A stretch of 43,212 bases of DNA. Origin: a virus. The notes beneath the pieces were generated by a model, which searched no databases, had not been told where the DNA came from, and saw nothing but the letters and a program-made list of their open reading frames with translations. Every line of letters begins with the position of its first letter. Within the stretch, counting starts at the first letter, position 1. Location of the stretch: the IMG/VR virus record IMGVR_UViG_3300023205_000043, positions 1 to 43,212 of that record. One strand, given 5' to 3'. Position numbers and translations under genes: made by a program. Positions 1 through 43,212 of the stretch are shown here, in pieces.

Positions 1-141
1 CATTAACCAATGAAGCCGAAAAACGTTATTCAACTTTCAGTTCAAAATTAAAAGTTGTTAAGAATAAGGTTAAGGATTTAGGTATTGAATTCGGTGGCCC
101 ATTAATGGATGCACTTAGTAATGTTTTGGATGCTATGCAAC
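1..141. repeat. Left copy of an exact 141-bp terminal overlap (identical to 43072-43212); a circular-assembly duplication, unit length 43,071 bp
   Basis: Base-by-base comparison: 'cattaaccaatgaagccg...gatgctatgcaac' occurs at both window ends. It lies inside the tape-measure reading frame, so it is not a physical genome end. Confidence 0.95.
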
Positions 142-1727
142 CAGTATTCAAGGTATTAGAGAATATTGCTAAAGCATTTAGTAACGCTAGTCCTGAAACC
201 CAGAAATTTGTTGTTGCTATTGCAGCTATTGCGGCTGCAGTTGGACCAGTATTAGTTGTTATAGGTTCTTTACTTTCGGCGCTAGGATCCATTGCCACGG
301 CATTGGGACTAGCGGCAACTTGGCCAGTAGTTTTGGTAGCAGCAATTATTGCTATAGTTACTGTTCTAGTAACTTTCATTGTTACTCATTGGGACCAAAT
401 TAAAGCAAAAACAGAAGAAGTTTGGAATGCTATATCCACAACATTAACCAATGTTTGGACTTCTATTGTATCTGGAGCATCTTCAATATTCTCTAGTTTG
501 GGAGCCTTCTTCAGTGGGATTTGGACAGCAATATCCACTACCGTTTCATCAGTTTGGACTGGAATTGTAAGTTTCTTAACTAATCTGTGGACCGGAATTA
601 CCACAACTGCATCATCAATCTGGGGTGGCTTAACGGGTATATTTACTATGATTTTCCTAACTATCCAATCAGTTATTCAGGGTGTTTGGCTATTTATTAC
701 TTCATGGTTGCAATTTACTTGGCAATCAATTGTCGCCCTAACACAACCAATATGGCAACCAATTGCTTCCTTCTTTAGTAGTCTATGGCAAGGGATATCA
801 TCAGTAGCTCAATCAGTTTGGAATTCAGTTAGTTCATTCTTATCTGGAATATGGACTGGAATTAGTAACGTTGCTAAAACAGTGTTCAATGCTTTAAAAG
901 CATTTTTTAGTACAATTTGGAATGCTATCAAGTCTGTAACAACATCTGTTTGGAATGCTATCAAATCAGTTATTACCAGTGCTTGGAATGGTATTAAATC
1001 GGTTGTGACATCAGCATTAAATGCCGTGAAGTCAGCAGTTAGTTCAGGATGGAATGCCGTTAAATCCGCTACTTCTTCAGTATTAAATGCTGTTAAATCG
1101 GTTGTTACTTCAATTTGGAATGGTATTAAATCAACCATTTCATCAGTAGTTGATGGAGTTAAATCCAAGGTTACTAGTGGATGGAATGCCGTTAAGTCAG
1201 TCACATCAAGTGTCTGGAATGGTATTAAATCTGCAATGATAACTCCAGTAAATGCTGCTAAGAATAAGATTTCTGGAATAGTCGATGCCATTAAGAGATT
1301 CTTCTCTGGAATGCATCTGAGAATCCCTAGGATTTCATTACCACCTATGCCACATTTTCATTTAAGCGGTGAATTTAGTTTGAAGAACAAGACAGTTCCA
1401 CATCTTTCGGTATCATGGAATGCTATTGGTGGAATCATGACATCACCAATGATATTTGGATCAGCTGGAGGCCAATTGCAAGGTGGCGGCGAAGCTGGTC
1501 ATGAGGCTATATTGCCATTGAATTATAAGAACTTATCTGTAATTGGTAATCAAATTGCTCAAGCAACCGACGAAAAGGCTAATCAGTCTGTTACGCAGAA
1601 TATTCAAATGACTTTCAATAATACTGTTAGAGATAACGGAGATGTTAATAGAATCTTTGAAAAGGCTGATCAATGGATTGGACAAACTGGAATTAAAAAT
1701 AGTTTCGGAGTTAGGGGGAATGCCTAA
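1..1727 (+). CDS. Tail tape measure protein, C-terminal part (5' end cut by linearisation; continues from 41481-43212)
   Basis: Frame is open from the window edge and in phase with the ORF that runs off the right edge (105+43071 is in the same frame as 41481). Hydrophobic/aromatic 11-residue repeats. Sits directly upstream of Dit and Tal. Confidence 0.9.
   Translation, partial: LTNEAEKRYSTFSSKLKVVKNKVKDLGIEFGGPLMDALSNVLDAMQPVFKVLENIAKAFSNASPETQKFVVAIAAIAAAVGPVLVVIGSLLSALGSIATALGLAATWPVVLVAAIIAIVTVLVTFIVTHWDQIKAKTEEVWNAISTTLTNVWTSIVSGASSIFSSLGAFFSGIWTAISTTVSSVWTGIVSFLTNLWTGITTTASSIWGGLTGIFTMIFLTIQSVIQGVWLFITSWLQFTWQSIVALTQPIWQPIASFFSSLWQGISSVAQSVWNSVSSFLSGIWTGISNVAKTVFNALKAFFSTIWNAIKSVTTSVWNAIKSVITSAWNGIKSVVTSALNAVKSAVSSGWNAVKSATSSVLNAVKSVVTSIWNGIKSTISSVVDGVKSKVTSGWNAVKSVTSSVWNGIKSAMITPVNAAKNKISGIVDAIKRFFSGMHLRIPRISLPPMPHFHLSGEFSLKNKTVPHLSVSWNAIGGIMTSPMIFGSAGGQLQGGGEAGHEAILPLNYKNLSVIGNQIAQATDEKANQSVTQNIQMTFNNTVRDNGDVNRIFEKADQWIGQTGIKNSFGVRGNA
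918..1247 (+). repeat. About 10 tandem 33-bp (11-codon) repeats inside the tape measure gene (consensus W-N-x-I/V-K-S-V-x-T-S-x)
   Basis: TGG codons recur at 918, 951 and 984, continuing at 33-nt spacing. Peptide: WNAIKSVTTSV WNAIKSVITSA WNGIKSVVTSA ... Confidence 0.9.
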
Positions 1728-2416
1728 TGGGATTACATTTAGTGGTTGATGGAATCTTTGATAATGATATGCTGGTTGCTCTAGTTGACCGGCCAAAGAT
1801 TTCAAATCCAGATTATGAATATGAATCTGAATATGTCGACGGCCGAAATGGTAGTTTGAACCGTTTGAAATATATCAAAGATGTAACAGAGAAAGTTGAA
1901 TTCAATATTCTGGAAGATTTTCCAGTCAAAGAAAAGCTACGACAAATTAAGTCGTGGCTTTTTGATTGCAAGAAAATATATTTCAGCGATGACATTGTTT
2001 ATCGAAAAGTTAAATATGTCGATATTGGGGATATTGATAATGAAATTGCTGAATATGGTTCATTTGAAGTTACATTTACATGCGATCCGTTTGAATATCG
2101 CTTAGGTGATGATGAAGTGACCATCACTAAAGAAGGAACCATCTTGAATAGAGGAACTATATTTTCCCTCCCAAAACTTGAAATATTGGGGAACGGTCAG
2201 GGAACGATTACGATTAACGGTTCGCCTATTAAACTAAACTTGACCGTAGAACACGCGTATATAGACTCTGAAATTCAAGAAATTTACAAGGATAACACCA
2301 ATTTGGGACTTTCCATGATTGGAGAATTTCCAAGTTTAGTTCCAGGTAATAATGACATCAAAATTGAAGGAAACTTTGATTCTGTAAAGTTCAACGTAAG
2401 GGAGAGATATCTATGA
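1727..2416 (+). CDS. Distal tail protein (Dit)-like tail component
   Basis: 229 aa. Its start overlaps the TMP stop (ATG within ..TAATGG..). Size and position (TMP-Dit-Tal) are typical for siphoviruses; the call is positional. Confidence 0.7.
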   Translation: MGLHLVVDGIFDNDMLVALVDRPKISNPDYEYESEYVDGRNGSLNRLKYIKDVTEKVEFNILEDFPVKEKLRQIKSWLFDCKKIYFSDDIVYRKVKYVDIGDIDNEIAEYGSFEVTFTCDPFEYRLGDDEVTITKEGTILNRGTIFSLPKLEILGNGQGTITINGSPIKLNLTVEHAYIDSEIQEIYKDNTNLGLSMIGEFPSLVPGNNDIKIEGNFDSVKFNVRERYL

Positions 2417-4230
2417 TTAGATTATTTCCCAAAAACGCTACCGAGGAGCAATTCAAAACAAACGGTATCGCTGTATTGGATAACGGAATTAAAAATAATG
2501 AAATATCTGAAATCAAAAATGGAATGTTTAGTTTTGATTTTGAATATTTTAGTGATTCAAAATTCAGTGACTTAATTAAGGGTGACATGATTATTGTTGC
2601 TCCGACTCCTTATGGTGATCAACCATTTAGAGTTCATAAAATCACGGAACAAATTGGATATGTAAAAGTTGAGTGTTATCACATATTTTATGATCTTGCA
2701 TCCAACCTAATAGAAGACTCCAATTTTGTTAAGTCAACCGGTACTGCATTAATGAATAGATTTAATGCTGCATTTCAATATTCAACTAGCTTTAGATTCA
2801 GCTCAGATATTGATACGGTTGCTAATTGTCGAATGGTAAGAATGAATCCTGTTCAGGCTTTACTTGATACATCAAAGGACAACACCTTTATTAACCGGTG
2901 GGGAGGAGAGATTCTTCGTGACGGTTATGATGTGAAATTTTTAAAGCATATTGGTTCCGATAGAGGATTCAAGATTAGTCATGGTAAGAATTTAACAGGT
3001 TATGACTATGTAATTGATTGGGAACCAACGGCAACTAGGATAATGCCCATCGGATTTGATGGATTAATATTGCCAGAAAAGTATGTTGATAGTCCACTTA
3101 TCAATGACTACCGGAATATAAAAATAGCAACAGTTAATTATCAAGATGTTAAAGCTGTCGATTCTAATTCACAGCAAAGCCAAGAGGGAGCAATTCCGCT
3201 TGAAGATGCTTATGCAAAATTAAGAGAATTGGCCAAAGATGATTTTAGTAAAGGTGCTGACAAACCCAGTATTAATATTAGGATTCAATTCAAGAATCTT
3301 GGTGATACTAAAGAATACGCACAATTCAAAAAGCTAGTTGATGTTAAGCCCTTCGATACTGTTCACGTAAGATTAGAAGATTATGACATTGAAGATAGAA
3401 TTATCAGTTATAAATATGACGCTATTACCCGTGAATACATCGAACTAGAGCTAGGAGATATTGTTCAAAAAGGTATTTCCGACAAAGTCAACAATACTGA
3501 AAATTCTATTAATGATGTAAAGGATCAGAATACCAATTTACAAAGTAATATAAATGATGTTCAAGACAATGTTAATAGTGTCCAGGACAACTTAGATATT
3601 GCAATTGGTAATGGTGACGACAAGATTGATGCAGCTGAACAAGAGGCCATTGATCGTATTGCTAATGTTAAAAGAATTGTTTCTCAAAACCAGGATGATA
3701 TTACCAGGATAATGAATTCTGGAGGTAACAATAAAATTCAGTGGTTGCCAAACTTTCAGAATGCTACTCAATTAAAAATCATTACTCCTTATGGTTACTG
3801 GTTACTAGACGACCACGGAGCTGGTTTTCATAGTAACAACGGTACTGTGATGAATGGACTTTCGGCTGATGGAAAAATTTATGCTGACGCAATTACTGGT
3901 AATAATTTGTATAGTACAACTATCACAGGTGGAACAATTAGTGGTGGTGTCATCAATGGTGCAATTATTAATGGTGCACAAATTGAAGGTGCTCAAGCTA
4001 TTAGGTTCCATAGCAGTAGTGGTATTAGTACTGCTATATCTGATTATGGTATTTCAACAAAAAGTTTAACTGTTCAGCATATTGAAGGTGTTATCTCAAT
4101 TAGTACTAGCAATATCGACGTTACTGACACTGCTACCATTAGATACTTACAAATTTCAGGAAATATAAGAGGAAATAATTCAGGGCTATATTTGCAGGGG
4201 CCTGTATACGTTGATGGAAGGGAAATTTAA
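2413..4230 (+). CDS. Tail-associated lysin / tail endopeptidase-like (Tal) minor structural protein
   Basis: 605 aa with an ATGA overlap onto the Dit gene. N-terminal region resembles the prophage-tail family. Central NxxD coiled-coil repeats and a Gly-rich C-terminus (GGTISGGVINGAIINGAQIEGA). Confidence 0.7.
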   Translation: MIRLFPKNATEEQFKTNGIAVLDNGIKNNEISEIKNGMFSFDFEYFSDSKFSDLIKGDMIIVAPTPYGDQPFRVHKITEQIGYVKVECYHIFYDLASNLIEDSNFVKSTGTALMNRFNAAFQYSTSFRFSSDIDTVANCRMVRMNPVQALLDTSKDNTFINRWGGEILRDGYDVKFLKHIGSDRGFKISHGKNLTGYDYVIDWEPTATRIMPIGFDGLILPEKYVDSPLINDYRNIKIATVNYQDVKAVDSNSQQSQEGAIPLEDAYAKLRELAKDDFSKGADKPSINIRIQFKNLGDTKEYAQFKKLVDVKPFDTVHVRLEDYDIEDRIISYKYDAITREYIELELGDIVQKGISDKVNNTENSINDVKDQNTNLQSNINDVQDNVNSVQDNLDIAIGNGDDKIDAAEQEAIDRIANVKRIVSQNQDDITRIMNSGGNNKIQWLPNFQNATQLKIITPYGYWLLDDHGAGFHSNNGTVMNGLSADGKIYADAITGNNLYSTTITGGTISGGVINGAIINGAQIEGAQAIRFHSSSGISTAISDYGISTKSLTVQHIEGVISISTSNIDVTDTATIRYLQISGNIRGNNSGLYLQGPVYVDGREI

Positions 4231-4461
4231 ATGAAACAATTAAATATGGAAGAAATAATGAATGTTGATAGCAATGTTGCTATTGATAAGTACCAGGGTG
4301 AACATTTAAGACTTCTTCATCAGAACATTACATTGTCAGCTCAATGTGAGAAACAACTAGCATTAATTGAAACTTTGTTTAGCATTGCACCAGAAGTATT
4401 TCCAGACAATTTTGTGATTGAAACTAAGGAGAATAAGAAAAATGACATTAACAAAAAATAA
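4231..4461 (+). CDS. Hypothetical tail-module protein (76 aa)
   Basis: ATG immediately follows the Tal stop. No recognisable motif. Confidence 0.6.
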   Translation: MKQLNMEEIMNVDSNVAIDKYQGEHLRLLHQNITLSAQCEKQLALIETLFSIAPEVFPDNFVIETKENKKNDINKK

Positions 4462-4786
4462 GACTATTTATATCAATGGGACAAGTAAAAGCGGAGATGA
4501 GGTATTAGCTAATTTTAATGCCAGCTTTTCCGAGAACGGAACTACTACAATTAATGAAACACTAATTAAAAATGATAGTCAGATTGCGGATTCTGACTTT
4601 AATGAATTTAGAGAACATGTAAAAGATGAGTTCAAAAAAATTAGAGAATCAAATGATGAAATCAACAATAACTTTGAGACAGATCCTGTAAAAGACAACG
4701 TCGACATCAATATTGATACTGATAAAGAAGATCCTATTAAGGAGGATGATTCTGAATCTAAAGAAACCACGGAAAAGAGTGAGTAG
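4442..4786 (+). CDS. Hypothetical acidic protein (about 114 aa)
   Basis: The ORF track starts at 4418. The ATG at 4442 has an AAGGAG 10 nt upstream. Asp/Glu-rich C-terminus. Confidence 0.6.
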   Translation: MTLTKNKTIYINGTSKSGDEVLANFNASFSENGTTTINETLIKNDSQIADSDFNEFREHVKDEFKKIRESNDEINNNFETDPVKDNVDINIDTDKEDPIKEDDSESKETTEKSE

Positions 4787-6214
4787 ATGACAACAATCAA
4801 ATTAAATTTAAGCCTGGAGAAAACTACTCCTGTATATGGCTATCCGATTACCTTACGTCAGGGTGATGCAGGAACAGAATTAATGGTTGAAATTGCTGAA
4901 GGCTCCAAAATAACCGATTTAACGGGCAAGAAGTTATCCTTTTATTCTGATAAACCAGACTTGAAGACAATCGAAGATGAAGAACAAAGCCATTTTAAAA
5001 TTCAACCAGATAAAAAGTCATTTATTTATACCCTTCCAAACGAATTAACTTCAATATCTGGTTCAACTAAAAACACATATTTCAAAGTTGATACAGAAAG
5101 TACATCAGATTTCTATATTCATATTTTAAATATGTCTGGAATTGAGCGAAACGAATCAAACGATTATATTTCGCGTGTTGATCGTATCTTAACTCACGCC
5201 GTTACTGATTTTAATTTAATCGACGGCATTACAAAGACTGGTACAAACAACTTCAATACCGCTTTGAACGATTCAAAGAAACTTATGAAAGACTTTTTAG
5301 ACCGTTCAAACGCTGACTACGTTAATTTCATCAATAACAAGAATATTGAGTTTAAAACGTATTTAGCTACGTTGGACAGTCAAGCCGAAGTTGTTAAAAA
5401 TAAATATAATGCTTTGAAAGCTCAACTCGACGCGTTAGAGTTCCCTGAAATTGGTGGTAGAAATTATGTACTAGGAACTTCACAGCCTCTAACAGTGACA
5501 GCAGATGGAAATATTGGATCGGCTATTACTAATTTTGATATTTCACCGGATTTATTAAATATAAATATTGGAGATAATATTACAATATCCTACGACCTGA
5601 ATGTCAAAAACGCTGATGACGGAGTAACATATACTGGCATAAATCCATGGTTTGCGATTATGGGTCCAATCTCATATAAAGAGGGAATGAACCATATCAA
5701 TTATACTAAAAAATTGGATAGAAAATTTTCTCTTACTAAAGATGGTATTAGAGTAACTGTCGACAAGAGCAAAGCGACATATACTCTTAGTCATTTTAAG
5801 GTTGAAAGAGGAAATATTGTAACCCCTTGGACACCCGCACCAGAAGATAAGGTGAACGTTTCTGATACTTCAAACTGGCAAAAACAGGCAATATTTAAAA
5901 ATGGTGATTATTTATTAAATTATTGTCCAGAAGGTACTGATTTTGGGGAATTTTTAAAATCAAATTCTGTTCCACTGGGTTTTTCAATTATTAGAGACGC
6001 AAGCACTACATTGAACTGGAGAATTGAGAAGGAAAGCAGCGACTATGTCTTTGGAATAGCTCAAGGTGCTAGTGGCGGTGTTTATCATCTTGAAATAAAC
6101 GCCGGGAAATATAGTGATAGTCAGTTAGTAGTAAATAATCTTATTGGCAAGACTATAACCGCTACCGACGCCGACAATAAACCTATCATATTAAAAATAA
6201 CTGGAATTAGCTAA
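4787..6214 (+). CDS. Baseplate/fibre protein, receptor-binding candidate
   Basis: 475 aa and the last large tail gene before the lysis cassette. The N-terminus (ITLRQGDAGTEL) resembles BppU-type baseplate N-domains. The call is mostly positional. Confidence 0.55.
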   Translation: MTTIKLNLSLEKTTPVYGYPITLRQGDAGTELMVEIAEGSKITDLTGKKLSFYSDKPDLKTIEDEEQSHFKIQPDKKSFIYTLPNELTSISGSTKNTYFKVDTESTSDFYIHILNMSGIERNESNDYISRVDRILTHAVTDFNLIDGITKTGTNNFNTALNDSKKLMKDFLDRSNADYVNFINNKNIEFKTYLATLDSQAEVVKNKYNALKAQLDALEFPEIGGRNYVLGTSQPLTVTADGNIGSAITNFDISPDLLNINIGDNITISYDLNVKNADDGVTYTGINPWFAIMGPISYKEGMNHINYTKKLDRKFSLTKDGIRVTVDKSKATYTLSHFKVERGNIVTPWTPAPEDKVNVSDTSNWQKQAIFKNGDYLLNYCPEGTDFGEFLKSNSVPLGFSIIRDASTTLNWRIEKESSDYVFGIAQGASGGVYHLEINAGKYSDSQLVVNNLIGKTITATDADNKPIILKITGIS

Positions 6215-6257
6215 GCCATTACAGGCTTTTTATTTTGCAAGAAAGGGGAGATGCCAA

Positions 6258-6644
6258 TTGAAATATCTAAAACGAAACCACTTTTGGTTTTTAACTGGAA
6301 TGCAAACATTTGCGCTAGGCTTATTGTTTGCATCAAACGTTGATTTCATTGATATACCACCAACAACACCACCATTCATAGCCAATGTAGATGATCCGCC
6401 ATTTGCAATCGCTTTAATCATTGTAGGGCTGTACGTGATGTTTTCGTGTTTAGGATATTTGGATAAGTCAGCTAAAGATATAATCATTTTTATATTACTG
6501 TTCATTTGGACGTTCTATCTAATCATATTTATGATTCATGATTTTACATCACCAGTGTTTATGCCTAAATTCACTACAATATTTATCCTGTTTATCGTAG
6601 TAAGAATTCTATTCGAGGCATTTTGGAGTGATCCAGATGATTGA
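6258..6644 (+). CDS. Membrane protein with about 4 TM segments (lysis-cassette associated)
   Basis: TTG start preceded by AAAGGGGAG. Four long hydrophobic stretches. Confidence 0.6.
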   Translation: MKYLKRNHFWFLTGMQTFALGLLFASNVDFIDIPPTTPPFIANVDDPPFAIALIIVGLYVMFSCLGYLDKSAKDIIIFILLFIWTFYLIIFMIHDFTSPVFMPKFTTIFILFIVVRILFEAFWSDPDD

Positions 6645-6963
6645 CACAATTAAGGTTGCTATATCAGCAATTGTTGGTGGTGTGATTACTGGTGTATTTG
6701 GTGTTTGGCTACAACGTGTTAAGAATCAGGGATCTAATGAGGGCATCTATGCTGAGCATATAGATGGGGCATTGGACAGGCTAGAAGAACGCACTAAAGA
6801 ACGTGACGACTTAAAGAATCAAGTTATGCAATTACAGTTACAAATAAAGCAACAGAGCTTATTAATTGAAAAGCAGAATAAAGTTATCAATTCTTTAAAT
6901 AAACAAGTTGGAGATTTAAATAGTAAGTTCGACAGATTAAATAAAATGGAAGAAGGAAAATAA
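6637..6963 (+). CDS. Membrane-anchored coiled-coil protein (lysis-cassette associated)
   Basis: The track start at 6628 is GTG. The ATG at 6637 has a GGAG 8 nt upstream. N-terminal TM (AISAIVGGVITGVFGVWL) followed by heptad-like QLQLQIKQQ. Confidence 0.65.
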   Translation: MIDTIKVAISAIVGGVITGVFGVWLQRVKNQGSNEGIYAEHIDGALDRLEERTKERDDLKNQVMQLQLQIKQQSLLIEKQNKVINSLNKQVGDLNSKFDRLNKMEEGK

Positions 6964-7256
6964 TGGATATTTTACAAGGCTTACAGTTGATTGATGTTAC
7001 AGAATTAGTAGTTATCGTTTTAGTTTGTTATCTATTAACTGCCGCAACAAAACAATCCAAAATTAATAACAAATACATGCCATTTATTTCAATGGTAATT
7101 GGACTAATTGTTGGCTTAGCAATTGCTGGTGTATTTCATGATGGAGACTTAGGCAAAGCTGGATTAACTGGTTTTCTAGCTGGCGGGTACACATCGGGAT
7201 TATTTACTGGTGTTAAAGGAATTTTAGGTGGTTATGAGAAAGGTGGAAATAAATAA
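6963..7256 (+). CDS. Holin-like protein
   Basis: 97 aa with 2-3 TM segments and a charged C-terminus (YEKGGNK). Immediately upstream of, and overlapping, the endolysin start. Confidence 0.7.
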   Translation: MDILQGLQLIDVTELVVIVLVCYLLTAATKQSKINNKYMPFISMVIGLIVGLAIAGVFHDGDLGKAGLTGFLAGGYTSGLFTGVKGILGGYEKGGNK

Positions 7257-8245
7257 TGTTTAATCCAAAGATTATTAAAACTGATTATGTTTTAGGAGCC
7301 AATCAAGGCGATTCACACATCGCTCAAAGAAAATATATTATCGCTCATGAATCTGGATATGATCCAGATACTAAAAATCCAAATATGTTACTTAACGAAG
7401 TTCAAAACATGAATCATCATCTAAATACTAATAAGGCATATGTAACTCATTTTGTTGGTTTTATGGATAGTGCAAACGAGGCACAAATTTATCAAATTGG
7501 TGAACCTGGTTATGTTAGCTGGGGTGCTTTATCTGCTAATCCATATGCACCAGTTCAAATTGAATTTGCCAGAATCTATCAAAACAATAGAGACAAATTC
7601 AAGAAGGCATATCATCTATATATTGATGCACTTCGTTACTATGCTAATTTGTATGGCATTCCTTGTAAACTAGATGAATCTGGTAATGGTATTAAAACAC
7701 ACCAATGGGTAACTAATAATTATGGTGGTACTCATGTTGATCCATACGGATATTTTGAAAGTATGGGAATTAGCAGAAATCAATTTAAGCATGATGTTGA
7801 AAATGGTATTAATGAAACTGTTATTAATAAGCCAGTCGCTAAATCACATATTAATAATATCGTTCAAGTTTTGGGTAAAAAGGTTGGAGGATATACTACT
7901 TACAAATTAAATGGTAAGGCTAATGAAACGACTGACATTACTCCAAACTCCAGATGGGTATCTAATGCTATTGAAATTATCAACAACGAGCCAATGTACT
8001 GTATTGGTGGAGATATTTACATTCCACAGTCAGTAACAACATTGGCTAACAAGGCCGTTGTTAACTCTAATGTGTCTATTGATAGTCTGGATAATAATAG
8101 TAAAACCAATGGTAAACTAGCCGCTGGTAGTGATTGGAAGTTTGATGAAGTAGTAAATATTAGTGGTGCTGGATATTGCTATAAAATTGCTACTGACATG
8201 TTCCTCCCTATTAAATTCACCGTTGGTTCTGGGTATAAAGGATAA
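7256..8245 (+). CDS. Endolysin (probable amidase-type catalytic domain plus two SH3b-like wall-binding repeats)
   Basis: 329 aa directly after the holin. N-terminal His-containing motifs (IIAHESG, KTHQW, HVDPYG). Two related C-terminal segments of about 60 aa. Confidence 0.75.
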   Translation: MFNPKIIKTDYVLGANQGDSHIAQRKYIIAHESGYDPDTKNPNMLLNEVQNMNHHLNTNKAYVTHFVGFMDSANEAQIYQIGEPGYVSWGALSANPYAPVQIEFARIYQNNRDKFKKAYHLYIDALRYYANLYGIPCKLDESGNGIKTHQWVTNNYGGTHVDPYGYFESMGISRNQFKHDVENGINETVINKPVAKSHINNIVQVLGKKVGGYTTYKLNGKANETTDITPNSRWVSNAIEIINNEPMYCIGGDIYIPQSVTTLANKAVVNSNVSIDSLDNNSKTNGKLAAGSDWKFDEVVNISGAGYCYKIATDMFLPIKFTVGSGYKG

Positions 8246-8382
8246 TTAAAGAATCTATATTAAGATATATGATATTGGCCATATCGAAGCAGTTGACCAT
8301 TTGATATATTTAATTAGCGCAAGGAAAAGGCGCAAACGGTATCCAGTTCATACTGTATTAAAACATTTCTTTTATTTTTTTG

Positions 8383-8419
8383 CTCCCATCCTTATCAGCT
8401 TAGGGGTGGGAGTTTTTTT
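8383..8419 (+). terminator. Rho-independent terminator ending the late/lysis operon
   Basis: CTCCCATCC / GGGGTGGGAG stem followed by a T7 run. Confidence 0.75.
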
Positions 8420-8431
8420 GTATCTAAAATA

Positions 8432-8461
8432 GTTGCTTATATACTTCAAGAAGTATATAAT
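8432..8461 (+). promoter_or_regulatory. Promoter P1 with an embedded 22-bp perfect palindrome (operator)
   Basis: TTGCTT (8433-8438), a 17-nt spacer, then TATAAT (8456-8461). The palindrome TATATACTTC-AA-GAAGTATATA (8438-8459) fills the spacer. A near-identical copy lies at 12459-12488. Confidence 0.75.
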
Positions 8462-8485
8462 AAAAATATAGTAGAGGTGATCAGT

Positions 8486-8836
8486 ATGAAAGCATTAATA
8501 AATAAATCGCAGATAAAGCATAATACCGGTAAAGCAATTTTGGTTACTTTGCCAAATACAAATAGTAAAAAAGTATGGATACCCGAAAAATTAGTTTATC
8601 CAAACTCAGATAACTATACATGCACTGTTTATTTACCAGATTCATTCACTTTTAATGGTATATCCGGCAATGCTGGTAAGAATCGCTTTGATATTAGTGC
8701 TGATGAACTATCAGATTACTTTGAACCTATGAGCAATTCAATAGTTAAAAGAAAGTACAAGCCATCATTTATTGAACATGTTCCAGACAAGTTAAAGGCG
8801 GTGGATAGTAACGTTGATGACAGTCTTAAACGATAG
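8486..8836 (+). CDS. Hypothetical protein, first gene of the SNF2/PP-loop/ParB operon
   Basis: ATG at 8486 with AGAGG 8 nt upstream (the track start at 8477 is GTG). No recognisable motif. Its 3' end overlaps the SNF2 gene. Confidence 0.7.
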   Translation: MKALINKSQIKHNTGKAILVTLPNTNSKKVWIPEKLVYPNSDNYTCTVYLPDSFTFNGISGNAGKNRFDISADELSDYFEPMSNSIVKRKYKPSFIEHVPDKLKAVDSNVDDSLKR

Positions 8837-10004
8837 CCAAAATAAGGCCATTTCTAAACTACAACAGATTAAGGTTGGTGCCCTATTCATGGAGCCAGGA
8901 ACAGGAAAGACACTAACGGCTATCAAATTAATTGAATCAACACAATGTGATTATGTGTTATTCCTTGTTCCGTTCCAGACAAAAATTAATTTGCAAAAAG
9001 AATTTAATAAATGGAAGTTTGAAATGAATTATGAAATTCAAGGAATAGAAAGCTTATCCAGCTCAGACAGATTATATATGAACCTAACTAATAAAATACA
9101 AAAACATAAATCAGTATTCTTAATTGTTGATGAGTCATTAAAGATAAAAAATAGCAGTGCAATTAGAACTAAACGTATATTAAATTTAAGCCGGAACTGT
9201 GAGTTTAAATTAATCTTGAATGGAACCCCACTATCTAAAAATATGGTCGACTTGTGGCCACAAATGGAATTTCTTTCTCCTAAAATATTAAACATGTCAG
9301 AGGTCCAATTTAAGAATACATTTTGCCATTACATCAAATATCGTGAAACTAATCAATATGGTAAAAAAGGCAAATGGCAAGAATTCATAAAAGGATATGA
9401 TAACGTTGATTACCTGTATTCTCTTATTGATCCGTATGTATTTGATGCTGACTTAAAGATTAATAAGACCAAACAATATTCAACTATATTTTATGATATT
9501 AACGCTAACATTGACCGATATAACGAGTTAAAGCAGAGCTTTATTAATAGCTTCAGTGATGACCCAGATAGTTTCTTAAAGTACACTACATTAATGCAAC
9601 AGGCCTATTGTGATGAACCATCTAAACTAGAGGCTATTAAATCATTAGTTGATGATAAGACTTTAATATTTGTTAAATTCCTACGTTCTAAAGATGCTAT
9701 TTACAGTGTTTATCATAATGCCAAAGTATTCACCTATGGTAAAGGCTCGTTAGGACTTAATTTACAGCAATACAATAAGATAATATTTTTTGATAAAACA
9801 TTTGATTATGCTCAAAGAGACCAGGCTGAACATAGGATATTTAGAATTGGCCAAGATGATAATGTTAATTATTATTCACTAACAGGCAACGTTAATTTAG
9901 AATCAACGATTGATAGGAACATTAAAAAGAAGACTAATTTACTAACCCATTTCAAAGAGTTAACTAAGACAGGAGTTGATATAGATTGGGAAAACATTAT
10001 TTAA
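8814..10004 (+). CDS. Minimal SNF2-family ATPase/helicase
   Basis: Motif I GTGKT, motif II DESLKIKN, motif III LNGTPLSKNMVDLWPQMEFL, motif V GSLGLNLQ, motif VI QAEHRIFRIGQ. Confidence 0.85.
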   Translation: MMTVLNDSQNKAISKLQQIKVGALFMEPGTGKTLTAIKLIESTQCDYVLFLVPFQTKINLQKEFNKWKFEMNYEIQGIESLSSSDRLYMNLTNKIQKHKSVFLIVDESLKIKNSSAIRTKRILNLSRNCEFKLILNGTPLSKNMVDLWPQMEFLSPKILNMSEVQFKNTFCHYIKYRETNQYGKKGKWQEFIKGYDNVDYLYSLIDPYVFDADLKINKTKQYSTIFYDINANIDRYNELKQSFINSFSDDPDSFLKYTTLMQQAYCDEPSKLEAIKSLVDDKTLIFVKFLRSKDAIYSVYHNAKVFTYGKGSLGLNLQQYNKIIFFDKTFDYAQRDQAEHRIFRIGQDDNVNYYSLTGNVNLESTIDRNIKKKTNLLTHFKELTKTGVDIDWENII

Positions 10005-11281
10005 ATATAAATGTATATGATGCTACAGAAAAACGGCTAGAATATCTATTCAACGAGTTTGAGCATATCCACGTTGCTTTCTCAGGTGGTAAGGATAGTG
10101 GAATACTACTTAATTTAGCTTATGATTATGCGGAAAAACACAATCAGCTTGATAAGCTATCAATGCACTTTGTAGATTACGAGGCACAATATCAAGCTAC
10201 TATTGATTATGTTGATAGTGTGTTTAAATCATTGGACATTGAAAAATACTGGCTCTGCATGCCTAATTCAGTTCCTACGGCTACATCTATGCGTGAATCT
10301 TTTTGGATTCCTTGGGATAAATCAAAGCAAGATATTTGGGTACGTGATATGCCTAAATATGACTATGTGGTTAATGTTGACAATGCACCATTTGATTATG
10401 AATTTGGTACAAATGATTATGAGTTCCAAGATGATTTTAACGAGTGGGTAGCAGACAAGAATGATGGTAAGACAGCTATACTAATTGGTATTCGTGCTGA
10501 TGAATCGCTAGACAGATACCGAGCCATTGCTTCCAATAATAAAATTAACAGCTACCAGGATAAAAATTACGTTACTAAGAAGAATGATTTTTATATGGCA
10601 TATCCTATCTATGATTGGACCGTTGACGATATTTGGACTGCTAATGCTAAATTAGGATTTGAGTACAATTCTATATACGACCTATACTTTTATGCCGGCA
10701 TTCCAATTAATAAAATGCGTGTCGCTAGTCCTTTCTTATCGCAAGGAATGGACACATTAAAGTACTACCAGGTGATTGAACCGAATACCTGGGCCAAGAT
10801 GTTAGGACGTGTCAATGGTGTTAATTTTGCATCAATCTATGGATCAACAACTGCCATGGGTTGGAATAAGATTAAGCTGCCAAAAGGAATGACTTGGAAG
10901 TCTTATGTAAAGTTCCTTTTAAAGACTTTGCCAGAACAAACTAGAAAAGATTACGAAAAGATATTCGCTACTTCTTTTGAGTTTTGGGCAAAGCGTGGCG
11001 GAGTTCTATCAAAAGAAACTATCCAGGAATTAAATGATGCTGGTATTCCATTTGAGGTAAAGGGACAAACTAATTACAAGACTGATAAGAGTGCCGTCAC
11101 ATTTGAAGACTACCCGGATGATGCACCAGTTAGGGAATTTAAGACAGTTCCATCATATAAACGTATGGCTATCACAATTATGAAAAACGACCACACAGCA
11201 AAATATATGGGGTTCAGCCGTACAAAAGAACAACAAGAAAGAAGGAAGAAAGCAATTGCCAAATACAAAGAAATTTTCTAA
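9986..11281 (+). CDS. PAPS-reductase-family PP-loop ATP pyrophosphatase, IbrA-like
   Basis: PP-loop HVAFSGGKDSGILLNL and IGIRADESLDRYRA. A long C-terminal extension as seen in IbrA-type proteins. TTG start overlapping the SNF2 stop. Confidence 0.8.
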   Translation: MGKHYLNINVYDATEKRLEYLFNEFEHIHVAFSGGKDSGILLNLAYDYAEKHNQLDKLSMHFVDYEAQYQATIDYVDSVFKSLDIEKYWLCMPNSVPTATSMRESFWIPWDKSKQDIWVRDMPKYDYVVNVDNAPFDYEFGTNDYEFQDDFNEWVADKNDGKTAILIGIRADESLDRYRAIASNNKINSYQDKNYVTKKNDFYMAYPIYDWTVDDIWTANAKLGFEYNSIYDLYFYAGIPINKMRVASPFLSQGMDTLKYYQVIEPNTWAKMLGRVNGVNFASIYGSTTAMGWNKIKLPKGMTWKSYVKFLLKTLPEQTRKDYEKIFATSFEFWAKRGGVLSKETIQELNDAGIPFEVKGQTNYKTDKSAVTFEDYPDDAPVREFKTVPSYKRMAITIMKNDHTAKYMGFSRTKEQQERRKKAIAKYKEIF

Positions 11282-12275
11282 ATACATAACATATCCGCAA
11301 GTAGCAAGTAAAAGATATTTAATTGATGTCGACGGGAATATTTTTGATGAAAAATTAAATAAAAATCCAAATATCAGGTCCGATAAGGACGGTTATAATA
11401 TCGTAAGTCTGTCAACTTTGAAGAAACGCTCTCAAAATTTCAAGGTACACAGACTGGTTGCATATGAATTTATAAAAAATGATGATAAAGAAAGTAAAAC
11501 ACAAGTAAATCATAAAGATGAGAATAAGCAAAATAACAATGTAACTAATTTAGAATGGTGTAGTCCTGCTTATAATATTAATTATGGAATGAGAACTAAG
11601 AGATCGGTAGACCATAGAGCTAAGAGAATCGCTCTGAAAAATGTAAATACTGGTGAAGTGGTGACGTTTGACAGTATTTCATCAGCATGCCGACTAATGC
11701 AACTAGACATGAGACATTTAGGAGAAACATTAAATGGAAAAAGAAAGACAATTAATGGATATAAGGCTTGGTATCTAGAAAGTCCAGCTTACAACGTAAT
11801 AACTGTTCCTATTGAAAAAATTCAGGCTAATACTTATAACCCTAACCACGTTGCACCGCCAGAAATGAAACTATTATATGAATCCATTAAAGATGACAAT
11901 TATACTATGCCGATTGTCTGCTACTACTTAAAAGACACAGATAAATATGAGATTGTTGACGGCTATCACAGGTATACAGTAATGCTTAATCATAAGGATA
12001 TTTATGATCGTGAACATGGGTGTTTGCCAGTTAGTGTAATAGATAAGCCTATTGAAGACAGAATAGCATCTACTATCCGCCATAACCGTGCAAGGGGAAC
12101 TCATGATGTTGACCTAATGAAGAACATCGTTAAGGAATTAACCGAGTCAGGAATGTCGGATAATTGGATAATGAAAAACATCGGTATGGATGCTGACGAG
12201 TTATTAAGATTGAAACAAATCAATGGATTGGCGTCATTGTTTAAAGATAAAAACTTTGGAAATAGTTGGGAGTAA
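11256..12275 (+). CDS. Fusion protein: HNH homing-endonuclease module (NUMOD4/HNH_3-like plus DNA-binding tail) joined in frame to a ParB/Srx-fold IbrB-like domain
   Basis: N-terminal half: YLIDVDGNIFDE, KVHRLVAYEF, VNHKDENKQNNNVTNLEW and INGYKAWY, which parallels the stand-alone HNH at 19808. C-terminal half: IVDGYHRYTV and STIRHNRARGTH. There is no stop and no plausible start between the two halves. Confidence 0.75.
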   Translation: MPNTKKFSKYITYPQVASKRYLIDVDGNIFDEKLNKNPNIRSDKDGYNIVSLSTLKKRSQNFKVHRLVAYEFIKNDDKESKTQVNHKDENKQNNNVTNLEWCSPAYNINYGMRTKRSVDHRAKRIALKNVNTGEVVTFDSISSACRLMQLDMRHLGETLNGKRKTINGYKAWYLESPAYNVITVPIEKIQANTYNPNHVAPPEMKLLYESIKDDNYTMPIVCYYLKDTDKYEIVDGYHRYTVMLNHKDIYDREHGCLPVSVIDKPIEDRIASTIRHNRARGTHDVDLMKNIVKELTESGMSDNWIMKNIGMDADELLRLKQINGLASLFKDKNFGNSWE

Positions 12276-12280
12276 TTAAA

Positions 12281-12457
12281 ATGGTATTAGAATCACAAAT
12301 TAGAGCTAACAAAAAATGGGATAGTAAAAATAGAGACCAGGTAAACTATTTAAAAGCACGATCTGCTGCAAAGAATTTCATTAAAAAGCGTGCCACAATT
12401 GATGATATAGCAGAGCTGAAGGAGCTTTTAAAAGAAAAAGAAAATAGTTTAAAATAA
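12281..12457 (+). CDS. Small basic protein (58 aa), last gene of the P1 operon
   Basis: ATG at 12281 with GGGAG 8 nt upstream (the track start at 12266 is TTG). Lys/Arg-rich and helical in character. Confidence 0.6.
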   Translation: MVLESQIRANKKWDSKNRDQVNYLKARSAAKNFIKKRATIDDIAELKELLKEKENSLK

Positions 12458-12458
12458 G

Positions 12459-12488
12459 GTTGCTTATATACTTCTTGAAGTATATAAT
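12459..12488 (+). promoter_or_regulatory. Promoter P2, second copy of the palindrome-bearing promoter
   Basis: TTGCTT (12460-12465), a 17-nt spacer, then TATAAT (12483-12488). Palindrome TATATACTTC-TT-GAAGTATATA (12465-12486). Confidence 0.75.
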
Positions 12489-12527
12489 GAACTTGTAATC
12501 AAGAAAGACAAAAAGGCGGATAAAACA

Positions 12528-12911
12528 ATGGACACAACTCAAAGAGAACTAGAAATTGAAGACTTAGCTAAATTAATGGCAAGTAATAAGCCTAATCAAG
12601 AAAAACATCCAGACTTTGTAATGAGTGACTGGATCAATACAGCTACTGAAATTTGGGAAAACAGACATGCTATCACAGTAAAAGCCAGAGTAAGTAACAA
12701 CGTTATTGGTGGACAAGGTGCTGAATCATTTTGGATTGAACTAAAAGGACAAGATAGAATTGATTATCAATCCAGCAAGGAATGTATCCTAACTGGAACT
12801 GTAGAAAATGAATTAGAAGTCATTGGTTATGGTACGACTGCAAAATTCAGTTTTGACGGTGTTAAAGTTCCAGAACTAACAGAAATTGTTAGGGGGTCTA
12901 TCATTGACTGA
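12528..12911 (+). CDS. Hypothetical protein (127 aa), P2 operon
   Basis: AAAAGGCGGA upstream of the ATG. No recognisable motif. Confidence 0.7.
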   Translation: MDTTQRELEIEDLAKLMASNKPNQEKHPDFVMSDWINTATEIWENRHAITVKARVSNNVIGGQGAESFWIELKGQDRIDYQSSKECILTGTVENELEVIGYGTTAKFSFDGVKVPELTEIVRGSIID

Positions 12912-13179
12912 TGATAAAGTACTACAAGCATATGATTGGTTTATAAATAATGATTTCAGAGATGATTCAAAAACCGATGCCTGGGCTAGTATCGTAAATG
13001 CTAATCAAGATAAATTTGAGATTGGTAAATCAGATAATGGTTACTTCAAAGTAGTTCATTATTCTGATATTGAAATACGATACGACAAAGGTGAGACTGA
13101 ACCAAAATTAGATGGTTATACTTATATCAAAAATTTCTACTTTGGAACTGATTACTGGATATTTAAGAAAAACAATTGA
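12904..13179 (+). CDS. Hypothetical protein (about 91 aa), P2 operon
   Basis: The TTG at 12904 has GGGGG 7 nt upstream and overlaps the preceding TGA. The track start at 12886 is also TTG. Confidence 0.6.
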   Translation: MTDDKVLQAYDWFINNDFRDDSKTDAWASIVNANQDKFEIGKSDNGYFKVVHYSDIEIRYDKGETEPKLDGYTYIKNFYFGTDYWIFKKNN

Positions 13180-13180
13180 T

Positions 13181-13209
13181 ACTCACAACTAATATTGTGG
13201 GTGTTTTTT
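13181..13209 (+). terminator. Rho-independent terminator of the P2 operon
   Basis: ACTCACAA / TTGTGGGT 8-bp stem, 6-nt loop, then a T6 run. Confidence 0.7.
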
Positions 13210-13214
13210 ATACT

Positions 13215-13245
13215 AAAAAATCGCTAGTCAATTAAGACTGGCGAT
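13215..13245 (-). terminator. Rho-independent terminator of the minus-strand orphan gene
   Basis: ATCGCTAGTC / GACTGGCGAT stem with an A6 run on the plus strand, which is a T6 run on the minus strand. Confidence 0.7.
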
Positions 13246-13249
13246 AACT

Positions 13250-13591
13250 TTAATCGGTTAATGATTCAGCAAGTTTATCTTCATCCATAATACTAGCTGG
13301 ATTAGCAGTTTTATAACTCAGATGCTTATTCTTTAATTTAGAATTATCAATGGGTGTTAAGTCAAATGTCATTCTGCTTGTATGACGATCATATGTTAGC
13401 TTATCTCCAATTGCATATTCATTAATAATTTGACCACGTAATAATACCAATGCAGTTCTTGTATCTCCAACCTTTGGGACTGTGATACGCCATGCGCCAT
13501 TGGCCTTCTCAGTCATGGCAGCCTCATTACCAAATGGAATGTCATTATCTCTATCGCTGAACTTTAAAATTAAATAATTCTTTTTACTCAT
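13250..13591 (-). CDS. Hypothetical protein (113 aa); stand-alone, oppositely oriented cassette with its own promoter and terminator (moron-like)
   Basis: GGAG upstream of the ATG, sigma-A-like promoter at 13636-13664, terminator at 13215-13245. No recognisable motif. Confidence 0.75.
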   Translation of the reverse strand: MSKKNYLILKFSDRDNDIPFGNEAAMTEKANGAWRITVPKVGDTRTALVLLRGQIINEYAIGDKLTYDRHTSRMTFDLTPIDNSKLKNKHLSYKTANPASIMDEDKLAESLTD

Positions 13592-13635
13592 GATTATGAT
13601 CTCCTCGATTTTATTTGTTTCTCTTTACAGTTATT

Positions 13636-13664
13636 AATATATATCTTTTCTGTGTGGGAGTCAA
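13636..13664 (-). promoter_or_regulatory. Promoter of the 13250-13591 gene
   Basis: On the minus strand: TTGACT (13659-13664), a 17-nt spacer, then TATATT (13636-13641). Confidence 0.6.
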
Positions 13665-13778
13665 TACTCTAAGGCAGAAACAATAAAGATAAAGAATGCA
13701 ATCACATACACATAGAGACTCATGCCGCACCATTAGATCTACGTTTAGCATAGTATATTACACATTTAATCCAAAAAA

Positions 13779-13821
13779 ATATACTTAGTATATTTACTAT
13801 ATTAAGTATACTAAGTATATT
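13779..13821. repeat. AT-rich repeat cluster (TATACT-T/A-AGTATA palindromes) immediately downstream of the parA operon; candidate centromere/iteron site
   Basis: ATATACTTAGTATAT ... TTAAGTATACTAAGTATAT. Related boxes occur at 15001-15071. Confidence 0.6.
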
Positions 13822-14097
13822 TTATTTTCTGCTATCATATATATTTCTTTCAGTATCTGTCAGTGTATTTAAGTACGCGTCTACTGCCAATTCTACAACC
13901 TTATACATTGGTATGTCTTTTACATATGCTATGTTTCCAATGGTTTCCTTAACAGGTGGATCAAGCTGGACAGGGACTCTATCCTTCGCCTTAAATTTTT
14001 TATCGGTATATGATATTTCAACATCGTCATCAACCTTTATATCCTTGGCTTCAATTTGTTTTCTTTTAAGTTCCTTATTACTTGGTAATAATGCCAT
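13822..14097 (-). CDS. Small partition/centromere-binding protein candidate (RHH-like; RepC/ParG-type position)
   Basis: 91 aa, overlaps the parA stop. The C-terminal beta-strand plus two helices pattern (VQLDPPVKETIGNIAYV...VVELAVDAYLNTL) fits an RHH fold. The call is positional. Confidence 0.55.
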   Translation of the reverse strand: MALLPSNKELKRKQIEAKDIKVDDDVEISYTDKKFKAKDRVPVQLDPPVKETIGNIAYVKDIPMYKVVELAVDAYLNTLTDTERNIYDSRK

Positions 14098-14986
14098 TTA
14101 ATTTTATCTCTTTTCCTAATTTTAACGTCTTGTTATTTAGCATATCGAAATACTTAAATTCATATTTAAACCCTGTAAAGTCTCCGGTCTCTTCAAAATA
14201 TTTAATTCTTCCTTCAAGTTCACAAAAGAAATCACAAAATATAGACCATATTTTTCTATCATGATAATCTGATAAAGCAATTCCGGTTTCACCAAATGTT
14301 TCTAATCTATCGTGATATTTAAGAAGCGTCATAAATACATTTTCACGACCATATTCTTCAATGGTTTCTTCAGCGTTAAGCTTTTGCTTTTTCTTGCGAT
14401 TATTTAGAATTGCTAATAATATACCTGCAATTTGAAAGTGTGCGTCATCCGGAAAGTTTTCAAGGATTGGAGTTAAATATCCCTCAATCAAGGCTGACGT
14501 TCCGTCCATTGAGAAACGTTTTGCTTCTTGAACTGGAATGATATAGTCAGTAACCATCATTATTGAATCAACTGAATTATCACCTGAAGGAGCAACGTCA
14601 AAGAAAATATAATCATAGTCATTCTTAATTTCATCAACCATTCCTTTTAAAAATAAGTATCTTTCTTTTTTATTTTTAGAGTGATCTATTATCCATTCAT
14701 TCAAATCGTGGGTTCCAAGCGATCCGGCTATAAAATCTAAATTATCTGAAAGATGGATAATTGCATTTTTTAATGTACCGGATTCAACCGCCTTGGTAAA
14801 CGATTGTGGATATTTTGTTATTCCAAAAGTTCTACTTATATTCTGTGTTGAGTTTGCCTGTAAATCGACATCAATTAATAATATTCTTTTGTTAAATATT
14901 TGGCTTGAAACAATCGCCATCATATCGGTGTCTGTGGTTTTACCAACTCCACCCTTTAAATTGGTGAGAACAACTACCTTGCCCAT
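14078..14986 (-). CDS. parA: ParA/Soj-family partition ATPase (RepB-like in pAD1 nomenclature)
   Basis: Deviant Walker A LKGGVGKTT at the N-terminus, DVDLQANS, and FFDVAPS (Walker B-like). 302 aa. Confidence 0.9.
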   Translation of the reverse strand: MGKVVVLTNLKGGVGKTTDTDMMAIVSSQIFNKRILLIDVDLQANSTQNISRTFGITKYPQSFTKAVESGTLKNAIIHLSDNLDFIAGSLGTHDLNEWIIDHSKNKKERYLFLKGMVDEIKNDYDYIFFDVAPSGDNSVDSIMMVTDYIIPVQEAKRFSMDGTSALIEGYLTPILENFPDDAHFQIAGILLAILNNRKKKQKLNAEETIEEYGRENVFMTLLKYHDRLETFGETGIALSDYHDRKIWSIFCDFFCELEGRIKYFEETGDFTGFKYEFKYFDMLNNKTLKLGKEIKLNGIITK

Positions 14987-15000
14987 AATTTTCTCCTTAA

Positions 15001-15071
15001 AATATACTTAATATATTCACTATACTAAGTATATTCACTATATTTAATATATTAAGTATACTAAATATAGT
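15001..15071. repeat. AT-rich repeat cluster upstream of parA (between parA and repA); candidate centromere/iteron and parA promoter region
   Basis: Two 18-bp-spaced copies of ATATTCACTATA (15013, 15031), plus the boxes ACTAAGTATA, TTAAGTATAC and ATATACTTAATATAT. Confidence 0.6.
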
Positions 15072-15104
15072 GCTACTTGTCAAAAATATATTTGATACAT
15101 AGTG

Positions 15105-15133
15105 TTGACAGTCAGAATTCACTAAGCTATATT
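15105..15133 (+). promoter_or_regulatory. repA promoter
   Basis: TTGACA (15105-15110), a 17-nt spacer, then TATATT (15128-15133). It is followed by a leader of about 250 nt. Confidence 0.65.
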
Positions 15134-15142
15134 ATAAGTAAC

Positions 15143-15267
15143 AAAAAAGCCCACCCGTTAAACGAGTGAGCCAAAGAAAAAAAGCGTTGAGACAATAGTT
15201 ACTACCAATAACTAAAGTTTCAGCAAGTGAATAGAGCAAGTATTCACCGCTTTTAACGCTACCTTTA
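15143..15267 (-). ncRNA. Predicted countertranscript (antisense RNA) against the repA leader
   Basis: Minus-strand promoter TTGATT-16-TATAAT (15274-15301). A minus-strand-specific terminator at 15143-15170 (CUCACUCG/CGGGUGGG including two G-U pairs, then U6); on the plus strand those positions are A-C mismatches. Confidence 0.35.
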
Positions 15268-15384
15268 ACTTGTATTATACTATGAAGGTAGGAAAAATCA
15301 ATTATGTGATTGATTTCGTTAAGTCGGTGAAAGTGTTACGAATTCATCGGCTTTTTTTCTTCTTAAAAATAAGGAGAGTCAATC

Positions 15385-16338
15385 ATGACAAAAAACAAAG
15401 AATTGAAATTACAAATGGAAAAAGCAAAATTAGCTTTCATCCAACCAAAAAACTATATCGCACTATTTGATTTAGGAGATAAGTCTTTAAATGGTAATCC
15501 TACTATTTTGTTTTCAGCAATTTACAATCGTCTTGGATCAAGTGTTCAAAATGGATCAGATTACTTCGATAAAAAAATGGGTGAGTTTTACGTAATTTAT
15601 GAATATAGCGAATTAGCTGAATTAATCAATGCTTCTACAAAGACAGTCTCAAGAATGATGGATAAATTAGTTGCTGCTGGTTTAATTTTTAAGAAGAAGT
15701 GTTTTAACGGAGTTTACAGATTATTTCCCTCACTTCCAGATTCAGCAAAAGAAAAATTTCTTGGTTTAAATGAAGAAACTCCTGATACACCGGAAGTAAC
15801 ACCCGAAAACACTGATACAACACCAACGGACAAAAAGTCTCCTACGAAGTGGACAGATTTTCGCTTTAATTACTTGAACTTGAACTACTTAATCTCTTTT
15901 ACTAATAAGGCTATTAATACGCCCGAGCCAATTAATTTCGATACTCAATCAATTGACGGATATGCAGACACTCTAATTAACAACGTTTCCGTTCCAGAAG
16001 ATGCCGTTAATACTGTTAAATCGTTATGTAGTAATAACTATGATCGTATGCACAACATCATGAGTCAAATGTTTAATGCTAAAAAAAGTGTTTACAATAA
16101 TGCTTCAAGACAAGGGCTAGATTATGCTCTTTGGGGTACAATGTTTGAAGAAAACAAGTTCATTCAAATAGGACTTAATGCGACTATGCAACGAGCAGTT
16201 AGAAAAGCTTACCGTGAAATTGAAGATCAGACTGGTAGAAATAAATTCATGTTTACTTGTTTCAAGAGCTTTTTTGAAGAATCATTGATTAATTATCATC
16301 AATTTGGTACACCCGAAAATAAACCACAGTATAACTAA
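15385..16338 (+). CDS. repA: Plasmid replication initiator, RepA_N family
   Basis: N-terminal pattern YIALFDL...LFSAIYNRL...YVIYEYSELAELINASTKTVSRMMDKLVAAGLI is typical of Firmicutes RepA_N initiators. AAGGAGAG RBS. Low-complexity TP-rich and repeat-containing centre. Confidence 0.8.
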   Translation: MTKNKELKLQMEKAKLAFIQPKNYIALFDLGDKSLNGNPTILFSAIYNRLGSSVQNGSDYFDKKMGEFYVIYEYSELAELINASTKTVSRMMDKLVAAGLIFKKKCFNGVYRLFPSLPDSAKEKFLGLNEETPDTPEVTPENTDTTPTDKKSPTKWTDFRFNYLNLNYLISFTNKAINTPEPINFDTQSIDGYADTLINNVSVPEDAVNTVKSLCSNNYDRMHNIMSQMFNAKKSVYNNASRQGLDYALWGTMFEENKFIQIGLNATMQRAVRKAYREIEDQTGRNKFMFTCFKSFFEESLINYHQFGTPENKPQYN

Positions 16339-16497
16339 TTTTCACAAGATTAATAAAAACTGAAATACCGAAATAATAACGTTTGTGAGTGCCTGTTTAC
16401 CTATACCAATTTCATTTCACAAAGTTAGTGTCTGAAAGCGTTGGTAAATAAGGGACTTCTTATACCATGTATTATGTAACCTTGGAGGGAAAATACT

Positions 16498-16884
16498 ATG
16501 ATTAATGATAATTTTATAAACGTAATTACAAAATTGAATGAATATCAGAGGACTGATTTTGGCGAATACGCAAAGGACTTTGCTGGCCTAACAGTTATGA
16601 GCGGAACTGACTATTTGAATATGATCAGGGCCATGGCTAAGGACGAATCCTTAACAGATGTTTTAGACTTAGTTCAAAAACTTGGTAGCAAAAATATTTT
16701 TATCACTTCAAATCTAAGTGAAGTAAACGATTGGGATACTGTTTTAAAGTACACAGATGGCCCTGAGATAGATTCAAACAATAAGATTCACGTTAATGTT
16801 AGATATTACATTTATGACTCTACAATTGACTATGCTGAGGGTTCATATGGATATAAGCTCAATAAGCTCATGAGCAATAAATAA
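16498..16884 (+). CDS. Hypothetical acidic protein (128 aa)
   Basis: GGAGGG RBS. About 19 D/E versus 13 K/R by my count. Confidence 0.7.
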   Translation: MINDNFINVITKLNEYQRTDFGEYAKDFAGLTVMSGTDYLNMIRAMAKDESLTDVLDLVQKLGSKNIFITSNLSEVNDWDTVLKYTDGPEIDSNNKIHVNVRYYIYDSTIDYAEGSYGYKLNKLMSNK

Positions 16885-16956
16885 AAAAGTAGAGAAGATC
16901 TATATTATAAGTAAGAGCTAAATGAGAGCTCTAATAAAAGAAATGGAGGTATTATA

Positions 16957-17283
16957 ATGAATAATACCAAAGATAGTTATACTTTAGAAACATTGATGGG
17001 GGATTATATTTGTGACAAAACTGGAGAAAATAGATTACGTTTCCCTGACTTATATCCAGATTTGGTTTCAGATGCTTTAAATTATAAAGACGGATTTGTT
17101 AAAGGTGTAACTATTTTCGCTAATATGGTTCATATATATCAGCCTGAAAGCGGATCAAATATTTCGGATTTTATATCAACCGAGGAGTCATCTTTGACAA
17201 AGGTTATCGAAAGTAAAATCTTTTCATATGATGATTCAGATGTTGAAGATTGTTATGACTTTTTAGAAAAGCTAGTCAAATAG
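16957..17283 (+). CDS. Hypothetical strongly acidic protein (108 aa)
   Basis: GGAGG RBS. About 21 D/E versus 10 K/R by my count. Confidence 0.7.
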   Translation: MNNTKDSYTLETLMGDYICDKTGENRLRFPDLYPDLVSDALNYKDGFVKGVTIFANMVHIYQPESGSNISDFISTEESSLTKVIESKIFSYDDSDVEDCYDFLEKLVK

Positions 17284-17290
17284 AATATTA

Positions 17291-17325
17291 AAAGGACTGA
17301 TAGCTTAATTGCTGTGGTCTTTTTT
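17291..17325 (+). terminator. Terminator-like hairpin with T-run after the repA-side operon
   Basis: Interrupted stem GGAC..GATAGC / GCTGT..GTC followed by T6. Confidence 0.5.
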
Positions 17326-17355
17326 ACTATAAAATCATAAATAAATAATCATCGT

Positions 17356-17415
17356 AGTATAATAACTGTTACTTATTGATGAATTTATTACACAATAAGT
17401 AACAATTATTATACT
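17356..17415. repeat. 23-bp inverted repeat (1 mismatch) with a 14-bp spacer
   Basis: AGTATAATAACTGTTACTTATTG (17356-17378) against the reverse complement of CAATAAGTAACAATTATTATACT (17393-17415). Confidence 0.85.
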
Positions 17416-17433
17416 TTATGCTACAATTAACTA

Positions 17434-17498
17434 GCAAAGAAGAATGAACATAGATACACAAAATCCCCCAACTATCGCAAGTAGTTGAGGGATTTTTT
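17434..17498 (+). ncRNA. Predicted antitoxin sRNA of the type I TA locus (RNA II-like)
   Basis: Extended -10 TGCTACAAT (17419-17427). The segment 17436-17459 repeats 17592-17616 (24 identical nt with two 1-nt gaps), so it is complementary to the toxin mRNA start region. Ends at terminator 17463-17498. Confidence 0.45.
17463..17498. terminator. Bidirectional terminator shared by the convergent toxin mRNA and antitoxin RNA
   Basis: ATCCCCCAACTA / TAGTTGAGGGAT stem (1 mismatch). T6 on the plus strand; TTTGTGT on the minus strand. Confidence 0.7.
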
Positions 17499-17522
17499 AG
17501 TGGGCTAAATTGCCTTTATATT

Positions 17523-17609
17523 TTACTTGCGATGTTTACCATTTAGCCAATCGGTAAACAAAACAGTTATCAAGCTGATCGCAAGGGGCACAAAGAATGA
17601 ATGAACCAT
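17523..17609 (-). CDS. Type I toxin peptide, Fst/PepA1-like (28 aa: MVHSFFVPLAISLITVLFTDWLNGKHRK)
   Basis: Absent from the ORF track because it is under 60 aa. GGAGG (17617-21) lies 7 nt upstream of the ATG. A single TM helix is followed by a DWL motif and a basic tail. A 5' UTR hairpin (CAATCC/GGATTG, 17621-17638) abuts the SD. Extended -10 TGGTACAAT at 17658-17666. Confidence 0.65.
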   Translation of the reverse strand: MVHSFFVPLAISLITVLFTDWLNGKHRK

Positions 17610-17847
17610 AGATACACCTCCAATCCGTTGCAGGATTGATGTAAGGCAACAGTTAATATTGTACCAGTAAGTAGTCAAAATTGGAGATGATTTAACGGAC
17701 TATAATGGTACCATATCGATAGAAAGCGCCTAATAATACTGATGTATAAGTATTTATAATATGACGTAAAACATATAATTTATTTAATTCATATCACCAT
17801 ATATAGATATAACGGTAGATAACTGATATAAATATAAAGCAAACAAT

Positions 17848-18198
17848 TTAATTTTTATCTGTTTTTTTCTCATTAATAATATCATCGGCGGTAATAACTC
17901 TATTATTCATAGTCTTTTTTAGCGCCTTGTACTTTTTCCACTCTGACTTAGTCATAAAGAATGTTTCTTTATTAGTAGAATTTACTACCTTGTAAACATT
18001 TGAAAATACATAAAGATCTAATAATGCACCAATCCAAAAAATAACTCCAAGACCATAGATCCAAATTGTTAACGCACCAATTATAATCTCGATAATTTGT
18101 CTTTTCTTAAATGTTCTACCTAGTTTTGGAAGTGTTTTATTTTGGTCTCTTAGTTGGTTAAGAGTTGCTAGTTGTAATAGATTTCCTAAATTATTCAT
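17848..18198 (-). CDS. Membrane protein next to the repressor (candidate superinfection-exclusion/immunity function)
   Basis: The ATG at 18198 has GGGG 7 nt upstream (track start 18228). Two adjacent TM segments (IIEIIIGALTIWIYGLGVIFWIGALLDLYVF). Confidence 0.65.
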   Translation of the reverse strand: MNNLGNLLQLATLNQLRDQNKTLPKLGRTFKKRQIIEIIIGALTIWIYGLGVIFWIGALLDLYVFSNVYKVVNSTNKETFFMTKSEWKKYKALKKTMNNRVITADDIINEKKTDKN

Positions 18199-18241
18199 AT
18201 ATTTACCCCATAATATTAATTTAATCAATTTAAGTATATCA

Positions 18242-18270
18242 AAAAAGGAATCTATTACGGATTCCTTTTT
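18242..18270. terminator. Bidirectional-looking terminator after the repressor gene
   Basis: AAAAAGGAATC / GATTCCTTTTT stem with a 7-nt loop. Confidence 0.75.
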
Positions 18271-18315
18271 ATCTTTATTCAGCTATTATATTTGGCAAAT
18301 TAATTTTAGTTTAAG

Positions 18316-19026
18316 TCATAAATCAGTTGTATATCTGATTGCTTTTCCTATAATTCTACCAGGGTTATCCTTAGTTAAAATTATTGGATTGAATGAAGGA
18401 TTGTCTGGCATTAATATAACCATTCCTTTTTGATACTTTATTCTTTTTAAAGTTGCTTCTGAGTCACTATTAACTAGAACAGCAGCTATTTCACCATCTT
18501 CAACTTCTGGTTGTTCCTTAATTAGAACCATTGATCCATCTGGAATAGTAGGTTCCATAGATTTTCCCTTAGCTGCTAAATAAAAAATGTTTCCGTTTGG
18601 TAATGAATCTTGAGGTTCCTCAATATATCGTTCTATATTTTCTTCAGCGGTTATTGGATCACCACAAGCTATAGTTCCTAGAACGGGAATATTTATAGTT
18701 TTACTTTTTTGAATTAATTTTTCTTTAACTGTTCCTGGTTCATCTTCAATTCCCATTATATATAGTGGAGATACATTCAATATTTTTGCTAATTTTCTGA
18801 CAACTTCAACCGGCATCTTGTCGGTTTCACCACTTTCATATCTATAAATCGTGGTTTTAGAGACTCCAATAAGTTTTCCTAAAGTCTCAGCTGACATATT
18901 ACGTCTAGTTCTTGCTGATTTTAAAGTACTGCGCTCCTTTCCACTAGCGCTACGTTTTTTTGTCCATTCTTTATTTTTATCATTTGTAATAAAATTTGAT
19001 TTTAGTTTTATTGTCTTATCTGGCAA
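18316..19026 (-). CDS. CI/LexA-like repressor (XRE HTH plus S24 autopeptidase)
   Basis: HTH LGKLIGVSKTTIYRYESG. S24 motifs AAKGKSMEPTIPDGSMVLI and ATLKRI. Confidence 0.9.
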   Translation of the reverse strand: MPDKTIKLKSNFITNDKNKEWTKKRSASGKERSTLKSARTRRNMSAETLGKLIGVSKTTIYRYESGETDKMPVEVVRKLAKILNVSPLYIMGIEDEPGTVKEKLIQKSKTINIPVLGTIACGDPITAEENIERYIEEPQDSLPNGNIFYLAAKGKSMEPTIPDGSMVLIKEQPEVEDGEIAAVLVNSDSEATLKRIKYQKGMVILMPDNPSFNPIILTKDNPGRIIGKAIRYTTDL

Positions 19027-19051
19027 GGTATTTCAGCTCCTTTCAAGACAT

Positions 19052-19119
19052 ATATTACTATTAAAGTTGCATAAATGCAACAAAATGTAAGTTGCAAAAA
19101 AGTTCTGCCGGTGTATTAT
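19052..19119. promoter_or_regulatory. Divergent switch region: repressor promoter, cro promoter and operators
   Basis: Minus strand: TTGCAT (19075-80), 17 nt, TAATAT (19052-57). Plus strand: TTGCAA (19092-97), 16 nt, TATTAT (19114-19). O1 palindrome GTTGCATAAATGCAAC at 19066-19081 and a half-site GTTGCA at 19091-19096. Confidence 0.7.
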
Positions 19120-19170
19120 ATTAAGTGTACAAGACGTAAATATGAATATTAAGAGGGGAAGCGAGCAACA

Positions 19171-19380
19171 ATGGGAATTAAAGTTCAAAAACTACGTGGA
19201 AGAATTATTGAAGAAAACTATACCCAAGCGGGTGTAGCTGATTTATTAAAGATGAATAGATCAACATTTTATAGAAAAATGAAAACTGGTGGCAAAACGT
19301 TTACTGTTGGTGATATCAAAAAGATGAAAGTAATACTTCACTTAGACTTAGATGATGTAAGTGATATTTTTTTAAAATAA
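19171..19380 (+). CDS. Cro/excisionase-like small HTH protein
   Basis: 69 aa. HTH YTQAGVADLLKMNRSTFYRKMK. First gene of the rightward operon, with a GAGGGGAAG RBS. Confidence 0.75.
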   Translation: MGIKVQKLRGRIIEENYTQAGVADLLKMNRSTFYRKMKTGGKTFTVGDIKKMKVILHLDLDDVSDIFLK

Positions 19381-19381
19381 A

Positions 19382-19399
19382 AGTTGCGTTTTTGCAACT
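19382..19399. promoter_or_regulatory. Third operator-like palindrome (GTTGC-N6-GCAAC) just after the cro stop; could also act as a hairpin
   Basis: AGTTGCGTTTTTGCAACT has the same half-sites and spacing as O1. Confidence 0.55.
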
Positions 19400-19428
19400 A
19401 TTTCATAAGAACAAAAAGGAGAAAATCG

Positions 19429-19608
19429 ATGTTTACAATTGGAGTATTTAGATTCATTTCATGGTTATTTATAGCTTCCAGTATTACTGGAGTTACAACT
19501 TATTTGTTTATGAAATATAAGAATATTAAAGGAATAATTACAAATTTGACTGACCTAGAACCAGGGGAATTGAACTTTTTAAGTCATATCTATAAGAAGG
19601 ATAACTAA
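19429..19608 (+). CDS. Small membrane protein (59 aa)
   Basis: The ATG at 19429 has AAGGAG 8 nt upstream (the track start at 19384 is unlikely). One TM segment (FISWLFIASSITGVTTYLF). Confidence 0.6.
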   Translation: MFTIGVFRFISWLFIASSITGVTTYLFMKYKNIKGIITNLTDLEPGELNFLSHIYKKDN

Positions 19609-19697
19609 TGTTATTAGCAAGGGCTATTCAAGTAATTGTTGTAACCGTAGTATTTGTAGCTTTGATATTTAATGCAGTATTTGGGGGTGACAAGTAA
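19608..19697 (+). CDS. Micro-ORF, 29-aa hydrophobic peptide (MLLARAIQVIVVTVVFVALIFNAVFGGDK)
   Basis: TAATG overlap with the upstream stop and TAATG overlap with the next ORF. Below the track cutoff. Confidence 0.35.
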   Translation: MLLARAIQVIVVTVVFVALIFNAVFGGDK

Positions 19698-19807
19698 TGA
19701 ACAGTAATCAAGATAATCCTGATTTCACTTCAAAAAAATATGATCCAACACCTGATGCTGAACCATATGACGTTGAAACTGATGACAATCTGATGGAGGA
19801 CGATTAA
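19697..19807 (+). CDS. Micro-ORF, 36-aa acidic peptide
   Basis: Start overlaps the previous stop. Its stop abuts the ATG at 19808. GGAGGA lies near its 3' end and serves the next gene. Confidence 0.35.
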   Translation: MNSNQDNPDFTSKKYDPTPDAEPYDVETDDNLMEDD

Positions 19808-20389
19808 ATGGAAACTTGGAAGGCTATTCCTGGCTTTGAAAGATATCAGATATCGAGTTTGGGTAGAGTGAAGAATACCAAAATTGGCAGCATTAGAGGC
19901 CTTTCACATCCAAGCGCAAGAACTGAATATTTAAAAACTAGTTTTAGAAATGAAAATGGTGATATTAAAACATTTGATGTTCACAGACTAGTAGCTGAAG
20001 CATTTTGCCCTAAGCCCAATGAATCAAATAAATTAGAAGTTGACCATTTAAATAGAAATACTTTAGATAACAGAGCTTCAAATTTAGAGTGGGTTACTCC
20101 TGACGAGAATAGACGACGAAGTAGGACACGAACACTTGACTATTCAGTAAATGATACATCGGTTGTTTGGTATAAAGAAAATGGTGAAATATTAGGAGTG
20201 TTTGAAAATTGCTTACAAGCACACTTTCATACAGGAATGTCATTAAGCGGGATAACAAAATGCTGCTCTAAAAAATATCCTAGAGCTCATTCATTCAAAG
20301 GCAATGGATTCATGAGAGTTCCTACAATAGATGCAGAGAAATTATTAGATGAACAAATGGAGGATAGGATGAATGCACTGGAATGGTGA
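19808..20389 (+). CDS. HNH homing endonuclease (NUMOD4 plus HNH_3 type)
   Basis: WKAIPGFERYQISSLGRVKN, DVHRLVAEAF, VDHLNRNTLDNRASNLEWVT. Confidence 0.85.
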   Translation: METWKAIPGFERYQISSLGRVKNTKIGSIRGLSHPSARTEYLKTSFRNENGDIKTFDVHRLVAEAFCPKPNESNKLEVDHLNRNTLDNRASNLEWVTPDENRRRSRTRTLDYSVNDTSVVWYKENGEILGVFENCLQAHFHTGMSLSGITKCCSKKYPRAHSFKGNGFMRVPTIDAEKLLDEQMEDRMNALEW

Positions 20390-20633
20390 TATTACAAATA
20401 TTGAAAATGCGATTCAGGATTATGCCAAGGTATGCAAGGAAATTGGTAAAATCGACGAACAAATTGAGAAGTATTCTTCTGAGTATGATGTTATGCACAA
20501 CTTGCTAGGTGAAGATGTTGATGCGCTTTTGTACACCATTAAAAGACTGAAGGATAAAAGAGCGGGGCTTGAAAATAGTAAATCATTTTCAGAGTCAATT
20601 ATTTATAAACGTTTTGACCACTATTACGCATAA
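20373..20633 (+). CDS. Hypothetical protein (86 aa)
   Basis: Overlaps the HNH gene 3' end. Coiled-coil character. Confidence 0.6.
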   Translation: MHWNGDITNIENAIQDYAKVCKEIGKIDEQIEKYSSEYDVMHNLLGEDVDALLYTIKRLKDKRAGLENSKSFSESIIYKRFDHYYA

Positions 20634-20715
20634 CAAAAAAGCCGTTAGCCACTGGCATGACTGACGACCTTATCAAAATATTAACAGCACAATTATAACA
20701 TGAAAGAGGTATGAC

Positions 20716-21621
20716 ATGACCGAAGACACAATTGCAGTTTCTGACTTTGGAGTTGAGTTTACTCCTAGCAGGATAGCCATTAAAAATGAAGATGTTCTAA
20801 AGGCGCAACTTGAAGGAATATCTAAAAAATATACTGGATTAATTGTTACTGAAGATAACTTAGCAAGTGTTAAGTCAACAAGAGCAATGCTTAACAAACT
20901 GAATAAAGGACTAGAGGACAAGAGAAAGGAAATAAAGAAAGCTTACAATGAACCACTATCCGAGTTTGAAAACAAGGTTAGAGGATTTGAGAACATTATT
21001 TCAAAATCCTTGGATCCAATTGATGAAAGCATTAAGAAACTAGAGGATGACCAACGTGATAGTAGACGGATTAATGTTCAAAAAGTAATTGATGAAATGG
21101 CCCCAGCATATGGAATTGATCCTAATGCAATAGAGATTGAGAATTCATGGACTAATAAGACCATGACTGAACTAAAGCTTACTAAAATTCTTGCCGATGG
21201 TTTTAATGCATTGAAAAGAAAGAAAGACTTGTTTGAAACTAATAAGAAACTTGTTGAAGAACATGCTAAGTACGTTGGTGTTGAATCTGATGGTTGGGTT
21301 AGCCAATTATCGAATGATTATAATGCTACGGCGGTAATCAAAGCAATGGACCAGTCAATTGAAGACCGAAAGCAGAAAGAACTTAAAGAACAAAAACGTA
21401 AAGAGGCTGAACTGGCAGTTCAAAAAGCATTATATAAAACAGTTAGCGATAAGACTATTAACAAAGAAACTGGTGAAGTGATTTCAAAGCCGGATAGATA
21501 TTCTGTTGAGATTAGATTAACTGGTAGCAAGGCAAATATTATCCAAGCGGTTCAAAAGATTAACTCACTTACTAGTATCAATAAAGAGGTTATTAAATCA
21601 CTTTCACTAATGGAGGATTAA
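20716..21621 (+). CDS. DUF1351-like protein (accessory to the phage recombinase)
   Basis: 301 aa, N-terminus ...KKYTGLIVTEDNLASVKSTRAMLNKL, immediately upstream of the ERF gene as in many Firmicutes phages. Confidence 0.6.
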   Translation: MTEDTIAVSDFGVEFTPSRIAIKNEDVLKAQLEGISKKYTGLIVTEDNLASVKSTRAMLNKLNKGLEDKRKEIKKAYNEPLSEFENKVRGFENIISKSLDPIDESIKKLEDDQRDSRRINVQKVIDEMAPAYGIDPNAIEIENSWTNKTMTELKLTKILADGFNALKRKKDLFETNKKLVEEHAKYVGVESDGWVSQLSNDYNATAVIKAMDQSIEDRKQKELKEQKRKEAELAVQKALYKTVSDKTINKETGEVISKPDRYSVEIRLTGSKANIIQAVQKINSLTSINKEVIKSLSLMED

Positions 21622-21624
21622 TTA

Positions 21625-22314
21625 ATGCCAGAGAAAGAAGACAGAACAAAGTCACTAATTGCTGTACTAAGTTTGATTCAGAGTGAAGTTGGGAAAATTG
21701 TTAAGGACGGAAAGAATACTAAACAAGGATTTGGTTATGTCAGTGAAGCACAGGTTAAGGCTAAGCTTCAAAATAAATTAGCTGAGCACGGTATCATGTT
21801 TATTCCGAGTTACCAATTAATAGATTCGTGGAGCACTCAAAGCCAAAGAGGTGCCAATTTAAACTTCGTTTCAGTAATGGGTACATTTACGCTAACTAAT
21901 GGTTCTGAGAGTGTTATGGGTAGCATGCCTGGTATCGGAATGGATTCAGGTGACAAAGCTATATACAAGGCTGAAACTGGTGCACAAAAGAATTTCTTAA
22001 TGCAATTATTCTTAATGAGCACTGGTAATGATCCGGATGATGATATTGATAATTCTTACAATAATAATCAGCAACGTAAAACTAACTCTAATCAGGCAAG
22101 CAATGCCAAGCTGAAAAGTATTAATGAACAAATATCCAAGTTAGCTGAATTGAATCAATCGGATAGTGGAACGTATTCTTCAGCTTTGATGAAACATTTT
22201 CCTAATGTTAATTTCAAAAATGTATCTAATTCAGATGCTGAAAAAATGATTGCTTTCTTGAATCAACAAATTAAGTTAACTGAAGATACTTTGAAACAAT
22301 TAGGAGCTATTTAG
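21625..22314 (+). CDS. ERF-family single-strand annealing protein
   Basis: LIAVLSLIQSEVGKIVKDGKNTKQGFGYVSEAQVKAKL and the gene's position. Low-complexity N/Q-rich C-terminal half. Confidence 0.65.
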   Translation: MPEKEDRTKSLIAVLSLIQSEVGKIVKDGKNTKQGFGYVSEAQVKAKLQNKLAEHGIMFIPSYQLIDSWSTQSQRGANLNFVSVMGTFTLTNGSESVMGSMPGIGMDSGDKAIYKAETGAQKNFLMQLFLMSTGNDPDDDIDNSYNNNQQRKTNSNQASNAKLKSINEQISKLAELNQSDSGTYSSALMKHFPNVNFKNVSNSDAEKMIAFLNQQIKLTEDTLKQLGAI

Positions 22315-22322
22315 AATATCTG

Positions 22323-22979
22323 ATGAAATTCTTTGCGAAGATAAAAAGTATTCAAGGAAATGAAATTACATTAGAAACGATTGATGATATTAGCATTTTA
22401 AAAGTTGATAAATTTTCTAATGGCAAGCAACCTGTTGTAGAAATTGAAGTTTCAGATAGTAGACAGATTTCCATAGATCAGCGAAGAAAAATTTATGCTC
22501 TAATTGGTGAAATAAGTATTTGGTCTGGATACATGGTTGATAGAGAAACCCCTGGAATCATGAAATGGAACTATCTGACAGAGACTGGAAGAAGTGAATT
22601 CAGCTTATCTGATTGTTCCATGACACAAGCAAATGAGTATCTAAGCTGGTTACTTGATTTCTGTTTTGAAAATGATGTTCCATTCAAGACTAAAACATGG
22701 GATATGCTGCCAAACGACTACGCCATGCAACGAAGGTGCTTAGAACATAGAAAGTGCTGTATATGTGGTAAACATGCTGACGTGGCTCATGTGGAGACCG
22801 TAGGAATGGGTAGAAACAGAAATCATATCAATCATAGTGATTATTATTTTATGGCACTTTGTAGAACACATCATATGGAGCAACACAGGATTGGAATTGA
22901 TACTTTCCTTCAAAAGTATCATATAAAGCCTGTGAAACTAGATGATAAAGACAGGAAGAAGTTAAAGATTGGAGGCTAA
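22323..22979 (+). CDS. HNH/Zn-ribbon nuclease-domain protein
   Basis: CCICGKHADVAHVETVGMGRNRN...LCRTHHMEQH. Confidence 0.65.
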   Translation: MKFFAKIKSIQGNEITLETIDDISILKVDKFSNGKQPVVEIEVSDSRQISIDQRRKIYALIGEISIWSGYMVDRETPGIMKWNYLTETGRSEFSLSDCSMTQANEYLSWLLDFCFENDVPFKTKTWDMLPNDYAMQRRCLEHRKCCICGKHADVAHVETVGMGRNRNHINHSDYYFMALCRTHHMEQHRIGIDTFLQKYHIKPVKLDDKDRKKLKIGG

Positions 22980-22981
22980 TT

Positions 22982-23737
22982 ATGTCAATATTACGAGCAA
23001 AACGGAAAACCAATTATACGATTATGGGAAACATGGGCTTGAAGGATAAAAGAATTTCTTTAAGGGCAAAGGGGCTTCTAGCTTATATGCTTAGTTTACC
23101 AGATGATTGGGTTTTCTATGAAACGGAACTGACAGACCATTGTACAGATGGACGAGATTCTATAAGGGCATCATTAAGAGAACTGGAAAAATTTGGCTAT
23201 TTAGTAAGACAGCAAAAACGAGCTGTTGGAGGTAAGTTTGGTCAGAAAGATTGGAAAGTCCTTGATGAGCCTACGTTTTCACCGTGGACTGATTTGCCGT
23301 CGACGGTCAAACCGTCAGCGGGTTCACCGTCGGCGGTCAATCCAACACTACTAAGTACTAATAAACTAAGTACTAATAAACTAAGTACTAATAGTAATAG
23401 TCCGAAGTCTAAAAAGCAGACTTATGGACCTGATGATTTGAATTATAAATTAGCAAATTTGCTTTTGAATAAGATTAAAGAAAACAATCCAAATGCTAAA
23501 ACACCTAATATACAGAAATGGGCTAACTCAATCAGACTAATGCATGAAAGAGATAGTCGGTCATATGATGATATTGAGAAGATGATTACCTGGTCTCAGT
23601 CAAATGAGTTTTGGTCGGGAGTAATTCTTTCAACTACAAAGTTACGTTCAAAATATGATCAGATGTTTGTACAAGCAAACAAACGAAAAAGAAGTAATAA
23701 GTCTAAACGTAATCATGATTATGAATTGCCATATTAG
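22982..23737 (+). CDS. Replisome organiser / DnaD-like replication initiation protein
   Basis: N-terminal winged-helix pattern (LRAKGLLAYMLSLPDDWVFYETEL...SLRELEKFGYLVRQ). Internal DNA repeats. Directly upstream of the DnaC-like loader. Confidence 0.7.
   Translation: MSILRAKRKTNYTIMGNMGLKDKRISLRAKGLLAYMLSLPDDWVFYETELTDHCTDGRDSIRASLRELEKFGYLVRQQKRAVGGKFGQKDWKVLDEPTFSPWTDLPSTVKPSAGSPSAVNPTLLSTNKLSTNKLSTNSNSPKSKKQTYGPDDLNYKLANLLLNKIKENNPNAKTPNIQKWANSIRLMHERDSRSYDDIEKMITWSQSNEFWSGVILSTTKLRSKYDQMFVQANKRKRSNKSKRNHDYELPY
23297..23394 (+). repeat. Direct repeats inside the organiser gene: candidate phage replication origin
   Basis: CCGTCGACGGTCAA (23297) and CCGTCGGCGGTCAA (23327) are 30 bp apart. 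These are followed by 3 tandem 15-bp units CTAAGTACTAATAAA (23351, 23366, 23381). Confidence 0.6.
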
Positions 23738-23753
23738 TTAGGAGGAATGAGTC

Positions 23754-24521
23754 ATGGATTCTATGTCTAGCTTAATGATGCAAATGGCAAATAAATTAAA
23801 ACGTAAGCACAAACTCAATATTAATATCGAAGATGAACTTAAACATAGAGATGAACATCAAAGAGAAAAGGAAATTGAGTTTACAAAAATTAATAATCAG
23901 AACAAACGAAAGAGAATGTTTAAAAGTTCTTTAGTGAGTGATCCTGATGATTTGAAAAGTACTTTTGCAGACTTTAATACTGATAGCGATATTCAGAAGA
24001 AAGAGCTAGTGAAAGCAAAGAATATAGCTAATCGTATCTATCACGGAGAAAAGGGTAATTTCTTATTTACTGGTAAGCCTGGGCTCGGTAAGACAATGCT
24101 TGCTGTCAGTATTCTTAATGGATTAAATGGATTAGGCAATACAAGTCTAAGCTGTTACTTCCTAAGTTTTGAGATGTTCATGGAGCTTAAAAAGAGTAGT
24201 TTCAACGATAAGTTTGGAACTGTTAGAGATGATGTTTATAGAATTGAGCAATGTGCTAAGAACTGTGATGTCTTAGTAATTGATGATTTAGGTAGTGAGA
24301 CTAGCTTTGCAACTGAAGAAGATGTTAAAAGCGGTAGTCAATATACTCAGGAAACATTGTTTAGAATAGCAGACTACCGAAAGAACAAAGTGAATATTAT
24401 TACAACAAATAATATTGGCTCGGAGCTTCAAGATATGTATCATCCAAAGATCATTAGCAGATTATTAACCAAAAATACTGATAACTCCATTCAATTTGAG
24501 GGAGTTGATCAACGGAGGTAA
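23754..24521 (+). CDS. DnaC/IstB-like AAA+ helicase loader
   Basis: Walker A GKPGLGKTMLA, Walker B VLVIDDLG. AGGAGG RBS. Confidence 0.85.
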   Translation: MDSMSSLMMQMANKLKRKHKLNINIEDELKHRDEHQREKEIEFTKINNQNKRKRMFKSSLVSDPDDLKSTFADFNTDSDIQKKELVKAKNIANRIYHGEKGNFLFTGKPGLGKTMLAVSILNGLNGLGNTSLSCYFLSFEMFMELKKSSFNDKFGTVRDDVYRIEQCAKNCDVLVIDDLGSETSFATEEDVKSGSQYTQETLFRIADYRKNKVNIITTNNIGSELQDMYHPKIISRLLTKNTDNSIQFEGVDQRR

Positions 24522-24811
24522 TGAATATGGACTTAGATAGAGAATATCCGTCAGACGGATTTAGCATGGCAAAACGTGATGTAGTTACAATTGGTAACTT
24601 AGTTGACCATATGAGAATTGAGGGAAATATTGCATACCAAAAGATGCTTAATTTGAAAGAATCTAATCGAGTGTATTCTGGTAATCAAAATGTATTAGAT
24701 CAGTTAGAAATGATGTTGCTAATTAACCAAGATATTAGTAGTCAATTATATGAGGATAAGAAGACGTTAGGAATTATAGAAAAGATACCAAAGGAGAAGT
24801 TACATGATTAA
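24521..24811 (+). CDS. Hypothetical protein (96 aa)
   Basis: Start overlaps the upstream stop (TAATGAATATG context). No motif. Confidence 0.6.
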
Positions 24812-25277
24812 TCGAGTAGTCCTTGTAGGACGACTAACACGAGACGCAGAGTTAAAATACACAGCTAATGGTGTAGCAGTTGCACAATTTACAGTTGCTG
24901 TTAATCGAAGTTTTACCAATGCTAAAGGCGAGCGTGAAGCTGATTTCATTAATTGTGTAATTTGGAGAAAGGCTGCAGAAAACTTTTCAAATTTTACACA
25001 TAAAGGTTCACTTGTAGGCGTTGATGGACACATTCAAACACGCTCATACGAAAACCAACAAGGTAATCGTGTTTATGTAACCGAAGTTGTTATTGAAAGC
25101 TTCTCACTACTGGAGAGCAAAAAAGAAGCAGATAATTTTCAAAGCAATTCCAGTCATAGCAACAATTCAAATAGTAAATATGCAGATAATGTGCAGAAAC
25201 AAAATAAGAATTCTACTGATCCGTTTGCAGACAACGGTAAATCAATTGATATTAGCGATGACGATTTGCCATTTTAA
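24804..25277 (+). CDS. ssb: Single-stranded DNA-binding protein
   Basis: [20 protein letters not shown]...[16 protein letters not shown]-fold signature and an acidic tail DISDDDLPF. Confidence 0.95.
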
Positions 25278-25356
25278 CAATACATAAATTGAATAGTACC
25301 AATAATAACTAACATCAAGCAAATATACGTCATGACGTGTAAAAGGGAGAAATAAC

Positions 25357-25806
25357 ATGGGTAAACGTAAATTAGGTAGACAGTACAAGAAATTAATTGA
25401 TTATGTGAATGTAAGAAGTGTTAACTATTTAGACTACTTAGGGGATTTATTACCAGATGTAATTAATCAAAAATCTGGAATGATAGCTGACATCAAGGAT
25501 GACTTAGACGTAACTAATAATCATTCAGATGAGTTTGACCAGCTAATTGCCATAGTAATTGATATTTACTTTGGAAATTATGAATATATTGAATCTGAAT
25601 ATTATTGGAAGTTGAAAACAGAGAATGATGACTTAGAAAACCTATATGCATCACATTATGATCATGGCGACAAAATAGTGTTAACAAGTAGTCCTTTATC
25701 GGATGACAGAATGACACAAAGTATATTAACCAAAGATTTAGGTATCAGTGATTATGGATTGTCGGTTGATTCATTTAGTCCTGTTAAGGAGTTGAGAAAG
25801 TCATGA
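25357..25806 (+). CDS. Hypothetical protein (149 aa)
   Basis: AAGGGAG RBS. No motif. Confidence 0.65.
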   Translation: MGKRKLGRQYKKLIDYVNVRSVNYLDYLGDLLPDVINQKSGMIADIKDDLDVTNNHSDEFDQLIAIVIDIYFGNYEYIESEYYWKLKTENDDLENLYASHYDHGDKIVLTSSPLSDDRMTQSILTKDLGISDYGLSVDSFSPVKELRKS

Positions 25807-26309
25807 CATCAATAGTACCAATTATTCATGAAGTCGAAGATGATTATAGAAAAGATAAATCAATGTCTGGACGTGATAGAAATCCTAGTGTTACTAATGC
25901 GCCTCCGTTCGATGAACGTCTTGTTATGATCCGTAAGAGATTTAACCATGGAATTGATGCACTAGCTGAGAAAACCAAAGGAATTGATATTAGTGGTATT
26001 CAGAATCAAATTGATTGGGGAATAGATTTTAATGCTATTGCAGCCAAAGAAAATATTCCGATGAATACGTTGAACTATTTTATTAGCATGAATGTGTTGA
26101 AAGGTAAACGTGAGTATAAGAAGGCCAAAGTTAATACTAAGATTTCTATTTATAAATTGTTGAAGAATAATATTGAAATTTGTCGAGGAACAAAACAAAA
26201 AATATCCGAATTAACTGGTATGACTACTAATCAGTTAGATTGGTTAAAAACTAAAAGATATGGTCAACGTGTAAGCCGTGGTGAATATCAATTGGAACGT
26301 GTGAAATGA
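25803..26309 (+). CDS. Hypothetical protein (168 aa), possibly DNA-binding
   Basis: ATGA overlap. Two HTH-like segments (e.g. ISELTGMTTNQLDWLK). Confidence 0.6.
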   Translation: MTSIVPIIHEVEDDYRKDKSMSGRDRNPSVTNAPPFDERLVMIRKRFNHGIDALAEKTKGIDISGIQNQIDWGIDFNAIAAKENIPMNTLNYFISMNVLKGKREYKKAKVNTKISIYKLLKNNIEICRGTKQKISELTGMTTNQLDWLKTKRYGQRVSRGEYQLERVK

Positions 26310-26470
26310 CTGAATATGCTTTATATCATGGTGACGAATTTGTTGATATTGGCACAATTGATTACCTAGCAAAAGAAAGAAATGTATTAGTTAGGACTAT
26401 GCAATGGTATCTAACTAAAACGGCTTTAAAACGGAATAGCTATATTTTGATTAAATTGGAGGAACAATAG
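26306..26470 (+). CDS. Small hypothetical protein (54 aa)
   Basis: ATGA overlap with the upstream stop. Fills the gap to the next gene. Below the track cutoff. Confidence 0.45.
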   Translation: MTEYALYHGDEFVDIGTIDYLAKERNVLVRTMQWYLTKTALKRNSYILIKLEEQ

Positions 26471-26471
26471 C

Positions 26472-26888
26472 ATGGCTGACATTAGAATTTTGACAGGCTG
26501 GACTAAAGAAGAACGTGAAGAATTGGAAGCCGCTGAAGGTAATGGCTACTACCAAACATCGATAGACGTTATTAATGCAATGACTGATCATGACGATAGT
26601 TTTAAATCTATTTATAAAAAATATCAACCTGGTTTTACCAAAGAAAATAACCAATTAGCTAAGGATATTGCCGATTACTTTACTAGTGATGCTGAATTTT
26701 CTGAGAAGGAATATTATGTGAAAATTCCATTGGTAAATAAATGTTTGTTTCTATATAAAACAAATGGCGAATATTTCTTAACTAGGTTTTGTGATCAGGC
26801 AGACAATTATCAAATAAAATTTACTGAACAGGAAATCATCGCAATTGATCCAATATACATGATGTTTGCTATCGAAGTGGGGGACTAA
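26472..26888 (+). CDS. Hypothetical protein (138 aa)
   Basis: GGAGG RBS. The EKEYYVKIP segment is reminiscent of small conserved lactic-phage proteins. Confidence 0.65.
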   Translation: MADIRILTGWTKEEREELEAAEGNGYYQTSIDVINAMTDHDDSFKSIYKKYQPGFTKENNQLAKDIADYFTSDAEFSEKEYYVKIPLVNKCLFLYKTNGEYFLTRFCDQADNYQIKFTEQEIIAIDPIYMMFAIEVGD

Positions 26889-26890
26889 TC

Positions 26891-27160
26891 ATGACGAAGA
26901 ACACATTAAGTGACTTGAACAATCATTTATTCGAGGAAATGGAACGTCTTAATGATGACTCCTTAACTGAGGATCAACTTAATAAAGAGATTAGTCGAAG
27001 TAAGGCTATGACTAATGTCGGAGATAAGATAATTCAGAATGCAAATACGATTCTTAAAGCAAAGATTGCATATGACGATGTAGATAGTATAGATAGTAGT
27101 AAACGAGCACAAATCTTACTAGGAAATGATACAGATGAAATACACGAAGGAACAGATTGA
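26891..27160 (+). CDS. Hypothetical protein (89 aa)
   Basis: Tightly packed in the operon. No motif. Confidence 0.6.
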   Translation: MTKNTLSDLNNHLFEEMERLNDDSLTEDQLNKEISRSKAMTNVGDKIIQNANTILKAKIAYDDVDSIDSSKRAQILLGNDTDEIHEGTD

Positions 27161-27701
27161 TTTCATTTATAAAAATTACAAAGGTATTAGTAGTCGGGAA
27201 TTAACCAAGAAGTTTAATAAGAAATTCAGTACAAGTCGAGAAAGTACTTCTATAAATGCCTTTAAAGGCCACCATAAATTAAAAAGCGGCTATAACAATT
27301 ATTTCAAGCCTGGAAACCAACCATGGAATACAGGAACAAAAGGATTGGTAAAGGCTAATAGTGGTTCTAGGAAACCAGCACCAATAGGGAAAATCTATTC
27401 TAGTAGCGGTCATAATCTTATTAAAACTGTTAACGGTTGGCAACAATATTCACGTTATAAGTATGAGGAATACCATGATTGCAAATTAACTCCAAATGAA
27501 CGAATTAATTTCTTAGACAATGATAATACAAACTTTGCCAAGGAAAATCTAATCAAAGTCACAAAACAGGAAGTAGCACGAATTCATCGCGAAGGATATT
27601 TGTATGATGATCCAACCTTGAATAAAGTTGGAATAAGTATGGTCAGATTAAAAATGAAAGTTAGAGATATTTCTAATGCTAACAACAGAAAAGATAAATG
27701 A
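27135..27701 (+). CDS. HNH-type (HNH_3-like, possibly degenerate) endonuclease
   Basis: GNQPWNTGTKG and INFLDNDNTNFAKENLIKV patterns. The ATG at 27135 has AGGAA 9 nt upstream. Confidence 0.55.
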   Translation: MKYTKEQIDFIYKNYKGISSRELTKKFNKKFSTSRESTSINAFKGHHKLKSGYNNYFKPGNQPWNTGTKGLVKANSGSRKPAPIGKIYSSSGHNLIKTVNGWQQYSRYKYEEYHDCKLTPNERINFLDNDNTNFAKENLIKVTKQEVARIHREGYLYDDPTLNKVGISMVRLKMKVRDISNANNRKDK

Positions 27702-28359
27702 ATTAATTGGTGTTGATGATTCATGGAAAGCGCCAGAGAAATTATTAAAAGTATTACTGAATAAATCGCAACGCGAGGAACTATTTAATAACTTTCTTAG
27801 AAATGAAACAGATATGAGTTTCGACTGGTTCCATATGTATTTTCAAGATGAAGCGGCAGACCGTAAGAAAATGAAACAAGATTTTACACCACAATCTGTT
27901 TCGATGATATTGAATAGGCTAGTTGAACCTAAGAACGATAACTATTTTGAATGTGCAGCCGGTACAGGTGGTATTGCTATTAACCATTACTACCAACAAT
28001 GCTTGAAACAATATCCATGGGACTATCAACCAGTCGAACATTATCACATGTTAGAAGAATTATCAGACAGAGCAATGCCGTTTCTGTTATTCAATTTAGC
28101 AATTCGTGGCATGAATGCTACCGTAATTCAAATTGATAGTTTATCGAGAGATAAATGTAAAGGCGTATTCTTCATTCAAAACATTAAAAATGATGCTTTA
28201 AGTTTTAGCAGTATTAACGTAATGCCATATTCGGATATGGTGAAAAATGAATTCAATATTAAGAGTTGGGATAGTCAACGATACCCTGAACATATTGAGG
28301 ATAATTTAGGAGATGTATTTGATGCAAAATCAATTAAGCGTATCAAGGAGATTCAGTAA
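27676..28359 (+). CDS. N6-adenine-methylase-like protein (HsdM-like core; no clear NPPY/F motif)
   Basis: DFTPQSVSMIL, FECAAGTGGI (motif I) and ELSDRAMPFLLFNLAIRG. No (D/N/S)PP(Y/F) found by eye. Only 227 aa. Confidence 0.5.
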   Translation: MLTTEKINELIGVDDSWKAPEKLLKVLLNKSQREELFNNFLRNETDMSFDWFHMYFQDEAADRKKMKQDFTPQSVSMILNRLVEPKNDNYFECAAGTGGIAINHYYQQCLKQYPWDYQPVEHYHMLEELSDRAMPFLLFNLAIRGMNATVIQIDSLSRDKCKGVFFIQNIKNDALSFSSINVMPYSDMVKNEFNIKSWDSQRYPEHIEDNLGDVFDAKSIKRIKEIQ

Positions 28360-29470
28360 TAATGTGGAAATGTTTTATAGAGGAACCGATGGAAAAACTA
28401 GAAAAATCAGTAGAAAGGGGCTAATTGAAAAAGTTAGAAATATGACTTTTTATGATTACTATAAATGGTTTATTGCCAACGAAAAGGAGGGCAAAATTCG
28501 AGGAGTTACCTTAGACAAGTATCTTATGACTCTGAAGTGGATTAATGAAATAGCTCCGGATATGTTGCTGATTGATCTGGAAAGTAACAGACAAAACCTA
28601 CAGTTTCTATTAGATGAATATGGTAAAACACATCAAAGAGCTACAACGATGGATTTTAGAACTCAACTTGGAGCCGGATTAGGATTTGCTGTTGATGACG
28701 GTTATATCCATAGTTATGCAAAGACCGGAATTACAATTCATTCAATTGAAGATACATGGACTCCAGAACAGATAGCAGCACAGAAACAGCAAATCAAATC
28801 TTTCAGTGCCACACAGTTTAATAAGTTTAAATCGTATGTTGATTTTAAGCTGGACGCTATGTTAGACCAAGAGCCTATTTATCACGGTGAAGATTATACA
28901 AGATCAGAAAAAGGAATGAATACAAGTACTAGTTATCAACTATATTACATGCTATTTGCTGTTTTGATTCACACAGGAGTTAGATACGGAGAGGCGATGG
29001 GCTTTGAATATTCCGATATAACCCCTGGCGATATTAACATAAGTAAAACTTGGAAATATAGAAGTACAGTGGGCTGCTTTCAACCAACAAAGAATAGAAG
29101 CTCAATAAGACTAGTAACAATTGATAATACACTTTATGAACTATTAAAAAAATATTATCAATTTAAAGAAAAATATGGAATTCCAAACGATCCGGATAGA
29201 CCACTATTAAATGAAAACGTAAGAATTTTTAACAGTACGGTTAACAATTTATTAGCAAGCGTCGAGAAACATTTGGGACTCCCAAGACTAACTGCACATA
29301 AGTTAAGACATAGTTACGCCTCATATCTTTTATATCAAGATATTCCGGCTCAAATTGTTGCAAAACAGCTAGGACATACAGATACAAGTATGCTTTTTAA
29401 AGTTTATGCCCATATTCTTGAAGAAAAGAAGCGTGCGTCAGATGAAAAGATTAAAGGGTTATTAGCATAA
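28322..29470 (+). CDS. Tyrosine recombinase (phage integrase family)
   Basis: C-terminal catalytic pattern TGVRYGEA ... HKLRHSYASYLL ... LGHTDTSMLFKVYAHI. The ATG at 28322 has AGGAG 9 nt upstream. Confidence 0.85.
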   Translation: MQNQLSVSRRFSNNVEMFYRGTDGKTRKISRKGLIEKVRNMTFYDYYKWFIANEKEGKIRGVTLDKYLMTLKWINEIAPDMLLIDLESNRQNLQFLLDEYGKTHQRATTMDFRTQLGAGLGFAVDDGYIHSYAKTGITIHSIEDTWTPEQIAAQKQQIKSFSATQFNKFKSYVDFKLDAMLDQEPIYHGEDYTRSEKGMNTSTSYQLYYMLFAVLIHTGVRYGEAMGFEYSDITPGDINISKTWKYRSTVGCFQPTKNRSSIRLVTIDNTLYELLKKYYQFKEKYGIPNDPDRPLLNENVRIFNSTVNNLLASVEKHLGLPRLTAHKLRHSYASYLLYQDIPAQIVAKQLGHTDTSMLFKVYAHILEEKKRASDEKIKGLLA

Positions 29471-29479
29471 GGGGAACAA

Positions 29480-29830
29480 ATGGATAAAGAAAAAGTAATT
29501 AAACTAGCTCAGCAATTGGCACATGTAAATTATTCCAATAAGAGCCATTCAAAGGAATTTATTCTTGAAGATATTATTAAAGAACTCAATTCAAAACCAG
29601 TTATGCCGAAAGTTTTTGATACTTGGCATAAAGAAGAAGTTGAAATATATGACAGAATTGAGGGTGAAGTTTACAGCTTAATAATTATATATGATAGAAA
29701 AACTCCAACAAGTAATGTTAAATCAGAAAATGAACTATTTACTTGGTTGAATGAAAGCTGGGCAACCAAAGAAACTAAATTTATTAAATGTATTGATGCA
29801 ATTCGATATGGCTATGAGGTGGAGAAATGA
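29480..29830 (+). CDS. Hypothetical protein (116 aa)
   Basis: AAGGGGAA RBS. No motif. Confidence 0.65.
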   Translation: MDKEKVIKLAQQLAHVNYSNKSHSKEFILEDIIKELNSKPVMPKVFDTWHKEEVEIYDRIEGEVYSLIIIYDRKTPTSNVKSENELFTWLNESWATKETKFIKCIDAIRYGYEVEK

Positions 29831-30117
29831 AAAGGGATATGTCTGATTTCAAATACTATTCACATAACGGAAGACGATGGTTAGCAGTGTTTGTTACTGC
29901 TGATAACCTTGAAGATATTTCCGCTAAGACTGAGCTGATTTCACCATTTGGCAAAGCATTCTGCTTCGGGATAATGGCAGTTGCTAGTGTTGATCAATGG
30001 CTAGTAATTAAGCTTGACCAGAGAAATGACAGACTTATGAGCAAAGATGTTGTAAATCCTAGAATATTTGAACGTGATTACAAGTATATGGCAAGAAAAA
30101 ATGAGGTGGAGAAATGA
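29827..30117 (+). CDS. Hypothetical protein (96 aa)
   Basis: ATGA overlap. Confidence 0.6.
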   Translation: MKRDMSDFKYYSHNGRRWLAVFVTADNLEDISAKTELISPFGKAFCFGIMAVASVDQWLVIKLDQRNDRLMSKDVVNPRIFERDYKYMARKNEVEK

Positions 30118-30335
30118 GAGATAAAACGAGAGAACGTTATAAGGTACAAATTGACGATATTGAATCCGTTATAGGATTAATGAAACAGAATAGCAAATCG
30201 ACTTTGTATCATTTGGATTTTGATATTCAAGCAAAGATAGCAACTCAGTTAGTTATAAACGATACTAACAATCCAATACCACTGACTGCTGCTGAATGGA
30301 ACCCTACTCCGCTTAAGCTTTCTAATGGTGATTAA
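30114..30335 (+). CDS. Hypothetical protein (73 aa)
   Basis: ATGA overlap. Confidence 0.6.
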   Translation: MRDKTRERYKVQIDDIESVIGLMKQNSKSTLYHLDFDIQAKIATQLVINDTNNPIPLTAAEWNPTPLKLSNGD

Positions 30336-30510
30336 ATCAAAATGTCTATACTGTCATGATCCTTATAAAGTATTTGATGATGGCGATAAAATAATACATC
30401 CTAATACCATAAGTTGGTGGGGCATAATGGCAAATTATTATGCTGGTAAAGTTGGAACTATTAGAAAAATTAATAAGTGTCCAGCATGTAGGAGACGACT
30501 AAATGATTAA
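30325..30510 (+). CDS. Small Zn-ribbon-like protein (61 aa)
   Basis: CLYCH ... CPACRRR cysteine pairs. Confidence 0.55.
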   Translation: MVIKSKCLYCHDPYKVFDDGDKIIHPNTISWWGIMANYYAGKVGTIRKINKCPACRRRLND

Positions 30511-30606
30511 ACATAAATATATTCTAAGCAATAGCGGGCTTTGGTATGTGACTTACATGGATGAAAAATTAGTTAGAGCAAAACGGATATATGGAGGAGA
30601 TTAATT

Positions 30607-30813
30607 ATGTATGTAGCAAAACTTGGAAAATTATATTTATTAGATATGAAGATTAATTACCTAACCAATGAAATGACAAGTTGTGAAATGACAGATGATT
30701 TGAAAGATGCCTGCATGTTCAGAAATATTAGTCCGAAAGTTATTTCAAATCAGTGGTTAATTGATTTTGGATTCAAATTCTATAAGCTTGATGAAATCGA
30801 AGTAAACAACTGA
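30607..30813 (+). CDS. Hypothetical protein (68 aa)
   Basis: GGAGGAG RBS. Confidence 0.6.
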   Translation: MYVAKLGKLYLLDMKINYLTNEMTSCEMTDDLKDACMFRNISPKVISNQWLIDFGFKFYKLDEIEVNN

Positions 30814-30841
30814 AATATTAATAAAGAGAGGAATTAACACA

Positions 30842-31339
30842 ATGACAGAAGTTAGCCTAACACCAGAATCAACTAAGGCATTAGCAATGGATATTATCAA
30901 ATACAGTAGTGGTTTTGGTAGAACTGAAAGTGAAAAGAAATTAAGAAACGTTAAGATTCTACTAGAGAATTATCGCTACTTACAAAATCATCTCGATATA
31001 GAATTACCGGAAATACAAATGGATGATAAGTTATCTGGTTATCAATTAAGCCTGTATTCACTATTAGGCTATCGAGCTAGATCGAGAGAAATGATGGAAT
31101 TTGTAAATGATATCTTCAACCAATATAAGCATATTTGTCAATCAGGTACAGAAGCTGACAGACGTAAATATAGTATTATTGATGGCCTATATCTAAGTGA
31201 AAAGCATCAATCAAAACAATCATTGTGTGAACGCTGGAATATTGATGGTTCGACATTGAATCGTGATGAACATAAGGCAATGAACGAATTGAAAGTAATG
31301 TTATTCGGTATTGATAGTTTGAATGATATTACTAAGTGA
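30842..31339 (+). CDS. ArpU-family-like late transcription regulator
   Basis: 165 aa and the last early gene before the late region. The N-terminal pattern KKLRNVKILLENYRYLQ is typical of ArpU-type phage regulators. Confidence 0.55.
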   Translation: MTEVSLTPESTKALAMDIIKYSSGFGRTESEKKLRNVKILLENYRYLQNHLDIELPEIQMDDKLSGYQLSLYSLLGYRARSREMMEFVNDIFNQYKHICQSGTEADRRKYSIIDGLYLSEKHQSKQSLCERWNIDGSTLNRDEHKAMNELKVMLFGIDSLNDITK

Positions 31340-31372
31340 CATGCAAGAATCATGCAATAAACATGCAATCAA
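31340..31372 (+). repeat. Three phased 11-bp direct repeats CATGCAA-N4
   Basis: CATGCAA starts at 31340, 31351 and 31362, abutting the ArpU-like gene stop. Confidence 0.9.
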
Positions 31373-31527
31373 AACCCTGTTTTAAAGGATTATATTAGTA
31401 TCATAGATAATTTTGGTAAGAGTTATCTATACTTTCCGTTGTATTGGTTTTTGCATTGTAAACCTCCTTTATTTTATATGACTCAATTAGCTGGTGACTG
31501 ATTCATACGCAGTGCCGGCTTAATTAT

Positions 31528-31598
31528 AGGAATTTGGTGTAATGGTAACACCGAAGACTTCAAGCCTTCTAATGTGAGTTCGATTCTTACAATTCCTA
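31528..31598 (+). tRNA. tRNA with anticodon UCA (would decode UGA); the A1-U72 acceptor start is reminiscent of bacterial tRNA-Trp
   Basis: Manual fold: acceptor AGGAATT/AATTCCT, U8, D arm GTGT-AATGGTA-ACAC, anticodon arm GAAGA-CTTCAAG-CCTTC (31-39 is A.C), T arm GTGAG-TTCGATT-CTTAC, discriminator A. 71 nt. Confidence 0.7.

Positions 31599-43212: not shown

Follow-up and report, generated by a model that had tools for sequence, protein, structure and literature searches.

A phage operon joining an SNF2-family ATPase to IbrA and IbrB, tentatively read as a DNA-directed, ATP-dependent complex

Sandt et al. in 2002 reportedly found that ibrAB activates eib gene expression in Escherichia coli ECOR-9 and this activation is the sole phenotype tied to the Ibr family name. 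E. coli ybdNM is an IbrA/IbrB pair without an SNF2 partner and is controlled by a dedicated LysR repressor (PMC9068703). The association of a ParB-like NTPase with a DNA-modifying enzyme has precedents in DpdB, which is required for DpdA-mediated preQ0 insertion (PMC12839542), and in DndB, which is paired with DndC, an enzyme defined by a three-cysteine 4Fe–4S centre and a cysteine dyad (PMC10853773). Here we analyse an operon in which an IbrA/IbrB pair is joined to an SNF2-family ATPase, encoded on 43,212 nucleotides of viral DNA (IMG/VR record IMGVR_UViG_3300023205_000043; this whole stretch is the window). The module is a widespread, named phage family without earlier characterisation of its function. 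We tentatively propose that the operon encodes a DNA-directed, ATP-dependent complex serving the phage, through non-sulfur covalent DNA modification or other shielding from host nucleases.

The operon occupies positions 8433–12457 of the + strand and, as read from the window sequence, comprises one promoter-like element and five coupled genes (Table 1). The first four genes overlap successively by 20, 19 and 26 nt, and the stop codon of gene 4 is followed after 5 nt by the start of g5, with GGGAG ahead of it. An identical ENA contig treated with an independent gene caller yields the same five sizes (116, 395, 431, 339 and 58 aa). The window sequence has been assembled independently at least twice, so the operon is not an assembly artefact, and the five-gene operon is real. 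An earlier note on this DNA had described five coupled genes in an accessory slot between the endolysin terminator and a plasmid block; every open reading frame is found where it was placed, and the flanks are as described, with ParA, RepA and a CI/LexA-like repressor encoded in the downstream block.

Table 1 Positions of the operon features and of its boundaries in the window
Feature	Position	Strand	Description and evidence
Intrinsic terminator	8382..8413	+	Closes the lysis cassette after the endolysin, upstream boundary; 13-bp stem, 6 GC pairs, T-run
P1, promoter-like 29-mer	8433..8461	+	TTGCTT-17-TATAAT; embedded palindrome TATATACTTC-AA-GAAGTATATA, candidate operator
g1, 116 aa	8486..8836	+	No fold assigned; GAGGTG RBS, then ATG; weak phrog_27058 match
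Minimal SNF2-family ATPase, 395 aa	8817..10004	+	Pfam SNF2-rel_dom, PDB 1z63, motifs I–VI
IbrA, 431 aa	9986..11281	+	PAPS_reduct PP-loop + DUF3440; Pfam, phrog_2302, AF2/Foldseek
Gene 4, N-terminal half	11256..11780	+	I-HmuI-type HNH + NUMOD-like module; Pfam, PDB 1u3e
Gene 4, C-terminal half	11781..12275	+	IbrB mini-ParB; phrog_2159, identity to stand-alone IbrB, AF2/Foldseek
g5, 58 aa	12281..12457	+	Basic protein, variable tail gene; phrog_2277
P1 29-mer, second copy	12460..12488	+	Downstream boundary; family D4; precedes two unrelated small genes

The single promoter P1 of the earlier note stands in part. The element is present, but its −35 hexamer matches the consensus at 3 of 6 positions and it is not among the predictions of a consensus promoter scan. 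The second copy of the 29-mer differs in 2 central nucleotides only, and no match of this type arose in 100 shuffles of the sequence. Because this near-exact copy fronts the next genes (g6 and g7, 12528–12911 and 12904–13179, ending at a terminator at 13178–13205 and without homologs at any related locus compared), the promoter reading gains support, and P1 is a plausible promoter of the operon.

Pfam, PHROG and PDB matches uphold the domain assignments made in the earlier note (SNF2, PP-loop, HNH and ParB fold), and its equation of the PP-loop and ParB pair with the IbrA/IbrB architecture is correct. The ATPase scores 47.6 bits against Pfam SNF2-rel_dom (cut-off 24.9; E 1.6e-12), finds its best PDB match, in two stretches, in the Sulfolobus SNF2/Rad54 core (E 4e-16), and retains in translation GTGKT, DESL, NGTPL, GSLGLNL and QAEHRIFRIGQ. 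Homologs number more than 3400 and are about 385–405 aa long, none of the 120 listed having extra domains. The protein is a predicted double-stranded DNA translocase.

IbrA combines an acidic PP-loop ATP pyrophosphatase domain (aa 1–237; PAPS_reduct, E 3e-13) with a basic, helical DUF3440 domain (aa 238–431; E 3.5e-82) carrying 34 K+R versus 20 D+E, and matches its PHROG family at E 2e-115. In Foldseek searches, the AF2 model (pLDDT 81) gave CysH, APS reductase, FMN adenylyltransferase and CysD as best matches, all confined to the N-terminal ~230 residues, with GMP synthase, NAD synthetase, TilS and TtuA also among the matches; as modelled, the fold most resembles those of adenylyl-transfer and PAPS enzymes. 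The alignment shows an intact, invariant SGGKDS loop together with invariant D64/E66 and E173–S174–R177. DndC is defined by its cysteines, but an alignment of 32 IbrA sequences, distant phages included, holds no invariant cysteine column, and the single cysteine of the window protein, C91, is not invariant; IbrA therefore falls outside the DndC definition. Models of DndC, BrxP and CysD give short local matches only, far under their cut-offs (24 bits against 290 for DndC, TIGR03183), and IbrA stays below the thresholds of the CysH and CysD models.

Gene 4 encodes a protein of 339 aa in which an I-HmuI-type HNH/NUMOD endonuclease is fused to IbrB; HNH_3, I-HmuI_NUMOD-like and ParB_N score at or near their Pfam cut-offs and the N-terminal half matches I-HmuI itself at E 6e-11. 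Alignment with stand-alone IbrB places the HNH/NUMOD part as an in-frame insertion after about codon 6 of ibrB; a search for an in-frame internal start with an RBS found none. Across 20 fusion proteins the catalytic residues H65, N85–H86, N94 and N98 do not vary. The IbrB half is 75–86% identical to stand-alone 172-aa phage IbrB proteins (PHROG match, E 2.5e-77) and consists of a ParB/Srx N-domain and an HTH, without the C-terminal dimerisation domain. Its motifs DG[YF]HR and RHNRARG are invariant from Firmicutes to Streptomyces. Profile searches retrieve Noc/Spo0J N-domains, with DG[FY]HR aligned on ParB GERR, and the AF2 model (pLDDT 79) best matches Noc, ParB and KorB over 140–160 columns, likening IbrB to the NTD and HTH of these CTP-gated DNA clamps. 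Both the box I arginine and GERR of ParB are, however, altered, so that NTP binding is not assured. Relatives encode IbrB alone, NUMOD::IbrB or GNAT::IbrB, with the HNH/NUMOD part retained, eroded to NUMOD alone, or missing. The HNH::ParB protein of the earlier note thus exists here, but comparison with relatives marks the HNH part as an optional add-on and no core feature of the module.

A survey of co-occurrence found the triad in phages of Lactobacillus, Streptococcus, Listeria, Clostridium, Fusobacterium and Flavobacterium, and on one Streptomyces chromosome. The order is SNF2–IbrA–IbrB in Lactobacillus, Streptococcus, Clostridium and Streptomyces, SNF2–IbrB–IbrA in Flavobacterium phage FCL-2 and IbrA–IbrB–g1–SNF2 in Fusobacterium phage phiFN37; at related locus L008 the SNF2 gene lies downstream. 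Records found by tblastn for IbrA and SNF2 number 90 and 90 for Flavobacterium phage, 21 and 18 for Streptococcus, and 3 and 3 for Lactobacillus. The linkage of the three DNA-oriented parts is kept across phyla despite changing gene order. Pseudoalteromonas phage XCL1123 and mycobacteriophage Gaia, the latter among its replication genes, carry IbrA/IbrB without an SNF2 partner, and since such pairs exist the motor is not essential. The position of the module in transcription maps differs widely between phages. FCL-2, a phage without detected lysogeny (PMC4541368), carries it between the terminase and portal genes; virulent Moineauvirus phages are also carriers, and the Streptomyces copy adjoins a type I-E Cse1 gene. 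In the virulent S. thermophilus phages D4276 and CHPC877 it follows AcrIIA5, a validated anti-CRISPR (PMC6060171), directly and with a 1-nt overlap. This neighbourhood occurs in one phage lineage only.

The literature searched yielded neither an experimentally defined function for the module, of which the earlier note also knew none, nor DNA modification shown in a module-carrying phage. In our leading reading, for which we infer DNA as the substrate as well as the chemistry, order of events and biological role, IbrB, as a mini-ParB whose N-domain binds NTP and is joined to an HTH, would bind DNA as a nucleotide-gated loader or clamp and bring in IbrA, the HNH/NUMOD extension giving additional DNA binding and probably nicking. 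The PP-loop of IbrA would spend ATP to adenylate a DNA oxygen (backbone or terminal phosphate, or base carbonyl), a step suggested by the chemistry common to CysD, FMN adenylyltransferase and PP-loop nucleic-acid enzymes, and a nucleophile other than an enzyme-bound persulfide would displace the activated group. The basic DUF3440 may grip the DNA, and the minimal SNF2 ATPase would move the complex along the duplex, allowing many sites to be reached. This reading is favoured by the kept linkage of three DNA-oriented parts, by the IbrA fold with its basic DUF3440, and by the DpdB and DndB precedents. The catalytic motifs of IbrA, SNF2 and IbrB are intact and under selection, and a DNA-modifying complex fits the resemblance of IbrB to CTP-gated clamps and its fusion to DNA-binding or DNA-cutting modules or a GNAT acyltransferase. 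A phage-serving role is favoured over host defence because of the operon shared with AcrIIA5 and the strictly lytic carriers, and its place among the replication genes of Gaia agrees with such a role. Of the earlier suggestion of DNA modification or (anti-)defence, a DNA-directed machine remains the best reading, with the evidence tilting towards service to the phage. Against this, the window also encodes an ordinary DNA methyltransferase (27676–28359), which makes a second protective modification less obviously needed. The eib activation phenotype, the IbrA/IbrB pairs that lack SNF2, the altered ParB motifs of IbrB and the single lineage behind the AcrIIA5 neighbourhood also count against it. 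The operon here sits in a classical moron position, common for host-defence cargo too.

Other readings assign the same parts differently. It is unlikely that the module is a transcription co-activator or anti-silencing device, in which a KorB/VirB-like IbrB and SNF2 clear nucleoid proteins or recycle RNA polymerase while IbrA handles a nucleotide cofactor. The family name, derived from ibrAB activation of prophage eib genes, favours it, as do the match of IbrB to the transcription regulator KorB (TM 0.62), the dedicated repressor over ybdNM, the nature of SNF2 enzymes as remodellers and the P1 palindrome, which suggests that the operon is itself regulated. Yet a pure DNA-binding regulator offers no evident role for a PP-loop enzyme of 431 aa whose catalytic residues are invariant, 15 related loci have no conserved IbrB-type site upstream of the module, its places in transcription maps are too various, and the eib effect could follow indirectly from DNA modification. 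Counter-defence without DNA modification, with IbrA/IbrB acting on a small molecule, protein or tRNA and SNF2 evicting host defence complexes, we likewise regard as improbable; examples would be the destruction or sequestration of an immune nucleotide signal, depletion of NTPs, or repair or alteration of tRNA. Adjacent, co-operonic AcrIIA5 would suit it, and so would the small-molecule kinases of the ParB/Srx fold (SerK and SbnI are among the IbrB matches) and the preference of most PP-loop enzymes for nucleotides or tRNA, with GMP synthase, NAD synthetase, TilS and TtuA among the IbrA Foldseek matches. Nevertheless, the IbrB model spans the NTD and HTH of ParB, Noc and KorB, beyond the Srx core, IbrB is fused to DNA-binding or DNA-cutting modules, and a double-stranded DNA translocase is an obligatory partner in many lineages. 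Somewhat more doubtful still is a host-defence or superinfection-exclusion cargo of the prophage or plasmid, likened to DISARM, Dpd, Zorya and GmrSD-type systems, with IbrB (nuclease/NTPase, HNH) as effector, IbrA marking or sensing DNA and SNF2 scanning. The moron-like position, in which the operon has a promoter and a terminator to itself, the Cse1 neighbour in Streptomyces, local matches to the PADLOC SNF2 models ZorD, DpdE and DrmD, and an HNH plus ParB/Srx combination that recalls GmrSD, SspE and BrxU (there is a weak GmrSD_N match) point that way, but no protein matches a PADLOC or NCBIfam defence model over its whole length, all matches being local and far under cut-offs; the virulent carriers and the operon common to module and anti-CRISPR also speak against it, and most versions have no nuclease domain except the ParB fold.

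The two sulfur-based readings fare worse. Phosphorothioation of the Dnd/Ssp/BREX-4 kind, with IbrA equivalent to DndC, SspD or BrxP and IbrB to DndB, shares the superfamily pairing of a PAPS-reductase-like PP-loop enzyme with a ParB-superfamily protein bearing DGxHR; the DndC and BrxP models do match locally, and host IscS could in principle supply sulfur (PMC10853773). The missing cysteines largely refute it, the DndC score points the same way, and a scan of the 43 larger ORFs of the window found no DndA, DndD, DndE, SspA–C or PglZ/BrxC/BrxL gene, each ORF either lacking a match or belonging to the structural, replication, lysis or plasmid functions; the sulfur-transfer flavour that the earlier note had given the operon is accordingly disfavoured, and we hold this reading very improbable. 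An auxiliary metabolic role in sulfate assimilation is barely credible: the PHROG and GenBank label 'phosphoadenosine phosphosulfate reductase' and the CysH-like fold suggest it, but no conserved cysteine could serve as the CysH nucleophile, the SGGKDS loop is canonical for ATP binding, the DUF3440 extension and a ParB-like partner are always present, and the CysH and CysD models fall short.

The two small proteins that the earlier note had included differ in their conservation. Homologs of g1 (25–45% identity) adjoin or directly precede the SNF2 gene at related loci L001–L011, L015–L018, L022 and L027; these homologies make g1 a fourth component of the module, conserved among the phages of Firmicutes and Fusobacterium, and it may act as a lineage-specific adaptor or regulator. 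The tail gene g5 is variable: it matches its PHROG family at E 5e-22 and has 15 K+R versus 9 D+E, small ORFs at its position in other phages are unrelated to it, and among related loci it resembles only the small ORF after IbrB of Streptococcus phage Pika (46%).

The comparisons show that the core of the operon is a conserved machine made of a SNF2 ATPase, a PP-loop protein (IbrA) and a mini-ParB (IbrB), and that it is not Dnd-like. All five plus-strand ORFs that the earlier note had placed within 8432–12457 are present, and their products of 116, 395, 431, 339 and 58 aa (g1, SNF2, IbrA, gene 4 and g5) are those returned by the gene caller on an identical, independently assembled ENA contig. 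The gene 4 protein recurs, residue for residue, on a JGI contig and, given these independent ENA and JGI copies, we take the window sequence to be real. Successive genes overlap by 20 nt (g1/SNF2), 19 nt (SNF2/IbrA) and 26 nt (IbrA/gene 4), and g5 starts 5 nt past the gene 4 stop, preceded by GGGAG.

Coordinates of features in the window and in related loci (L numbers) fetched for comparison
Feature	Record	Position	Strand	Remark
First large ORF	window	105–1727		
Intrinsic terminator, strong	window	8382–8413		closes lysis cassette (endolysin)
P1	window	8433–8461		TTGCTT-17-TATAAT; −10 hexamer perfect, −35 hexamer 3/6
SNF2	window	8817–10004	+	395 aa, minimal ATPase
IbrA	window	9986–11281	+	PAPS_reduct and full-length DUF3440
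Gene 4	window	11256–12275	+	339-aa fusion, HNH/NUMOD then IbrB
Second 29-mer copy	window	12460–12488		
Small genes g6 and g7	window	12528–12911; 12904–13179		
9-bp-spaced repeat arrays	window	13776–13825; 14999–15075		
91-aa ORF	window	13822–14097		no family match; taken as small centromere-binding partner of ParA
Inverted repeat	window	17356–17415		non-coding
Free-standing HNH endonuclease genes	window	19808–20389; 27126–27701		
DNA methyltransferase	window	27676–28359		phrog_1071; overlaps second free-standing HNH gene
Tyrosine recombinase	window	28313–29470		
acrIIA5/g1-homologue region	L029 (D4276)	2478–3271		
acrIIA5/g1-homologue region	L003 (CHPC877)	2981–3789		
29-bp repeat	L009	135 and 4349		either side of the module
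GNAT::IbrB	L024	6001–6915		in SNF2–IbrA–IbrB prophage module
Decay forms P0184 and P0200	L027	1504–2481		
Chromosomal triad	L026 (Streptomyces californicus)	4252–8122		
IbrA/IbrB in packaging neighbourhood	L028 (FCL-2)	3424–7454		
IbrA/IbrB in packaging neighbourhood	L021 (Pseudoalteromonas phage XCL1123)	3977–6238		

The SNF2 protein scores 47.6 bits against SNF2-rel_dom (cut-off 24.9) with motifs I–VI readable, as the earlier note had proposed, and solved SNF2/Rad54 cores match both of its lobes; Helicase_C gives 16.7 bits, under its cut-off of 23.5. It is one of a large group of minimal ATPases, some 385–405 aa long, and the 120 members listed carry no extra domains. The PP-loop call for IbrA holds equally well (PF01507, PAPS_reduct, 50.5 bits against a cut-off of 22.5), and DUF3440 (PF11922) is matched at 275 bits (cut-off 25) over model positions 1–181 of 182. 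In an alignment of 32 sequences, which extends to Mycobacterium, Pseudoalteromonas, Clostridium and Fusobacterium phages, the SGGKDS loop (aa 33–38) never varies, nor does a set of acidic and basic residues. An AlphaFold model of IbrA (pLDDT 81) has CysH/APS reductases, eukaryotic FMN adenylyltransferase/FAD synthase and CysD as its nearest folds, the structural alignment being limited to the N-terminal 230 or so residues; DUF3440 has no structural counterpart in the PDB, and PDB sequence and profile searches for a solved structure of IbrA returned PP-loop-local or spurious matches only. The PP-loop domain is acidic and DUF3440 basic. In many IbrA homologues, DUF3440 carries a CxC-x7-C motif, present in 50–75% of the 32 sequences per position, where the window clade reads A/T/A (positions 395/397/405); if a metal site, it is a facultative one.

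IbrB occupies residues 176–339 of gene 4 (the C-terminal 164 aa) and shares 75–86% identity with the IbrB proteins of 172 aa that stand alone in Lactobacillus and Streptococcus phages. Its ParB-fold assignment, marginal in ParB_N (25.6 bits against a cut-off of 26.3), is upheld by phrog_2159 (E = 2.5e-77), and its model (pLDDT 79) matches Noc, ParB and KorB in Foldseek over 140–164 columns with E values down to 3e-6. As in the ParB/Spo0J, Noc and KorB clamps, the predicted fold spans the N-terminal nucleotide-binding domain and the HTH DNA-binding domain, on both of which the model superposes. Unlike the CTP-gated clamps, IbrB ends about 70 aa past the N-domain and lacks the C-terminal dimerisation domain, and the box I arginine and GERR are replaced: box I Q-P-R of ParB reads N-P-N, and the box II G-E-R-R is aligned with an invariant DG[YF]HR. 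We know of no parS-like site for IbrB. A role as the plasmid partition ParB was rejected, since a separate ParA overlapped by a 91-aa ORF adjoins and IbrB also occurs in virulent phages.

Together the two proteins have the IbrA/IbrB architecture that the earlier note had recognised, with PAPS_reduct and DUF3440 followed immediately downstream by a short ParB_N gene that overlaps ibrA, here by those 26 nt. This is the arrangement of ibrAB in Escherichia coli ECOR-9 and of the K-12 paralogues YbdN/YbdM (COG3969), and orthologues are labelled IbrA/IbrB in deposited phage genomes. The phage module differs in adding the minimal SNF2 ATPase and g1, and the window also fuses HNH/NUMOD to IbrB.

The family of IbrA-like proteins is sizeable, with 346 clusters at 50% identity (E ≤ 1e-30) and more than 6,500 at 90% identity (E ≤ 1e-10), and tblastn with IbrA retrieved 226 phage records. 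Record counts for IbrA and SNF2 agree by genus (90 and 90 in Flavobacterium, 21 and 18 in Streptococcus, 3 and 3 in Lactobacillus), and the three core genes stand side by side in 16 of the 18 loci fetched through IbrA. The order g1-like gene, helicase of about 390 aa, IbrA, IbrB and small ORF recurs in Lactobacillus helveticus phages CR28 and AQ113, Streptococcus equinus phages and virulent Streptococcus thermophilus Moineauvirus, and in those Lactobacillus and Streptococcus phages the module lies directly 3′ of the lysis genes. Flavobacterium phage FCL-2 has SNF2–IbrB–IbrA between terminase and portal, a Fusobacterium phage has IbrA–IbrB–g1–SNF2, and at one further locus (L008) the SNF2 gene is downstream; a phage of Clostridium scindens and a prophage whose integrase is of the Arm-DNA-bind_5/Phage_int_SAM_5 type also carry the triad, as does the chromosome of Streptomyces californicus, where it adjoins cse1. 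Because IbrA/IbrB occurs without this SNF2 in Mycobacterium, Arthrobacter and Pseudoalteromonas phages and in E. coli ybdNM, we regard IbrA–IbrB as the core and SNF2 as a frequent third component. Among related loci, identity climbs along the operon (g1 28–41%, SNF2 32–55%, IbrA 36–70%, IbrB 53–87%). The g1 gene is a Firmicute/Fusobacterium accessory of the module; neither g1 nor g5 matches a Pfam family, and g5 matches phrog_2277 and is variable between related loci. Neither g5 nor the small genes g6 and g7 are conserved beside the module in related loci, and they were rejected as components of the system in favour of variable cargo.

Several relatives are rearranged. In two decay forms (P0184 and P0200) what survives is IbrB, joined in one to an N-terminal IbrA stub of about 35 aa and in the other, which has lost IbrA, to a SNF2 remnant. 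The S. californicus locus encodes a 435-aa SNF2, IbrA and a tandem-duplicated IbrB–IbrB of 373 aa beside the type I-E cse1; a 493-aa protein upstream shares its N terminus (E = 6e-12) with a 389-aa protein upstream of the helicase of C. scindens phage phiCs5676-1, and its C-terminal repeats weakly resemble g1. The packaging module is another setting: in FCL-2 IbrA/IbrB is flanked by the genes for the terminase large subunit and the portal protein, and in XCL1123 the pair immediately precedes the portal gene, a placement that could reflect late expression or action on DNA around packaging.

The earlier note had treated the HNH::ParB fusion as a part of the system; the fusion exists, and it is not core, the HNH part being optional (absent or reduced to NUMOD in relatives). 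Residues ~20–172 of gene 4, within its N-terminal 175 aa, align with the nicking homing endonuclease I-HmuI (PDB 1u3e, E = 6e-11) over the HNH and NUMOD regions, and this part scores 26.2 bits for HNH_3 (cut-off 24.8) and 27.5 bits for the I-HmuI NUMOD-like model (cut-off 27). The ibrA/ibrB junction exists in four states among relatives: empty, with full HNH and NUMOD (328–353 aa, dozens of protein clusters), with NUMOD alone (216–229 aa) or with a GNAT acetyltransferase (about 303–312 aa). Such a pattern of invasion, decay and loss at a very conserved target fits the behaviour of a homing endonuclease, and the patchy distribution, decayed NUMOD-only forms included, is what one would expect of a homing element; unlike I-HmuI-type enzymes, the HNH of gene 4 is translated only in frame with a conserved host protein, IbrB, and the fusion is retained across lineages. 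No in-frame internal start with a ribosome-binding site was found near the HNH/IbrB junction, so that independent translation of IbrB was rejected and IbrB is made here only as the fusion. In 20 fusion proteins the HNH parts are 32–66% identical to that of the window, yet H65, N85–H86, N94 and N98 are invariant. As catalytic residues have been kept in an obligatory fusion across diverged lineages, the HNH may equally have been co-opted, and could serve as a nicking or DNA-binding arm. A recent copy of one of the genome's free-standing HNH genes was rejected as its source (40% identity over 48 aa to one, no match to the other). Four proteins (P0205, P0211, P0219 and P0228) have a GNAT domain on IbrB in the same N-terminal position as the HNH/NUMOD insertion, a hint that in some lineages the chemistry of the system may include acyl transfer.

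The GmrSD/SspE/BrxU type IV restriction proteins, in which DUF262 (GmrSD_N) precedes a DUF1524 HNH-like nuclease, likewise unite a ParB/Srx-fold NTPase domain and an HNH-type nuclease in a single polypeptide. In gene 4 the domain order is the reverse of that in GmrSD, the GmrSD_N match is weak (19.8 bits against a cut-off of 33.2) and the ParB part is an ordinary IbrB, normally without a nuclease partner. More generally, assignment to any known defence system was rejected, PADLOC and NCBIfam yielding local sub-threshold matches only.

The analogy with sulfur transfer in Dnd, Ssp and BrxP, drawn in the earlier note, did not survive comparison. The module shares with DndC/DndB, and also with SspD and BrxP, a PP-loop ATP pyrophosphatase of the PAPS-reductase clade, a ParB-superfamily partner of the DGxHR type and a presumed DNA target. 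It differs from Dnd in having DUF3440 and a SNF2 motor where Dnd has an SMC-like ATPase, and in lacking the 4Fe–4S cysteines, the Cys dyad, the cysteine desulfurase, DndD and DndE. DndC coordinates a 4Fe–4S centre on three cysteines and has a distinct Cys dyad (PMC10853773); the window IbrA has a single cysteine, C91, and no column of the 32 sequences is invariantly Cys. The DndC model TIGR03183 gives 24.3 bits against a cut-off of 290, the PADLOC DndC match covers aa 160–219 only, the BrxP match (E = 3e-5) covers aa 24–77 only, and the CysD model finds a short local match far under its cut-off. In BREX type 4, the PAPS reductase BrxP carries DUF4007 and occurs together with PglZ, BrxC and BrxL. 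None of these three, nor a desulfurase (DndA/IscS), DndD or DndE, was found among the 43 window ORFs scanned, which are most of those above 90 aa and either are tail, head, lysis, replication, methylase, recombinase or plasmid genes or have no match. A Dnd/Ssp/BrxP-type sulfur system was rejected on the cysteines, the sub-cut-off models and the missing partner genes, and phosphorothioation of the Dnd kind is very improbable. Likeness of IbrA to CysH lies in the fold only, no CysH family reaching threshold in NCBIfam; with no catalytic Cys, a canonical ATP loop and a ParB-like partner always present, a CysH-type metabolic gene was rejected, and we give a sulfur auxiliary metabolic gene (AMG) next to no chance.

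What remains of the earlier proposal is the idea of a DNA machine, stripped of sulfur transfer and with the HNH fusion reduced to an accessory. Duplex DNA is where each of the core parts points: a dsDNA translocase, a ParB-type DNA-binding protein and a PP-loop enzyme with a basic extra domain. The modelled fold of IbrB, with fusion partners that are DNA-binding or DNA-cutting modules or an acyltransferase, points to a putative ParB-type nucleotide-gated DNA-binding protein. The nearest folds to IbrA transfer AMP to phosphate or sulfate oxygen, and other PP-loop enzymes adenylate base carbonyls in tRNA. A ParB-like NTPase enables a DNA-modifying enzyme in DpdB with DpdA (PMC12839542) and in DndB with DndC (PMC10853773). 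The Dpd cluster (DpdA/DpdB with DpdE/J) further resembles the module in containing SNF2-type helicases, and DpdE models are the second-best PADLOC matches of the SNF2 protein; it differs in that its enzyme is a TGT transglycosylase where here there is a PP-loop protein, in that the operon has no preQ0 synthesis genes and in that its SNF2 proteins belong to the restriction half. From the DNA-directed parts, the precedents for a ParB-like protein with a modifier and the adenylyl-transfer chemistry of the nearest folds, we tentatively favour ATP-dependent covalent modification of phage DNA, at a probability somewhat short of even. IbrA would form an ATP-dependent adenylated intermediate on phage DNA, which a non-sulfur nucleophile would resolve, while IbrB would load the complex on DNA and SNF2 would spread it along. 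The bolder form of this proposal, in which g1–SNF2–IbrA–IbrB represents an unrecognised class of DNA modification (cysteine-free PP-loop adenylation, mini-ParB loading and a SNF2-driven, processive non-sulfur coat) in thousands of phages and prophages of at least five phyla, we consider possible but doubtful. If true, the module would be a broad anti-restriction or anti-defence coat, and the labels 'PAPS reductase AMG' and 'co-activator of prophage gene expression' would be misannotations.

A co-activator of transcription, or an anti-silencer, would account for the sole phenotype tied to the family name, ibrAB of E. coli ECOR-9 reportedly activating the immunoglobulin-binding (eib) prophage genes in work attributed to Sandt and colleagues in 2002; to our knowledge the family has this genetic phenotype only and no biochemistry, and we rate the reading as unlikely. 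The setting suggests who benefits. In dairy streptococcal phages the module is in one operon with AcrIIA5, the acrIIA5 gene lying immediately upstream of the g1 homologue with a 1-nt stop/start overlap in the virulent S. thermophilus phages D4276 and CHPC877; AcrIIA5 is a validated anti-CRISPR (PMC6060171), and this adjacency therefore places the module in the phage's anti-defence locus. FCL-2 carries it as well, a phage for which lysogeny was not found (PMC4541368), and Gaia sets the module among replication genes. These three observations favour a phage-serving role (DNA protection or counter-defence) over host defence, and a prophage-encoded defence is distinctly unlikely. A counter-defence activity that does not act on DNA would also serve the phage; it too is unlikely, the core parts being of the DNA-directed kind.

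In the full-text literature searched we found neither a functional study of phage IbrAB nor any account of the SNF2–IbrA–IbrB triad, in agreement with the earlier statement that the triad has no experimentally defined function. The window instance is a new member (IbrA at most ~71% identical) of a family that has carried its name since 2002 and that many deposited phage genomes annotate; its biochemistry and the SNF2-linked four-gene form are undescribed in that literature. Phage genome annotations routinely give IbrA-like proteins a wrong label (sulfur-metabolism AMG, partition protein or virulence regulator). The finding merits experimental follow-up because tractable phages carry the module: IbrAB function is testable with S. 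thermophilus D4276, L. helveticus CR28/AQ113 and F. columnare FCL-2. Should it be a DNA modification or counter-defence device, it would bring new chemistry to phage–host conflict, with relevance for phage-resistant dairy starters and aquaculture phage therapy; should it be only a regulator, the result is a useful annotation correction.

P1, the promoter-like 29-mer ahead of g1, matches just 3 of 6 positions at −35, which explains its absence from the consensus scan list. A second copy directly past the g5 stop differs from it at two central bases only (0 such matches in 100 shuffles) and makes P1 a plausible promoter. The 29-bp element, which has a 20-bp palindrome inside it, occurs exactly twice in the window, and its two copies bracket the five-gene operon; the second precedes the two unrelated small genes g6 and g7, and the common palindrome suggests one regulator for both units. 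Recombination between the two copies would excise the operon precisely, and an analogous 29-bp repeat lies on either side of the module in another locus (L009). The P1 palindrome is absent upstream of the module in 15 related loci; it was accordingly rejected as a conserved operator or parS-like IbrB site and is taken as phage-specific regulation, not a feature of the system.

The 3′ neighbours are ParA (its end overlapped by the 91-aa ORF), RepA and a CI/LexA-type repressor, and with this block the element looks like a phage-plasmid. Arrays of 9-bp-spaced repeats (TATACT[TA]AG/TATATTCAC units) on either side of the parA operon are likely centromere or iteron sites of a plasmid-like maintenance block, and TATACTT/AAGTATA half-sites are common to these arrays and the P1 palindrome. 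Between the RepA-side and the repressor-side genes lies an inverted repeat of 23 nt, near-perfect at 96% complementarity and with a spacer of 14 nt, which may be an origin or operator element. The first large ORF resembles tape-measure profiles over their C-terminal part only, and late structural genes continue past the 3′ end, which together indicate that the 43.2-kb contig is a complete genome, either circular or circularly permuted. When the operon and each half of the window were compared with phage and plasmid collections by Megablast, no match emerged, the phage itself being new at the nucleotide level, and the nearest IbrA proteins are Lactobacillaceae-associated (64–71% identity). The two free-standing HNH genes and the methyltransferase show a genome well stocked with homing-type nucleases that already encodes one conventional DNA-modifying enzyme.

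Follow-up and report, generated by a model that had tools for sequence, protein, structure and literature searches.

The window, that is the whole stretch of 43,212 nucleotides analysed here, is the complete genome of a temperate cos siphovirus of the HK97 type, which carries a cI/Cro switch. We put at about 70% the probability that this complete, circular phage forms lysogens in which it is kept as a low-copy circular plasmid and not integrated. The phage most likely persists in this way because an intact plasmid block takes the place of the integrase: replication, partition and addiction genes lie together within 4 kb, with the lysis/accessory genes on one side and cI on the other, in the slot that holds the integrase in related circularised prophages. 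The low-copy episome proposed in the initial annotation is well, though indirectly, supported by gene content and by the circular assembly, from which episomal maintenance appears most likely; circularity, however, is not decisive, since integrase-bearing prophages are also deposited in PLSDB as circular "plasmids". The features are collected in Table 1; those listed in the initial annotation were found at, or a few bases from, the positions given there.

Table 1. Features of the plasmid block, the lysogeny switch and the recombinase cassette (positions in the window; ctRNA, countertranscript RNA; SD, Shine-Dalgarno)
Feature	Position	Strand	Remarks
Amidase (lysis genes)	7256..8245		
Downstream centromere-like array	13777..13826		Directly after prgO; TRF 13780-13822, period 9, 4.8 copies
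prgO (pAD1 repC equivalent)	13822..14097	minus	91 aa; presumed centromere-binding adaptor
prgP (pAD1 repB equivalent)	14078..14986	minus	302-aa ParA-type ATPase; KGGVGKT Walker A motif
Upstream centromere-like array	14998..15083		TRF 15001-15069, period 9 x 7.7, 18-bp unit x 3.7
prgPO promoter	15083..15055	minus	TTGACA-17-TATACT; 11/12 matches in scan; overlaps upstream array
repA promoter	15105..15133	plus	TTGACA-17-TATATT; 11/12 matches in scan
repA mRNA leader	15141..15384	plus	~244 nt; four conserved hairpins
Predicted ctRNA	15141..15301 with promoter	minus	~120 nt, roughly 15266 to 15141
ctRNA promoter	15301..15274	minus	TTGATT-16-TATAAT; 10/12 matches
ctRNA intrinsic terminator (plus T-run)	15172..15148	minus	11 pairs
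Attenuator-like hairpin and U-run	15321-15358		11-bp stem, -11.9 kcal/mol, then U7
repA SD sequence	15372-15378		
repA	15385..16338	plus	317-aa divergent RepA_N-family theta initiator; N-terminal winged HTH, variable linker, Bac_RepA_C
Two ORFs between repA and toxin locus	16498..17283	plus	128 aa and 108 aa; function unassigned by profiles
RNA II promoter	17399-17427	plus	Extended -10, TGcTACAAT
Antitoxin RNA II	17399..17506 with promoter	plus	~70 nt, about 17434-17506
Terminator common to RNA I and RNA II	17461..17499	both	Bidirectional, intrinsic; from folding
Toxin RNA I	17461..17666	minus	Extended -10 TGGTACAAT at 17666..17658
Fst-family peptide ORF	17609..17523	minus	28 aa, MVHSFFVPLAISLITVLFTDWLNGKHRK
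RNA I SD-sequestering hairpin	17638..17621	minus	SD GGAGG at 17621..17617
cI-like repressor	19026..18316	minus	HTH and S24 autopeptidase; Pfam Peptidase_S24 98.1 bits, HTH_3 48.4 bits
Cro-like HTH	19171..19380	plus	Divergent from cI; lysogeny switch spans 18316..19380
DNA methyltransferase	27676..28359	plus	Pfam N6_Mtase 27.3 bits
Tyrosine recombinase	28313 or 28364..29470	plus	385 aa; Pfam Phage_integrase 67.9 bits

The 43-kb temperate tailed phage comes from lactic-acid-bacteria metagenomes. An exact terminal repeat of 141 bp identifies the record as a whole circular assembly with a unit of 43,071 bp, the junction of which is spanned by the tape-measure ORF. Circular assemblies can also come from replicating or cos-joined DNA. 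Genes were found for TerS, TerL (which no phage or plasmid record matches above 54% identity), portal, ClpP protease, HK97 capsid, tail and amidase, with an HNH gene adjoining the terminase. The packaging, head, tail, lysis, lytic replication and cI/Cro modules all consist of long intact ORFs in canonical order, and this gene content bears out the full HK97-type siphovirus claimed at the outset. The host is probably a member of the Lactobacillaceae, Companilactobacillus or a relative. In the lysogen, the cI/Cro switch would hold the lytic genes off, while a module with ERF, replisome-organiser, DnaC-like and SSB genes would drive lytic replication upon induction.

The block qualifies as a genuine plasmid unit for replication, partition and addiction, arranged in the pAD1/pCF10 layout. 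Its partition operon had been described as parA plus a small gene, and both products exceed the cut-offs of their NCBIfam equivalog models: PrgP with 426 bits (NF041283, cut-off 400) and PrgO, which has no Pfam match, with 103.3 bits (NF041284, cut-off 100). PrgP also matches Pfam AAA_31 (94.6 bits) and CbiA, and is 62% identical to annotated prgP products on L. plantarum, L. brevis and L. pentosus plasmids. prgO overlaps the stop of prgP by 20 nt. The AT-rich clusters noted on both sides of the operon proved to be two 9-bp-periodic arrays, the downstream one being an inverted match to the upstream one. The motif TATAYTWAR occurs 27 times in the genome, 16 times within the two arrays, and a total of 27 was reached in 0 of 100 shuffles. 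The same two-array arrangement is found in the prgPO cassette of an L. brevis plasmid. PrgO would bind both arrays and the PrgP ATPase would then segregate the copies, while the upstream array would also autoregulate the par promoter.

The divergent gene encodes an initiator of the RepA_N type, as first annotated. The Bac_RepA_C domain passes its Pfam cut-off (31.5 bits versus 25) and the best four hits of a PDB profile search are all RepA_N N-terminal domains (4pta, 4pt7, 5kbj and 4pql; E 0.0025-0.04), whereas the RepA_N Pfam match itself remains below threshold (22.3 bits versus 30). The AlphaFold model (pLDDT 40.8) was unusable. Relatives of RepA occur in 58 plasmid records, all from Lactobacillaceae, and in none of 50,697 phage records; the family forms only three clusters among 5.8 billion proteins, is confined to Lactobacillaceae plasmids or plasmid-like contigs, and shares the divergent par and rep layout. 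The structured leader of about 250 nt seen initially is present (244 nt), and its hairpins are conserved across three lineages of plasmid relatives, with RNAalifold giving 43 pairs, supported in 12 cases by compensatory changes. On the opposite strand, the fold of the predicted ctRNA reaches -39.3 kcal/mol (z = -5.26), and the relatives keep the positions of its terminator hairpin and -10/-35 boxes while the sequences differ. RepA would start theta replication from an origin probably inside or adjoining its own gene, although no convincing iterons or origin repeats are evident inside repA. The countertranscript would set repA expression and therefore, we propose, copy number. Its pairing with the nascent leader would favour the terminator-like hairpin just 5' of the Shine-Dalgarno sequence, and the U-run that follows this predicted hairpin suggests transcriptional attenuation.

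At the right of the block, positions 17434-17666 form a convergent Fst/RNA I-RNA II type I toxin-antitoxin locus, matched by four Lactobacillaceae plasmid loci. The peptide escapes Pfam and NCBIfam profiles; in tblastn, 14 of 14 matches lie on Lactobacillaceae plasmids, three of them annotated as Fst family toxin. Across the aligned loci the hairpin, the position of the shared terminator and the peptide motif FFAPLxVxLIxxxFxxWLxxKxxK are conserved. The first 27 nt of RNA II pair with the toxin translation-initiation region (-33.7 kcal/mol, z = -9.3), which is the best non-self target of this segment in the whole window, and a locus-specific copy of the initiation region lies 3' of each terminator (diagonal scores of 35-44 versus 15-30 off the diagonal). 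Rfam matches of RNA II are sub-threshold (RsaJ 3' end, 38 bits; fstAT, 29 bits). The comparison and the locus-specific co-variation of the antisense target thus confirm the toxin/antitoxin RNA locus with an Fst-like peptide. RNA II, short-lived, would mask the toxin start region of the stable RNA I; in cells that have lost the element, RNA II would decay and RNA I be translated into a 28-aa Fst membrane toxin, leading to death.

The initial annotation had stated that integrase and attP are missing to the left of cI. Profile searches indeed find no recombinase between the amidase and cI, yet the tyrosine recombinase at 28.3 kb had been overlooked. If this enzyme were the integrase of an ordinary integrating phage with an unrecognised attP, the plasmid block would be acquired cargo that is redundant, only transiently used or defunct. 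The catalytic signature of the enzyme (R...HxxR...H...Y) is intact, and the protein matches PHROG 1 "integrase" with 146 bits as well as Pfam Phage_integrase, and is about 27% identical to many canonical phage integrases. We nevertheless consider integration unlikely. Together with the methyltransferase, the recombinase forms a conserved cassette (27676..29470) at the early/late gene junction. Its orthologues (45-78% identity) in the chromosomal prophage CP186861 and in a 77-kb scaffold also lie between early and late genes, and are not at prophage ends because phage genes extend for 10 kb or more on either side of them. In Latilactobacillus phage TMW 1.591 P1, a second recombinase, 47% identical over its full length, is encoded in addition to a canonical Int, the gene of which adjoins cI; to this Int our enzyme is related in the catalytic domain only (25%). 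From these two observations, the 28.3-kb recombinase is probably not a canonical lysogeny integrase. In addition, no attP-like repeat was found near it. repA is present in 11 contigs and the recombinase neighbourhood in nine, from at least eight samples and with phage context on both sides, and neither set contains a host junction. Finally, the completeness of the block, the conservation of its regulatory RNAs and its 99.8-100% identity across samples argue for selection. The two ORFs between repA and the toxin locus, without significant Pfam, NCBIfam, PHROG or PADLOC match, are also found in every block-carrying contig. Speculatively, and by analogy with Cre of P1, the methyltransferase-linked recombinase may be a candidate resolvase of plasmid multimers.

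If the element were a plasmid with an acquired phage, or a phage-like plasmid that has become defective, it would replicate as a plasmid but no longer form infectious virions. Plasmid "cryptic prophages" are common and Companilactobacillus plasmids with a related rep bear stray phage capsid genes, but here every siphovirus module is intact and in canonical order, plasmid cargo genes, relaxase and IS elements are missing outside the 4-kb block, and near-identical genomes recur in many samples from several projects, so that we regard this explanation as rather improbable. Less credible still is an N15-like linear plasmid prophage with hairpin ends, as could be read from contigs folding back at 17705-17714. 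Four contigs, each from a different sample, terminate at the block's right edge in a perfect 23-40-nt fold-back centred on the unique palindrome ATGGTACCAT, and an enzyme of the tyrosine recombinase family is encoded. However, there is no telRL-type palindrome, because the sequence right of the axis does not mirror the left arm; no right-arm fold-back occurs, right-hand contigs crossing the axis normally, and five other contigs read straight through. The 385-aa recombinase is of integrase type, not a protelomerase, its nearest PDB matches being integrases, XerA and IntI4. Coverage is about 7x in the one fold-back-sample contig pair for which it is recorded (both ERZ17990074), so that an assembly could be broken there by a small number of chimeric reads primed at the palindrome. 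Misjoining of a plasmid fragment into a phage contig can practically be dismissed: metagenome assemblies can be chimeric, and the first 324 nt of the related contig L005 encode an enterobacterial-type FocA fragment, but both junctions of the block, left (113-aa gene, IbrA/B-like genes) and right (cI), recur with 99.8-100% identity in contigs assembled independently, by different assemblers, from JGI, ENA and Logan samples.

The plasmid-prophage lifestyle favoured here is already known and has been predicted before in lactobacilli, and this phage would be a further example. Phage-plasmids are common, and 17 putative ones, mostly from lactobacilli, are catalogued as the pLP39 community (PMC7969092); the earlier suggestion of an unusual lineage was therefore overstated, although this rep/par type is absent from the phage collections searched. 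Indeed, IMG/VR scans gave no relatives of RepA or PrgP, and no phage record holds a PrgP relative above 36% identity. EF62phi, the phage-plasmids of the Bacillus cereus group and Clostridioides difficile, and pLP39 are likewise (putatively) extrachromosomal temperate Firmicutes phages with ParA-type genes; the ParA of Enterococcus phage EF62phi matches PrgP at 28% identity in tblastn. The resemblance to P1 lies in the low-copy initiator-based replicon, partition by ParA, adaptor and centromere, post-segregational killing, a C1-type repressor, a separate lytic replication module and a tyrosine recombinase possibly resolving dimers. No part is homologous, however: P1 is a 94-kb enterobacterial myovirus that relies on an iteron RepA, ParAB-parS, the phd/doc pair of protein toxin and antitoxin, and Cre-lox, whereas here the toxin-antitoxin is RNA-based and the recombinase only a candidate for its role.

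The closest RepA proteins (47-48% identity) are encoded by Companilactobacillus EPS and conjugative plasmids (for example pLNT-1, NZ_CP049367, and CP011954), in which the conserved leader, the layout of the ctRNA and the divergent orientation of the partition operon are the same. Their partition pair, in contrast, is a ParA of about 270 aa with a DUF5388 protein, and these ordinary plasmids have a second replicon; their examined stretches hold only stray capsid-type genes and no phage genome. The nearest relatives of rep differ from those of par, which makes the block a mosaic rather than a descendant of pAD1. What stands of the proposed likeness to the E. faecalis plasmids pAD1/pCF10 (repA/prgW, repB/prgP, repC/prgO, par-Fst) is the layout, with a RepA_N-type initiator divergent from the PrgP/PrgO operon, short repeat arrays on both sides of par, the convergent Fst locus, and partition proteins that pass models named after pCF10. 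On the other hand, the repeats are 9-bp TATAYTWAR and not the 8-bp TAGTARRR of pAD1, the N-terminal domain of RepA is very divergent, repA lacks evident internal origin repeats, the peptide belongs to a Lactobacillaceae subgroup (FFAPL...WL...K) and is distinct from Fst of pAD1, and pheromone and conjugation genes are absent from what is a phage backbone. The long repA leader with its predicted ctRNA and attenuator is not a described feature of pAD1; this predicted control looks like the countertranscript control of staphylococcal pSK41, or of pIP501/pT181. As predicted for our phage, pSK41 has a long rep leader, a stem-looped countertranscript complementary to a region about 100 nt 5' of the start codon, and a Rep in three parts, NTD, linker and CTD (PMC5703833). 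The rep regions share no sequence similarity, and whereas pSK41 RNAI (~83 nt) works by sequestering the ribosome-binding site (PMC5703833), the phage ctRNA is predicted to be about 120 nt long, with a downstream hairpin followed by a U-run. According to that review, RNA control of this kind had not been observed in RepA_N plasmids of other genera (PMC5703833). The putative phage-plasmid is a new variant, which combines pAD1/pCF10-like and pSK41-like parts.

The first 141 bases of the window are identical to its last 141, and the tape-measure ORF runs across the junction; the terminal identity thus points to a circular assembly with a unit genome of 43,071 bp. The siphovirus gene set is complete, comprising packaging, head, tail, lysis and a lysogeny switch, and plasmid replication and partition genes lie on the same replicon (see the table). 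We consider, with a probability of about 0.7, that the element is a phage-plasmid, on the basis of its immunity switch, the lack of a canonical int-attP and a complete, conserved low-copy plasmid backbone at 13.7–17.7 kb. The phage is distant from known ones, TerL being at most 54% identical to the phage and plasmid records searched, and the endolysin comparison places the host no finer than Lactobacillales. No phage or plasmid matched the plasmid-type block by megablast, and Rfam at gathering thresholds returned nothing except two tRNAs. Three tRNA-like genes are found upstream of the packaging module (31527–31600, 31799–31875 and 32490–32557): one has the anticodon UCA and would read UGA (SeC according to ARAGORN; Rfam tRNA, 56 bits), another has an anticodon loop of 8 nt, and one, tRNA-Arg(CCU), was detected by ARAGORN only. 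Despite the UGA-reading tRNA, code 11 suffices for a normal reading of the phage ORFs.

Principal features of the element, with positions in the window
Feature	Coordinates	Strand	Remarks
Tail genes and amidase	1.7–8.2 kb		
Downstream repeat array	13780–13822		9-bp period, 4.8 units
PrgO, 91 aa	14097..13822	-	overlaps prgP; NCBIfam PrgO equivalog, 103.3 bits (cut-off 100)
PrgP ParA, 302 aa	14986..14078	-	NCBIfam PrgP equivalog, 426 bits (cut-off 400)
Upstream repeat array	15001–15069		9-bp period, 7.7 units
Predicted ctRNA terminator	15172..15148	-	11 pairs
Predicted ctRNA promoter	15301..15274	-	TTGATT-16-TATAAT
Leader hairpin	15321–15358		11 bp, then U7; directly upstream of the Shine-Dalgarno
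repA (putative initiator), 317 aa	15385..16338	+	divergent from prgPO; promoter TTGACA-17-TATATT
cI-like HTH + S24 repressor	19026..18316	-	divergent Cro-like HTH
Early module			ERF, replisome-organiser, DnaC-like, SSB
Tyrosine recombinase, 385 aa	28313..29470	+	overlaps the end of a DNA methyltransferase gene
P27-type TerS, TerL, portal, ClpP-type protease, HK97-fold capsid	33.4–38.6 kb		
HNH gene			adjoins the terminase

The initial annotation had described the initiator as of RepA_N type, and this assignment stands in part. The protein passes the cut-off of Pfam Bac_RepA_C (PF18008; 31.5 bits versus 25, residues 204–299), a family matched by three of the three members of the RepA family, although its match to RepA_N (PF06970; 22.3 bits, E = 1.2e-4) falls below the gathering score of 30. 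The newer precomputed Pfam annotation assigns PF06970 to all three members. When the PDB was searched with a profile of RepA and two relatives, the top four matches were staphylococcal RepA_N N-terminal domains, albeit weak ones (E 0.0025–0.04); the AlphaFold model obtained from the three-sequence alignment (pLDDT 40.8) was too poor for a fold test. We call this ORF a putative divergent initiator of the RepA_N family. A search inside repA gave no origin-like repeats, but only weak two-copy ones at 15775–15819 and 2.5 copies of ACTTGA at 15872–15886. The family is rare, forming three clusters among 5.8 billion proteins. By tblastn, relatives were found in 58 plasmid records, all from Lactobacillaceae (the best, from Companilactobacillus, at 47.5% identity), and in none of the phage records; among GTDB species representatives they occur in five Companilactobacillus species only. 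Scanning IMG/VR with RepA gave no relatives, and scanning metagenomes gave one more, at 48%.

The 244-nt repA leader is conserved in three lineages, namely the window, a relative whose RepA is 88% identical and the Companilactobacillus plasmids, and RNAalifold detects compensatory changes in 12 of its 43 pairs. Opposite the leader, a countertranscript (ctRNA) of about 120 nt is predicted, which folds well beyond shuffled sequences (z = -5.3). The relatives carry, at the place equivalent to that of the leader hairpin, a hairpin and U-run that differ in sequence. The leader layout is predicted to follow the logic of antisense copy control, and in this it would resemble the control of pSK41. According to a review of staphylococcal plasmids, such RNA control (pSK41 RNAI) had not been observed for RepA_N plasmids outside the staphylococci (PMC5703833); if real, the arrangement would modestly widen the reach of antisense-RNA control, to a RepA_N lineage that is not staphylococcal. 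The alignment of the leaders also contains a hairpin-loop inversion: at columns about 86–100, the top of hairpin 2 reads CGCTGGTAACA in the C. nuruki and C. halodurans plasmids (L024, L025) and its reverse complement, TGTTACCAGCG, in the other Companilactobacillus plasmids (L009, L021, L022, L023), the structure being kept.

A parA plus a small gene divergent from the initiator, with repeat clusters on either side of the operon, had also been proposed, and both proposals hold. PrgP and PrgO pass their equivalog cut-offs, and opposing promoters are present at 15083..15055(-) for prgPO and 15105..15133(+) for repA; PrgP and PrgO of pCF10 correspond to RepB and RepC of pAD1. The arrays are positioned upstream of prgP and downstream of prgO, and hold 16 of the 27 TATAYTWAR matches counted across the window. 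The repeat differs in sequence from that of pAD1 (TAGTARRR), while two flanking arrays likewise accompany the prgPO cassette of an L. brevis plasmid. PrgP is 62% identical to prgP products of L. plantarum, L. brevis and L. pentosus plasmids; IMG/VR scans with PrgP and with a PrgP alignment gave no relatives.

The partners of these genes differ from one plasmid group to the other. On the plasmids of the RepA relatives, repA likewise has a partition operon diverging from it, though one of another type that encodes ParA and a DUF5388 protein, whereas the closest prgPO (62%), that of L. brevis pPUL102_3, the single plasmid of the PrgP group inspected, stands opposite a primase-type Rep. Since the relatives of RepA and PrgP have different partners, the block is best described as a mosaic of plasmid cassettes and not as a copy of one plasmid, and the comparison shows a shuffling of rep and par cassettes among plasmids and a phage. 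Both the 88% and the 48% relative of RepA stand opposite ParA and DUF5388 (window 13822–16338 compared with L018, L019, L009, L010 and L026), and at the DNA level the window resembles the 88% one from 15173 to 16425 only.

At the right of the block, the initial annotation had claimed a convergent toxin/antitoxin RNA locus with an Fst-like peptide; the locus was confirmed by a shared terminator, antisense pairing and a locus-specific repeat of the start region, and the peptide is a putative member of the Fst family. The toxin mRNA (RNA I, predicted length about 190 nt) is organized on the minus strand as an extended -10 (TGGTACAAT), a Shine-Dalgarno hairpin, a 28-codon ORF encoding MVHSFFVPLAISLITVLFTDWLNGKHRK and a strong terminator. 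The 5′ stem-loop, CAATCC...GGATTGGAGG (17638..17617), buries the GGAGG Shine-Dalgarno and is kept, with base changes, in four plasmid loci. From the plus strand, the promoter TGcTACAAT runs into the same terminator, giving a predicted RNA of about 70 nt (RNA II, the antisense antitoxin) whose 5′ 27 nt pair with the toxin Shine-Dalgarno, start codon and first six codons (-33.7 kcal/mol). This duplex lies 9.3 standard deviations below shuffles (z = -9.3), and no other non-self target in the window is better. Pfam and NCBIfam profiles recognize neither the 28-aa nor the 51-aa toxin peptide; in a permissive Rfam search, fstAT, a model built on enterococcal sequences, reached 29.1 bits (E = 0.017) where the gathering score is 72, and RsaJ was likewise sub-threshold. 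On the other hand, tblastn of the peptide against 7.3 Gb of plasmids gave 14 matches, all from Lactobacillaceae and three of them annotated by PGAP as Fst family toxin, with the aligned motif FFAPLxVxLIxxxFxxWLxxKxxK. When the window and the four plasmid loci are aligned, the Shine-Dalgarno hairpin, the peptide motif and the terminator are all kept. Furthermore, each of the five loci carries after the terminator a copy of its own translation-initiation region, the similarity being 35–44 within a locus versus 15–30 between loci; this co-variation is what the par RNA I/RNA II mechanism predicts.

Doubt about the phage-plasmid reading arises in part from the intact recombinase that the element encodes. 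The initial annotation had found no integrase near the repressor; indeed there is no recombinase between the lysis genes and cI, but the tyrosine recombinase further along had been overlooked. It is the sole one found; a distance of 9.3 kb separates it from cI, and it stands where the early genes give way to the late ones, whereas canonical lysogeny integrases are located at the prophage end, by attP and the immunity region; no lox-, dif- or attP-like inverted repeats were found near it. Among phage proteins it is closest to the second one called "putative integrase" in Latilactobacillus phage TMW 1.591 P1 (47% over the full length, E = 1e-121), which has an equivalent context of methyltransferase, recombinase and late genes. 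That phage also carries a canonical integrase adjoining cI, with which the recombinase of the window shares only 25% identity, limited to the catalytic domain. Two orthologues, of 78% and 45% identity, are found, respectively, mid-genome in a 77-kb scaffold and in the prophage of a complete Latilactobacillus chromosome, each flanked by at least 10 kb of phage genes per side; the phage context is retained in all nine contigs that carry the neighbour gene of the recombinase, through which they were located. The mid-prophage position and the coexistence with a canonical integrase argue that this clade is not the enzyme joining those prophages to the chromosome. It is a reasonable idea that the recombinase might act as a multimer resolver in the plasmid state.

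The methyltransferase (about 227 aa) and recombinase form a conserved cassette (window 27676–29470; L011 12699–14472; L033 9352–11140; L035 9331–11134), which recurs at the early/late junction in several Lactobacillaceae phages and prophages that differ from one another elsewhere. The next-closest recombinase clade (33–34% identity) includes HsdS-recombinase fusions; possible roles of the cassette enzyme are those of resolvase, invertase or methyltransferase control.

Where an integrase would be sought, the interval from lysis genes to cI holds a SNF2 helicase, an IbrA/IbrB-like pair, small ORFs and the plasmid block. In two circular "plasmid" records, by comparison, this slot is occupied by a canonical integrase. 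PLSDB "plasmids" with a related TerL were rejected as proof of phage-plasmids: two were inspected, the 37-kb NZ_CP123583.1 of L. curvatus and the 38-kb NZ_LR135421.1 of E. faecium, and each is a complete temperate phage, excised or induced, that encodes an integrase but neither rep nor par; the former has a duplicated 3.3-kb early-gene segment. As for the other genes of the interval, the SNF2-family helicase (8814..10004), a PAPS-reductase/DUF3440 protein (IbrA/DndC-like, 9986..11281) and an IbrB-like fusion of an HNH-NUMOD homing-endonuclease domain with ParB_N (11256..12275) have weak PADLOC matches to ZorD, DpdE and DndC, and may form a module for DNA modification or for countering defence. 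None of the block's ORFs of unassigned function was assigned to a defence system by PADLOC. Between the Fst locus and cI, a predicted 126-aa membrane protein (17848–18228, minus strand; marginal PADLOC KwaA, E = 8e-4) may serve the lysogeny module in superinfection exclusion or defence.

The ends of four contigs from four samples (L003, L004, L005, L007) raised the alternative of an N15-type linear plasmid prophage with a telomere. These ends are perfect 23–40-nt fold-backs centred on a unique 10-bp palindrome, ATGGTACCAT, at 17705–17714, the right edge of the block, which other contigs read through. N15-type prophages are characterized by a protelomerase and a palindromic telRL; here the palindrome at the axis spans only 10 bp and a protelomerase-like protein is absent, the PDB matches of the recombinase being integrases and Xer proteins, so that we judge this alternative unlikely. 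Most likely, the fold-backs are palindrome-primed chimeric reads that break low-coverage assemblies, although a genuine intermediate, either a hairpin or an inverted dimer, could lie behind them. Two other contigs begin beside another 10-bp palindrome, CCGTCGACGG, at 23297 (23290–23306).

Among about 20 contigs examined, no junction with a Lactobacillaceae chromosome was found. The sole foreign join is at the start of L005 (JGI 3300020818 contig Ga0214277_10413706), where a head of 50% G+C (positions 1–324), encoding an enterobacterial-type FocA/FNT channel fragment (…SGFEHSIANIF…), is fused to window position 11853; we rejected it as a host junction and attribute it to a chimeric metagenome contig or misassembly. 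That the block itself is an assembly chimera is excluded, because its junctions recur in independent contigs: identical RepA is present in 11 contigs from JGI, ENA and Logan samples, and both junctions are kept at 99.8–100% identity.

Taken as indirect evidence, the circular assembly, the contigs without host junction and the lack of a canonical integrase suggest that the phage-plasmid would be maintained extrachromosomally in lysogens. The initial annotation had regarded such a lineage as unusual, a claim that needs qualification. Phage-plasmids are common in Firmicutes and increasingly seen as vehicles of gene flow; to our knowledge, those of lactic acid bacteria appear in computational catalogues only, and their maintenance systems have not been dissected. 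A community of putative lactobacilli phage-plasmids is already in the literature (PMC7969092), but the rep type and prgP described here appear to be new, without close counterpart in the phage records or IMG/VR contigs searched. A far-reaching version of this reading, which we hold to be rather unlikely in its entirety, is that this would be the first described Lactobacillaceae temperate siphovirus with a P1-like low-copy plasmid prophage made wholly of Gram-positive plasmid parts (a ctRNA/attenuator-controlled RepA_N initiator, PrgP/PrgO with two centromere arrays and an Fst module), in which the recombinase would be a Cre-like resolvase and the fold-backs a real replication or processing site.

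The block offers a compact, fully delimited 4-kb cassette of replicon, copy-control RNA, partition and RNA toxin-antitoxin that is directly testable, and could provide a narrow-host-range vector backbone. It could account for the persistence of temperate phages without integration in food- and silage-type Lactobacillaceae. Such prophages would evade integration-based prophage finders, can be misfiled as plasmids, and may transduce plasmid-type traits among starter and probiotic strains.

In comparison with known systems, the ParA of the enterococcal phage-plasmid EF62phi is distant from that of the window. The kit as a whole, consisting of replicon, partition system, addiction module and a possible resolvase, corresponds in function to the one found in P1, while its par and Fst parts are of the pAD1/pCF10 type.

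Follow-up and report, generated by a model that had tools for sequence, protein, structure and literature searches.

The locus considered here raises the question of why a phage that uses TGA as an ordinary stop codon should carry a tRNA gene with the anticodon UCA, from which ancestor such a gene was derived, and whether its product is likely to decode. The window, i.e. the whole stretch of DNA that was analysed, is a complete IMG/VR record of 43,212 bp with 141-bp direct terminal repeats, and the gene in question occupies positions 31528..31598 (+). ARAGORN called a tRNA at 31527-31600(+) with tca at position 34, while the Rfam model RF00005 aligned to 31528-31598(+) over its full length (1-71) with a score of 56.1 bits (gathering score 29, E=1.5e-9). 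Membership of RF00005 was judged by the presence of U8, A14, G18-G19, a T-loop of the form TTCRA, a 7-nt anticodon loop with U33 and a score above the gathering threshold; by this test, and in concordance with ARAGORN, the gene is a member of the tRNA family. It possesses a 7-bp acceptor stem (AGGAATT/AATTCCT in the Rfam structure line) that begins with A1-U72, followed by U8, a D arm composed of the stem GUGU/ACAC and a 7-nt loop (AAUGGUA), an anticodon stem (GAAGA/CCUUC) with an A31.C39 mismatch, the anticodon loop C-U-U-C-A-A-G (U33, U34-C35-A36, A37 and G38), a variable loop of 4 nt and the T arm GUGAG-UUCGAUU-CUUAC. The discriminator base is A73 and the CCA end is not encoded. The observation of a UCA tRNA gene at this position is therefore confirmed: every detail of the 71-nt cloverleaf listed in the initial annotation was recovered in the ARAGORN and Rfam structures, and the independent fold check that it had proposed gave a tRNA with a UCA anticodon in both programs.

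The genes of the window are ordered as in a temperate siphovirus, and the tRNA cluster is located between the rightward early genes and those for an HNH endonuclease, TerS and TerL, downstream of which follow genes for the major head protein, an adaptor, the major tail protein, the tape measure protein, Dit, a further tail protein and the endolysin. TerL displays less than 50% identity to that of any named phage, but is 76-91% identical to TerL of prophages of Companilactobacillus bobalius, C. zhongbaensis, C. nodensis and Loigolactobacillus rennini, which makes a standard-code member of the Lactobacillaceae the almost certain host. The genome of C. bobalius encodes 57 tRNAs according to ARAGORN, including a canonical tRNA-Trp(CCA) with A1-U72 and G73, while none of these 57 has a UCA anticodon. 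The GC content of the phage genome is low (31-37%). Since the small proteins encoded on either side of the tRNA cluster yielded no match in Pfam or NCBIfam, the timing of expression of the cluster is judged from its position alone; similarly, the related-locus search retrieved no relatives by way of the 165-aa protein encoded upstream. Just 3' of the gene for this 165-aa protein, a 62-nt segment (31370-31431) contains the inverted repeat ATAGATAA...TTATCTAT and is 85% identical in the related loci L004 and L035; this repeat may represent an operator or the terminator of an early operon.

To establish the meaning of TGA in this genome, coding coverage, stop codons and their downstream extensions were compared. 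Under the standard code, 63 ORFs (selected at a length of at least 60 aa) cover 85% of the genome, as opposed to 84% when TGA is read as a sense codon. Approximately 15 credible genes, corresponding to about a quarter of the genes, terminate at TGA, and the TGA stops at 2414, 12909, 31337 and 32926 named in the initial annotation are real. In tblastn searches of all ORF products of three related prophages against the window, no in-frame TGA was found inside a real gene, as the alignments that did contain a stop corresponded to antisense or off-frame ORFs or ran a few residues beyond a normal stop. Neither of the two signs by which code-4 recoding was assessed (in-frame TGA codons in conserved genes, or a gain in coverage with TGA as sense) was thus observed, and the earlier view that the genome as a whole is not recoded stands. 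Among orthologous stops of real genes compared with three relatives, which do not carry the UCA tRNA, TGA was found in both partners in eight cases, in the window only in four and in the relative only in one; a loss of TGA stops was consequently not seen in this comparison.

The suggestion that the tRNA drives readthrough of selected phage genes found no such target. The extensions from each TGA to the next in-frame stop comprise 0-52 codons and none enters a downstream gene; furthermore, no conserved extension was found behind any TGA stop of the window. The longest of these extensions (52 codons) follows the Dit gene (1727-2416), the stop of which forms an ATGA overlap with the start of the next gene. 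Three related prophages without a UCA tRNA possess the same Dit TGA, followed by extensions of 20, 52 and 31 codons that are poorly conserved in sequence. Programmed readthrough of Dit was therefore rejected on account of the ATGA overlap, the occurrence of the same TGA in relatives that lack the tRNA, and an extension that is variable in length and not conserved. Readthrough of host genes and a role in counter-defence, which had been proposed alongside, are conceivable. Passage of the phage through a host that reads UGA as Trp, also raised in the initial annotation, has left no sign: its relatives reside in Lactobacillaceae with the standard code, all homologous tRNAs have a CCA anticodon (see below) and in-frame TGA codons are lacking from real genes.

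The ancestry of the gene was approached by a sensitive blastn search of the UCA tRNA against 50,697 phage records. The best match was an unannotated stretch in the Streptococcus parauberis prophages Javan383 and Javan407 (79.7% identity over 69 nt, E=2e-8), while the weaker matches were mostly annotated as tRNA-Trp. The Javan383 stretch proved to be a tRNA-Trp(CCA) gene located, as in the window, between the early genes and terS. The two tRNAs have 53 of 71 positions in common, including identical D and T arms, and both contain the A31.C39 mismatch. All 11 stem differences between them preserve pairing, comprising five fully compensated pairs and one change from G.U to G-C, and the tertiary 15-48 pair covaries (A-U in the UCA tRNA versus G-C in Javan383). 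When the Javan383 tRNA was in turn used as the query, a family emerged in phages of Streptococcus suis, S. oralis, Lactococcus and Enterococcus, among others, with members in Javan565, OlisA3, Lactococcus phages phiL47, PMBT69 and jm3, Enterococcus phage VRE9_1 and Staphylococcus phage PG-2021_4. Where these genes are annotated at all they carry the label tRNA-Trp, and ARAGORN assigned the anticodon CCA to every member that was fetched; CCA is also the anticodon of the Trp tRNAs of L012, L031 and the IAS virus. The cloverleaf of the family is strongly upheld by covariation: 97.4% of the cells are paired, double changes occur in 16 of 21 pairs, and none of 500 shuffles reached the observed value. 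As the A31.C39 mismatch recurs in Javan383, phiL47 and jm3, it is a family trait and not damage, and its earlier description as a flaw of the gene was mistaken.

The UCA tRNA resembles the tRNA-Trp(CCA) genes of Lactobacillales phages in its length of 71 nt, its 7-nt D loop, its 4-nt variable loop and its A1-U72 pair, and resembles those of temperate streptococcal phages in its position just upstream of terS. Its score with the general Rfam model (56.1 bits) is comparable to that of the Javan383 homologue (58.4 bits). In contrast, the other Lactobacillales-phage tRNAs combine CCA with G73 and A38, while the window copy combines UCA with A73 and G38: C34 and G73 are present in all eight CCA members that were compared and A38 in seven of them, none of the eight carries U34 or A73, and U34, G38 and A73 occur as a set in the window copy only.

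A tRNA-Val(UAC) gene on L049 (6982-7052(-)), a 55-kb metagenome contig (ERZ1066116) with at least eight tRNA genes, matches the UCA tRNA exactly in its D arm and variable loop and differs from it by one base in the T-arm stem. Because these parts are thus not specific to one isotype, isotype covariance models were built. The Trp model (R1) was constructed from the eight CCA members, among which is the host tRNA-Trp, with the window copy excluded, and the Gly model (R2) from all Gly tRNAs in the table except host Gly-GCC. A gene was assigned to the Trp family if its R1 score was higher than that of any non-Trp tRNA and if the Trp model outscored the nearest rival isotype model. The UCA tRNA scored 74.1 bits with R1 and 62.3 bits with R2. 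Independent Trp tRNAs from the IAS virus, L012 and L031 reached 69.2, 65.4 and 53.6 bits with R1 and 51.9, 45.0 and 36.7 bits with R2, respectively, while the host tRNA-Trp, the only one of the eight training members that was searched, scored 82.6 bits with R1, and the members from which R1 was built scored 55-66 bits with R2. The best non-Trp tRNA on R1 was a Gly tRNA, at 68.8 bits. On R2, the host Gly tRNAs with UCC and CCC anticodons, both training members, scored 95.3 and 87.1 bits, and the non-training host Gly-GCC 68.0 bits, so that with R2 the UCA tRNA scores like a true Trp member and lower than a Gly tRNA on which the model was not trained. By its model scores the UCA tRNA thus belongs to the Trp family. 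The anticodon of Gly(UCC) is one base removed from UCA, but an origin from such a tRNA through a change of C36 to A was ruled out by this symmetric test, by the acceptor stem and by the discriminator. The Trp derivation of the putative opal decoder, put forward in the initial annotation on the strength of A1-U72, is consequently borne out at the sequence level by homology, common idiosyncrasies and model scores. Because it has UCA in place of the CCA anticodon that characterises the family, it is not an ordinary Trp(CCA) tRNA; rather, the sequences identify it as a derivative of the Lactobacillales-phage tRNA-Trp family in which the wobble base appears to have changed from C to U. More generally, the likeness to the Val tRNA suggests that phage tRNAs of differing isotype share bodies through duplication followed by a change of anticodon.

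The search also uncovered tRNA-Trp(CCA) genes that are unannotated in Javan383 (L047:3005-3075, corresponding to MK448746.1 15193-15263), Javan565 (L107) and jm3 (L111). Upstream of terS in Javan383, isolated T-arm or minihelix-like remnants are positioned around the Trp tRNA (L047 ~2890-2915, 2960-3000 and 3360-3390), and remnant-rich tRNA slots at the early/late boundary may be common in temperate Lactobacillales phages. The tRNA-Trp copies of Javan383 and Javan565 contain a G3.U70 pair, which is the main identity mark for charging with alanine.

Next, the positions at which the window copy departs from its family were considered. Among the positions at which the eight CCA members are all alike, it differs only at 34, at 73 and at the compensated pair 28-42, and among those that are nearly invariant it differs at 38 and 15, the latter being compensated at 48. 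The clustering of the changes on decoding and identity positions is suggestive, although an enrichment on such positions was not significant (hypergeometric P ~0.14). U34, G38 and A73 are all transitions, in a genome that is AT-rich. The A36-A37-A38 motif is the determinant for the i6A37 modification, which strengthens the reading of codons that start with U, and eight of the nine host tRNAs with A36 possess A37-A38. As G38 breaks the motif, decoding by the UCA tRNA should be weaker. Furthermore, neither the combination of C32 with G38 nor a 31-39 mismatch was found in any of 40 distinct host tRNA anticodon arms.

With respect to charging, the identity set of bacterial tryptophanyl-tRNA synthetase (TrpRS) consists of C34/C35/A36 and G73, with A1-U72 and G5-C68 as minor elements (PMC12135181). 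The enzyme reads C35 and A36 specifically, while that of E. coli need not discriminate between C34 and U34; at the acceptor end, bacterial TrpRS depends chiefly on G73, and a G73A change lowers charging by the Bacillus subtilis enzyme approximately 9-fold (PMC12135181). The UCA tRNA retains C35 and A36 with a pyrimidine at position 34 (U34-C35-A36) as well as A1-U72, whereas G73 is replaced by A73 and G5-C68 by A5-U68; the host's own tRNA-Trp also has A5-U68. By these rules, A73 should weaken charging with Trp, but not exclude it. Taken together, A73 and G38, neither of which the initial annotation remarked on, are the features most likely to weaken the UCA tRNA; as judged from its sequence, it should accept Trp and decode both UGA and UGG, if only weakly.

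An orthologue of the UCA tRNA was sought in several collections. Exact and degenerate pattern scans of IMG/VR (with either half of the gene, with the whole body and a free anticodon, and with the D arm plus UCA loop) identified none, and a pattern scan of JGI metagenome contigs returned as its sole match the tRNA-Val(UAC) described above. Likewise, none was found in 401 sampled Lactobacillaceae genomes, in the genomes of 41 Companilactobacillus species or, by blastn, in the plasmids of PLSDB, and megablast of the tRNA region against phages produced no match. The UCA tRNA is a singleton in these searches, and conservation of its anticodon is therefore not established. In relatives, the same slot is occupied by canonical tRNAs (Phe-GAA, Asn-GUU, Gln-UUG, Thr-UGU and Tyr-GUA, with a Lys tRNA in addition in L040), which indicates that the occupants of the slot are normally decoders. 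Given the varying isotypes and the lack of a UCA orthologue in these searches, the UCA tRNA is specific to its lineage, in a slot whose occupants turn over rapidly. Some part of the tRNA-cluster query matched 20 of the 41 Companilactobacillus genomes.

The remainder of the cluster is deviant in part. A tRNA remnant (31666..31745 (+)), recognised from its sequence and fold, is composed of a T arm (GATAGG-TTCGACT-CCTATC) and an acceptor-like pairing without a D or anticodon arm, and received no Rfam call even at E<=10. It is followed by a second tRNA-like gene (31800..31874 (+); ARAGORN 31799-31875, 52.2 bits with RF00005), which has A1-U72, A73, a 7-nt variable loop and an 8-nt anticodon loop (UUGAAUGG) in which ARAGORN reports the 4-base anticodon 'gaat'. 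Homologues of this second gene in related loci (L006:3276-3339 and L004:2641-2707, with Rfam scores of 48-51 bits, as well as L003 ~2510-2590, L093 ~1587-1652(-) and L092 ~1541-1680(-)) retain the acceptor, D and T arms, while the anticodon arm is shortened or deleted in differing ways. The repeated loss of this arm alongside preservation of the rest of the gene suggests a role other than decoding, for example that of a decoy or of a signal for processing. The idea of a dedicated +1 frameshift suppressor finds no support, as the anticodon arm is lost in the homologues, and the gene would not serve the candidate capsid frameshift either, since this is into the -1 frame, for which a 4-base anticodon is unfit.

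Between the second gene and the end of the unit lies a conserved motif of ~35 nt (GAGAGTGGTGGTATCTCTAYGGRGACCATTGCG, 31882..31915 (+)), seen in an alignment with L003 and also present in L092 and L093; it has no Rfam family, and the query region that spans it matches several of the 41 Companilactobacillus genomes. The unit is closed by a terminator-like structure (31919..31950 (+)), which consists of a hairpin (31919-31945) with an 11-bp stem followed by TTTTT and is kept in relatives; it precedes a GGAGGA ribosome-binding site and the ATG of a gene at 31964. The 3' half of the second gene, the motif and the hairpin recur in relatives and in several Companilactobacillus genomes, and the motif and hairpin might together constitute a regulated terminator or a leader for the genes ahead of the packaging module. 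Further downstream, a minimal gene resembling tRNA-Arg(CCU), with 4 nt in its D loop (32489..32558 (+); ARAGORN 32490-32557, cct) is present in all close relatives (L002-L007), ~1.1 kb upstream of TerL. RNAalifold analysis of seven phages revealed nine pairs with compensatory changes in its acceptor, anticodon and T stems, while one acceptor pair is broken in the window copy. Rfam made no call in the window or in the relatives, and the gene appears to be a genuine if unusual phage tRNA that escapes standard covariance searches.

The explanation that we favour for the UCA tRNA, with confidence that is about even, is that it would act as a weak Trp-inserting decoder of UGA and UGG during lytic growth, without a dedicated target. 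It is preferred because the cloverleaf has been under selection as a tRNA and because the slot normally contains working decoders. According to a mechanism inferred from established rules, the transcript would be excised by RNase P and 3' processing enzymes and would obtain its CCA end from the host CCA-adding enzyme. Host TrpRS would then charge it with Trp. The intact C35 and A36 should permit this, as bacterial TrpRS need not separate C34 from U34, but charging would be inefficient because the discriminator is A73 and not G73. On the ribosome, U34 would read both UGG and UGA, resulting in some Trp decoding and in opal suppression. G38, which can pair with C32 and would disrupt the A36-A37-A38 motif tied to i6A37 modification, is expected to lower decoding efficiency together with A31.C39. 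The predicted outcome is low-level readthrough of UGA as Trp in lytic growth, with no recoding of the phage genome, through which roughly one phage protein in four, as well as host proteins whose genes stop at UGA, would gain a few residues. The singleton status of the tRNA, its three window-specific transitions (two of which should weaken it), the TGA stops that have not been purged and the deviant neighbours (the gene with an 8-nt loop and the remnant) speak against this explanation.

The main rival, a serious one that we consider possible though not probable, is that the gene is a neutral or decaying variant: a recent C-to-T change at the wobble position of a phage tRNA-Trp gene, accompanied by G73A and A38G, would have left a product with a negligible role in translation that is poorly charged or decodes poorly, and in which mutations that break the stems are yet to accumulate. 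Such a history is consistent with the absence of a conserved orthologue from the collections searched, with the near-uniformity of C34, G73 (eight of eight) and A38 (seven of eight) among the CCA members, from which the window copy deviates at these positions by transitions only, with an anticodon arm that combines features absent from all 40 distinct host arms, and with the persistence of TGA stops in the phage. The ~9-fold charging cost of G73A (PMC12135181) also fits, as does the presence in the same cluster of a remnant and of an 8-nt-loop gene whose homologues have lost the anticodon arm. Against it, the stems and tertiary pairs are all intact and include compensated changes, the Rfam score (56.1 bits) is close to that of the Javan383 CCA homologue (58.4 bits), selection still acts elsewhere in the cluster, where the Arg-CCU element covaries, and a tRNA whose charging has dropped 9-fold is still usable.

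A less probable explanation, which we consider unlikely, assigns the changes to counter-defence: U34 and G38 would allow the tRNA to escape a nuclease that cleaves the anticodon loop of tRNA-Trp(CCA) while UGG is still read by wobble, and UGA readthrough would be a side effect tolerated late in infection. Two of the three window-specific changes are indeed in the anticodon loop, and the isotypes found in the slot of relatives (Gln, Asn, Tyr, Thr, Phe and, in L040, Lys) are frequent targets of known anticodon nucleases. Escape of phage tRNAs from VapC, PrrC and colicin-type tRNases through anticodon-loop changes has been put forward with supporting data (eLife 2023, PMC10264068), and a viral tRNA reportedly neutralises PARIS (PMC11464382). 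However, no tRNA-Trp-targeting nuclease is known in Companilactobacillus, tRNA-Trp is absent from PMC10264068, A73 is left unexplained, and a targeted change is without statistical support (P ~0.14). If U34, G38 and A73 are instead taken together as a selected set that escapes a tRNA-Trp-targeted defence (or serves another role in phage-host conflict) with UGG still read, and not as damage, the proposal becomes slightly less likely again; the tRNA would then be part of a cassette at the early/late boundary in which further tRNA-like RNAs, namely the 8-nt-loop gene and its relatives without an anticodon arm, would be kept for non-decoding roles.

That the gene marks a first step towards TGA-to-Trp recoding, in which a suppressor tRNA is acquired before in-frame TGA codons appear, is very unlikely. 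The sequence of events was proposed for gut phages by Borges et al. (10.1101/2021.08.26.457843), and this precedent, together with the GC content of 31-37%, would accommodate it. That model, however, expects TGA to be depleted first, while here about a quarter of the stops are TGA, often fixed by ATGA overlaps; TGA is no rarer than in relatives, none is in frame, and no recoded relatives were found. Finally, it is scarcely credible that the gene encodes tRNA-Sec or an ordinary sense tRNA from a host in which UGA means Trp or Gly, both being excluded as far as sequence goes, because ARAGORN prints 'tRNA-SeC' for any tca anticodon and on no other ground here, because bacterial tRNA-Sec has an 8-bp acceptor stem (8/5 form), a long variable arm and G73 while the UCA tRNA (71 nt) combines a 7/5 arrangement of acceptor and T stems with a variable loop of 4 nt and with A73, and because the closest prophages reside in standard-code Companilactobacillus and Loigolactobacillus and the phage genes end in TGA with none in frame. 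Whether the tRNA is active or not, neither a tRNA-Sec label for the gene nor code 4 for the genome is appropriate in annotation.

For the weak decoder that we prefer, close parallels are known. Laboratory opal suppressors in which the anticodon of tRNA-Trp was altered from CCA to UCA, like the natural tRNA-Trp(UCA) of Mycoplasma, follow the same single-base route from C34 to U and read UGA as well as UGG; both retain G73 and A37-A38, while the window tRNA has A73 and G38 and is expected to be weaker. Phages of the standard code that encode TGA suppressor tRNAs are already known, as such tRNAs were acquired by standard-code relatives of TGA-recoded phages and were proposed to precede the change of code (Borges et al., 10.1101/2021.08.26.457843). 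These gut phages are similar to the present case in that a UCA tRNA, for which charging with Trp by host TrpRS is expected, is encoded by a phage of a standard-code host, but they are kin of recoded (code 4) lineages in which TGA stops are strongly depleted (e.g. 4 of 146 genes; 10.1101/2021.08.26.457843). In contrast, the window is that of a 43-kb temperate Lactobacillaceae phage in which TGA accounts for about one stop in four and for which no recoded relatives were found. It is this setting, a small temperate Lactobacillaceae phage without depletion of TGA stops, that is unusual.

If the tRNA is inactive, the locus simply captures one moment in the turnover of tRNA genes at a variable slot of phage genomes. 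If it is active, it would constitute a natural opal suppressor in a temperate phage of food-fermentation lactobacilli, as well as a UGA-decoding tRNA that is compatible with the host and could be used directly in genetic tools for lactic acid bacteria. Its activity would furthermore mean that suppressor tRNAs arise through a single change of the wobble base in ordinary small phages, without prior loss of TGA stops and far from the large gut phages in which recoding was studied.
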